A stretch of DNA of 23,561 bases, taken from a virus. Taxonomy: Duplodnaviria; Heunggongvirae; Uroviricota; Caudoviricetes. The DNA is taken from IMG/VR virus record IMGVR_UViG_2721755727_000003; one strand, 5' to 3'. Of this stretch, positions 1 to 23,561 are shown piece by piece. The notes below the pieces were generated by a model. It did no database searches. It was not told where the DNA came from and worked only from the letters and a program-made list of their open reading frames with translations. A program made the translations under genes and the position numbers. Each line of letters opens with the position of its first letter. Positions within the stretch are counted from its first letter, which is position 1.

Positions 1-234
1 ATGAAATCAAAAGACACCCTAAAGTGGTTCCCTGCGCAGCTTCCTGAAGTAAGAATTATCCTAGGGGATGCTGTAGTGGAAGTAGCAAAACAGGGAAGAC
101 CTATCAATACCAGAACATTGCTTGATTACATTGAAGGAAACATAAAGAAAACATCATGGCTGGATAACAAAGAATTATTACAAACAGCGATATCAGTTCT
201 TAAAGACAACCAAAATTTAAATGGTAAAATGTAA
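1..234 (+). CDS. ynaE: Small Rac prophage protein (YdfK/YnaE family, 77 aa); the ATG is the first base of the window
   Basis: 77-aa ORF from the six-frame track; the protein is recognised from memory as the YnaE/YdfK cold-shock-associated paralogue pair. The position upstream of pinR on the same strand matches Rac gene order. Confidence 0.55.
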   Translation: MKSKDTLKWFPAQLPEVRIILGDAVVEVAKQGRPINTRTLLDYIEGNIKKTSWLDNKELLQTAISVLKDNQNLNGKM

Positions 235-550
235 TATAATAAACTTACTTTTTTATCATTTTTCCACTTTAACAACATTTTGCTCCACTTTTCCACGACC
301 AAACAACTTGAAATCTGGTTAAAATAACACGCAACACTATTCTTCTTCCTTGAGTCCGCCCGGAACTCGAAAAACAAACCGAGTTAAAGCCATTTTTCAC
401 AAAATCGATTTTGGGTCTCACCAAAATTACGGGGTTGCATACGCATTCGTTTATTTTCGAACGTGTACATACAAATATGCACAAAAATAATCATAATTAT
501 TTTCTGAGATGCATTATGATATGAACACCAATTTCGTATAGAGTCTCACT

Positions 551-1141
551 ATGTCTCGAATTTTTGCTTACTGTCGGATATCAACGCTGGATCAGACCAC
601 CGAAAATCAACGCCGGGAAATCGAAAGTGCAGGTTTTAAAATCAAACCTCAGCAAATAATCGAAGAACACATTAGCGGCTCAGCAGCAACCAGTGAGCGT
701 CCTGGTTTTAACCGGTTGCTTGCTCGCCTGAAATGTGGTGATCAATTGATTGTGACAAAACTGGATCGCCTTGGTTGTAATGCAATGGATATCAGGAAAA
801 CAGTGGAACAACTGACCGAAACAGGTATCAGAGTGCATTGCTTAGCATTGGGTGGCATTGACCTGACCAGTCCAACAGGAAAAATGATGATGCAAGTAAT
901 TTCAGCAGTCGCTGAATTTGAACGAGACCTTTTACTTGAACGCACTCATTCCGGGATAGTAAGAGCCCGCGGCGCAGGGAAACGTTTTGGTCGACCTCCT
1001 GTGTTAAATGAAGAACAGAAACAGGTGGTATTCGAACGAATTAAGTCAGGTGTAAGTATAAGTGCCATTGCCCGGGAATTCAAAACCTCGCGGCAAACCA
1101 TTTTAAGAGCCAAAGCAAAACTTCAGACACCTGACATATAA
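551..1141 (+). CDS. pinR: Serine recombinase, DNA invertase (Pin/Gin/Hin family), 196 aa
   Basis: N-terminal catalytic serine motif (YCRISTLDQ), resolvase-type fold, C-terminal HTH; ATG at 551; length matches PinR. Confidence 0.93.
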
Positions 1142-1238
1142 AAAATAATCTCGGTGTGAGATGCTTTACGTCTTCCAAGCCCCCTTCCTTGCCGTAAATG
1201 GAAAGATACATCTAATTATAGAATTTATATGTTTTACC

Positions 1239-1814
1239 CTACGGCAGTGCTGGCCATTCAATATCCTGTGCAGTTGACGTATCAACACGGTTCAGCAATA
1301 CCCGATACTTTTTCCATGCTTCCAGCAACGAGATTTCTTCCTCCGTTGCAATTTCCAGATCTGCAGCATCCTGAAGCGGCGCAATATGCTCACTGGCTAC
1401 CTGCATCAGGTTGTTTTTTGTTTCTTCCGCCTCCCGGATCCGGAACAGTTTTTCTGCTTCCGTATCCTTCACCCAGGCTGTGCCGTTCCACTTCTGAAAC
1501 TCCCCTTCCGGCGATAACCAGGTAACATTTTCCGGTAACGGACCGAGTTCAGAAATAAATAACGCGTTGCCGGAAGCCACGTCATAAACCGTTTTACCCC
1601 GATGATCTTCAACGAGATGCCACGATGACTCATCACTGTTGAAAACAGCCACGAAGCCAGCCGGAATATCTGGCGGTGCAATATCGGTACTGTTTGCTGG
1701 CAGACCTGTATGAGGCGGAATATATGCATCACCTTCACCAATAAATTCATTAGTTCCGGCCAGCAGATTATAAATTTTTATGGTCCGTGGTTGTTCACTC
1801 ATTCTGAATGCCAT
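1239..1814 (-). CDS. tfaR: Tail fibre assembly protein, 191 aa
   Basis: Tfa-family sequence ([20 protein letters not shown]...). The ATG (complement of 1812-1814) overlaps the stfR stop codon (complement of 1814-1816). Confidence 0.9.
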
Positions 1815-3163
1815 TATGCAAGCCTCACAATATAGTTAAATGCGATGTTTTTGACGGTGTTTTCCGCGTTACCAGCAGCGTTAACGGTGATGGTGTGTCC
1901 ATGTGAACCAATCGCAACGGAGTGCGTATGAGCACCAATACCGACAGTATGCGCGTGTGCACCTGCGCTTGCAGCAGTGCCGGACAGTGAGTGGGTATGT
2001 GCGCCAGCAGATGATGTTGCATAGTTTTGATTATGCACAACAGACAATCTTGTTGATGCACTACCAGCACCGGAGTTAGCACTAGCCGTGTTCACGTTGG
2101 CTAGTGAGTGTGTGTGTGCTCCAGCCGAGTTTGTAGAGCCGCTCACACTGTGTGTATGTGCCCCGGTGTTATTCGTGGATTTAGTGCCGTAATCAAACGA
2201 CGATGTGGTTTTCGTCCCCAAATCTGTACTGGATGCGCTGGCGCTGTGGGTATGCGATTTAATGCCGTCCTGTTCCTGAGACAATACGGCCCGACCACTG
2301 GCAGGTTTGCCCTTAATCGTCCAGCCACGCATATCAGGGATCACGCCTGACGGATAAGCGGCTGCAAGTTTCGGGTAAGCAGATTTGTCAAAAGCCTGCC
2401 CCTGCATCAGGGCATAACCAGACGGAACGGTATCTGATGGCCACGGGATTGGTGCGCCGACTGGGTAGCTTTCTGGTGGAAGATTTTTCGAGGTATAAAC
2501 TTCTGCCCAGTCTTCCTCAAAACCATAACCGTCTCTTGAAGAACGGTAGAACAGACCACCATTTCTGTAATGCGCCTTCATCTGCAGGGTCCGGCAACTT
2601 CCGACTCCGGTATAGAAGTTAACCAGAATATAGCTGTCGCCAGAGCGGGTGACATTGTAAGCGCCAGATTCGGCATTCCATGGAACGCCACCATCCGCAT
2701 CGGCATATGTATCCGTTGCCCTTCTGGCAAAAGCAGCCACATGCGCGGCGGTTAAAGTAATATCTTTGGAACCATCAAACTCAACACCAGAAACCCGTCT
2801 TGGCGTTTGCAGCTTTGTTGCTGTTAATGCATTACCGTTCAGACTTGCGGACAGTTTGGTTCCAATAACCAGTTCGCCGGTTGCGTTATCAATAGCAAAC
2901 GGTCTTAATGTATTCCAGCCACCATAAACATCACCTTGATTGGTAAGCAGCAGGTAAGTTTTAGCGCCATCATTACGCCATAATGCACCATACTCCCCAC
3001 CTATCATTCGAATCTGATTACCACCACGCGCTACAATTTCGTCTGTGGCAAAAAGTTTTTTGCACGACAAGTTATCGTTAACGATTAACGAATGAGACTC
3101 ATAAAAACCACGCCCACTCTTAAAATCAAGGATAACGTCCGCCGCGATACATTCAGTCGCCGG
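1814..3163 (-). pseudogene. stfR: Side tail fibre gene, 3' segment (about 447 codons), separated from its 5' segment by an IS2 insertion
   Basis: The track ORF 1814..3298 runs 47 codons into IS2. The remaining reading frame joins exactly in phase with the 5' segment once the IS2 and one copy of the 5-bp duplication are removed. C-terminal GAHTHS-type histidine repeats are typical of tail fibre tips. Confidence 0.85.
3159..3163. repeat. IS2 target-site duplication, left copy (GCCGG)
   Basis: GCCGG lies immediately before the IS2 left end and is repeated at 4495..4499 immediately after the right end. Confidence 0.85.
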
Positions 3164-3254
3164 TAGACTGGCCCCCTGAATCTCCAGACAACCAATATCA
3201 CTTAAATAAGTGATAGTCTTAATACTAGTTTTTAGACTAGTCATTGGAGAACAG

Positions 3255-3620
3255 ATGATTGATGTCTTAGGGCCGGAGAAACGCAGACGGCGTACCACAC
3301 AGGAAAAGATCGCAATTGTTCAGCAGAGCTTTGAACCGGGGATGACGGTCTCCCTCGTTGCCCGGCAACATGGTGTAGCAGCCAGCCAGTTATTTCTCTG
3401 GCGTAAGCAATACCAGGAAGGAAGTCTTACTGCTGTCGCCGCCGGAGAACAGGTTGTTCCTGCCTCTGAACTTGCTGCCGCCATGAAGCAGATTAAAGAA
3501 CTCCAGCGCCTGCTCGGCAAGAAAACGATGGAAAATGAACTCCTCAAAGAAGCCGTTGAATATGGACGGGCAAAAAAGTGGATAGCGCACGCGCCCTTAT
3601 TGCCCGGGGATGGGGAGTAA
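3255..3620 (+). CDS. insC: IS2 OrfA (InsC), 121 aa, HTH transposase-regulator
   Basis: ATG at 3255 (the track ORF starts further upstream at 3210 on an alternative start). Protein [24 protein letters not shown]... recognised as IS2 InsC. Confidence 0.88.
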
Positions 3621-4483
3621 GCTTAGTCAGCCGTTGTCTCCGGGTGTCGCGTGCGCAGTTGCACGTCATTCTCAGACGAACCGATGACTGGATGGATGGC
3701 CGCCGCAGTCGTCACACTGATGATACGGATGTGCTTCTCCGTATACACCATGTTATCGGAGAGCTGCCAACGTATGGTTATCGTCGGGTATGGGCGCTGC
3801 TTCGCAGACAGGCAGAACTTGATGGTATGCCTGCGATCAATGCCAAACGTGTTTACCGGATCATGCGCCAGAATGCGCTGTTGCTTGAGCGAAAACCTGC
3901 TGTACCGCCATCGAAACGGGCACATACAGGCAGAGTGGCCGTGAAAGAAAGCAATCAGCGATGGTGCTCTGACGGGTTCGAGTTCTGCTGTGATAACGGA
4001 GAGAGACTGCGTGTCACGTTCGCGCTGGACTGCTGTGATCGTGAGGCACTGCACTGGGCGGTCACTACCGGCGGCTTCAACAGTGAAACAGTACAGGACG
4101 TCATGCTGGGAGCGGTGGAACGCCGCTTCGGCAACGATCTTCCGTCGTCTCCAGTGGAGTGGCTGACGGATAATGGTTCATGCTACCGGGCTAATGAAAC
4201 ACGCCAGTTCGCCCGGATGTTGGGACTTGAACCGAAGAACACGGCGGTGCGGAGTCCGGAGAGTAACGGAATAGCAGAGAGCTTCGTGAAAACGATAAAG
4301 CGTGACTACATCAGTATCATGCCCAAACCAGACGGGTTAACGGCAGCAAAGAACCTTGCAGAGGCGTTCGAGCATTATAACGAATGGCATCCGCATAGTG
4401 CGCTGGGTTATCGCTCGCCACGGGAATATCTGCGGCAGCGGGCTTGTAATGGGTTAAGTGATAACAGATGTCTGGAAATATAG
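3578..4483 (+). CDS. insD: IS2 OrfB (InsD) transposase catalytic domain, 301 aa; normally expressed as an OrfAB fusion by -1 frameshifting
   Basis: DDE-type integrase-core sequence; the GTG at 3578 overlaps the A_AAA_AAG slippery site of insC. Confidence 0.88.
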
Positions 4484-4494
4484 GGGCAAATCCA

Positions 4495-4499
4495 GCCGG
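4495..4499. repeat. IS2 target-site duplication, right copy (GCCGG)
   Basis: Direct repeat of 3159..3163 flanking the IS2. Confidence 0.85.
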
Positions 4500-5107
4500 A
4501 TTTGTTGCCCCAAACTTATAGGTCGTATCATTAACAACGAGATCAGCACCAGGTGCGGATATTGACAGGCCATCTTCAATAAACGCAAAAACAGGGAAAG
4601 CAGCGCCATCAACATAGAACACAGAGCGCAAATCATCGCCCTTATTACTCATCATTATTGAGTGAATGGCTCGTTCATTGTTTTGATATTGCCAGAACAT
4701 GCCATAAGCATAACGCCCCCTGTCAGTCCAGCCACCAGGCATAACAAATCCGTTAAACTCGCAGTTATTCATCGGATCGCCTGCGGTTCGCGTTGCCGTG
4801 GTGATAATGACTCTTGATGCCAGTTCGCTTACTGAGCCAGCAGAACGCATAACAACAACAGGGTAATATTTTCCAGATGTTGCACCTGCAGGAGCGTTAA
4901 CCCGCACATAACGCATACCACGCTTATCAGCAAAGTCTGTTTTACTGACCGCGTTAATGTTGTTCAGGAAGCATCCCTTATCGGGTATATCAGCGCCGTT
5001 CTGGTCTTTCTGCAGACGTTTCTCTGCATTGTCATAGGCTGATTTTACTGCCTTTGGCGTTGCCGCCAGCGTTTCAGACGTACTGTTGGTCGCACTGCTG
5101 AGCTGTA

Positions 5108-6118
5108 CTATCCCCTTTTTCGTCGTACTTGCATCCTCAAGCGCCACGGCGGATGCAATATCCTCTGCCCGTTTAGCTGCTGTCTCGGCGCGCGTTGCCG
5201 CGGATTCCGCCGTACTTTTGCTCTGAGCTGCCGCCGTCGCACTGCCAGCAGCCTCTGTCGCCTTCGTGGATGCCGTCGTGGCGCTGCTCTTCGCTGCTGA
5301 CGCTTGTCTGGTCGCCTCATCTTTTGAAGCAGACGCCGATGATGCCGATGACGCCGCCGAACTGGCTGACGATGCGGCAGCCGTTTTTGAGGATTCTGCG
5401 CTTGTTTCCGACGCTTTCGCGTTCGTTTCGGATGTCTTCGCTGCGGAAGCAGACCTCGCTGCTGCGCTGGCCTGTTCAGTGGCTTCGCCAGCCTTCGTTG
5501 TGGCTGTTGAAGCAGACGATGCGGCGCTTTCTGCCGATTTTCCGGCGGCGGTGGCACTGGCTGAGGCCTGCCCGGCACTTGTTGACGCTGCACTGGCAGA
5601 CGACGCAGCCGCTGTTTTTGAGCCTGCCGCAGCCGAGGCGCTCTGTCCCGCTGCCGTTTCAGAAGACCTGGCGTTCGTCTCGGACGTTTTTGCCGCCTTC
5701 GCGGAATTTCCTGCCGCCGTTGCCGAGGAAGCTGCACTACTGGCGCTTGATGATGCGTTCGTTTCTGATGATTTTGCCGCTTCTTTTGAGGCCGCCGCAT
5801 CCCGGGCCGAGGTCGCAGCTTCTGATGCCTTCGTGGTCGCGGTGGATGCAGATGTGGCTGCTGATTGTAGTGACGCTGAAGCATTCGTTTCTGACGTTTT
5901 CGCCGCACCGGCACTGGTGGCCGCCGCGCTTTTTGAGGACTCTGCAGCGGCAGCACTTTTTGATGCTTCAGTGGCCTTTGTTGATGCCGTTCCTGCGCTG
6001 GAAGACGCTGACTGAGCCGACGACGCGGCCTGTCCGGCTGACGTGCTGGCTGCGCGTGCTGAGTCCGCAGCATCAGCCGCATGGGTTGCCGCCTCACGGG
6101 CTGATGTGCTGGCATCAC
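5108..6118. repeat. Low-complexity Ala/Ser/Thr-rich coding repeats within stfR
   Basis: Reiterated GCN/TCN/ACN codon blocks. These produce the long alternative-frame ORFs in the six-frame track (5108..6118 -, 5195..6289 +, 5266..6015 +). Confidence 0.7.
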
Positions 6119-6523
6119 TGGCTGACTTCTTCGCGGCTGCCGTGTTCTGTGCCACCGCGGACGCGTTACGCGCCACCTCTTCCACCATCAGTTCAAAACG
6201 GCGCAGTGCCTCCGGACGGGCATCATCCTCCGTCATGGCACCGAGAAAATCATTCAGCGTACCGGGTTGAGAATCTTCATACACGGTAATGGTCCCGGCA
6301 TGTGACGGCGGGAATCCTTCCACCAACAGAATAACGCTGTACTGACCGTACTCAACGTCCATGCTGTAACGCCCGGCTTCATCCGGATTTTCTGAGGCCA
6401 GCGTGTTCACCACCACCGTGGTGCTGTTACGTTTTGCTTTCAGCTGGATTGTGCAGTTCTGTACCGGTTTTCCTGTGCCGTCTTTCAGTACACCTGAAAT
6501 CTTTACTGCCATATTCACCCCAC

Positions 6524-6549
6524 AAAAAAGCCCGCCTGAACCGGCGGGC
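6524..6549 (-). terminator. Intrinsic terminator candidate between lomR and stfR
   Basis: Minus strand reads a GC-rich hairpin (AGCCCGCC / GGCGGGCT stem, 6-nt loop) followed directly by TTTTTTGTG; it lies just downstream of the lomR stop. Confidence 0.55.
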
Positions 6550-6576
6550 TGTCATAACACTGTGTTACCTGGCTAA

Positions 6577-6766
6577 TCAGAACTTATAACCGACACCCAC
6601 GATGAAACCGTCAGTGCGCCAGTCGCCACTGCCGGGGCCTTCATAAGCAATATCAATGGCCACGGATTCGGTCGGGTTAAACTGCACGCCAGCTCCCCAC
6701 GCCAGAGACGTGTTGCTGTGGCGACCGTCATCACTTCCGGTCAGCACGTCGTGCGTTTTCCCCTTG
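6577..6766 (-). pseudogene. lomR: lom-family outer membrane protein gene, 3' fragment (GKTHDVLTGSDDGRHS...GVGYKF)
   Basis: C-terminus matches lambda Lom, ending in the beta-barrel terminal F. The track ORF 6577..7038 continues upstream into IS5 sequence. Confidence 0.85.
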
Positions 6767-7962
<1,196 letters not shown>

Positions 7963-8172
7963 CTTGTTGTCAGTTACGCGGAGATAATCCCCGGAGAAAG
8001 TCGACACACGGCTGTAAGCCATACCCGCCATCGCATACGCGCTGAACCATTCATTCACGCGCACAGACGGCCCCACCATCACGCTGAACCAGCGGTTACG
8101 CACGGAATCTTCATGCCAGCGGGTATCGCTGTAACGGGTAAGCTGGCGATTCTTGTCTCCTGCATAGCTGAA
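7963..8172 (-). pseudogene. lomR: lom-family gene, 5' remnant (frame [70 protein letters not shown]); no start codon, N-terminus removed by a deletion
   Basis: My own translation of the minus strand matches lambda Lom residues and continues in phase with the 3' fragment across the IS5 duplication (..TDNK | GKTHD..). Confidence 0.75.
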
Positions 8173-9107
8173 TGGCCGCCCTGCTGCATTAACACCATAA
8201 ATGGCGACTGACCAGTGGACAACCCAACAACAATATCCGTCATTTGTGCAGGCAACATGCGCATAGCAAAAGCCGTTTGTTTTGCCGACATTCCGGTTTT
8301 GCTTAATTGTGATTGAGTAACCTCAAGCTCACTCCGCATAGCACGAAGTTTTCCAGAAAGCTCCTCATACATTTCAGGAGAAAGCATCCCCTTAGCTTTT
8401 GCTTCATTGAGCTGTTTCTGTTGTTCTACCAGACGATTAAAAGCAGTTCCGACAGGATCAAGTTGAGCAATCAGACGTTGCAAAGCAACAACCTGTTCAT
8501 CATGCGCTTTTGCTGCTTCTCGCTCTGCCTGAGCCTCTCCGGTAAGCTCTCGCCGTGTTTCCTGTATTTTTCGGCTATAATTCTCAAACTGAGAACCATT
8601 TATTTTCCCGGATGCAAACGCAGCATTAAGTTCATCATGCTGTTGTTCAAGATTTCTTAGCGCCGCAGCCAGAGGGTCGATCTTGTCCAGCATTCTTTGA
8701 AAGGCCTGAGCCTGCGCTTCCTGCTGAGCGGCAGCAAGTTTTCCGGCCTTCTCGGCTTCTCTCTGCGCTTGCGCAACCCCGCTCAATTCCTCTGTGGTTT
8801 CATTAAGTTTACGGACAAGAAATTCATATTCTTCTTTATCAATAAGCCCTTTATCGAAAAATTTCTTTAATTCAGAATAGCGTCGACCGACAGTATCAAT
8901 TGCGGCACCAACTGGATCAATAGCTGCTTTTAATTTTGCGAGCGCGTTCTTCTCATCTTCTGTTGCCTTAGTCACTTTCCCTGCGCTATTTGCAGCAGTT
9001 TCCCCAGCCTGCGTCATTTTGACTAATGAGGAGGTCAGATTGTCAGCATTATTTTTCGCTCCAGTGCTATCAATAATTATTGCGAGACGCGAGGTTTGCT
9101 CTGCCAT
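8079..9107 (-). CDS. tmpR: Truncated tail tape-measure protein (lambda H-like N-terminal portion); the last ~31 codons are an out-of-frame read-through into the lom remnant
   Basis: Coiled-coil-rich N-terminus and the motif [31 protein letters not shown] resembling lambda gpH; ATG is the complement of 9105-9107, preceded by AGGAG. Confidence 0.75.
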
Positions 9108-9122
9108 TTATTAAAACTCCTG

Positions 9123-9152
9123 ACAACAAAAAACCCACCGCGAAGTGGGTTT
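9123..9152 (-). terminator. Intrinsic terminator candidate immediately upstream of tmpR
   Basis: Minus strand reads AAACCCAC-TTCGCG-GTGGGTTT followed by TTTGTTGTC, ending about 15 nt before the tmpR RBS. Confidence 0.55.
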
Positions 9153-9272
9153 CAGGCGACATAATAGTAGATATAGCGATTACGAGGCCACGCAATGCTT
9201 TTCTCCAGGAGCATCATCGATTTAATTAAAGACACCATCACATCTCTGTAACAGAGTGTACGTAATTAACAA

Positions 9273-9593
9273 CTACACACACTGCTCCTGAAAATACTGG
9301 TCATCCAGTGCAAAGATCACTGCTTCAAATTCATCGCGCTCAATCAATACCGGATGAGTGGCTAAATATTCATTTATCTCTGTCAGAGATAAAGGCAAAG
9401 GCACCCCAGCCATTCCAGCATAACGTCGGGCACGGGATATTACCGAATAGGCGTACAACAACTCCTTAAGCACCGGGTCTATTTCTGGTTCCGGTATCGG
9501 TGGCAACCTGAGTTTTTCTCGCTTCCATCTTGCCTTTTCCCCCCTTTCTCCCCCGAACTCCGATAACCACCGCTGGGCAGCTATGGCTTTTTT
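9273..9593 (-). CDS. -1 frame extension downstream of ydaY (about 104 codons after the slip site); candidate T-part of a G/GT-type tail assembly chaperone fusion
   Basis: Frame is open from 9617 to the stop at 9273-9275 and has no in-frame ATG or GTG before the TTG at 9506. It is entered from the ydaY frame by a -1 shift at A_AAA_AAG (9593..9587, minus strand). It lies directly upstream of the tape-measure gene. Confidence 0.4.
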   Translation of the reverse strand, partial: KKAIAAQRWLSEFGGERGEKARWKREKLRLPPIPEPEIDPVLKELLYAYSVISRARRYAGMAGVPLPLSLTEINEYLATHPVLIERDEFEAVIFALDDQYFQEQCV

Positions 9594-9940
9594 ATCGTAT
9601 CCTGCTTCTGCTGCTCTTTACCCTGGGCGATGCTGGCTGCTTCTGCAAGGATCTGCCAGTACAACTCTGGATTCTGCTTAAGCAGCGCGATCCCTCGTTC
9701 TGCCGTATATTCCAGTGCAACCTCAACACCATTAACCAGTTCACCAACCCCTTTCCAGTCTTTCAGCAGATAACGAGCGGCATTATCAATGAGTAAATCA
9801 TCAACAGAATCCACCTCGGAAACCTTTGAAATATCAAACTCCTTCGTTCCGACGTGCAAACTGGCATCCATTTTCTCAATGTGGCGACGGATTAATGCAT
9901 TACGGGAGCGATACTGATCGTTATCGCTGCTTCTGCTCAT
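9581..9940 (-). CDS. ydaY: Rac prophage protein YdaY (119 aa in the zero frame); candidate G-like tail assembly chaperone
   Basis: ATG is the complement of 9938-9940; the ORF ends ..QDTIKKP with the slippery heptamer three codons before the stop. The start overlaps the ynaK 3' end by 20 bp. Confidence 0.7.
   Translation of the reverse strand: MSRSSDNDQYRSRNALIRRHIEKMDASLHVGTKEFDISKVSEVDSVDDLLIDNAARYLLKDWKGVGELVNGVEVALEYTAERGIALLKQNPELYWQILAEAASIAQGKEQQKQDTIKKP
9587..9593 (-). other. Candidate programmed -1 ribosomal frameshift site (A_AAA_AAG) with an SD-like AGGA 6 nt upstream
   Basis: Minus strand reads GCAGAAGCAGGATACGAT-AAAAAAG-CCATAG. The heptamer is in the zero frame of ydaY (AAA AAG codons) and is identical to the known IS2 slippery site at 3572..3578 in this same window. 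Confidence 0.45.
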
Positions 9941-10184
9941 CCGTCAGGCCAGACAGAACAATGACCGGAACAGAATCCATTTTGAGCATTTCAGCCGCCA
10001 TAACACGACCGTGACCCGCAATAATTTCGCCCTTTTCGTCAATCAGCACCGGATTAGTCCAGCCGAATTGCTTAATACTTTCTACCAGTTGTGCCACCTG
10101 CTCAGTACTGTGCGTCCTGGCGTTGTGCGCATACGGTGACAATTCTTGTAATGGGCGATAGACTATCTTTAATTTCTCGCTCAT
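9921..10184 (-). CDS. ynaK: ParB-like nuclease domain protein, 87 aa
   Basis: Protein MSEKLKIVYRPLQELSPYAHNARTHSTEQ... with ParB/Srx-type N-terminal motif; ATG is the complement of 10182-10184. Confidence 0.8.
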   Translation of the reverse strand: MSEKLKIVYRPLQELSPYAHNARTHSTEQVAQLVESIKQFGWTNPVLIDEKGEIIAGHGRVMAAEMLKMDSVPVIVLSGLTDEQKQR

Positions 10185-10321
10185 ACAGCCTTGCTTTATG
10201 AATAAAACGCACCCCAGCAGCCAGTGCTACTGGGGACGGAGGTGTTGCTGGTAAAGTTAGGTATTGGATCAATGAGTGAGTCAACATAATATTAAACTCA
10301 CAATTATAAATCAGCCATATA

Positions 10322-11779
10322 TTAGGAGCGCCAAAAAAAACCTGAAAACAATATAATAACAGGATAAATTTCAAGGCGACCAAGAATCATAGCTATGCAC
10401 ATTAAGCATTTTGCAATGTCATTAAGCACTCCGAATGACGATGCAGTAGCCCCAAAACCTAATCCCATATTATTAATACATGCAGCCACTGTTGCAAATG
10501 ATGTAAGAAAATCATATCCCATACCATTTAACACCAGTATAAAAAACACCGTGAAGAGAGTATAAAGAAAAAAGAAACTCCATACAGACCTCATTACACG
10601 ATCTGTAACTATCTTCCCTCCTACATTTACACTCAACAACGCTCTGGGATGAGAAAGCTGATTTATCTCGTGTTTGCTTTGTTTGAAAAGTATAAGAAAT
10701 CGAAGTGACTTAATTCCACCACAAGTTGAACCTATACATCCCCCAAAGAAACTTGACAACAGCAAAAACACTATCGTGTGCGTGGGCCAACTTGCATAAT
10801 CCTGCGTAGCTAAACCATTATCAGTGAGCATGGAGCTGGCAAGAAAAAACGAATGAATAAAACTTCCATGCAAGTCATACATACCTATATGCCAGACCTG
10901 GAAAGAGGTAACAATGATCACCCCTAAGGCTATTAACAGAAAGAAACGAAGTTCAATATCTCTGATTAAAGGTTTTATCGTTTTCCTGCTAATAACAATA
11001 TACCAAAGAGTGAAGTTGAAAGCCGATAGCAGGGAAAAAGAACCAGCCACCAGCTCAACCAAATAGTTATTAAAATATCCGATACTCTCGCTATGAGTTG
11101 AGAAACCACCAAGCGAAACTGTGGAAATCCCGTGACAAATAGCATCAAACAAAGGCATTCCTGCAAGTCTATAACAGACAATACAAGCAATACCTAATAA
11201 AGAATAAGTTATCCACAGTGTCCGTGACGTATCGGCCAGGCGGGGAGTGAGTTTGTCATCCTTAAATGGCCCCGGCATTTCTGACTGATAAAGCTTTGCA
11301 CCACCAATACCCAATAATGGCAATACAGCAACCGCCAGAACAATAACTCCTAAACCACCTATAAAATTTAACTGTGACCGATAGTACAAATATGCCCGAG
11401 GTAATGAACTAACATCATCAATTACAGTTGCTCCTGTTGTTGTTATTCCAGAAACCCCTTCAAACAGAGCATCAATGAACGTTAAATTAAGTTCTGAGTC
11501 AATCCATAAAGGGAATGCACTAATAACAGAAAACAAAATCCAAAACATTACAATTATAATAAACCCATCACGGGTACGTAATTGAATGCCAGATTTCTTA
11601 GTTGTATACCACGCTCCGCCACCAATGCAAAAAAATATAACGAAAGTTATAAAGAAAACAAACAGGCTTTTTTCTTTATAAAACAATGCTACAACCATTG
11701 GTGGCAACATTGAAAGACTATAGAGCCAAACCAGGAACCCACACATATGAGTAACAACTCTTACATGAGATGTATTCAT
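10322..11779 (-). CDS. trkG: TrkH-family potassium uptake membrane protein, 485 aa; A+T-rich cargo gene
   Basis: Polytopic membrane protein beginning MNTSHVRVVTHMCGFLVWLYSLSM; ATG is the complement of 11777-11779 (the track ORF starts six codons upstream on TTG). Visibly A+T-rich compared with its neighbours. Confidence 0.9.
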   Translation of the reverse strand: MNTSHVRVVTHMCGFLVWLYSLSMLPPMVVALFYKEKSLFVFFITFVIFFCIGGGAWYTTKKSGIQLRTRDGFIIIVMFWILFSVISAFPLWIDSELNLTFIDALFEGVSGITTTGATVIDDVSSLPRAYLYYRSQLNFIGGLGVIVLAVAVLPLLGIGGAKLYQSEMPGPFKDDKLTPRLADTSRTLWITYSLLGIACIVCYRLAGMPLFDAICHGISTVSLGGFSTHSESIGYFNNYLVELVAGSFSLLSAFNFTLWYIVISRKTIKPLIRDIELRFFLLIALGVIIVTSFQVWHIGMYDLHGSFIHSFFLASSMLTDNGLATQDYASWPTHTIVFLLLSSFFGGCIGSTCGGIKSLRFLILFKQSKHEINQLSHPRALLSVNVGGKIVTDRVMRSVWSFFFLYTLFTVFFILVLNGMGYDFLTSFATVAACINNMGLGFGATASSFGVLNDIAKCLMCIAMILGRLEIYPVIILFSGFFWRS

Positions 11780-11916
11780 ATCTAAATATTCTTTCAATTA
11801 TAACCACCTTGCTGCAATATTATGATTATACTGTATAAAATTTAACTCCTCTTAGATCTTACTTCACTGTTCCTTATGAAACAATCATCAAAATGAATCA
11901 TATTGTAGTTAAGATT

Positions 11917-12390
11917 TTACTTTAAACACTGCTCGGTTATGTATTGCTGAGCACCTTCAAGTTGGGCCTGCATCATTACCAGTCGTTCCCGGAGGGTGAA
12001 ATAATCCCGTTCAGCGGTGTCTGCCAGTCGGGGGGAGGCTGCATTATCCACGCCGGAGGCGGTGGTGGCTTCACGCACTGACTGACAGACTGCTTTGATG
12101 TGCAACCGACGACGACCAGCGGCAACATCATCACGCAGAGCATCATTTTCAGCTTTCGCATCAGCTAACTCCTTCGTGTATTTTGCATCGAGCGCAGCAA
12201 CATCACGCTGACGCATCTGCATCTCAGTAATTGCCGCGTTCGCCAGCTTCAGTTCTCTGGCATTTTTGTCGCGCTGTTCTTTGTAGGCGATGGCGTTATC
12301 ACGGTAATGATTAACACCCCATGACAGGCAGACGACGATGCAGATAACCAGAGCGGAGATACCGATGCTGCTTTCGGCTCTGCTGGTAAA
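11917..12390 (-). pseudogene. rzpR: Rz-like spanin gene remnant: frame open from 12390 but the first ATG is at 12222, so the N-terminal start is missing
   Basis: My translation gives ..[58 protein letters not shown].., matching lambda Rz, with no in-frame start upstream of the transmembrane segment. Confidence 0.75.
11976..12161 (-). CDS. rzoR: Rz1-like outer-membrane lipoprotein (o-spanin), 61 aa, embedded in the +1 frame of the Rz remnant
   Basis: Lipobox-type signal (..LPLVVVGC) and a proline-rich mature region; embedded-gene arrangement as in lambda Rz/Rz1. Confidence 0.82.
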
Positions 12391-12860
12391 TTATCGCCCG
12401 GTATGCAGTAACGAAATTTACCGCCCTGATTTACGCGAATCAGACGACCTTTGCTGATTGCCATTGCCAGCGTTGAAGCCACTTTGCGTGATGTGGTACC
12501 AAACAATGTAGCCAGCTCATCAGCCGTTTGTGGTCCTCGTTGTTCAATCGTCGCGGTTAAATCGCACTCTGAGATTTTCGCTACTGTTGCTGTGGTGATT
12601 TCTTCCGGCAGTTCTGCCTGCGCTGGCTGTTCCTGCTGAACATTGTTATCAGCCACACGCCAGGTGTACGCGCTTTTATCAACAAAACCAGCCTTTTTCA
12701 GTTCCCATAGTTCGTTCAGCACTTCTTCACGACTGATATCAAGTCGCGCAGCAAGTTCTATGGATGTGGCTTTTCCCATTGCTTTCAGTGCGTCAAAAAC
12801 AGTCTCCATTAAATTTTTCTCCCGGTAAAAATTACTTCGCAATTCCTGGCTGGACGACAT
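12249..12860 (-). CDS. ydaW: Rac prophage protein YdaW; only about the first 160 codons appear native, the 3' end is an out-of-frame read-through of Rz sequence (deletion fusion)
   Basis: 203-aa ORF, ATG is the complement of 12858-12860, overlapping the ydaV 3' end. The C-terminal ~45 residues are encoded by DNA that in another frame encodes the Rz N-terminus. Confidence 0.7.
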
Positions 12861-13578
12861 TCGGACGCCAGCTCTCCCAGTTAAAATTCACCCATCGCCC
12901 GCCGTTCATGGTCATGCGATCCATAATCCGCTCGCCGAGCAATGTTTTCATGGCCTCATAGTTCAGGTTTGTCAGCATCCCCACGCTGCGCATCGACGCT
13001 GTCCGGCGATCAACAATCTGGTGCAGTACCACCTGCTCGTTTTTCGTCTCGCGCTGAATGCCAATTTCATCAAGAACCAGCAGATCCACTTCGCACAGTT
13101 CCCGCAAAAATTTTTCGCCTGACTGCCCATCGTCATAGCTGGCGTGCAGGGCACTCATAACATCAGCCACGGTAACCACAATCACTGTCTGACCGTCTTT
13201 CAGCAGGCGATTCCCGATAGCTGCCGCTAAGTGGTTCTTCCCGGTACCAGGTTTTCCGCTGAACGCAAAATTTGTACACCCGGTCATCAGTTCATCAGCG
13301 ATGGATTTCGCCTGACTCAACGCGTATCGCTGCCCTTCGTTCTGCACCTGGTAATTCGAAAACGAGCATTTGCGGTGCAATGGCTGGATGCCAGAGCGAT
13401 TCAGAATTTTTTCCACCCGCAACTGACGATTCTGACGGTTGATCTCCTCACAACGTTTCTGGCCTTCGGAAAGTTGCCACTCGCGCCACTCCGCTACCGT
13501 CTTGAATGGCGCGGTTACATGTGACGGGGCCAGTCTGCGGATACGTTCAAGAACATCGCCTGTCGCAATATTTTTCAT
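12832..13578 (-). CDS. ydaV: DnaC/IstB-like AAA+ replication helicase-loader protein, 248 aa
   Basis: Walker [11 protein letters not shown] and Walker [10 protein letters not shown]; its position after the O-like gene. Confidence 0.9.
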
Positions 13579-13584
13579 GGTCAG

Positions 13585-14442
13585 TTACCCCCTGAAGCCT
13601 GGCGGGATCGCACTATCCGGTAACGAGACGGTGTTAACCTGTCGGAGTAACGTCTCAGGTCGAACACCTTTCGGCGCGAACAAGCCCTGGTATTCATTGG
13701 CGATGCTGTGTCGAATCACCTGCTCAGGTGAAAAACCCTGCTGGCGGAATTTTTCCAGCTCCCGTATCGCCCCGTTAGCGCCCTGCTCCGTTCGAATCGG
13801 TTTTCGCAATGCCTGGCGAAATTCAACCCACTCACGCCAAAGCGAGACAGAAATCCAGTTCGGCAAAGTAATATCCAGAGGGTCAAACTTTTTGACACCT
13901 CGATTCCCCCGGGGGGGATTTAGGGGGGGATCTGTTTTTAGATCTTTATCTGTATCTTTATTAGTTGCCTTTGTGTTGACATCATGTTCAAACACCACTT
14001 CAACATCTGTTTGAACACCTGTTAAATTTCTCTCTTGTTTTGTTTGAACATCTGCTTCCTTTCTGCTTCTTCTGGCCTGAACAGATGCTTTTCCTGCGGC
14101 TGATTTTTTGGTTAATTTTTCCCTGACTGATGCCAGATCTTCCTCAATCCGAAGATGCACCCATTCCTCGCCGTTATCGCAAAAAAACTCCTGCAAGGAT
14201 GGTTCAACATCAGCCCATCGCTCGTTAGTCAGACGGGCAATTTTTGCCAGCCTGTTTTTAGGTATTGGCTTTCCTGTTTGCCAGTAATTGAACATCAGCA
14301 ACAAATACGCACCATGCTCCTCTGCTGACAAATGCATGGTGTCAGCCAGGTAATCAGCTATGTACAGTTGCATGTATGGTAATGCGGCCATAATTGCCCC
14401 GTATGATGCTGCCCGGTGGCTTAGAATAAGCACAAACAGCAT
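13585..14442 (-). CDS. ydaU: Replication initiation protein (lambda O-like role), 285 aa; contains the iteron-like cluster
   Basis: 285-aa ORF, ATG is the complement of 14440-14442, position upstream of the DnaC-like gene; the middle of the gene carries iterons, an AT-rich stretch and G7 tracts. Confidence 0.85.
   Translation of the reverse strand: MLFVLILSHRAASYGAIMAALPYMQLYIADYLADTMHLSAEEHGAYLLLMFNYWQTGKPIPKNRLAKIARLTNERWADVEPSLQEFFCDNGEEWVHLRIEEDLASVREKLTKKSAAGKASVQARRSRKEADVQTKQERNLTGVQTDVEVVFEHDVNTKATNKDTDKDLKTDPPLNPPRGNRGVKKFDPLDITLPNWISVSLWREWVEFRQALRKPIRTEQGANGAIRELEKFRQQGFSPEQVIRHSIANEYQGLFAPKGVRPETLLRQVNTVSLPDSAIPPGFRG
13882..14055. repeat. Iteron-like repeat cluster with adjacent AT-rich stretch and two G7 homopolymers (candidate prophage origin inside ydaU)
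   Basis: ATGTTCAAACACC (13984..13996), CTGTTTGAACACC (14007..14019), TGTTTGAACATC (14041..14052); palindrome GTCAAACTTTTTGAC (13882..13896); G7 at 13911..13917 and 13923..13929; AT-rich 13931..13980. Confidence 0.45.
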
Positions 14443-14454
14443 GGAAACTTTTGC

Positions 14455-14877
14455 TTAATGAACAATGACAGAATCGTCGGAAGAACCGCCGCCGCTGAAA
14501 TGCGCTTTCCGGTAAACGGCTTGGACTGCATCATCATGCGCATCAATTGCCGTACTTAACGCTTCCTGCGCCGCCAGTAATGCACGGCGTTCCAGGGTAT
14601 CGAAGATGCAGAGTCGGTGACGCAGCTCGCGCGGAAGGATTGCCAGAATTGCTGGGATCAGCTTCTGAATTTTTTCTCTTTGCGTTTTCGTTTCACCTTT
14701 CAACCAACGGTGATAGATATTCTGCTGATTGTTCCAGTCCTTGCCTGGAACCAGGGGCAATTCGCCGCCCCCCTGGCGCAGATATTCTTCAGTAATTGCA
14801 TTGGCTACCCATGCCTGCCCTTTTTCGGCTGCTAGGGCAAACAACACTGATTCGATGTGCTCATGCTTGATTTTCAT
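14455..14877 (-). CDS. ydaT: Rac prophage protein YdaT, 140 aa (cII-position gene of the rightward-type operon)
   Basis: 140-aa ORF immediately downstream of ydaS on the same strand; ATG is the complement of 14875-14877. Confidence 0.88.
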   Translation of the reverse strand: MKIKHEHIESVLFALAAEKGQAWVANAITEEYLRQGGGELPLVPGKDWNNQQNIYHRWLKGETKTQREKIQKLIPAILAILPRELRHRLCIFDTLERRALLAAQEALSTAIDAHDDAVQAVYRKAHFSGGGSSDDSVIVH

Positions 14878-14899
14878 GAATCATTTGCCTCTTGATGTT

Positions 14900-15196
14900 T
14901 CAGGTATGATCAAATGAGGATTTGTTACTGTCATTTAGTTGCTTCACTGACATATTCTGCGAACAACATGCCGAACGTCGTAAATATGACCAGTCAATAT
15001 CAGGACGAAGTTCTTCGCACAGAACCTCACCTCTTGTTGCACGTTCAATTGCTGGACATCTCTCGGCAGGCAATTGACGTACCCCTTTGATCCATTGATT
15101 TACGCTTGGAGGTGATACACCTAAAAGCCTAGCCATTGCTGATTGCCCACCGACAACAGCACAAGCTTGCTTGAATGAATAGTTCTCTTTTTTCAT
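14900..15196 (-). CDS. ydaS: Cro-like HTH (XRE-family) regulator, 98 aa
   Basis: HTH motif (QSAMARLLGVSPPSVNQWIKG); divergent from racR; GGAG RBS about 9 nt upstream of the ATG. Confidence 0.88.
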   Translation of the reverse strand: MKKENYSFKQACAVVGGQSAMARLLGVSPPSVNQWIKGVRQLPAERCPAIERATRGEVLCEELRPDIDWSYLRRSACCSQNMSVKQLNDSNKSSFDHT

Positions 15197-15222
15197 CGAA
15201 TGAACTCCAAAAACACACAGAA

Positions 15223-15267
15223 ATATTAGGCGACGCCTAACGCAATTGTCAATAGGCTGTGCCTAAT
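15223..15267 (-). promoter_or_regulatory. ydaS promoter (PR-like) with two palindromic candidate RacR operators
   Basis: On the minus strand: -35 TTGACA (complement of 15247..15252), 18-bp spacer, -10 TAATAT (complement of 15223..15228). Operators TTAGGCGACGCCTAA (15226..15240, perfect palindrome) and ATAGGCTGTGCCTAAT (15252..15267). Confidence 0.55.
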
Positions 15268-15319
15268 GCAGTAAGGGTAGGGATTGCCTAATGTAATGCG
15301 CATAGGAGAATATTAAGCA

Positions 15320-15796
15320 ATGCTTAGTGGTAAAGACTTAGGCCGAGCGATAGAGCAGGCCATTAACAAAAAAATCGCATCGGGATCCGTCAAATCAAAG
15401 GCGGAGGTCGCACGCCACTTTAAAGTCCAACCACCATCAATTTATGACTGGATTAAGAAAGGCTCTATAAGTAAAGATAAACTTCCAGAATTATGGCGTT
15501 TCTTTTCTGATGTTGTTGGTCCAGAGCATTGGGGGCTTAACGAATACCCCATACCAACCCCCACCAATTCAGATACAAAAAGTGAACTTTTAGATATAAA
15601 CAACCTTTATCAAGCAGCCTCTGATGAAATAAGAGCGATTGTAGCTTTCCTGTTATCTGGAAATGCTACAGAACCAGATTGGGTTGACCACGATGTTCGC
15701 GCCTACATAGCAGCGATGGAAATGAAAGTGGGTAAGTATCTGAAAGCTCTTGAATCTGAACGGAAAAGCCAGAACATCACAAAAACTGGAACTTAA
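15320..15796 (+). CDS. racR: Prophage repressor (CI-like), 158 aa
   Basis: HTH near the N-terminus (KAEVARHFKVQPPSIYDWIKKG); flanked on both sides by operator-like palindromes; divergent from ydaS. Confidence 0.9.
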   Translation: MLSGKDLGRAIEQAINKKIASGSVKSKAEVARHFKVQPPSIYDWIKKGSISKDKLPELWRFFSDVVGPEHWGLNEYPIPTPTNSDTKSELLDINNLYQAASDEIRAIVAFLLSGNATEPDWVDHDVRAYIAAMEMKVGKYLKALESERKSQNITKTGT

Positions 15797-15891
15797 ACTT
15801 ATATGGTCTGACGGAAAACTCCTGGATTCCGTTATTTAACCCCCCCATCACTTTCTGCTGTCGCCATCACCTATTAGGTTACGCTCAAAAC

Positions 15892-15935
15892 ATTAGGCAT
15901 AGCCTATTGACAATCAATTAGGCATTACCTATAGT
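15892..15935 (+). promoter_or_regulatory. PL-like promoter downstream of racR with candidate RacR operators
   Basis: -35 TTGACA (15907..15912), 17-bp spacer, -10 TATAGT (15930..15935). Operators ATTAGGCATAGCCTAT (15892..15907) and ATTAGGCATTACCTAT (15917..15932). The 13-bp block GCCTATTGACAAT is shared, inverted, with the ydaS promoter. Confidence 0.5.
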
Positions 15936-16104
15936 TCCAGCATACCACCCACCCCGCCCCACAGAACGCCGGGCAATACTTCGAGTTACCAGGCAGTGGT
16001 AAGGGGTTAAGTAGCCAGCCCGAGGCGTATGAACATGACGGCGGGATTCAAATTTTGCAGTGCAGCAGTTAGTTCCGCCACCCGGCGTTAAGGGGAGAGA
16101 TAAG

Positions 16105-16239
16105 ATGGTGCATTACGAAGTAGTTCAGTATTTGATGGATTGTTGCGGTATCACTTACAACCAGGCTGTGCAGGCTTTACGCAGCAACGACTGGGATCTC
16201 TGGCAGGCAGAAGTCGCTATACGTAGCAACAAGATGTGA
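16105..16239 (+). CDS. ydaG: Small Rac prophage protein, 44 aa
   Basis: ATG at 16105 preceded by AAGGGGAGAG; the ORF is below the track's length cut-off and was found by manual translation (MVHYEVVQYLMDCCGITYNQAVQALRSNDWDLWQAEVAIRSNKM). Confidence 0.7.
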   Translation: MVHYEVVQYLMDCCGITYNQAVQALRSNDWDLWQAEVAIRSNKM

Positions 16240-16249
16240 GATTCGCAAA

Positions 16250-16405
16250 ATGCAAAAAATCGACCTCGGCAACAACGAATCCCTGGTGTGCGGCGTGTTC
16301 CCCAACCAGGATGGAACGTTCACTGCCATGACGTATACCAAAAGCAAAACATTTAAAACCGAAACTGGTGCGCGCCGATGGTTGGAGAAGCACACAGTAA
16401 GCTAA
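16250..16405 (+). CDS. ydaF: Small Rac prophage protein, 51 aa
   Basis: Manual translation MQKIDLGNNESLVCGVFPNQDGTFTAMTYTKSKTFKTETGARRWLEKHTVS; its stop overlaps the convergent sieB stop by 4 bp. Confidence 0.7.
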   Translation: MQKIDLGNNESLVCGVFPNQDGTFTAMTYTKSKTFKTETGARRWLEKHTVS

Positions 16406-16890
16406 CGATTAAAACGTCTACTCCTGCTGTTCCAGAATAACTTCATAAAATGGGAGTATTTTTCGGTGACGAGATAATAAGAACAGTTTGCGCTATCACT
16501 CTGATGTTGAATGATGCCCTTCCGTTCTAATTTTTTCATAACCGGGTTACGGCAAGGAGAAGTGATAATAAGATTTCCTGTTTTAAGGAAATCTTTAAAT
16601 ACAGCGATTTCTTTCTCAGATAAACGAAGCAATACTCGTTGCTCTGGTAGTAATGAATAATGCTTTTGAATATGTGCTCGCAATCTTGAGAAGGAAATGG
16701 CGACCACGAAAGAAAAGGCAAAAACGATAATCTGAAAGAGCCAAGGTATTTCAGTATAAGCATTGAATGCGACAGTAAACTCTTTCGGTATCAGCCAGAG
16801 AGTGAGACCAAAAATGATAATCGTATACATAAGTCTTTCGAGTGGCTCGTTAGCAAAAAGTTTCAACAATGGAGTAAATACATCCAACAT
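16402..16890 (-). CDS. sieB: Superinfection exclusion protein B (membrane protein), 162 aa
   Basis: Protein MLDVFTPLLKLFANEPLERLMYTIIIFGLTLWLIPKEF... recognised as SieB; an in-frame upstream ATG at 17013 would add 41 codons (203-aa track ORF). Confidence 0.82.
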   Translation of the reverse strand: MLDVFTPLLKLFANEPLERLMYTIIIFGLTLWLIPKEFTVAFNAYTEIPWLFQIIVFAFSFVVAISFSRLRAHIQKHYSLLPEQRVLLRLSEKEIAVFKDFLKTGNLIITSPCRNPVMKKLERKGIIQHQSDSANCSYYLVTEKYSHFMKLFWNSRSRRFNR

Positions 16891-17108
16891 ATCAATAACT
16901 CTCAACTGTAAGGGTATTGAAATGTTAACACAAGCTCTCGCTGTAGGGGTATAGCCGAGACCACCGAAGCCCGGAGGTGGTGAAATAAAACCGGGCACAA
17001 CACGAAGGCGCATTTCCGATATCCATAAAGAGTCGGTCTTGTCTGTTAAATTTAAATGGTGGGAGTGCGCCTCCGGTTGTAAATAACGACATTGCTGTGT
17101 GTAGTCCT

Positions 17109-17158
17109 GGCGGCATCAGTTTTTTTCTTGAAGTTCGGCTGATGTCCGCCCTTTTTAA
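17109..17158 (+). terminator. Terminator-like inverted repeat upstream of kilR
   Basis: GGCGGCATCAG (17109..17119) and CTGATGTCCGCC (17139..17150) form an ~11-bp stem around a 19-nt loop, followed by CTTTTTAAA. Confidence 0.35.
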
Positions 17159-17331
17159 AGTGAATTTTGTGATGCGGTGAATGCGGCTAAGCGCACGTGG
17201 CACAGTTAAAAGTCATGTTAGTCCTTATTGGTTTGGGTGGGAAAGCCGACTGTAATTGTTAACTGGTTGCAGTCACCTGGAGGCACCAGACACCGCATCA
17301 ACAAAGTTCATTTGTAAAAATGGAGATAATT

Positions 17332-17553
17332 ATGATTGCACATCACTTCGGAACTGATGAAATACCACGTCAGTGTGTGACTCCTGGCGATTATGTTCTT
17401 CATGAAGGCCGGACATATATTGCCTCGGCAAACAATATTAAAAAGCGAAAACTATATATTCGTAACCTGACCACAAAAACATTCATTACTGACCGCATGA
17501 TTAAAGTCTTCCTCGGTCGTGATGGTTTACCTGTAAAGGCGGAGTCATGGTGA
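17332..17553 (+). CDS. kilR: Cell-division inhibitor (kil protein), 73 aa
   Basis: Protein [35 protein letters not shown]...; GGAG 6 nt upstream; the stop overlaps the ydaE start. Confidence 0.88.
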
Positions 17554-17723
17554 TGACTAAGAAAATAAAATGTGCTTACCACCTTTGCAAAAAAGACGTT
17601 GAAGAAAGCAAAGCTATTGAAAGAATGCTTCACTTCATGCACGGGATTTTATCAAAAGACGAACCGAGAAAATATTGCAGTGAAGCTTGTGCCGAAAAAG
17701 ACCAGATGGCACATGAACTTTAA
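17553..17723 (+). CDS. ydaE: Small cysteine-rich protein (putative zinc-binding), 56 aa
   Basis: Manual translation [56 protein letters not shown]; the start is translationally coupled to the kilR stop (TGATG overlap). Confidence 0.7.
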   Translation: MTKKIKCAYHLCKKDVEESKAIERMLHFMHGILSKDEPRKYCSEACAEKDQMAHEL

Positions 17724-17797
17724 TTAATTGACTATTCGAAACTGAATTTATGCCAGAAATGGCAGGTATTCGCTCAACCTTAATTAAGGAGAAAAAC

Positions 17798-18073
17798 ATG
17801 ATTACCAATTATGAAGCCACTGTTGTAACTACCGATGACATTGTTCACGAGGTGAATCTGGAAGGAAAGCGCATTGGCTACGTAATTAAAACAGAAAATA
17901 AAGAAACCCCATTCACTGTGGTTGATATCGATGGTCCATCAGGCAACGTAAAAACACTTGATGAAGGTGTCAAAAAAATGTGCCTGGTGCATATCGGAAA
18001 GAATCTGCCCGCAGAAAAAAAAGCCGAATTTCTGGCAACTCTAATTGCAATGAAATTAAAAGGTGAAATCTGA
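17798..18073 (+). CDS. racC: Rac prophage protein RacC, 91 aa
   Basis: AAGGAG RBS then ATG at 17798 (the track ORF starts further upstream at 17750). Confidence 0.82.
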   Translation: MITNYEATVVTTDDIVHEVNLEGKRIGYVIKTENKETPFTVVDIDGPSGNVKTLDEGVKKMCLVHIGKNLPAEKKAEFLATLIAMKLKGEI

Positions 18074-18078
18074 AAGAA

Positions 18079-18103
18079 ATAGCCTGCGTATGGCGCAGGC
18101 TAT
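18079..18103. other. Perfect 10-bp inverted repeat (hairpin) between racC and recE
   Basis: ATAGCCTGCG-TATGG-CGCAGGCTAT, starting 6 nt after the racC stop. Confidence 0.5.
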
Positions 18104-18174
18104 GAACAGTGTGTATCCGGCAAGATCATTCACTGAACAAAACGAATTTTAATCTGAGTTGAGGTTAAAAAACA

Positions 18175-20775
18175 ATGAGCACAAAACCACTCTTCCTGTT
18201 ACGGAAAGCGAAAAAATCATCCGGTGAACCTGACGTCGTCCTGTGGGCAAGCAACGATTTTGAATCGACCTGTGCCACTCTGGACTACCTGATCGTTAAG
18301 TCAGGTAAAAAACTGAGCAGCTATTTTAAAGCTGTTGCCACGAATTTTCCTGTCGTTAATGACCTGCCCGCTGAAGGTGAGATCGATTTTACCTGGAGTG
18401 AACGCTATCAACTCAGCAAAGACTCCATGACATGGGAACTAAAACCGGGAGCAGCACCAGACAACGCTCACTATCAAGGCAATACCAACGTCAACGGCGA
18501 AGACATGACTGAGATTGAGGAGAATATGCTACTCCCAATTTCTGGCCAGGAACTGCCCATTCGTTGGCTTGCTCAACACGGCAGCGAAAAACCGGTAACG
18601 CACGTTTCACGCGACGGACTCCAGGCATTACACATTGCTCGGGCTGAAGAACTACCGGCTGTTACTGCCCTGGCTGTTTCCCACAAAACCAGCCTGCTCG
18701 ACCCGCTGGAAATTCGCGAACTCCACAAACTGGTTCGTGACACTGACAAAGTTTTCCCTAATCCTGGTAATTCAAACCTGGGACTGATAACTGCTTTTTT
18801 CGAAGCATACCTGAACGCTGACTACACCGATCGAGGACTGCTGACAAAAGAGTGGATGAAGGGTAATCGTGTTTCACACATCACTCGCACGGCTTCCGGT
18901 GCTAATGCTGGCGGCGGAAACCTCACCGATCGCGGCGAAGGTTTCGTACACGATCTGACGTCACTGGCGCGCGACGTAGCCACTGGCGTACTGGCCCGTT
19001 CAATGGATCTGGACATCTATAACCTTCATCCGGCACACGCTAAACGCATTGAGGAAATTATCGCTGAAAATAAACCGCCCTTTTCTGTTTTCCGCGACAA
19101 ATTCATCACCATGCCTGGCGGGCTGGATTATTCCCGCGCCATCGTGGTTGCGTCCGTAAAAGAAGCACCAATTGGGATCGAGGTCATCCCCGCGCACGTC
19201 ACTGAATATCTGAACAAAGTACTGACTGAAACCGATCATGCCAACCCTGATCCGGAAATCGTGGATATTGCCTGCGGTCGCTCCTCTGCCCCGATGCCGC
19301 AGCGAGTAACAGAAGAAGGAAAACAGGATGATGAAGAAAAACCGCAACCATCTGGAACAACGGCAGTTGAACAGGGAGAGGCTGAAACAATGGAACCGGA
19401 CGCAACTGAACATCATCAGGACACGCAGCCGCTGGATGCTCAGTCACAGGTAAATTCTGTTGATGCGAAATATCAGGAACTGCGGGCAGAACTCCATGAA
19501 GCCCGGAAAAACATTCCATCAAAAAATCCTGTCGATGACGATAAATTGCTTGCTGCATCACGTGGTGAATTTGTTGACGGAATTAGCGACCCGAACGATC
19601 CGAAATGGGTAAAGGGGATCCAGACTCGCGATTGTGTGTACCAGAACCAGCCAGAAACGGAAAAAACCAGCCCAGATATGAATCAACCTGAGCCAGTAGT
19701 GCAACAGGAACCGGAAATAGCCTGCAATGCCTGCGGCCAGACTGGCGGGGATAACTGCCCTGACTGTGGTGCGGTGATGGGCGACGCAACATACCAGGAA
19801 ACATTCGATGAAGAGAGTCAGGTTGAAGCTAAGGAAAATGATCCGGAGGAAATGGAAGGCGCTGAACATCCGCACAATGAGAATGCTGGCAGCGATCCGC
19901 ATCGCGATTGCAGTGATGAAACTGGCGAAGTCGCAGATCCCGTAATCGTAGAAGACATAGAGCCAGGTATTTATTACGGAATTTCGAATGAGAATTACCA
20001 CGCGGGTCCCGGTATCAGTAAGTCTCAGCTCGATGACATTGCTGATACTCCGGCACTATATTTGTGGCGTAAAAATGCCCCCGTGGACACCACAAAGACA
20101 AAAACGCTCGATTTAGGAACTGCTTTCCACTGCCGGGTACTTGAACCGGAAGAATTCAGTAACCGCTTTATCGTAGCACCTGAATTTAACCGCCGTACAA
20201 ACGCCGGAAAAGAAGAAGAGAAAGCGTTTCTGATGGAATGCGCAAGCACAGGAAAAACGGTTATCACTGCGGAAGAAGGCCGGAAAATTGAACTCATGTA
20301 TCAAAGCGTTATGGCTTTGCCGCTGGGGCAATGGCTTGTTGAAAGCGCCGGACACGCTGAATCATCAATTTACTGGGAAGATCCTGAAACAGGAATTTTG
20401 TGTCGGTGCCGTCCGGACAAAATTATCCCTGAATTTCACTGGATCATGGACGTGAAAACTACGGCGGATATTCAACGATTCAAAACCGCTTATTACGACT
20501 ACCGCTATCACGTTCAGGATGCATTCTACAGTGACGGTTATGAAGCACAGTTTGGAGTGCAGCCAACTTTCGTTTTTCTGGTTGCCAGCACAACTATTGA
20601 ATGCGGACGTTATCCGGTTGAAATTTTCATGATGGGCGAAGAAGCAAAACTGGCAGGTCAACAGGAATATCACCGCAATCTGCGAACCCTGTCTGACTGC
20701 CTGAATACCGATGAATGGCCAGCTATTAAGACATTATCACTGCCCCGCTGGGCTAAGGAATATGCAAATGACTAA
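18175..20775 (+). CDS. recE: Exonuclease VIII (5'-3' dsDNA exonuclease), 866 aa
   Basis: Length and sequence match RecE; the 3' end overlaps the recT start by 8 bp. Confidence 0.95.
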
Positions 20776-21577
20776 GCAACCACCAATCGCAAAAGCCGAT
20801 CTGCAAAAAACTCAGGGAAACCGTGCACCAGCAGCAGTTAAAAATAGCGACGTGATTAGTTTTATTAACCAGCCATCAATGAAAGAGCAACTGGCAGCAG
20901 CTCTTCCACGCCATATGACGGCTGAACGTATGATCCGTATCGCCACCACAGAAATTCGTAAAGTTCCGGCGTTAGGAAACTGTGACACTATGAGTTTTGT
21001 CAGTGCGATCGTACAGTGTTCACAGCTCGGACTTGAGCCAGGTAGCGCCCTCGGTCATGCATATTTACTGCCTTTTGGTAATAAAAACGAAAAGAGCGGT
21101 AAAAAGAACGTTCAGCTAATCATTGGCTATCGCGGCATGATTGATCTGGCTCGCCGTTCTGGTCAAATCGCCAGCCTGTCAGCCCGTGTTGTCCGTGAAG
21201 GTGACGAGTTTAGCTTCGAATTTGGCCTTGATGAAAAGTTAATACACCGCCCGGGAGAAAACGAAGATGCCCCGGTTACCCACGTCTATGCTGTCGCAAG
21301 ACTGAAAGACGGAGGTACTCAGTTTGAAGTTATGACGCGCAAACAGATTGAGCTGGTGCGCAGCCTGAGTAAAGCTGGTAATAACGGGCCGTGGGTAACT
21401 CACTGGGAAGAAATGGCAAAGAAAACGGCTATTCGTCGCCTGTTCAAATATTTGCCCGTATCAATTGAGATCCAGCGTGCAGTATCAATGGATGAAAAGG
21501 AACCACTGACAATCGATCCTGCAGATTCCTCTGTATTAACCGGGGAATACAGTGTAATCGATAATTCAGAGGAATAA
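20768..21577 (+). CDS. recT: RecT single-strand annealing protein, 269 aa
   Basis: ATG at 20768 inside the recE 3' end (the track ORF starts further upstream at 20711); RecT family sequence. Confidence 0.95.
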
Positions 21578-21633
21578 TTCAGCCTGGCGGTGTAATGCAC
21601 CGCCAACTTGAAATATTTTTTATGAGAAAAATT

Positions 21634-21828
21634 ATGAGATATGACAATGTTAAACCATGTCCATTTTGTGGTTGTCCATCAGTAACGGTGAAAGCCATTT
21701 CAGGATATTACCGAGCGAAGTGTAACGGATGCGAATCCCGAACCGGTTATGGTGGAAGTGAAAAAGAAGCACTCGAAAGATGGAATAAACGAACCACTGG
21801 AAATAATAATGGAGGTGTTCATGTATAA
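21634..21828 (+). CDS. ralR: Restriction-alleviation protein Lar / RalR (reported toxin of a type I toxin-antitoxin pair), 64 aa
   Basis: Cys-rich protein MRYDNVKPCPFCGCPSVTVKAISGYYRAKCNGCE...; ATG at 21634 (in-frame alternatives at 21622 and 21595). Confidence 0.8.
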   Translation: MRYDNVKPCPFCGCPSVTVKAISGYYRAKCNGCESRTGYGGSEKEALERWNKRTTGNNNGGVHV

Positions 21829-22030
21829 AATTACCGCCACTATTGAAAAGGAAGGTGGCACTCCTACTAACTGGACAAGATATTCAAAATCTAAACTAAC
21901 GAAATCAGAATGCGAAAAAATGCTCTCAGGTAAAAAAGAAGCAGGCGTTTCCAGAGAGCAGAAAGTAAAACTGATAAATTTTAATTGCGAGAAACTTCAG
22001 TCCTCGAGAATTGCATTGTATTCAAATTAA
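21821..22030 (+). CDS. ydaC: Rac prophage protein YdaC, 69 aa
   Basis: GGAGG 5 nt upstream of the ATG at 21821; the start overlaps the ralR stop. Confidence 0.7.
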   Translation: MYKITATIEKEGGTPTNWTRYSKSKLTKSECEKMLSGKKEAGVSREQKVKLINFNCEKLQSSRIALYSN

Positions 22031-22108
22031 AACTTCATAGCTGATTATTAATAATCAACATCGGGCGTCAATTTCAGTCTAACATTGGCGCCTGCCAGAG
22101 GTGATGCG

Positions 22109-22324
22109 ATGGCACAAGTAATCTTTAATGAAGAGTGGATGGTTGAATACGGCCTGATGCTTCGCACTGGTCTGGGGGCCAGACAAATTGAAGCATACCG
22201 CCAGAACTGTTGGGTGGAGGGCTTCCACTTCAAACGAGTATCTCCTTTAGGTAAGCCAGACAGCAAACGAGGGATTATCTGGTACAACTATCCAAAGATA
22301 AATCAGTTTATCAAAGACTCATGA
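22109..22324 (+). CDS. xisR: Excisionase, 71 aa
   Basis: Small basic protein immediately upstream of, and stop-start overlapping, the integrase gene; ATG at 22109 (the track ORF starts on TTG at 22085). Confidence 0.78.
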
Positions 22325-22325
22325 T

Positions 22326-23561
22326 ATGTCTAAATTACCAACAGGTGTCGAGATTAGAGGTAGATACATTCGCATCTGGTTCATGTTTCGAGGAAAACGA
22401 TGTCGGGAAACATTAAAAGGCTGGGAGATTACAAACAGTAATATTAAAAAGGCCGGAAATTTAAGAGCGCTGATAGTTCATGAAATAAACTCCGGTGAAT
22501 TTGAGTATTTAAGACGTTTTCCCCAGTCCAGCACTGGGGCAAAAATGGTGACAACGAGAGTCATAAAAACGTTCGGAGAGCTTTGTGATATCTGGACAAA
22601 AATTAAAGAGACAGAGTTAACAACAAACACAATGAAGAAAACGAAATCACAATTAAAAACACTCAGAATAATAATTTGTGAAAGTACCCCGATATCACAT
22701 ATTCGTTATAGCGATATCTTAAACTACCGGAATGAACTGCTGCATGGAGAAACGCTTTACCTGGATAATCCAAGATCCAACAAAAAAGGAAGAACCGTGC
22801 GCACAGTTGATAACTATATCGCCCTGCTCTGTTCGCTGTTGCGTTTTGCGTATCAGTCGGGATTTATATCAACCAAACCATTTGAAGGAGTAAAAAAATT
22901 ACAGCGAAACAGAATAAAGCCTGATCCGTTATCTAAAACAGAATTCAATGCATTAATGGAAAGTGAAAAAGGACAGAGCCAGAACTTGTGGAAATTTGCC
23001 GTTTACTCAGGACTTCGTCACGGGGAACTGGCAGCTCTGGCGTGGGAGGATGTGGATCTCGAAAAGGGAATAGTGAATGTCAGAAGAAACCTGACGATAC
23101 TTGATATGTTCGGTCCCCCAAAAACAAATGCCGGGATCCGAACAGTAACACTACTGCAGCCTGCTCTTGAAGCACTGAAGGAGCAATACAAACTGACCGG
23201 GCATCATCGCAAAAGCGAAATCACCTTTTATCATCGGGAGTACGGCAGAACCGAAAAGCAAAAACTGCATTTTGTTTTCATGCCCAGGGTGTGTAACGGA
23301 AAACAAAAACCTTATTACTCGGTAAGCAGTTTGGGGGCAAGGTGGAATGCAGCAGTAAAACGTGCTGGTATTCGCCGCCGTAATCCGTACCATACGCGGC
23401 ATACTTTTGCCTGCTGGCTGTTGACGGCAGGAGCGAACCCGGCATTTATAGCCAGCCAAATGGGGCATGAAACTGCGCAGATGGTGTATGAAATTTACGG
23501 TATGTGGATTGATGACATGAACGACGAACAGATAGCCATGTTGAATGCGCGGTTATCGTAG
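22326..23561 (+). CDS. intR: Tyrosine-type site-specific integrase, 411 aa
   Basis: C-terminal catalytic motifs (..YHTRHTFACWLL.., ..MVYEIYGMW..) of the phage integrase family; the stop codon is the last three bases of the window. Confidence 0.95.
   Translation: MSKLPTGVEIRGRYIRIWFMFRGKRCRETLKGWEITNSNIKKAGNLRALIVHEINSGEFEYLRRFPQSSTGAKMVTTRVIKTFGELCDIWTKIKETELTTNTMKKTKSQLKTLRIIICESTPISHIRYSDILNYRNELLHGETLYLDNPRSNKKGRTVRTVDNYIALLCSLLRFAYQSGFISTKPFEGVKKLQRNRIKPDPLSKTEFNALMESEKGQSQNLWKFAVYSGLRHGELAALAWEDVDLEKGIVNVRRNLTILDMFGPPKTNAGIRTVTLLQPALEALKEQYKLTGHHRKSEITFYHREYGRTEKQKLHFVFMPRVCNGKQKPYYSVSSLGARWNAAVKRAGIRRRNPYHTRHTFACWLLTAGANPAFIASQMGHETAQMVYEIYGMWIDDMNDEQIAMLNARLS

Follow-up and report, generated by a model that had tools for sequence, protein, structure and literature searches.

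The DNA analysed here (hereafter the window) is a stretch of 23,561 bp held as IMG/VR virus record IMGVR_UViG_2721755727_000003. It is the Rac cryptic prophage of Escherichia coli, from ynaE to intR, reversed with respect to strain MG1655 and in a K-12 background otherwise identical to that of MG1655. Gene order in the flanks of the locus described below (ynaA, lomR::IS5Y, stfR, tfaR, pinR) is that of the MG1655 reference NC_000913.3, in which stfR (b1372, 1429049..1432411), a homologue of the lambda side tail fibre gene stf, lies intact between lomR and tfaR with a reading frame of 1120 aa. In the window, stfR is split by a complete copy of the insertion sequence IS2 (Table 1). A first-pass annotation, made from the letters of the sequence, had named stfR as the host gene and given it as an intact 1120-aa gene in MG1655, and both points are borne out by the alignment and the reference annotation. 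According to the MG1655 annotation, Rac was already defective: IS5 disrupts lomR, and most of the late genes are missing. IS5Y splits lomR at window 6767..7962, exactly as in MG1655, and the prophage thus carries two late genes disrupted by insertion sequences (lomR and stfR), some 2.3 kb apart.

As reference for the alignment we used NC_000913.3 1408000..1436000 with its annotation. Comparison with K-12 references, which the first-pass annotation had proposed as a check, returned an empty site in MG1655 and perfect flanks: the two blocks on either side of the element align over their whole length with no gap, and share exactly 5 bp of the reference, 1431062..1431066. Because both flanks are identical, gapless and overlap by just these 5 bp, IS2 and one copy of the repeat are the only difference from MG1655; with the two removed, the window is 100% identical over 22,230 bp to NC_000913.3 1412000..1434224.

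Direct reading of the window and a script agree that GCCGG brackets the 1331-bp element on both sides, and the extent of the element and its flanking repeats given in the first-pass annotation proved correct to the base. At the left edge GCCGG is followed by TAGACTGGCCCCC..., while at the right edge ...GGGGCAAATCCA, ending at 4494, is followed by the second GCCGG. The match between the flanks extends over exactly 5 bp and fails at 6 bp or more, and identity of two 5-bp flanks would be expected about once in 1,024 cases by chance. GCCGG, given here as it reads on the plus strand of the window, occurs singly at the corresponding place in the reference, where it covers stfR codons 672/673; the insertion point falls after nucleotide 2018 of the stfR coding sequence. 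Once 3164..4499 is deleted, a single frame on the minus strand stays open for 1122 codons, starting at an in-frame GTG at 6518, so that the claim that stfR resumes in phase holds, with the earlier count of 674 + 1 + 447 codons taken from that GTG. Counted from the annotated ATG at 6512, in silico removal of IS2 and one repeat gives 672 codons before the one that is split (673) and 447 after it, a total of 1120 aa.

The element itself is identical at 1331/1331 positions to each of the six MG1655 copies (IS2A, IS2D, IS2F, IS2H, IS2I and IS2K), with which it also shares its inverted repeats, insC/insD layout and A6G site. Its termini, compared by script, form imperfect inverted repeats; the 42-bp length of the left repeat follows published work (PMC3299598). 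The product of insC scores 276 bits against the NCBIfam IS2 TnpA model (cut-off 229) and that of insD 728 bits against the IS2 TnpB model (cut-off 597). A −1 fusion at the A6G site gives an open OrfAB frame of 409 aa and 46.4 kDa, in line with the A6G motif and 46-kDa OrfAB transposase described for IS2 (PMC3219604). Sequence identity, inverted repeats, overlapping reading frames with the A6G motif, HTH and rve domains and a 5-bp duplication together place the element in IS2 of the IS3 family, as first proposed. As far as sequence can show, this copy is complete and would be competent for transposition. Its genes lie on the plus strand and stfR on the minus strand, which is the opposed orientation noted originally.

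Duplications of 5 bp flank five of the six MG1655 copies as well (ATTAC, GGGTT, GCCAC, GTTAT and CCTTG) and have no motif in common. The exception among these copies is IS2H (NC_000913.3 2996361..2997691), with AAGTT on one side and ATAAA on the other, a mismatch that an earlier rearrangement involving two IS2 copies, or a deletion next to the element, could account for.

Table 1. Features of the interrupted stfR locus and alignment of the window to MG1655 (NC_000913.3).
Feature	Window position	Strand	Basis or correspondence
Left aligned block	1..3163		NC_000913.3 1434224..1431062; 100%, gapless (alignment)
Right aligned block	4495..23561		NC_000913.3 1431066..1412000; 100%, gapless (alignment)
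tfaR, tail fibre assembly gene, intact, downstream of stfR	1239..1814	−	MG1655 alignment; Pfam Caudo_TAP
stfR 3′ part, codons 672–1120 and stop, including one copy of the duplication	1814..3163	−	100% to NC_000913.3 1431062..1432411
Chimeric ORF, 476 aa: 27 residues from antisense IS2 left end, then StfR 672–1120	1814..3244	−	ORF reading
Target-site duplication, left copy, GCCGG	3159..3163	.	NC_000913.3 1431062..1431066
IS2, complete, 1331 bp	3164..4494	+	1331/1331 identity to six MG1655 copies
IRL, about 42 bp, starts TAGACTGG	3164..3205	+	Imperfect match to reverse complement of right end
insC (orfA), 121 aa, IS2 repressor TnpA	3255..3620	+	NCBIfam NF006928; Pfam HTH_Tnp_1
A6G slippery site, programmed −1 frameshift for OrfAB	3572..3578	+	Motif in sequence
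insD (orfB), 301 aa, catalytic part with integrase core	3578..4483	+	NCBIfam NF006918; Pfam rve, rve_3, HTH_21
IRR, 41 bp, ends ...AAATCCA	4454..4494	+	Exact match to published 41-bp IRR oligonucleotide (PMC3219604)
Target-site duplication, right copy, GCCGG	4495..4499	.	Sequence and MG1655 alignment
Truncated-product ORF, 731 aa: StfR 1–673, then 58 residues from antisense IS2 right end	4317..6512	−	ORF reading
stfR 5′ part, codons 1–672 and 2 nt of 673, including the other copy of the duplication	4495..6512	−	100% to NC_000913.3 1429049..1431066

When 5,426 complete RefSeq E. coli genomes were searched, using the region as a whole as well as 300-bp queries across each junction, neither the interrupted arrangement nor either junction was found, in keeping with the earlier suggestion of a strain-specific insertion, which has to be qualified by the two NCBI records of the left junction described below. 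The site is uninterrupted in 1,370 of these genomes, and its reconstruction without IS2 agrees with stfR at 800/800 bases in MG1655, C600, DH5alpha and J53 as well as in many further K-12 records; MC4100, too, was among the matches listed for the RefSeq E. coli searches, without the junction. A single record, HCM-22C-2, reached 80% coverage and was set aside, its match consisting of three pieces joined over 2.7 kb in a different arrangement. Exact scans for both junctions found neither in the GTDB species representatives or the JGI metagenomes, and our literature search returned no paper describing IS2 in stfR, a gene that appeared there only in lists of deleted genes.

An exact-protein look-up of the 476-aa ORF across the left junction gave two identical entries, APQ21722.1 and CAM3293380.1, both deposited as 'Phage Tail Collar Domain protein', the first on a contig of 4,792,200 bp and the other on a contig of 3,054 bp. 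The 3,054-bp draft contig of GCA_965136455.1 corresponds to window 854..3907, left junction included, and differs by three Ns. The left-junction allele is thus already in public records and is not unique to the window.

These records bear on whether the insertion could be an artefact of assembly, with an IS2 repeat misplaced into stfR. The element is multi-copy, with six identical copies in MG1655, repeats commonly cause misjoins, and the junctions are in no complete RefSeq genome. A misjoin, however, would neither make a perfect 5-bp duplication nor leave sequence identical to the reference once the element is removed; moreover, the same left junction stands in a separate draft assembly (GCA_965136455.1), and a protein in GenBank, encoded on a contig of 4.79 Mb, reads across it. 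We therefore regard misassembly as exceedingly improbable.

The right junction has a different record. Neither its product (731 or 733 aa, depending on the start) nor a 494-aa C-terminal product with a GTG start has an exact match in protein records. A 397-aa product with an internal start is on record, and was rejected on inspection of its contigs, which are frameshifted empty-site loci, a contig that stops short of the site, or the assembly with ISEc48 described below. When the peptide across the right junction was used as query, all matches were IS2 read-out chimeras with no relation to this locus (best 160 bits, 56% coverage), a weak negative given that the database was clustered at 90% identity. 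As the left-junction product is on record and the right-junction product is absent, the genome that encodes APQ21722.1 may depart from the window on the upstream side of IS2, for example by a substitution, a different start call or a rearrangement mediated by IS2.

That at least two NCBI records have the left junction in common could also mean that the insertion is old and was inherited throughout a lineage, rather than being a recent event in one strain. Against this, neither junction occurs in any of the complete RefSeq genomes, many of which keep the site intact, and not one substitution separates IS2, the duplication or the 22.2 kb of flank from MG1655. An old, lineage-wide insertion is accordingly highly unlikely in our judgement. 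The same zero divergence fits the first-pass description of the insertion as recent, and suggests that it took place a short, undated time ago.

A further possibility is that stfR is a hot spot for insertion sequences, perhaps under selection, and that the carriers represent independent events. ISEc48, a different element of the IS3 family, adjoins stfR just 77 bp from the IS2 site in another assembly (GCA_958318525.1, CATSRJ010000102.1, 1..173, at window 3086), so that stfR has been struck by more than one insertion sequence, in different strains. The mutator-like phenotype reported for loss of tfaR (PMC12549603) would offer a conceivable selective route, by way of polarity. Identity to the exact base, including orientation and duplication, nevertheless follows more simply from common descent; the targets of IS2 conform to no strict consensus, as the unrelated duplications in MG1655 illustrate, and rarity across genomes counts against a hot spot. 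Recurrent insertion is in our view very unlikely, and common descent within a laboratory stock is the simpler reading, whether the alternative is recurrence or selection.

The full-length 1120-aa frame of stfR is interrupted in the window. The 5′ part keeps the Pfam phage_tail_N domain (residues 1–134), and the 3′ part, the distal half of the fibre, keeps Gp34_trimer, gp37_C, Collar and Phage_fiber. Once split, the 5′ piece (StfR 1–673 plus 58 IS2-derived residues) would be without the distal, receptor-binding half and the 3′ piece would be promoterless. In the window stfR is accordingly a pseudogene, from which no full-length fibre can be made.

Antisense frames stay open across both edges of IS2 (4317..4494 and 3164..3244, minus strand). 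At the left edge, an ATG at 3244, inside the element, lies by chance in the reading frame of the stfR 3′ part. A scan for promoters and terminators over 1100..7100 gave counts no higher than in shuffled sequence, and found no consensus promoter directed from IS2 toward the 3′ part; for this reason we treat the 476-aa chimeric ORF as a probable annotation artefact and not as a gene. Hundreds of deposited 'proteins' are likewise read-outs of the IS2 right end fused to unrelated host genes (fimbrial, porin, adhesin and others) and named after the host part. The 731-aa and 476-aa read-outs should not be named as proteins, a caution that comes late for the second of them, which has already been deposited under its collar-domain name.

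The start of tfaR overlaps the stfR stop codon. IS2 may be polar on tfaR and lower its expression; stfR and tfaR have been treated as one operon in a 2025 study in which deletion of tfaR in W3110 raised the frequency of nalidixic-acid-resistant mutants 78-fold, a mutator-like phenotype (PMC12549603). If that report holds, a phenotype could plausibly arise here through polarity of IS2 on tfaR and in no other way. A strong terminator-like hairpin (6529..6550, minus strand) of eight pairs, seven of them G-C, followed by a run of T, separates the lomR fragment from the stfR ATG at 6512, which suggests that little transcription would enter stfR from upstream, with or without IS2. Since Rac is already defective, with lomR::IS5 and most late genes absent, a slight phenotype is to be expected, and the likely outcome of the insertion is a neutral or near-neutral loss of function. 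The contrary view, to which we give very little credence, is that the insertion is not neutral: either tfaR is silenced by polarity or the 476-aa chimera and tfaR are expressed, and the allele has been selected or has recurred, a history that would account for several assemblies carrying it.

The insertion almost certainly arose when IS2 transposed from a resident copy of an MG1655-type K-12 chromosome into stfR of the cryptic Rac prophage, and no feature of the sequence speaks against this. What is visible in the sequence is the end product: a complete IS2, a 5-bp duplication and a target that is unoccupied in MG1655. For the steps that led to it, we infer the copy-out, paste-in route through figure-of-eight and minicircle that has been described for IS2 (PMC3299598, PMC3219604). 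OrfAB, made by −1 frameshifting at the A6G site, would have generated a figure-of-eight from the donor copy, which host replication would have turned into a minicircle. The abutted IS2 ends would then have attacked the target symmetrically with a stagger of 5 bp, leaving flanking direct repeats at the new site and the donor copy in place. Being identical, the six MG1655 copies are indistinguishable as donors. The transposition is rare among sequenced genomes and specific to a strain, it knocks out a gene within a cryptic prophage, and its mechanism is textbook.

Set beside the six IS2 copies of MG1655, the one in the window differs in location only, stfR being a seventh site that is unoccupied in MG1655. 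Comparable events are familiar in K-12: lomR::IS5Y, ydbA::IS2D/IS30C, yaiX::IS2A, yqiG::IS2I and, in W3110, rcsC::IS2 (PMC10652928) likewise consist of a complete insertion sequence with a short duplication between two pseudogene fragments. Those insertions, however, are fixed in reference strains and annotated, whereas stfR::IS2 was absent from the complete RefSeq E. coli genomes searched. The two halves of stfR in the window are together 100% identical to Rac stfR of MG1655 and carry the same domains (phage_tail_N; Gp34_trimer, gp37_C and Collar), but are parted at codon 672/673.

The insertion is an ordinary strain-specific mutation that reveals no new biology, and its uses are practical. 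In the annotation of this strain stfR should be called a pseudogene, and the target at NC_000913.3 1431062..1431066 provides a clean marker for the lineage of a K-12 sub-stock. For phage biology, lambda and Rac are known to exchange stf/tfa by recombination (PMC3945230), and such recombination would now meet IS2 in this region. With the insertion, Rac no longer has an intact side tail fibre gene to offer to lambdoid phages; neither this effect nor a possible reduction of tfaR expression is expected to be large. The event also serves to remind us that laboratory strains continue to harbour active IS2.

Follow-up and report, generated by a model that had tools for sequence, protein, structure and literature searches.

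A probable frameshift-expressed tail assembly chaperone pair in Rac-like phages and its relic, ydaY, in Escherichia coli K-12

The ydaY gene of the Rac prophage and the open -1 frame that continues it are very likely the remains of a tail assembly chaperone pair, whose second part would be reached in the intact relatives by a -1 frameshift on an A_AAA_AAG heptamer. A pair of the lambda G/GT type, left behind as a relic, had been proposed by an earlier sequence-only reading of this DNA. The proposal is supported by the match to the chaperone family phrog_313, by synteny with intact phages, by the -1 frame of the second part in all 85 loci compared and by the heptamer, present in 83 of them.

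Anatomy of the ydaY region

The window, a stretch of 23,561 nucleotides from IMG/VR record IMGVR_UViG_2721755727_000003, is the Rac cryptic prophage region from a K-12-type strain of E. coli. Read along the minus strand, the genes are trkG, ynaK, ydaY, tmpR/ynaA and lomR, the last with an IS5 insertion. The following features are needed to describe the frame change.

9940..9581, minus strand: ydaY as annotated, 119 codons and a TAG stop
9603..9600, minus strand: AGGA, 6 nt 5' of the heptamer, a putative Shine-Dalgarno-like stimulator
9593..9587, minus strand: slippery heptamer A_AAA_AAG in X_XXY_YYZ phase, a candidate site for a tandem -1 slip of lysine tRNAs
9581..9583, minus strand: zero-frame TAG stop, two codons past the heptamer, which would end a short G-like product
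9273..9587, minus strand: -1 extension, a putative T-like domain of 104 codons, from GCC at 9587 to TAG at 9275-9273
9130..9153, minus strand: terminator-like hairpin with a T-run that separates the -1 ORF stop from the start codon of the tape-measure gene, with the same sequence at 6781-6806 in the intact prophage L002
3210..3620 and 3578..4483: orfA and orfB of an IS2 copy, with AAAAAAG at 3572..3578

Read on the minus strand, the zero frame of ydaY ends GAT ACG ATA AAA AAG CCA TAG, and the first A of the heptamer is the third base of the ATA codon. The position and phase of the heptamer agree base for base with what had been described before, as does the AGGA at 9603..9600. The same is true of the -1 frame, which follows a TAA at 9620-9618, stays open from 9617 as far as its stop at 9275-9273, and offers no ATG or GTG before its first possible start, a TTG at 9506. 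A 77-aa ORF starting with TTG is listed inside this frame. When the two parts are joined at the heptamer, the reconstructed fusion reads ..DTIKK-AIAAQRW.. across the junction, and the predicted junction peptide is ..QDTIKKAIAAQR, or AIAAQR once cut by trypsin.

In the current K-12 record, NC_000913.3, where the pair spans 1425621-1426288 and the -1 frame follows 1425974, ydaY is a CDS described as 'putative uncharacterized protein YdaY', and not a pseudogene as had been supposed; the -1 ORF has no annotation. The databases scatter the -1 domain as 'hypothetical proteins' of arbitrary length.

The sequence AAAAAAG occurs 12 times in the window against 8.4 expected, and at least 12 copies were found in 9 of 100 shuffled versions. 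A second copy had been assigned to the frameshift site of IS2, and it does lie in phase inside orfA of an IS2 copy. The presence of a heptamer alone, without comparison, is not beyond chance, and the case for ydaY therefore rests on homology and on comparison with relatives.

Family, synteny and the truncated K-12 copy

A profile search had been suggested as a check of the chaperone proposal, and both parts of the pair lead to tail assembly chaperone families. YdaY matches phrog_313, 'tail assembly chaperone', with E = 7e-37 over positions 47-149 of the 258 in the profile. The K-12 fusion covers positions 47-246, and with them both halves of the profile (E = 1e-41), and the intact fusion covers positions 20-246 (E = 8e-51). 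The same family is matched by all six reconstructed fusions, which come from Escherichia, Klebsiella, Erwinia, Pseudomonas and Acinetobacter (best E = 7e-61). Searched alone, the -1 part matches phrog_1189 with E = 1.4e-36. Its residues 31-99 also match Pfam Phage_TAC_18 (PF23812), with E = 4.7e-4 and 20.7 bits; this weak match lies under the 27-bit gathering threshold and is suggestive only.

Searches of Pfam-A and NCBIfam gave no family for YdaY, while its homologues bear the precomputed assignment PF27119.1. When lambda GT was aligned with a profile of the six fusions using hhalign the probability was 0.1%, and there was no detectable similarity to lambda G or T. Judged by these profiles the pair is an analogue of lambda G/T, or is too diverged, and it is not filed under those sequence families. 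A spiral tail-assembly-chaperone fold would be expected of the first product (Pell et al. 2013, as cited in PMC5313236). Solved structures searched with the G and GT profiles gave no match. An AlphaFold2 model of the intact 149-aa protein, made from an alignment of 20 sequences, was poor (pLDDT 57.3, pTM 0.51), and a Foldseek search of the PDB with that poor model returned nothing below E = 1.

Megablast and blastn traced the segment from 9932 downstream to numerous prophages of E. coli and also to phages that had been induced or isolated. Phage vB_EcoS-473R12 and E. coli MY732 share one gene order: the capsid genes are followed by the tail terminator and tail tube genes, the YdaY homologue, a gap that is unannotated or annotated in fragments, a tape-measure gene of 1077 aa, and homologues of the lambda genes M, L, K, I and J. 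The pair has the same placement between tube and tape measure in phages of Klebsiella, Erwinia, Pseudomonas and Acinetobacter. A comparison with intact Rac-like prophages had also been proposed, and such prophages and phages do keep both the two-frame arrangement and the heptamer between the tail-tube and tape-measure genes. In Acinetobacter phage vB_AbaS_TRS1 (TRS1), RefSeq already annotates a joined CDS across G_GGA_AAG (TRS1_18/TRS1_19).

The intact first ORF is 149 aa long (L001/L002). It starts with an ATG preceded by GAGG (position 5903 in L002), and the same heptamer, stop and -1 ORF follow. Products of 119 and about 222 aa, as expected from the K-12 sequence, are thus not those of the intact gene, which would give 149 and 252 aa. 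In E. coli MY732 the NCBI pipeline calls a 119-aa 'protein YdaY' from a TTG start, exactly as long as the truncated ORF of K-12, although the full gene there encodes 149 aa.

K-12 keeps the tape-measure side of this arrangement only, and the tube gene is deleted. Three further features describe what is left.

9931..9932, no strand assigned: deletion junction between ynaK and the chaperone gene, with 2-nt microhomology (AA)
9921..10184, minus strand: ynaK, ~87 codons from the start of a 264-aa ParB/Srx-like gene (Pfam ParB_N, E = 2.7e-7), whose intact 795-nt form is found in L088
8079..9107, minus strand: tmpR/ynaA, a tape-measure gene that breaks off near codon 309 of 1077, where unrelated sequence follows (TMP_2, E = 4e-17; phrog_3827, E = 2e-102), with an intact 1077-aa homologue in L002

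The alignment at the junction shows ParB-like sequence through 9931 and chaperone-gene sequence from 9932. Set against the intact E. coli MY732 prophage, the K-12 sequence lacks about 11.56 kb. The lost stretch comprises the rest of the ParB-like gene, the genes for terminase, portal, capsid, head-tail parts and tail tube, and ~33 codons at the start of the chaperone gene, which encode the conserved ERWF motif. The K-12 ydaY is thus a chimera, in which ATG AGC AGA is taken from out-of-frame ynaK and is followed by approximately codons 34-149 of the G-like chaperone gene. A deletion of 11.6 kb fused the remainder of the chaperone gene to ynaK, which lends it a fortuitous ATG, and a second deletion cut the tape-measure gene. 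There is no obvious ribosome-binding site before the borrowed ATG, and the K-12 ORF may therefore not be translated at all. That the pair would be a relic beside a truncated tape measure had been anticipated and agrees with the cut at about codon 309; what had been missed is that ydaY itself is truncated at its 5' end. With this truncation the pseudogene idea is right, but for a different reason.

Conservation of the frame change and of the heptamer

A tblastn search of 50,697 phage records with the intact fusion hit 44 of them, from Escherichia, Salmonella, Klebsiella, Erwinia, Pseudomonas and Acinetobacter phages, with identity down to ~31%, and every full-length match came in two pieces. 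A pattern scan of IMG/VR based on an alignment of the six reconstructed fusions gave 80 further loci. Both parts were detected in 85 loci, at 26-99% identity, and in every one of them it is the -1 frame that holds the second part. A single continuous ORF in the relatives, which had been named as an observation that would speak against a programmed shift, was found in none of the 85.

The in-phase A_AAA_AAG is found at the same aligned position in 83 of the 85 loci. Among 53 unique enterobacterial segments the heptamer and the T preceding it are invariant in every one, while the adjacent synonymous sites vary, with ACG ATA, ACC GTA and ACA GTA on the 5' side and CCA, CCT, CCC and TAA on the 3' side. 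The base before the two lysine codons is always A, even where this requires the isoleucine codon ATA, and the lysine codons are always AAA AAG. ATA is a rare codon in E. coli. The position of the zero-frame stop is not conserved; it is found 2, 3, 9, 27 or 37 codons past the P-site codon of the heptamer in the relatives. In the protein alignment of the six fusions, where identity goes down to 25%, the AAG-encoded lysine never changes.

Acinetobacter relatives have G_GGA_AAG, the heptamer of lambda, at the homologous lysine. Two relatives have no canonical heptamer, namely Erwinia phage Gungnir39 with C_GCA_AAG TAA and Pseudomonas phage Aurca01 with G_GAA_AAG, and both keep the A_AAG core. This suggests, by analogy, that a single tRNA slips on A_AAG in these two phages. 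Such slippage, on CGA_AAG, has been reported for the cdd gene of Bacillus subtilis, according to a reference given in PMC5009743.

The variability per site was further calculated by codon position for 67 unique aligned sequences. Upstream of the heptamer it is 0.01-0.11, 0.06-0.08 and 0.27-0.34 for zero-frame positions 1, 2 and 3, respectively. From 7 nt after the heptamer the corresponding values are 0.04-0.07, 0.21-0.34 and 0.05-0.12. The peak thus moves from position 3 to position 2 of the zero frame, and the latter is the third position of the -1 frame. The wobble therefore switches to the -1 frame at the heptamer. The first downstream block, from +7 to +67, lies wholly 5' of the K-12 TTG. 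Translation appears to follow the -1 frame from the heptamer on, and the wobble variability indicates that purifying selection on this frame begins at the shift site.

These results also bear on the possibility that the region holds two separate genes, where the -1 ORF would be translated without frameshifting, through initiation at the TTG at 9506 or through re-initiation past the stop of ydaY. Gene callers do place short 'hypothetical proteins' within the -1 ORF, and the 77-aa ORF listed for K-12 begins at a TTG. However, the start called for this ORF changes between genomes, with resulting lengths of 60-138 aa, and in an alignment of two sequences the K-12 TTG is CTC in the Klebsiella relatives and is thus not conserved. 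There is no ATG or GTG between the heptamer and the TTG, and both the protein conservation (AIAAQRWLSEFGGE.GEKA.W.REKL) and the -1 wobble periodicity begin at the heptamer, 80 nt 5' of the TTG. With wobble in the -1 frame from +7, a TTG that is not conserved and scattered called starts, independent initiation or re-initiation is therefore very unlikely.

Probable frameshifting, alternative readings and significance

According to the preferred reading, a chaperone pair expressed by frameshifting, the short chaperone would come from the majority of ribosomes on an intact gene, which would pass ATA AAA AAG CCA and terminate at TAG. A smaller share of ribosomes would move back by one base on A_AAA_AAG, with the P-site tRNA-Lys re-pairing from AAA to AAA and the A-site tRNA from AAG to AAA. 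The slipped ribosomes would read 104 more codons in the -1 frame and make the 252-aa fusion. By analogy with lambda, the N-terminal part shared by the two products may coat the tape-measure protein, while the -1 domain may recruit the tail-tube protein, and the heptamer would set the ratio of the short product to the fusion.

The heptamer seemingly acts without downstream RNA structure. The 104 nt from the heptamer have a minimum free energy of -25.7 kcal/mol, next to a mean of -25.45 for shuffled versions (z = -0.08), and RNAalifold with 53 sequences found no helix beyond one of 4 bp, which begins within the heptamer, with local z values from -1.45 to +0.35. A stem-loop or pseudoknot 5-9 nt after the heptamer, as at sites of the dnaX/IS3 type, is supported by neither fold. 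Upstream, CAGGA is invariant in the 53 unique enterobacterial segments, but it encodes a conserved Gln-Asp/Glu, and the third position of another CAG nearby is equally invariant. An AGGA stimulator can thus not be distinguished from conserved codons. Shine-Dalgarno-like elements of the dnaX type have an optimal spacing of roughly 10-14 nt, which is longer than the 6 nt found here. With no downstream structure, and with an AGGA that is both ambiguous and closely spaced, the site is therefore treated as a bare heptamer.

The slippery site of lambda G-T is likewise a bare heptamer that is not known to need a downstream RNA structure, and there is no obvious downstream RNA stimulator in either system. 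The lambda pair (Levin, Hendrix & Casjens 1993; Xu, Hendrix & Duda 2004, 2013, 2014) is summarised in PMC5009743, where the ratio of the G and GT products is given as ~30:1. Like the lambda genes, the Rac-like pair lies directly 5' of the tape-measure gene and 3' of the major tail gene. In both cases a short product is accompanied by a -1 frameshift fusion, here predicted from sequence, and the sizes are 140 and 279 aa in lambda and 149 and 252 aa in the Rac-like pair. The systems differ in their heptamers, G_GGA_AAG in lambda and A_AAA_AAG here, and in sequence, where there is no detectable similarity. Furthermore, T overlaps H in lambda, while a 165-nt spacer with the terminator-like hairpin precedes the tape-measure gene here, and the K-12 module is truncated at both ends. 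The closest annotated case, TRS1 (PHROG 313), has the same family for both parts and the same lysine codon as shift point. It shares only 25% identity with the Rac-like pair, and it differs from it by its G_GGA_AAG and by a zero-frame stop 28 codons downstream, as against 3 here by the same count.

The heptamer itself is identical to that of dnaX and of IS3-family elements such as IS2 and IS911, and the same tandem slippage of tRNA-Lys would therefore be expected. The dnaX and IS3 sites depend on a Shine-Dalgarno-like element about 10 nt upstream and a stem-loop or pseudoknot downstream. The Rac-like site has no supported downstream structure and an AGGA at only 6 nt, and its biological role is different. 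The earlier description of the ydaY site as being of the dnaX/IS2 type is thus correct for the heptamer, while the downstream hairpin that such a type implies is not evident.

The pair might be thought to be alive in K-12, expressed and retained for the benefit of the host, for instance by interfering with the tail assembly of incoming phages. Both frames and the heptamer are intact in K-12, and the ynaK::ydaY junction of K-12 type is found in 347 of 5426 complete E. coli genomes. Recent preprints also name tail assembly chaperones among the phage proteins that defence systems sense. Against this, no ribosome-binding site can be recognised before the borrowed ATG, 33 N-terminal residues with the ERWF motif are gone, and K-12 has no tube partner and a shortened tape measure. 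Identity among the carriers is near 100%, which fits recent common descent and is uninformative on selection. Continued function in K-12 is thus very improbable, and loss of function is the likely outcome. A more specific version is slightly less probable still, namely that truncated YdaY and its extension are still made and have been co-opted, as a dominant-negative factor against superinfecting Rac-like siphoviruses or as a bait for defence sensors. If this were true, the heptamer would have been kept because both products are needed.

It is even less probable that the frame change is made by RNA polymerase slipping on the A6 run. Productive transcriptional slippage requires longer runs, about 8-9 or more, and the run found here is shorter than this. 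The strict phase and the order AAA AAG fit the constraints of tRNA re-pairing and not those of polymerase slippage, and the homologous sites G_GGA_AAG, G_GAA_AAG and C_GCA_AAG are not homopolymers. What speaks for polymerase slippage is that the site consists of six A, and that homopolymer realignment is described as being used in some IS elements and phages (PMC1088944; PMC5009743).

The least probable explanation, a plain pseudogene in which one ancestral ORF was broken by a 1-nt indel in the A-run and the phase of the heptamer is a coincidence, might seem natural for a cryptic prophage that is decaying and has suffered two or more large deletions in the same region, with A-run length variants in some public assemblies (P0186, P0009), but it is already largely refuted by the comparison, since no continuous form was found among the 85 loci, which include isolated, viable phages (Gungnir39, TRS1 and Klebsiella phages), the heptamer is invariant where neighbouring synonymous sites change, the only continuous variant is a single contig (P0182) that owes its continuity to a deletion between two GCAGAAGCAG repeats, and the variants of the A-run, found in Logan assemblies, carry compensating errors indicative of sequencing artefacts.

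Very probably, then, intact relatives of Rac express a short and a long protein from this pair by programmed -1 frameshifting. A chaperone pair expressed in this way is the standard arrangement in long-tailed phages and will not surprise a specialist, and the understanding of frameshifting or of tail assembly is unchanged by the finding. The literature search gave no paper that ties ydaY (b1366) or Rac to tail assembly chaperones or frameshifting; Xu 2004 (Mol Cell 16:11) and Gurvich 2003 (EMBO J 22:5941) may list the site. The value of the finding lies mainly in annotation. A y-gene of K-12 obtains a probable function, and so does a family found in phages of Escherichia, Salmonella, Klebsiella, Citrobacter, Erwinia, Pseudomonas and Acinetobacter. 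The exact end-points of the deletion that removed the structural genes of Rac are now defined, and the relatives offer a natural A_AAA_AAG site without evident stimulators, which may be used for the measurement of basal frameshifting.

The chaperone gene in intact and rearranged relatives

In the intact Rac-like prophage of E. coli MY732 (locus L002), the NCBI pipeline calls positions 5993-6352 a 119-aa 'protein YdaY' with a TTG start (WP_012565075.1). The length of this call is that of the truncated K-12 ORF. The true MY732 chaperone ORF is 149 aa long and starts at an ATG at L002 5903, which is preceded by a GAGG ribosome-binding site. The -1 ORF is either left without annotation or is given as a 'hypothetical protein' of 41-46 aa.

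One E. coli contig encodes an unbroken 240-aa G-T protein, P0182 (..QILAEA/GYDKKAIAAQRW..). The corresponding region of the window is:

about 9603-9650, minus strand: region matching the P0182 change, directly upstream of the heptamer

P0182 appears to have originated by a deletion between two direct-repeat copies of GCAGAAGCAG, situated just 5' of the heptamer, and through this apparent repeat deletion it seems to be a natural 'fused-only' mutant.

Other rearrangements affect the 5' part of the gene. In the Rac-like remnants encoding P0181, P0183, and P0001, terminase-small-like or terminase-large-like N-termini are joined to the chaperone, and all three proteins enter it at the same residue (../DGLKLLVASSDNDQY). 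The ynaK junction of K-12 differs from this fusion point, which suggests that deletions or recombination events have ended repeatedly within the 5' portion of the chaperone gene.

Further disruptions in the window

The last tape-measure homology of tmpR is found at ..VLMQQGG (codon ~309, window about 8170-8180, minus strand), after which the intact gene continues with QLKDMFGG, while K-12 has HSAMQETR... The switch marks the junction of a second deletion, in which the remainder of the tape measure was lost along with the M/L/K/I/J-like genes and the stump was fused to lomR-side sequence.

The side-tail-fibre gene stfR is broken by an IS2 copy, which carries its own in-phase A_AAA_AAG at 3572..3578:

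3210-4483, plus strand: IS2 copy (orfA 3210..3620, orfB 3578..4483)
1814-3298 and 4317-6518, minus strand: stfR ORFs

Since stfR is uninterrupted in the MG1655 reference annotation, the window stems from a K-12-type strain with an additional IS2 insertion.

The region downstream of the chaperone pair

In Rac a 165-nt spacer separates the -1 ORF stop from the tape-measure start codon, whereas T of lambda overlaps H. The Rac spacer contains a hairpin:

9130-9153, minus strand: terminator-like hairpin, GAAACCCAC TTCG GTGGGTTTT plus a T-run

The hairpin is also found in the intact prophage (L002 6781-6806). A terminator-like hairpin within a tail operon is unusual.

Klebsiella, Pseudomonas, and Acinetobacter relatives have one to four additional small genes 3' of the chaperone pair:

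L003 2404-3239: extra small genes, Klebsiella
L005 2250-3507: extra small genes, Pseudomonas
L006 2392-3095: extra small genes, Acinetobacter

One of those in the Klebsiella phage encodes a membrane protein, and one in TRS1, the related Acinetobacter phage (L007 2126-2854), encodes a DUF4760 protein. In the Klebsiella phage, and probably also in the Pseudomonas phage, the extra genes separate the chaperone pair from the long tail gene that comes next. The region 3' of the chaperone pair looks like a moron-like insertion slot.

Follow-up and report, generated by a model that had tools for sequence, protein, structure and literature searches.

A phased repeat array and AT-rich tract within ydaU as the probable replication origin of the Rac prophage

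The ydaU locus and its protein products

The DNA analysed here, a stretch of 23,561 nucleotides (the window), is the Rac prophage of E. coli K-12, and over ydaU it is 100% identical to that of strain MG1655. The features of the ydaU region are collected in Table 1. According to a 2023 paper ydaU is still without a determined function. The true start of the gene is probably the ATG at 14391, that is Met18 of the annotated open reading frame, because every YdaU homologue begins with MAALPYMQ.

Table 1. Features of the ydaU region, with positions in the window.
Feature	Position	Strand	Description
ydaV, DnaC-like helicase loader	12832..13578	-	Pfam, PHROG and NCBIfam matches
ydaU, putative initiator gene holding the putative origin	13585..14442	-	100% identity to K-12 ydaU
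YdaU C-terminal domain coding region	13585..13881	-	DnaT C-terminal-like; common to Gifsy-1/SPN3UB 'O' proteins
Palindrome	13882..13896		GTCAAActtTTTGAC; codes VKKFD
C5/G7/G7 block	13906..13934		CCCCCGGGGG palindrome and two 12-bp units GGGGGGGATTTA; peptide PPLN-PP
AT-rich tract	13931..13974		A-rich on the coding strand; two GATC sites
Weak site 6	13975..13980		GTTGAC (coding strand GTCAAC); variable among alleles, lost in some
Iteron 5	13985..13994		TGTTCAAACA; inverted relative to iterons 2 and 3
Weak site 4	13998..14004		CTTCAAC (coding strand GTTGAAG); fits family core GTTSAA
Iteron 3	14008..14017		TGTTTGAACA; core 14009-14016 invariant in 39 distinct close alleles
Iteron 2	14041..14050		TGTTTGAACA; near-palindrome
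Weak iteron-like site 1	14076..14082		CCTGAAC (coding strand GTTCAGG); 33 bp from site 2
DUF1376 domain coding region	14131..14379	-	predicted winged helix, then long helix
pR-like promoter 5' of ydaS-ydaT-ydaU-ydaV	15223..15252	-	TTGACA-18-TAATAT, 10/12; consensus match only

Judged from its sequence, YdaU is a two-domain initiator. Its N-terminal part matches the Pfam family DUF1376 (PF07120, aa 22-104), and its PHROG matches carry the names 'primosomal protein' and 'replication initiation O-like'. A preliminary description of this DNA had compared the locus with the lambdoid origins. The layout indeed agrees with that of ori-lambda, but the initiator lies outside the lambda O family: YdaU matches PF07120 only, while lambda O matches PF04492 (Phage_rep_O). 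The N-terminal domain was modelled with an alignment, since single-sequence AlphaFold2 gave a pLDDT of about 40-50; this alignment came from a search with an alphaproteobacterial homologue, a first search having returned only near-identical E. coli sequences. The model is a winged helix, and its nearest folds include the winged helices of replication initiators. Solved structures, searched by profile with the same domain, gave no significant match. We regard DUF1376 as the candidate iteron-binding domain of YdaU. The titles and abstracts of the literature naming DUF1376 give no sign of a characterisation of the domain.

The C-terminal domain of YdaU matches the DnaT C-terminal domain among PDB sequences (2ru8, E = 0.003, and 9zbt), and tblastn connects it to the C-terminal halves of phage proteins named 'replication protein O'. 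It accompanies ydaV in mosaic genomes and is the putative loader-recruiting domain. The earlier reading of YdaV as DnaC-like holds. YdaV matches Pfam IstB_IS21 (PF01695, 9.2e-20) and Bac_DnaA, PHROG_50 'DnaC-like helicase loader' (1.7e-85) and the NCBIfam DnaC model (2.3e-92), the latter with 309 bits and hence below the curated equivalog cut-off of 357 bits. These matches are those of an AAA+ loader of the DnaC/IstB type, and at the sequence level YdaV is a close relative of DnaC. Some alleles contain an insertion of 114 aa, for which Pfam gave a non-significant hint only (REase_MTES_1575, E = 0.23).

The repeat array in Rac and in distant homologues

In ydaU the DUF1376-coding part is closely followed by an array of about six GTTSAAC-like sites (13975-14082), spaced 11-13 or 33 bp apart (on the coding strand 33, 33, 12, 11 and 13 bp). 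Three of them, iterons 2, 3 and 5, are exact copies of TGTTYRAACA, and no further exact copy is found anywhere in the window. The preliminary description had listed three motif copies, a palindrome, two G7 tracts and an AT-rich run, and all of these were recovered where it had placed them. Its three-copy cluster is beyond chance but too small, as three weaker sites belong to the same array. Iteron 5 is read in a different frame from iterons 2 and 3 and encodes VFEH instead of VQT. No 10-mer occurred three times within 70 nt in any of 300 block shuffles, and the observed motif count was reached by 0.4% of synonymous-codon shuffles of ydaU. The array is the sole place in the window with at least three GTTSAAC-type matches per 120 nt (4 matches; P = 0.004), where the motif definition came from these same data, which is partly offset by the unbiased k-mer test described below. 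Site 1 falls outside the strict definition behind these statistics.

The sites and the AT-rich tract occupy the linker-coding segment of the gene, between DUF1376 (aa 22-104 of the annotated frame) and the C-terminal domain. Counted from Met18, the sites cover nt 310-417 and the tract nt 418-461. The run 13931-13980 has a GC content of 0.30, and the lowest-GC 50-mer of the entire ydaV-ydaS module starts at 13930, adjoining the array on the promoter-distal side of the iterons. A set of 39 distinct close E. coli alleles shows no reduced variability of the iteron cores against their flanks (variable sites 0.227 vs 0.260), and weak site 4 is missing from some of these alleles. Many of these copies sit in defective prophages, and the allele comparison of the cores is uninformative.

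The wider comparison covered a non-redundant set of 45 homologues of YdaU, drawn from Gamma-, Beta- and Alphaproteobacteria. Each of the 45 has at least one GTTSAA/TTSAAC match in the stretch from 15 to 165 nt past the AGKAS anchor, and phased pairs occur in 29. The density of matches per sequence reaches 0.93 and 0.60 in the peak 30-nt bins and is 0.00-0.07 over most of the C-terminal half. Successive matches are most commonly 11 bp apart (23 of 44 pairs), with 22-24 bp in 8 and 33-34 bp in 6 pairs. The G of GTT falls on codon positions 1, 2 and 3 in 37, 33 and 19 cases, and therefore the recurrent peptides RST/CST, VE/VQ and LN/FN are one motif read in three frames. Linker peptides vary across the homologues while the DNA motif persists. 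In an unbiased k-mer test the top shared 6-mers were GTTCAA/TTGAAC and GTTGAA/TTCAAC, and none of 1000 synonymous shuffles equalled their counts. The strong sites of Rac have an 8-bp core, GTT-YR-AAC, with one central base more than the 7-bp GTTSAAC of the family, and because of this extra base we can only infer that the two cores correspond. At the position of the AT-rich tract, 78-84% of the homologous sequences have an AT excess, of +0.08 to +0.13, and the tract after the array is often a microsatellite, (ATACAG)n or (AACCAG)n. A second motif cluster lies at -111/-100/-87 nt within the DUF1376-coding region, so that the motif sites are not restricted to the linker.

In three mosaic relatives (L002, L078 and L081) the DUF1376 half, with the iterons and the larger part of the AT tract, is joined to a different C-terminal half, which is paired with a lambda-P-like gene; the recombination junction lies within the AT tract at about 13935-13946. 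The phage Rac-SA53 (L009) has the same gene layout, the scan for a lambda-P-like partner having covered L002, L078 and L081. Two relatives with another N-terminal domain and the same C-terminal half (L003 and L005) have zero GTTSAAC matches, and in the corresponding part of the gene they have five GTTAC/GTAAC sites; type-B N-terminal domains go with GTTAC/GTAAC sites and not with GTTSAAC. The iterons thus move together with the DUF1376 half across mosaic junctions, and their sequence co-varies with the initiator N-terminal domain, as in a specificity unit.

Proposed origin function and competing readings

Because relatives in distant bacteria have the same motif array at the corresponding place, the repeats (13975-14082) and the AT-rich tract (13931-13974) are very probably the cis-acting replication origin of Rac, most likely oriJ, and would form an ori-lambda-like origin with an initiator of another family. 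The comparison of the 45 homologues thereby supports the original proposal that iterons and AT tract in the linker-coding middle of the initiator gene are the Rac origin. We propose that the DUF1376 winged helix binds near-palindromic sites of the GTTSAAC type, probably as dimers, the Rac variant being the 8-10-bp TGTTYRAACA. The sites would be phased about one or three helical turns apart, in the DNA that encodes the inter-domain linker of YdaU itself. The resulting nucleoprotein complex would destabilise the adjoining AT-rich, strand-asymmetric tract, which is the putative DNA-unwinding region. The DnaT-like C-terminal domain might then recruit YdaV and host DnaB to the opened DNA, by analogy with lambda O-P-DnaB and with DnaT-DnaC. 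Transcription from the pR-like promoter, presumably repressed by RacR, would supply YdaU and YdaV and would cross the origin on its way.

It might be argued that the repeats only reflect a linker peptide of low complexity (VQT, VE, DVN, TDKD), the DNA as such being without function. The linker is indeed of low complexity, two of the three strong copies encode VQT, and the cores show no extra conservation in close alleles. However, the third copy lies in another frame and orientation, the homologues use all three frames with a period of 11 bp rather than a multiple of three, synonymous shuffles do not reproduce the counts, and the DNA motif is kept where the peptides differ. We therefore consider this explanation, which the preliminary description had named as a possible refutation (simple codon-level repeats), very unlikely. 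Somewhat less remote, though still improbable, is that the sites are genuine YdaU-binding sites with another role, such as autoregulation, copy-number control by handcuffing or a transcription roadblock, and that the site of unwinding or the origin proper lies elsewhere in Rac. What the comparison yields is a phased, conserved motif tied to the N-terminal domain, and not unwinding as such; the second cluster in the DUF1376-coding region would suit such a role, and primers 'framing oriJ' in a 2014 paper (PMC3945230) map within ydaV, where they amplify 13167-13321, about 650 bp away. Against this, what comes after the array is consistently the most AT-rich or microsatellite tract, as in ori-lambda, and the window contains no other iteron cluster. 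The ydaV amplicon is Walker-A coding sequence with no origin-like feature, and was taken as a nearby probe of copy number. Nor is there a DnaA box in or near ydaU, and the window overall has fewer DnaA boxes than expected. A DnaA-dependent origin of the oriC type was rejected because ydaU has no such box and because the oriC-like 13-mer GATCTGTTTTTAG at 13929-13941 occurs at chance frequency (13 found vs 11.4 expected at up to 2 mismatches).

The remaining features that had been ascribed to the origin fare differently. The two G7 tracts (13911-13917 and 13923-13929) correspond to a 12-bp unit (coding strand CCCCCCCTAAAT) that stands twice in tandem and is read in frame as PPLN. They lie, together with the palindrome 13882-13896, on the side of the recombination junction that belongs to the C-terminal module. 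The C5/G7/G7 block is linker coding sequence of that module and not a conserved part of the origin; the palindrome, too, would be linker coding sequence outside it. The palindrome is at chance level and judged coincidental (ydaU has 4 palindromes with six-bp arms vs 1.1 expected), and it is absent in L075, the homologue examined. The C5..G5 palindrome, considered as a conserved origin boundary, was rejected as a family feature because only 8 of 45 homologues have it. The G7 tracts had further been suspected as hotspots of slippage, and one could imagine that phase variation through them switches the initiator between on and off. A frameshift allele with a G6 tract occurs once in 40 inspected rows (of 744 genomes in all), but it is the single homopolymer difference, comes from one assembly and may be a sequencing error. 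The recurrent change is a different one: in 53 copies the sole length variants are in-frame changes of the 12-bp unit, present 2, 3 or 4 times. Frequent tract-length polymorphism of plus or minus 1 is not seen, 636 of the 744 genomes do not differ at all over 13875-13965, and most homologues are without a G7 tract. We give the idea of a G7 switch almost no credence.

An origin of the lambda type is an ordinary kind of element; its initiator family is not previously described. If the array is the Rac origin, oriJ would gain a base-pair location and an anatomy, which the E. coli K-12 reference NC_000913.3 leaves without any origin feature annotated at Rac. DUF1376 and ydaU would gain a function, that of an origin-binding winged-helix initiator, as suggested by sequence and model. 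For many proteobacterial prophages a simple rule to find origins would follow: just behind the DUF1376-coding part one would look for GTTSAAC sites in an 11-bp phase, and behind these for an AT-rich or microsatellite tract. The locus would also be a clear case of a DNA element that shapes the peptide encoded across it, and it bears in practice on Rac induction, on the essentiality of racR and on K-12 strains with de-repressed Rac genes. Evenly balanced, in our judgement, is the broader proposal that DUF1376/YdaU proteins are a widespread, hitherto uncharacterised class of initiators in phages and prophages, whose winged helix reads a near-universal 7-bp palindrome, GTTSAAC, in a strict 11-bp register within its own gene. 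If this is true, it is the DNA element, and not the function of the protein, that sets the linker peptide RST-x-VE-x-PLN. The recognition sequence would be near-constant across Gamma-, Beta- and Alphaproteobacteria, unlike in lambdoid O/iteron pairs, with Rac as a spacing variant of +1 bp. Origins of unrelated hosts could then cross-react, and the origins of the family could be predicted from sequence alone.

Relation to oriJ, ori-lambda and DnaT-DnaC

oriJ has been known genetically since the late 1970s, and it was reportedly defined by Diaz and Pritchard in 1978-79 and by Potrykus et al. in 2000. It is described as an active origin of Rac that supports plasmid replication (PMC3945230, PMC11014345); according to a 2023 paper Rac is replication-defective. 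The ydaU element lies in the same prophage and is the sole origin-like cluster of iterons and AT-rich DNA in the window. The reference has no origin feature here and the 'framing oriJ' primers lie in ydaV; the identity of the ydaU element with oriJ is thus inferred.

The ydaU element shares with ori-lambda its place within the initiator gene, in the linker DNA between an N-terminal domain for origin binding, in Rac a putative one, and a C-terminal domain for loader binding, likewise putative in Rac. In both, dyad-symmetric repeats are followed in the direction of transcription by a tract that is A-rich on the coding strand. Even the gene coordinates are nearly equal, with the lambda iterons at nt 349-433 of gene O. 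The N-terminal half and the iterons behave as an exchangeable specificity unit, while the C-terminal half pairs with the loader gene. Rac and lambda also have in common the gene order, a Cro-like gene, a gene at the cII position, initiator and loader, and a repressor-controlled promoter. However, there are distinct differences. The initiator N-terminal domain of Rac is DUF1376 and not Phage_rep_O, the sites are palindromes of 7-10 bp spaced 11-13 or 33 bp apart, whereas lambda has four iterons of 18 bp at 20-24 bp start-to-start, and the lambda O gene has no GTTSAAC match. The partner in Rac is a loader of the DnaC/IstB AAA+ type instead of lambda P, and the C-terminal domain of its initiator is DnaT-like.

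This last feature connects Rac to the host primosome genes. dnaT and dnaC are adjacent and in the same order as ydaU and ydaV. DnaT acts in origin-independent restart and is not known to have a DUF1376 domain or iterons. The C-terminal domain of YdaU resembles that of DnaT, one mosaic relative has the DnaT domain of Pfam, and YdaV is close to DnaC, although it stays under the equivalog cut-off. Also near to YdaU are the winged-helix initiators RepA_N of multiresistance plasmids, the N-terminal domain of DnaD and the winged-helix domains of ORC/Cdc6.

A replication module of the Rac prophage

The window represents the Rac cryptic prophage of E. coli K-12, and its ydaU gene lies in a series with ydaS, ydaT and ydaV from which racR diverges. 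A consensus-matching pR-like promoter (TTGACA-18-TAATAT) is found upstream of ydaS, and thus transcription would cross the candidate origin inside ydaU. YdaU has a DUF1376 domain (aa 22-104). Its C-terminal half has PHROG matches ('replication initiation O-like', 'primosomal protein'), is similar to the corresponding halves of the Gifsy-1 and SPN3UB 'O' proteins and bears a weak likeness to the C-terminal domain of DnaT (2ru8, E = 0.003). The preliminary description had placed a DnaC-like loader gene after ydaU, and this is borne out, since YdaV is an IstB/DnaC-type AAA+ protein (NCBIfam DnaC model, 2.3e-92). The curated record NC_000913.3 has no origin annotated at the ydaU locus.

The start annotated for ydaU (ATG at 14442, 285 aa) probably lies 17 codons upstream of the true one. 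All homologues, PGAP-annotated mosaic E. coli alleles included, begin with MAALPYMQ, which corresponds to the ATG at 14391 (Met18), and GGGG lies five nt upstream of this codon.

Genes and motif sites of the ydaU region (window positions, or nt counted from Met18 of ydaU)
Feature	Position	Strand	Remark
ydaS	14900-15196	minus	
ydaT	14455-14877	minus	
ydaU	13585-14442	minus	100% identity to MG1655 ydaU
ydaV	12832-13578	minus	
racR		plus	divergent from ydaS-ydaT-ydaU-ydaV
Array site 1	nt 310	coding	GTTCAGG
Array site 2	nt 343	coding	GTTCAAAC
Array site 3	nt 376	coding	GTTCAAAC
Array site 4	nt 388	coding	GTTGAAG
Array site 5	nt 399	coding	GTTTGAAC
Array site 6	nt 412	coding	GTCAAC
Second motif set	14202-14208 and 14288-14294		GTTGAAC retained by Rac at 14202-14208; homologues -111/-100/-87 nt from AGKAS anchor

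Iterons and AT-rich tract inside ydaU

The repeats, the palindrome, the AT-rich run and the G7 tracts that had been described within ydaU are all present at their assigned positions. The exact 10-mer TGTTYRAACA, itself near-palindromic, occurs three times in the 23.5-kb window (two direct copies, one inverted), and all copies lie inside 66 bp. No 10-mer was found thrice within 70 nt in any of 300 block shuffles, and nowhere else in the window do three or more GTTSAAC-type matches fall within 120 nt (P = 0.004). When ydaU was shuffled among synonymous codons with the protein kept, the observed motif count was reached in 0.4% of trials. On the coding strand the array extends beyond the three copies to six sites, with spacings of 33, 33, 12, 11 and 13 bp, corresponding to one or three helical turns. 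The strong Rac sites have an 8-bp core, one central base more than the 7-bp family core. Among close alleles the iteron cores show no extra conservation.

The AT-rich run (13931-13980) has a GC content of 0.30, and the lowest-GC 50-mer of the entire ydaV-ydaS module starts at 13930. It is T-rich on the plus strand, which makes the coding strand A-rich. The 15-bp palindrome at 13882-13896, also proposed as an origin part, shows no excess over chance and is missing from the homologue examined (L075). The G7 tracts form a tandem pair of 12-bp units (CCCCCCCTAAAT on the coding strand, peptide PPLN). They lie on the C-module side of a mosaic junction and the C5..G5 pair is present in only 8 of 45 homologues, which places them, as judged from these comparisons, outside the conserved origin. 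Evidence for phase variation is minimal. The unit occurs four times in an O145 strain, three times in an IMG/VR contig and twice in 51 of 53 fetched copies, and 636 of the 744 E. coli genomes that contain the segment share an identical 13875-13965.

The microsatellite part of the AT tract differs in 6-bp length steps between close relatives (L075 vs L077; L101 vs L102/L103), as in NKDKNKNKNKD vs NKDKNKNKD or TDTD vs TDTDTD; the putative unwinding tract thus appears to tolerate or generate changes in repeat number.

Conservation of the motif and its pairing with the N-terminal domain

A first set of homologues had members at 58% identity (an enterobacterial IMG/VR group) and at 33-48% identity (Pseudomonas phages UFJF_PfDIW6 and AH02, Bordetella phage IFTN6). 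In every one, GTTGAAC/GTTCAAC arrays with spacings of 11, 12 or 22 bp occupy the same gene position, and A-rich microsatellites, for example (ATACAG)n or (AACCAG)n, come after them. An unbiased count of k-mers in five genes (nt 301-420) put GTTCAA/TTGAAC and GTTGAA/TTCAAC at the top with 10 occurrences each, a count that no 6-mer reached in 1000 synonymous shuffles. Scanning a single genome for each species yielded 80 loci, 45 of them non-redundant genes with the AGKAS anchor, the peptide closing the N-terminal region. At least one match lies 15-165 nt past the anchor in 45/45 and phased pairs in 29/45, for a motif definition drawn from the same data, which the k-mer test and negative controls offset only partly. 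The peak 30-nt bins hold 0.93 and 0.60 matches per sequence, and most of the C-terminal half has only 0.00-0.07. Of 44 pairs of successive matches, 23 are 11 bp apart, 8 are 22-24 bp apart and 6 are 33-34 bp apart; the tandem unit has the consensus GTTSAAC-RNCC. Motifs start at codon position 1 in 37 cases, 2 in 33 and 3 in 19. Since 11 is not divisible by 3, the linker peptide pattern (R/C)ST-x-VE-x-PLN can be read as one DNA motif in three frames. In 78-84% of sequences the stretch 90-150 nt past the anchor exceeds the remaining gene in AT content. Together, the three-frame motif and the AT tract argue that selection acts on the DNA element and not on the linker peptide.

Among E. coli genomes ydaU is mosaic, its halves being found separately, with junctions at ~13935-13946 within the AT tract. 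In three loci (L002, L078, L081) a different C-half is attached to the DUF1376 half, which comes with the iterons and most of the AT tract; in L002 this C-half contains a Pfam DnaT domain, and the gene after it matches Pfam lambda-P. Phage Rac-SA53 (L009) has the same gene layout, with its short partner named ydaV. The reverse combination, an unrelated N-domain with the YdaU C-half and ydaV, is found in L003 and L005. Neither has a GTTSAAC match, and the lambda O gene has none either. In these two loci nt 322-405 instead hold five GTTAC/GTAAC sites, with a (GAGGAA)n tract after them. In lambdoid O genes the initiator domain and iterons are known as a specificity unit, and the co-transfer of N-domain and iterons seen here is the behaviour expected of such a unit.

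Several other variants were observed. In L095 (E. coli ECMA0423), L096 (Shigella flexneri SFBU1023) and L068, ydaU is truncated or divergent directly past the array (…VFEHDAGFAPIF…, …NKDTEPPRVSW…), with breakpoints again at the AT-rich tract. Some Rac-type alleles (L066, L069-L074, IMG/VR contigs) have a ~114-aa insertion in place of PPLNPPRGNRGV, at the equivalent of ~13895-13930 and directly past the AT-rich tract. Its GRIDIVVTD...ELD segment recalls a PD-(D/E)xK nuclease; Pfam gave only REase_MTES_1575 at a non-significant E = 0.23. This may be a mobile insertion beside the candidate origin. In many short metagenomic proteins (~160-185 aa; P0122, P0137, P0138, P0140 and others) DUF1376 is joined to HNH endonuclease domains (PF01844, PF14279) and may there target DNA for a role other than replication initiation. 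Many homologues also have a second GTTSAAC-type set, 11-13 bp apart, within the DUF1376-coding region; it may provide extra binding sites or may reflect the conserved W-x-DVE-xx-LNEFF residues.

Relation to oriJ and to known origins

According to PMC3945230, Rac possesses an active origin, oriJ, and oriJ-based plasmids are cited to Potrykus et al. 2000 within PMC11014345. The same 2023 paper calls Rac replication-defective and counts ydaUVW among genes without determined function. Judged by title and abstract, none of the six papers retrieved for DUF1376 seems to characterise the domain. The primers 'framing oriJ' in the supplementary table of PMC3945230 amplify 13167-13321, inside ydaV and ~650 bp from the iteron cluster; this amplicon holds Walker-A coding sequence and no origin-like feature. 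Their placement suggests that where oriJ lies at base-pair level is not widely known.

The proposal that the iterons and AT-rich tract form the Rac origin gains support from the conserved motif array, the N-domain pairing and the ori-lambda-like layout. We consider it probable, on sequence grounds, that the ydaU element is a lambda-type, initiator-embedded origin and most likely oriJ. This kind of origin is already known; what would be new is the family-wide iteron rule and a putative function for DUF1376.

With its DnaT-like C-terminal domain (13585-13881) and the DnaC-like YdaV, the adjacent ydaU-ydaV pair mirrors the host dnaT-dnaC. As in ori-lambda, the element lies between two protein domains of the initiator, and iterons and A-rich tract follow the same order relative to transcription: the lambda record has four iterons at nt 349-433 of gene O and then an A-rich tract, and ydaU has sites at nt 310-417 and an A-rich tract at nt 418-461. 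The two differ in initiator family (DUF1376 in Rac, Phage_rep_O in lambda), in loader (DnaC-like versus P) and in geometry, with short palindromes in ~11-bp register in Rac and four 18-bp iterons in lambda.

Follow-up and report, generated by a model that had tools for sequence, protein, structure and literature searches.

The stretch of DNA analysed here (the window; 23,561 bp) is Rac, a prophage of E. coli K-12, which it matches at 100% identity. Within it, the repressor gene racR is flanked by two groups of inverted repeats, each lying at a promoter or promoter-like element, and is followed on the same strand by a conserved leader and the genes ydaG and ydaF. The features concerned are as follows, with the strand given where one applies.

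15223..15252, minus strand: PydaS, the PR analogue, with a -35 element TTGACA at 15252-15247 and a -10 element TAATAT at 15228-15223
15227..15239: right operator TAGGCGACGCCTA, a perfect TAGGC-N3-GCCTA; published RacR operator, footprinted (PMC9638921)
15253..15265: right operator TAGGCTGTGCCTA, with perfect half-sites, adjoining the PydaS -35 element (PMC9638921)
15278..15290: right operator TAGGGATTGCCTA, with one mismatch (TAGGG), in the racR promoter region
15314..15326: weak right operator TAAGCAATGCTTA (TAAGC-AAT-GCTTA), with two mismatches, spanning the racR ATG
15320..15796, plus strand: racR, the repressor gene, 158 aa
15809..15834, plus strand: hairpin after the racR stop codon, ACGGAA...TTCCGT, -11 kcal/mol, z = -1.45
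15874..15886: possible weak third left operator TAGGTTACGCTCA, uncertain, in a conserved block
15894..15906: promoter-distal left operator TAGGCATAGCCTA, a perfect TAGGC-ATA-GCCTA, adjoining the -35 element of the PL-like promoter
15907..15935, plus strand: PL-like promoter, TTGACA at 15907-15912, 17 nt, TATAGT at 15930-15935, an 11/12 match
15919..15931: promoter-proximal left operator TAGGCATTACCTA, TAGGC-ATT-ACCTA, with one mismatch
15942..16104, plus strand: conserved leader of the predicted PL transcript; homology among hetero-immune prophages begins at 15942, and the leader ends at the ydaG start codon
15959..15999: hairpin P1, with arms CCAC..CGCCGGG and CCAGGCA GUGG that show covariation
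16009..16042: AAGTAGCCAGCCYGAGGC and GAACATGAMGGC, two blocks that are nearly invariant in alignments, located 3' of P1
16105..16405, plus strand: ydaG (UBA-like, 44 aa) and ydaF (DUF1391, 51 aa), first genes of the presumed PL operon

RacR and the operators on either side of its gene

In Pfam searches, RacR returned a sub-threshold HTH_17 match alone and no S24 peptidase domain, the C-terminal module, with its Ala-Gly cleavage site, of CI/LexA-type autocleavage; the lack of an S24 domain, together with the weakness of the HTH match, indicates that RacR is not a member of the CI/LexA family. The protein has been grouped with the non-cleavable Gifsy/DicA-type repressors (PMC3121763, PMC10448788) and is reported to be octameric in solution (PMC11014345). 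The hairpin that follows its gene is retained in relatives with a paired G/C insertion and is poor in its U-tract; it may form a 3'-end hairpin within the published Rho-dependent trac/timm zone (PMC4150792).

An earlier, sequence-only reading of this region had proposed that palindromic operators and mirrored promoters lie on both sides of racR. All four palindromes that it listed lie where it placed them, and the one at 15226-15240, TTAGGCGACGCCTAA, is the perfect 15-bp palindrome it was said to be, with operator TAGGCGACGCCTA sitting within it. Across the whole 23,561-bp window, TAGGC-N3-GCCTA with at most one mismatch occurs five times against 0.26 expected, a count reached in none of 100 shuffled windows, and all five matches fall into two clusters flanking racR (15227-15290 and 15894-15931), about 665 bp apart. 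Half-sites of the form TTAGGC/GCCTAA number eight in the window, seven of them inside 15226-15923. The 13-bp block described in the same reading as an inverted repeat, GCCTATTGACAAT, likewise has exactly two copies, inverted with respect to each other at 15245-15257 (minus) and 15902-15914 (plus), where 0.05 would be expected, and both are included in a 35-nt imperfect inverted repeat that is 83% complementary. Two upstream sites (15278-15290 and 15314-15326) and the possible weak downstream site at 15874-15886 had been overlooked; the upstream pair are both counted as operators in the literature (PMC11014345, PMC9638921).

On the ydaS side, the existence of an OR-like unit is established by published experiment. 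RacR binds the ydaS-racR intergenic region in EMSA and ChIP (PMC5700373); on fragments ending at +85 of racR, it protects both the palindromes and PydaS from DNase I, primer extension has located the start of ydaS transcription, and replacement of TAATAT abolishes PydaS activity (PMC9638921). The operator consensus has also been published (PMC5700373, PMC9638921), as have a count of four inverted repeats on this side (PMC11014345) and an operator overlapping the racR ATG (PMC9638921). PydaS isolated from its operon yields about 25,000 Miller units (PMC11879457). In our promoter scan, PydaS has an 18-nt spacer and matches the consensus at 10 of 12 positions, with the operator at 15227-15239 overlapping this spacer and 2 bp of the -10 element; the operator at 15278-15290 is unchanged in 17 Rac-type variants. 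YdaS, encoded by the first gene of the PR operon, belongs to the Cro family (Pfam P22_Cro, 3.4e-9; YdaS_toxin, 2.6e-31), and is reported not to repress racR (PMC9638921).

A candidate PL-like promoter downstream of racR

The promoter scan recovered both mirrored TTGACA promoters that had been postulated, the one with TAATAT facing ydaS and the one with TATAGT facing ydaG. The latter is the sole 11/12 match in the window; 0.54 are expected per shuffled window, and such a match is not significant by itself. The unit to which it belongs has the same recognition sequence and the mirrored operator-promoter geometry of PydaS, with the operator at 15919-15931 filling the spacer and covering 2 bp of the -10 element. 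Because the two sites abut the -35 element and occupy the spacer in this manner, bound RacR would be expected to exclude RNA polymerase. Transcription is predicted to start near A15942, which corresponds to about coordinate 1,419,619 on the minus strand of MG1655. The possible third site, at 15874-15886, has three mismatches in K-12 and two in relatives; it lies 20 bp centre-to-centre from the neighbouring operator, and ATCACCTATTAGG is conserved among Rac-type variants. The left-hand set has the appearance of a lambda-style PL/OL switch, one to be expected though so far undescribed. We found no OL/PL-like unit described for Rac in the literature covered by our search; Conter et al. 1996 and Cardinale et al. 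2008 lay outside it, and an earlier description is possible.

The genes that such a promoter would serve run in the order ydaG, ydaF, kilR, ydaE, racC, recE, recT, ralR, xis, int, all on the plus strand; terminator prediction over 15900-17600 (up to kilR) gave no intrinsic terminator. This layout matches a lambda-type early-left operon. Depletion of RacR raises ydaF, ydaG, ydaE, racC and kilR by 40-70 fold or more, and expression of recET, xis and int increases as well (PMC6765115; bioRxiv 10.64898/2026.09.06.749655). This RNA-seq derepression could come from read-through from the racR promoters, a route normally blocked by the Rho-dependent trac/timm terminator (PMC4150792), and it could also be indirect, since YdaS and YdaT are induced simultaneously.

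The first of these routes forms part of an alternative in which RacR binds the downstream palindromes as auxiliary operators only, TTGACA/TATAGT not being a working promoter. The sites would then anchor an OL-OR loop, making PydaS repression tighter and adjusting racR autoregulation, or would obstruct read-through from the racR promoters, and the left-arm genes would be transcribed by read-through from PracR upon failure of Rho or from internal promoters, for instance upstream of KilS. The octameric state of RacR suits looping (PMC11014345); the trac/timm terminator, in or after racR, reportedly silences kil, and Rac genes go up upon Rho inhibition (PMC4150792); and KilS, an sRNA upstream of kilR, apparently has its own start site, global start-site data suggesting a promoter of its own (PMC8175672), in which case PL would not be needed for all kilR expression. 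Set against these points, the 11/12 promoter has the optimal 17-bp spacer and is placed between both operators in the geometry of the proven PydaS, its TTGACA and TATAGT are invariant in Rac-type variants, a promoter-like element is equidistant from the leader in 14 representatives of unrelated immunity types, and at the homologous position CP-933P has a promoter whose control by the repressor has been demonstrated (PMC8630535). We consider an exclusively auxiliary role unlikely.

The second route, in which ydaG, ydaF, kilR and recET are derepressed via YdaS (Cro-like) or YdaT (CII-like) and the downstream sites are minor, draws on the more than 100-fold induction of ydaS and ydaT in all published RacR depletions (bioRxiv 10.64898/2026.09.06.749655) and on the activity of YdaT as a transcriptional activator with targets within and outside Rac (PMC11879457). 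We judge it very improbable: it leaves unexplained both the perfect RacR half-sites around a consensus promoter and the covariation of operators with repressors across immunity types, and the published YdaT box, ATGATT-N6-AATCAA, differs from the palindromes at 15860-15960 (PMC11879457).

Conservation of the two-sided arrangement

Comparison of 12 left-side and 17 right-side Rac-type sequence variants shows that the half-sites and the TTGACA, TATAGT and TAATAT hexamers are invariant, and that the central triplets of the operators and the linkers between them are variable; the operator at 15894-15906, for example, keeps its half-sites unchanged in the 12 left-side variants as its central triplet varies. 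The loci compared were chosen by an exact leader 16-mer, and are a sample of prophages that share the leader rather than of all that bear racR. Thousands of E. coli genomes align only from window positions 15938-15950 onward, and hetero-immune prophages are divergent up to the predicted +1 (about 15942), the immunity module ending just past the -10 element. In the 90 nt upstream of the leader, at least 13 types unrelated to one another can be told apart; all have repeated palindromes of their own and a TTGAC/TTTAC hexamer. In 14 of 14 representatives, drawn from at least 12 immunity types, the distance from the end of a -10-like hexamer to the leader anchor is 46-51 nt.

Operator words co-vary on the two sides of the repressor gene across 12 immunity types. 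Using 14-mers with at most two mismatches, a test that replaced the longest exact shared word (which proved too crude), we found that left-side words match the cognate upstream region at 9.4 positions on average, as compared to 1.2 for non-cognate pairs (permutation p <= 1e-5), and that the cognate matches are concentrated immediately 5' of the repressor ORF or operon. The immunity region behaves as an exchangeable module that ends at both promoters and in which the operators co-vary with the repressor.

These data also bear on the notion that the downstream palindromes are a chance likeness or an inert relic left when a right-side segment was duplicated. The 35-nt imperfect inverted repeat joins the two regions as a past duplication or inversion would leave them. 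A relic is nonetheless hard to reconcile with half-sites and hexamers that stay invariant while adjacent bases drift, or with a two-sided arrangement that recurs, with other sequences, in at least 10 further immunity types, and chance is hard to reconcile with five sites where 0.26 are expected per window; we regard either origin as scarcely credible.

The comparative evidence supports the view that 15894-15935 contains a candidate RacR-repressed PL-like promoter. The pair of OR-like and OL-like units around racR that the sequence-only reading had put forward is supported, on the right by published experiment and on the left by every computational test that we ran. A lambda-type two-sided RacR switch with a repressed PL-like promoter is the best explanation of the locus and, as judged from its sequence, a highly probable one. 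In the mechanism that we propose, racR would lie in a lambda-type immunity module whose two operator-promoter units share (A/T)TAGGC-N3-GCCTA(A/T). On the ydaS side, according to published experiments, RacR dimers occupy up to four sites, occluding the very strong PydaS and overlapping the racR promoters; on the left side, two strong sites would bracket a near-consensus sigma-70 promoter. When RacR falls, this promoter would initiate near 15942, and the transcript would cross the conserved leader of about 160 nt into ydaG-ydaF and probably continue across antisense sieB into kilR-ydaE-racC-recET-ralR-xis-int.

This layout can be set beside that of the lambda immunity region. Both have two operator clusters of one recognition sequence, each overlapping a strong early promoter (the left one predicted in Rac), with operator centres about 25 bp apart; PR points away from the repressor gene, with a Cro-family gene under its control, and PL lies downstream of and co-directional with the repressor gene, heading an operon of kil, recombination, xis and int functions. 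The lambda clusters are about 2.3 kb apart, as compared to about 665 bp in Rac. Rac further differs in having four right sites and two (perhaps three) left sites, an operator with a 13-bp core and 5-bp half-sites, a YdaS that is reported not to act as a repressor of racR (PMC9638921), no N gene after PL and, unlike lambda CI, a repressor without an S24 autocleavage domain. The lambda repressor octamerises, as RacR does (PMC11014345), and by analogy with CI an OL-OR loop is plausible.

CP-933P of E. coli O157:H7 (PaaR2/YdaS/YdaT, PL933P, OL1-3) carries a sister Rac-like module (PMC8630535), with a repressor that is octameric like RacR and with PL933P activity reduced about 100-fold by this repressor and by YdaS (Jurenas et al. 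2021, PMC8630535). Its PL is experimentally proven, whereas that of Rac is predicted here from sequence; its operators differ from those of Rac and are of the GTTTAGTAA type, and the interval from repressor to PL holds a toxin-antitoxin pair. One immunity type that precedes the same leader, L110, has operators similar to the CP-933P consensus, and in it additional genes separate the repressor from PL. In the dicA-dicC/dicBp region of Qin, a short non-cleavable repressor grouped with RacR (PMC3121763) has operators in both the dicA-dicC and dicA-dicBp intervals, and dicBp, the PL analogue, is repressed by DicA (PMC10448788). The first gene after dicBp, ydfA, encodes a DUF1391 protein, as does ydaF, and many relatives carry dicF and dicB downstream of a Rac-type leader. 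The specificity of the Qin repressor differs from that of Rac, and K-12 Qin contains no close copy of the Rac leader, which was found at one place per K-12 record.

The conserved leader and the implications of a PL/OL unit

The leader itself (about 150-160 nt) combines a covarying hairpin with invariant blocks and is conserved across Enterobacterales prophages; blocks AAGTAGCCAGCCYGAGGC and GAACATGAMGGC occur in at least nine genera, and the apical loop of P1, CAAUACNNNGAGUUA, is conserved as well. In at least 13 types of hetero-immune prophage it occupies the extreme 5' end of the predicted PL transcript; in Arsenophonus it is followed by a gene for an N-like antiterminator. A cmscan of 15700-16500 against Rfam 15 (E <= 1) returned no match to the leader, and MG1655 carries no annotation for it. 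P1 was defined by eye and then tested by pair counting; RNAalifold did not recover the hairpin on MAFFT or model-based alignments. Signals for the strand of P1 (G.U versus A.C counts, arm-only folding) are mixed: in 32 of 48 cases the greater stability is that of the antisense arms, and the sense strand is preferred in the variants from E. coli, in Pectobacterium-type variants and in most of those from Serratia. Searches of the whole window, PR side included, with nhmmer and with a covariance model run with filters off located a single copy of the leader. Five loci carry two copies, and in the two inspected each copy has its own promoter and operators; these look like adjacent prophage modules.

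Three further proposals for this region were set aside. A CUUCG/CGAGG helix around two small hairpins was rejected for a variable loop triplet without compensation. A conserved antisense mini-ORF of nine codons, MF[ILV][RC]L[GR]LAT, was judged unlikely because it has no Shine-Dalgarno sequence and its third codon positions are invariant, and DUF1391 was rejected as an obligatory partner protein of the leader because the genes downstream of the leader vary between genera.

We tentatively suggest that a core of about 100 nt (15959-15999 together with 16009-16042) could be an undescribed cis element that, in Rac/Qin/Gifsy-type prophages across Enterobacterales, governs how the early-left transcript is elongated or terminated or how stable it is, possibly a functional counterpart of lambda nutL or HK022 putL; alternatively, the element may act on the opposite strand. 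The putL RNA of HK022, a structured cis-encoded element in a lambdoid phage without functional N, is likewise located directly downstream of PL (PMC9378689), and one immunity type upstream of a Rac-type leader has operators and a promoter nearly those of HK022. Unlike putL, the Rac leader has a single long hairpin and linear invariant blocks rather than two stems, and unlike put it has no second copy on the PR side; the HK022 PL locus gave no nhmmer match to the leader profile.

Rac is the source of recET recombineering, and the toxicities of its kilR, ralR and ydaS/ydaT genes account for the conditional essentiality of racR, rho and nusG in K-12. Were a PL/OL unit defined, RacR control of ydaG, ydaF, kilR, recET, xis and int would have a direct mechanism, the bases whose mutation separates PL firing from Rho-dependent read-through would be pinpointed, and OL-OR looping would become testable for a repressor unrelated to CI. 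The conserved leader offers a separate lead, as a widespread unannotated element that appears to start early-left operons in prophages mostly without N.

Known and predicted operator-promoter units flanking racR

The 2.7 kb around racR are 100% identical to E. coli K-12 strains by database sequence comparison; K-12 annotation of the stretch comprises sieB, ydaF, ydaG, racR, ydaS and ydaT, and that of MG1655 (MG1655 position = 1,435,561 minus window position) places it inside "cryptic prophage Rac".

Genes and sites of the racR region (window positions)
Minus strand: sieB
14455-14877, minus strand: ydaT
14900-15196, minus strand: ydaS
Starts 15227, 15253 and 15278: operator sites with at most one mismatch, ydaS side of racR
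Start 15314: extra operator-like site with two mismatches allowed, covering the racR ATG
15320-15796, plus strand: racR
Starts 15894 and 15919: candidate operator sites with at most one mismatch, ydaG side of racR
16105-16239, plus strand: ydaG
16250-16405, plus strand: ydaF
Next after ydaF, plus strand: kilR, ydaE, racC, recE, recT, ralR and the xis/int end
About 17059-17156 (MG1655 1,418,405-1,418,502), plus strand: KilS, annotated small RNA in the kilR 5' UTR

A sequence-only reading had proposed that OR-like and OL-like units flank racR, and pattern scans place its palindromes, inverted 13-mer and two promoters exactly where it had put them. With at most one mismatch, TAGGC-N3-GCCTA occurs at five sites in the 23,561 bp (0.26 expected), a number reached in 0 of 100 shuffles; seven of the window's eight TTAGGC/GCCTAA hexamers fall inside 15226-15923, and the 13-mer GCCTATTGACAAT is present in two inverted copies where 0.05 would be expected. 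TTGACA-17-TATAGT (15907-15935, plus strand), the PL-like promoter, is the window's sole 11/12 match to the promoter consensus, which, at 0.54 such matches expected per shuffled window, is not decisive alone. When each is read along its own transcribed strand, the two units are nearly superimposable, both running operator, TTGACA, 6-7 nt, and an operator that reaches 2 bp into the -10 element.

The right-hand half of this arrangement was already known, because RacR binding, footprint, start site and operator consensus have been published, establishing an OR-like operator-promoter unit on the ydaS side. In the ydaS-racR intergenic region, Krishnamurthi et al. (PMC5700373) recognised the GCCTAA/TTAGGC repeats and detected RacR binding with EMSA, thermal-shift and ChIP-qPCR assays; they also demonstrated repression of the ydaS promoter by RacR. 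Wisniewska et al. (PMC9638921) located the start site of ydaS and three start sites of racR, abolished the ydaS promoter by replacing TAATAT, footprinted RacR over the region, with protection of PydaS already at the lowest RacR concentration, and defined the operator consensus (T/A)TAGGC-n3-GCCTA(T/A). In later work four inverted repeats are counted, and RacR is reported to be an octamer (PMC11014345, PMC11879457). Sites downstream of racR are mentioned in none of these papers (PMC5700373, PMC9638921, PMC11014345, PMC11879457), whose probes end at +85 of racR, and PMC11014345 calls the RacR regulon, "ydaFG" included, not characterised. The left-operator sequences gave no full-text literature match, and may have been described in older work.

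Two further elements lie between racR and the left-hand sites. Directly 3' of the racR stop, a hairpin with a poor U-tract (15809-15834), kept in relatives with a paired G/C insertion, falls in the zone assigned by others to the Rho-dependent terminator trac/timm. At 15870-15886 is a conserved block with tail-to-tail half-sites, ATCACCTATTAGGTT; the weak operator-like site inside it, TAGGTTACGCTCA (three mismatches in Rac, two in relatives), may serve as a third operator of the left cluster, spaced 20 bp from its neighbour.

Comparison of the left-hand unit across immunity types

Alignment of 12 left-side and 17 right-side sequence variants, drawn from 24 Rac-type prophage loci of two subtypes (~87% identical), shows the half-sites, TTGACA, TATAGT and TAATAT to be invariant; differences fall in the operators' central triplets (GAC/TTA, TGT/TAT, ATA/AAA, ATT/ACT) and in the linkers from one operator to the next. 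The 2.7-kb query matched 3,851 E. coli records, only 504 of them over most of its length, and most of the partial matches among those listed start at 15938-15950, directly past the -10 hexamer. Upstream of this boundary the hetero-immune relatives are unrelated to Rac in sequence, and beyond it they are nearly identical. A viral-contig scan with a 16-mer from the shared leader returned 120 loci, three of them chance matches. Sorted by the 90 nt that precede the leader, the loci represent at least 13 unrelated types, and in each type a distinct set of repeated palindromes surrounds a TTGAC/TTTAC hexamer; in one type the sequence is nearly that of HK022 OL/PL.

For representatives of the immunity types, 14-mers from the left region were sought, with at most two mismatches, 300-1500 nt upstream. 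They recur at a mean of 9.4 positions in cognate versus 1.2 in non-cognate pairs (permutation p <= 1e-5, 12 independent types), and the cognate matches are concentrated in a single 60-100 bp zone directly upstream of a plus-strand repressor ORF or, as in CP-933P, of an operon that contains further genes besides the repressor's. In all 14 representatives, 46-51 nt (49 nt in Rac) separate the end of the best sigma-70-like element upstream of the leader from the common leader anchor. Together, the footprint, module boundary, immunity types, cognate test and promoter position lead us to say that, across this phage group, the position of 15894-15935 would be the seat of a repressor-specific operator-promoter unit, with the predicted transcription start at the upstream edge of the shared leader.

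A conserved leader downstream of the predicted start

The leader, ~160 nt from the predicted start to ydaG (15942-16104; core 15959-16042), is conserved more widely than the genes on either side in the 2.7-kb database comparison. It is present once in the window, carries no annotation in MG1655, has no Rfam match, and showed no similarity to HK022 putL in a profile search. Thousands of E. coli genomes and at least nine Enterobacterales genera carry it; a genome-wide pattern scan and profile search found the core in Serratia, Pectobacterium, Symbiopectobacterium, Pantoea, Winslowiella, Superficieibacter, Arsenophonus and Phlomobacter, always directly 3' of a promoter-like element with palindromes on either side.

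In the core, a long hairpin is capped by the conserved apical loop CAAUACNNNGAGUUA, and 3' of it come two near-invariant blocks, AAGUAGCCAGCCYGAGGC and GAACAUGAMGGC. Both-side changes occur in 11 of 11 tested pairs, and the covariation score is 0.553 against 0.241 +/- 0.016 in shuffles (0 of 500 reach it) and 0.03-0.16 for slid partners; when 72 sequences are aligned to a model, the score is 0.569 versus 0.230. As to the hairpin's strand, arm-only folding and G.U versus A.C counts point both ways. An antisense nine-codon mini-ORF, MFIRLGLAT (16031-16003, minus strand), overlaps the invariant blocks and is kept in all lineages; with no Shine-Dalgarno sequence and invariant third codon positions, it is probably not translated.

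In E. coli the genes next after the leader are ydaG/DUF1391. YdaG (44 aa) resembles UBA-like domains (UBA_4, E = 3e-5), which is an unusual fold assignment for an uncharacterised early gene of a prophage. At an Arsenophonus locus (L295:4372-4481), a 106-aa ORF ~205 nt downstream of the motif matches N-like antiterminators (PHROG 271, E = 3.6e-13), and the motif thus occupies the nutL position in this lineage. At five Arsenophonus/Phlomobacter loci the motif is present twice, the copies being separated by 1.9-2.7 kb. At two comparison loci, L279 and L196, the first ORF past the leader encodes a 43-aa Arg/Lys-rich peptide, MSMNIRQFRMAQRLAQKARAQNSSKKWDAANRIMARALLGRGN, with no PHROG match, whose KKWDAAN stretch resembles the arginine-rich motif of lambda N (AQWKAAN). 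That the leader controls elongation or termination of the early-left transcript is an attractive, unproven hypothesis.

Left-arm expression and relation to lambda

The early-left genes are all co-directional, and no intrinsic terminator is predicted on the plus strand from 15900 to 17600. Expression of ydaF, ydaG, ydaE and racC rises ~40-fold, and that of ydaC, kilR and ralA >70-fold, if RacR is brought down by a foreign C protein (PMC6765115); CRISPRi of racR raises the same gene set plus recE, recT, xisR and intR (bioRxiv 10.64898/2026.09.06.749655). These transcriptomes are consistent with firing of the predicted PL, without proving it. The left arm could also be derepressed without PL, through an effect of ydaS/ydaT, which are induced together with the left-arm genes, or through read-through from the racR promoters, although read-through into kil is reportedly blocked by trac/timm, in or after racR (PMC4150792). 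A third route is the promoter that KilS may possess according to global start-site data (PMC8175672), so that kilR may not depend only on PL. Given the ydaS/ydaT co-induction, trac/timm and the possible KilS promoter, the reach of PL transcripts is the least secure part of the model.

The two-sided OR/OL-like reading is thus supported, its right half by published work and its left half as a prediction from sequence comparison. That left half would be one more, foreseeable case of a known arrangement, and the greater novelty lies in the conserved leader. The architecture matches that of the lambda immunity region and of two demonstrated lambda-type relatives, CP-933P (PL933P, PMC8630535) and Qin (dicBp, PMC10448788). 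RacR does not belong to the CI/LexA family: its sole Pfam match is a sub-threshold HTH, no S24 domain being found, and RacR has been grouped with the non-cleavable Gifsy/DicA-type repressors, which are inactivated by antirepressors (PMC3121763). With a lambda-type architecture and a repressor from outside the CI/LexA family, Rac would work like lambda's switch without a CI homologue.

Follow-up and report, generated by a model that had tools for sequence, protein, structure and literature searches.

What is the purpose of the inverted repeat that lies between sieB and kilR in the Rac prophage? The DNA analysed here (hereafter the window; 23,561 nt, IMG/VR record IMGVR_UViG_2721755727_000003) is the Rac prophage of Escherichia coli K-12, and its positions 16900–17400 are 100% identical to K-12 derivatives. 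A first-pass annotation, made from the letters of the sequence, described a terminator-like hairpin in this intergenic region and proposed that it could stop transcription arriving from a PL-like promoter through ydaG and ydaF, which would help to keep kilR and recET silent. The features that bear on this proposal are listed in Table 1.

Table 1. Features of the window around the sieB–kilR intergenic region, in window coordinates.
Feature	Position	Strand	Remarks
ydaS	14900-15196	-	
racR	15320-15796	+	
Sigma-70 promoter-like site	15907-15935	+	TTGACA-17 nt-TATAGT, 11/12 consensus; between racR and ydaG
ydaG and ydaF		+	after racR
sieB	16402-16890	-	
Candidate extended -10 of kilS, TGtTAAATT	17044..17052	+	TG 17044-17045, hexamer TAAATT 17047-17052
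kilS (b4833), 98-nt Hfq-dependent sRNA	17059..17156	+	RefSeq identity
RprA-like segment	17079..17111	+	28/33 identical; KilS nt 21-53 versus RprA nt 48-80
RNase E site in KilS	17090 (MG1655 1418471)	+	Clarke 2014, via Bar et al. Table S6 (PMC8175672)
Exact 16-mer ATTGCTGTGTGTAGTC, common to KilS and MG1655 rprA	17091-17106	+	presumed seed of processed KilS
KilS Rho-independent terminator and presumed Hfq-binding 3′ module	17109..17156	+	element of the first-pass annotation
Stem 5′ arm GGCGGCATCAG	17109-17119	+	direct reading
Hairpin loop, 19 nt	17120-17138	+	
Stem 3′ arm CTGATGTCCGCC	17139-17150	+	T17145 bulged
C17151, then U-tract TTTTT, then AAA	U-tract 17152-17156	+	
kilR leader	17157..17331	+	homologous to Qin dicF-dicB spacer; reached only via terminator read-through
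kilR (FtsZ inhibitor)	17332..17553	+	first gene downstream of the hairpin; RefSeq, ORF list
ydaE, racC, then recE and onwards	recE 18175-20775	+	

Re-reading of the sequence bears out the inverted repeat and T-run as first described (17109-17156), with a stem of 11 bp, 8 of them G–C pairs, around a 19-nt loop, and the distance to kilR, given as about 175 bp, is 174 nt to the RefSeq kilR ATG (17332). As + strand RNA the hairpin folds at -19.5 kcal/mol (z = -4.3), an energy equalled by none of 200 shuffles. The - strand RNA folds at -15.7 kcal/mol, but its stem is not followed by a U-tract, which makes the element one-directional. Among 45-nt windows taken from both strands of the whole window, the hairpin ranks 48th of 15,672, and it is one of about five sites in a whole-window scan at which a fold of -17 kcal/mol or lower directly abuts a T-run. 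The hairpin is confirmed as a real feature and does not reflect chance.

Two routine searches passed over it. A simple terminator scan made no call at the hairpin because the scan permits only loops of 3–8 nt, and an inverted-repeat search did not report it because of the bulge. The G+C-rich stem and the U-tract on the transcribed strand (C plus five U) are those of an intrinsic terminator. The loop is longer than the 3–8 nt that terminators usually, though not by strict definition, have: in K-12 it spans 19 nt and may form a 4-bp inner stem, and no relative exceeds it, their loops running from ~8 to ~15 nt.

What the first-pass annotation missed is that the hairpin belongs to an sRNA gene already annotated, whose transcription starts at a site of its own 50 nt before the repeat. 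The MG1655 RefSeq record (NC_000913.3) carries kilS (b4833, ‘small RNA KilS’) as an ncRNA at 1418405-1418502 (-), and sequence comparison matches its 98 nt exactly to window positions 17059-17156. KilS, an sRNA of the Rac prophage, thus ends in this hairpin and U-tract, which form its Rho-independent terminator and in this capacity are already known. We rejected the idea of an unannotated attenuator, as the hairpin belongs to annotated kilS.

KilS was described by Bar, Argaman, Altuvia and Margalit (2021, Front Microbiol; PMC8175672), who called it sieB.kilR.IGR when predicting it from RIL-seq data. Northern blots with two probes detected the RNA in the wild type and not in an hfq deletion strain, and it accumulates in stationary phase (PMC8175672). 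The same study places the start site at 1418502 (window 17059) and, from RNA-seq and northern size, the 3′ end at MG1655 1418405 (window 17156, the last U), and it reports yncL as a reproducible RIL-seq partner. That study treats KilS simply as an sRNA derived from the 5′ UTR of kilR and partnered by yncL (PMC8175672). The hairpin module of KilS is very probably its Hfq-binding 3′ end.

The earlier proposal of a plus-strand intrinsic terminator upstream of kilR–recET in the early-left region of Rac is correct, and an RNA 3′ end is reported at its U-tract (PMC8175672). Mapping of RNA 3′ ends, which the first-pass annotation had named as the check, gives a divided answer: the end at 1418405 is present in Bar et al. 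and absent from the curated Term-seq set of Adams et al. 2021, which covers earlier growth phases (LB OD 0.4 and 2.0, M63). Because KilS is a late stationary-phase RNA of low abundance, we regard the missing Term-seq end as weak counter-evidence, and the KilS 3′ end rests on RNA-seq and northern blots of one laboratory. The nearest ends in the Adams 2021 set lie at window 16999 (+), 15413 (+, inside racR) and 18075 (-), with no others nearby. The KilS start is not among the start-site calls of Ju et al. 2019.

Two of these Term-seq ends mark features of their own. The orphan end at MG1655 1418562 (-), window 16999, falls just past a hairpin, GCCCGG...CCGGGC (16970-16999, +); it precedes the KilS start by ~60 nt and lies antisense to what was formerly the long sieB ORF. 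No U-tract is present, and the end could reflect processing, or Rho action, on RNA that comes from the PL-like promoter. On the opposite strand, a strong terminator-like hairpin at 18079-18103 (-), between recE and racC (ATAGCCTGCG...CGCAGGCTAT, then TTCTTTC), coincides with the end at MG1655 1417486 (+), window ~18075, which is classed as ‘antisense racC’ and has the largest value (296292) among the neighbouring entries listed. Hairpin and 3′ end together imply an unannotated RNA that runs antisense to recE at its 5′ end. Elsewhere in the window, Rfam matches above threshold are IS009 at 1273-1471 (-; 220.9 bits) and the RalA antitoxin sRNA at 21827-22005 (-; 225.1 bits), which is annotated in MG1655.

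At the other end of the gene, TGtTAAATT looks like the promoter element of kilS: the candidate TAAATT hexamer ends 6 nt ahead of the KilS start site, and L004 and L005, two loci of the KilS type, conserve the motif. A consensus promoter scan made no call at this candidate -10 because a good -35 is absent. The putative promoter and the start site are flanked by a 15-nt inverted repeat of 80% complementarity (17003-17017 and 17061-17075; CGAAGGCGCATTTCC and GGGAGTGCGCCTCCG), which could pair in read-through RNA coming from upstream or, as DNA, could be a regulatory site.

Does the hairpin also silence the genes beyond it? Its main role might be to end transcripts that run from the site at 15907-15935, which is likely the PL analogue of Rac and lies downstream of racR where such a promoter is expected, through ydaG and ydaF, and so to hold kilR and recET silent. 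The hairpin has the correct strand for this, lies between ydaF and kilR and carries a U-tract, and the TTGACA-17-TATAGT site upstream is strongly promoter-like. Support also comes from the Qin prophage, in which the homologous terminator makes the 3′ end of the 53-nt DicF sRNA and both terminated ydfABC-dicF and read-through ydfABC-dicFB-ydfD transcripts are found; as the homologue yields both kinds, a partial stop of PL-like transcripts is plausible in Rac. The established silencers of kilR, however, are repression by RacR and t_rac, a terminator within racR that depends on Rho and NusG (Shashni et al. 2014, PMC4150792). Failure of t_rac is lethal through kil expression (PMC4150792), and repression of nusG by OxyS leads to read-through into kilR. 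Because the lethality of kilR on Rho/NusG failure has been mapped to t_rac, the hairpin alone cannot hold transcription back. A Term-seq 3′ end at window 15413, inside racR, is consistent with t_rac.

Displacement of RacR argues in the same direction. Genes upstream (ydaG and ydaF) and downstream (kilR, ydaE, racC and ydaC) of the hairpin then rise together, 40- to 70-fold, so the hairpin is leaky and much transcription passes it. Its five U and 19-nt loop likewise lead us to expect a modest termination efficiency, of the kind observed with the dicF homologue, for which we found no published measurement at the KilS terminator. The element is moreover served by a putative promoter of its own and yields a stable Hfq-bound RNA. 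We therefore consider silencing unlikely as the main role of the hairpin. The claim that it keeps kilR and recET silent is not supported; that it stops PL-like transcripts survives in part, as a plausible effect by homology with Qin dicF that is limited by extensive read-through.

The hairpin and t_rac share the direction of transcription, a position upstream of kilR and a restraining effect on kilR, but t_rac needs Rho and NusG and lies ~1.7 kb upstream in racR, whereas the hairpin is factor-independent and leaky. The hairpin is best viewed primarily as an sRNA terminator and only secondarily as something that partly attenuates transcription into kilR. Transcripts from the kilS promoter, or from the PL-like promoter once derepressed, that pass the leaky terminator would become kilR-ydaE-racC-recET mRNA, and the hairpin would attenuate transcription of kilR–recET without silencing it.

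The link to Qin extends well beyond the terminator. Alignment of the Rac (kilS-kilR) and Qin (dicF-dicB) loci shows clear similarity from the 5′ arm of the stem through to the downstream start codon, and the pairwise alignment shows no similarity 5′ of the stem. In a permissive scan, the Rfam DicF model (RF00039) matches 17096-17151 over its full length (39.1 bits, E = 4e-7), which is below the gathering threshold of 48. On the same model Qin dicF scores 76.7 bits, L004, a KilS-seed locus that carries a DicF-type hairpin body, 53.8 (above threshold), L005 44.9 and L003 35.6. The region of the kilR leader (17153-17339, +) is ~80% identical to dicB-adjacent regions in thousands of E. coli genomes, and the leader carries long invariant blocks such as TAATTGTTAACTGGTT and CACCTGGAGGCACCAG. 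It also has a weak match to Rfam STnc100 (28 bits; Qin 34, relatives 28–44, threshold 47), and may act, as a structured 5′ UTR common to these loci, on the translation of division-inhibitor genes.

Because the terminator and the 175-nt leader are homologous to those of Qin, KilS–kilR is the Rac counterpart of dicF–dicB, by position and by sequence: an sRNA, a conserved leader and a small division inhibitor in an early-left operon. As in DicF, the homologous terminator (GGCGG...CCGCCCUUUUU) is joined to ~175 nt of downstream leader; the sRNA follows a DUF1391 gene (ydaF in Rac, ydfA in Qin) in a lambdoid early-left operon and directly precedes the small division inhibitor and its conserved leader; and the literature gives Hfq dependence, accumulation in stationary phase and involvement of RNase E for both RNAs.

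The two sRNAs differ at the 5′ end, with CAUUGCUGUGUGUAGUCCU as the seed of KilS and UUUCUGGUGACGUUU as that of DicF, which pairs with ftsZ, xylR and other mRNAs. The DicF seed is absent from KilS and the two seeds are unrelated, so targeting of ftsZ by KilS is not expected. The inner stem and 19-nt loop of KilS are also unlike those of DicF, KilS begins at a start site of its own while DicF arises solely through processing of the dicBp transcript, and the gene downstream is kilR for KilS and dicB for DicF.

Similar combinations recur in viral contigs. At least 120 of them were returned by an exact-match search with the 3′ arm, U-tract and opening leader bases, and in 117 usable loci we compared the 60 nt upstream for seed class. 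These loci fall into a DicF class (UUUCUGGUGACGUUU), a KilS class ((A)CAUUGCUGUGUGUAGUC(C/U)U and close variants), a class with CCAUGUUGAUUACC and at least one further class. The seeds other than those of DicF and KilS, CCAUGUUGAUUACC and CGUGGUGUACCCAUU (loci L056, L092, L097, L076, L049 and L106), sit on the same terminator–leader scaffold. No link emerged to svsR, a prophage sRNA of strain NC101 that we considered as a candidate relative and rejected.

The hairpins themselves vary in their inner stems (CAUCAG/CUGAUG, UAUCAG.../CUGCUCUG and GUAUC/GAUAC) and in their loops (~8 to 19 nt), and individual folds give every variant of the family a G+C-based stem followed by a U-tract. Two stem pairs have changes on both sides that preserve pairing, in an imperfect alignment. 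A consensus from MAFFT and RNAalifold retained just 8 pairs; the variable loops shift the arms out of register, and we therefore relied on the individual folds.

Conserved pairing also bears on whether the repeat acts as DNA. An 11-bp inverted repeat between divergently oriented genes might be the operator of a dimeric protein in a sieB–kilR control region. Across relatives, however, the arm sequence and spacing change while pairing is kept; the U-tract is on one strand only, an RNA that ends there has been detected, and the repeat search found no half-site repeat nearby. We rejected the operator on these grounds and give it hardly any credence.

Seed, hairpin and downstream gene are mostly linked as modules, with rare recombinants. 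DicF seed, DicF hairpin and dicB occur together in 67 loci and KilS seed, KilS hairpin and kilR in 20; a DicF seed and DicF hairpin precede kilR in two loci, a DicF seed with a KilS hairpin precedes dicB in one, and a KilS seed with a DicF hairpin precedes dicB in another. Among species-representative genomes, the exact junction of KilS seed and terminator is found only in Escherichia and Shigella, plus two metagenome bins.

Such mixed combinations, together with the abrupt start of the Rac–Qin homology at the 5′ arm of the stem, could mean that the terminator–leader block is mainly a recombination linker between lambdoid modules and that any resemblance of the attached KilS seed to a host sRNA, RprA, is an accidental passenger. 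We think this improbable: the seed core GCUGUGUG is kept in several KilS-type variants that have otherwise diverged, and the RNA is bound by Hfq and forms specific chimeras. A linker role and a regulatory role can both be true.

The reading that we prefer gives the seed a regulatory role and draws on its likeness to RprA. When KilS was shuffled 20,000 times with its dinucleotides preserved, not one shuffle reached its local alignment score with RprA, and the corresponding Gumbel p of ~6e-7 survives correction for a few thousand families. The shared 16-mer sits 2–3 nt ahead of the terminator stem in both RNAs. RNase E with Hfq cuts RprA between GA and AUU to give a stable mature species of ~50 nt (Chao 2017, PMC5222698); this cut is the start of the 16-mer, so mature RprA begins with the same 16-mer. 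The single RNase E site reported for KilS lies at the same edge as that of RprA, to within 1 nt (the coordinate was converted in this analysis, and the side of C17090 on which the cut falls is uncertain by 1 nt). KilS thus has the 5′-end sequence of mature RprA, AUUGCUGUGUGUAGUC, next to a terminator and with an RNase E site at its edge. It does not have the three-stem-loop architecture of RprA, of which nt 48–80 alone find a counterpart in KilS, and the Rfam RprA model (RF00034) gives 28.1 bits (E = 0.34) against a threshold of 70.

A target may also be shared. yncL is a target of RprA in both RIL-seq and TRIC-seq, which makes it an experimentally detected partner of both KilS and RprA in published interactomes. 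In the predicted duplex of the KilS seed with yncL all 16 nt are paired (-15.9 kcal/mol), at -40 to -17 from the ATG, but this energy is not significant relative to chance (p ~0.05 with shuffled targets, ~0.2 with shuffled seeds), and an alternative predicted site in the yncL 3′ UTR has a similar score. RNAduplex runs on full-length RNAs gave meaningless long-range pairings. We rejected the seed–yncL pairing as independent proof, as it is no better than shuffles, and the argument from a shared target rests on the published interactome data.

RprA and KilS thus resemble each other in 28 of 33 nt, in the 16-mer, in the RNase E site at its edge, in Hfq dependence and in yncL as a partner. Their settings differ, RprA being an Rcs-regulated sRNA of the core genome. 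KilS lacks the first two stem-loops of RprA and the CCCCU of its rpoS-pairing region, so activation of rpoS is not expected, and its terminator is unrelated to that of RprA. In the minimum free energy fold of full-length KilS, the 5′ part of 17061-17108 (+; KilS nt 3–50) pairs with the RprA-like seed, and processing by RNase E might thus be needed to expose the seed.

Taken together, the sequence statistics, the coincident RNase E site and the shared partner support the suggestion that KilS joins an RprA seed to a DicF scaffold. RNase E would trim KilS to a putative species of 66–67 nt that has 5′-AUUGCUGUGUGUAGUC exposed and the DicF-type terminator attached, and on Hfq the trimmed RNA would pair with part, at least, of the target set of mature RprA, including yncL. 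We hypothesize, with a little less than even confidence, that KilS is a chimera through which Rac taps or competes for the RprA regulon, yncL first, without Rcs, and that lambdoid prophages swap seeds of at least three to four classes on the DicF scaffold, each upstream of a division inhibitor.

In the searchable literature the KilS sRNA is found only in Bar et al. (PMC8175672), who name neither RprA nor DicF, and papers that mention both RprA and kilR draw no link between them. Within the papers searched, the DicF-type scaffold and the mature-RprA seed of KilS both appear to be unreported. A dicF-like terminator in Rac may have been recognized earlier, for instance in the work of Faubladier and Bouche (1994) on dicF-like sequences.

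Overall, we are highly confident in reading the element as the terminator of KilS, homologous to that of DicF and preceded by an RprA-like stretch, which would also act as a leaky attenuator. The hairpin itself is ordinary, being the terminator of an annotated sRNA, and it explains little of the silence of kilR and recET. That the exposed 5′ segment of KilS would be the 5′ end of mature RprA, with both RNAs captured with yncL, is a concrete and cheaply testable hypothesis; if true, a prophage would be copying the seed of a host sRNA. KilS–kilR and DicF–dicB would also be members of one family of cassettes, in which an sRNA with an exchangeable seed is followed by a division inhibitor, a view that would aid the annotation of the many sub-threshold DicF-like matches in E. 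coli and Shigella genomes.
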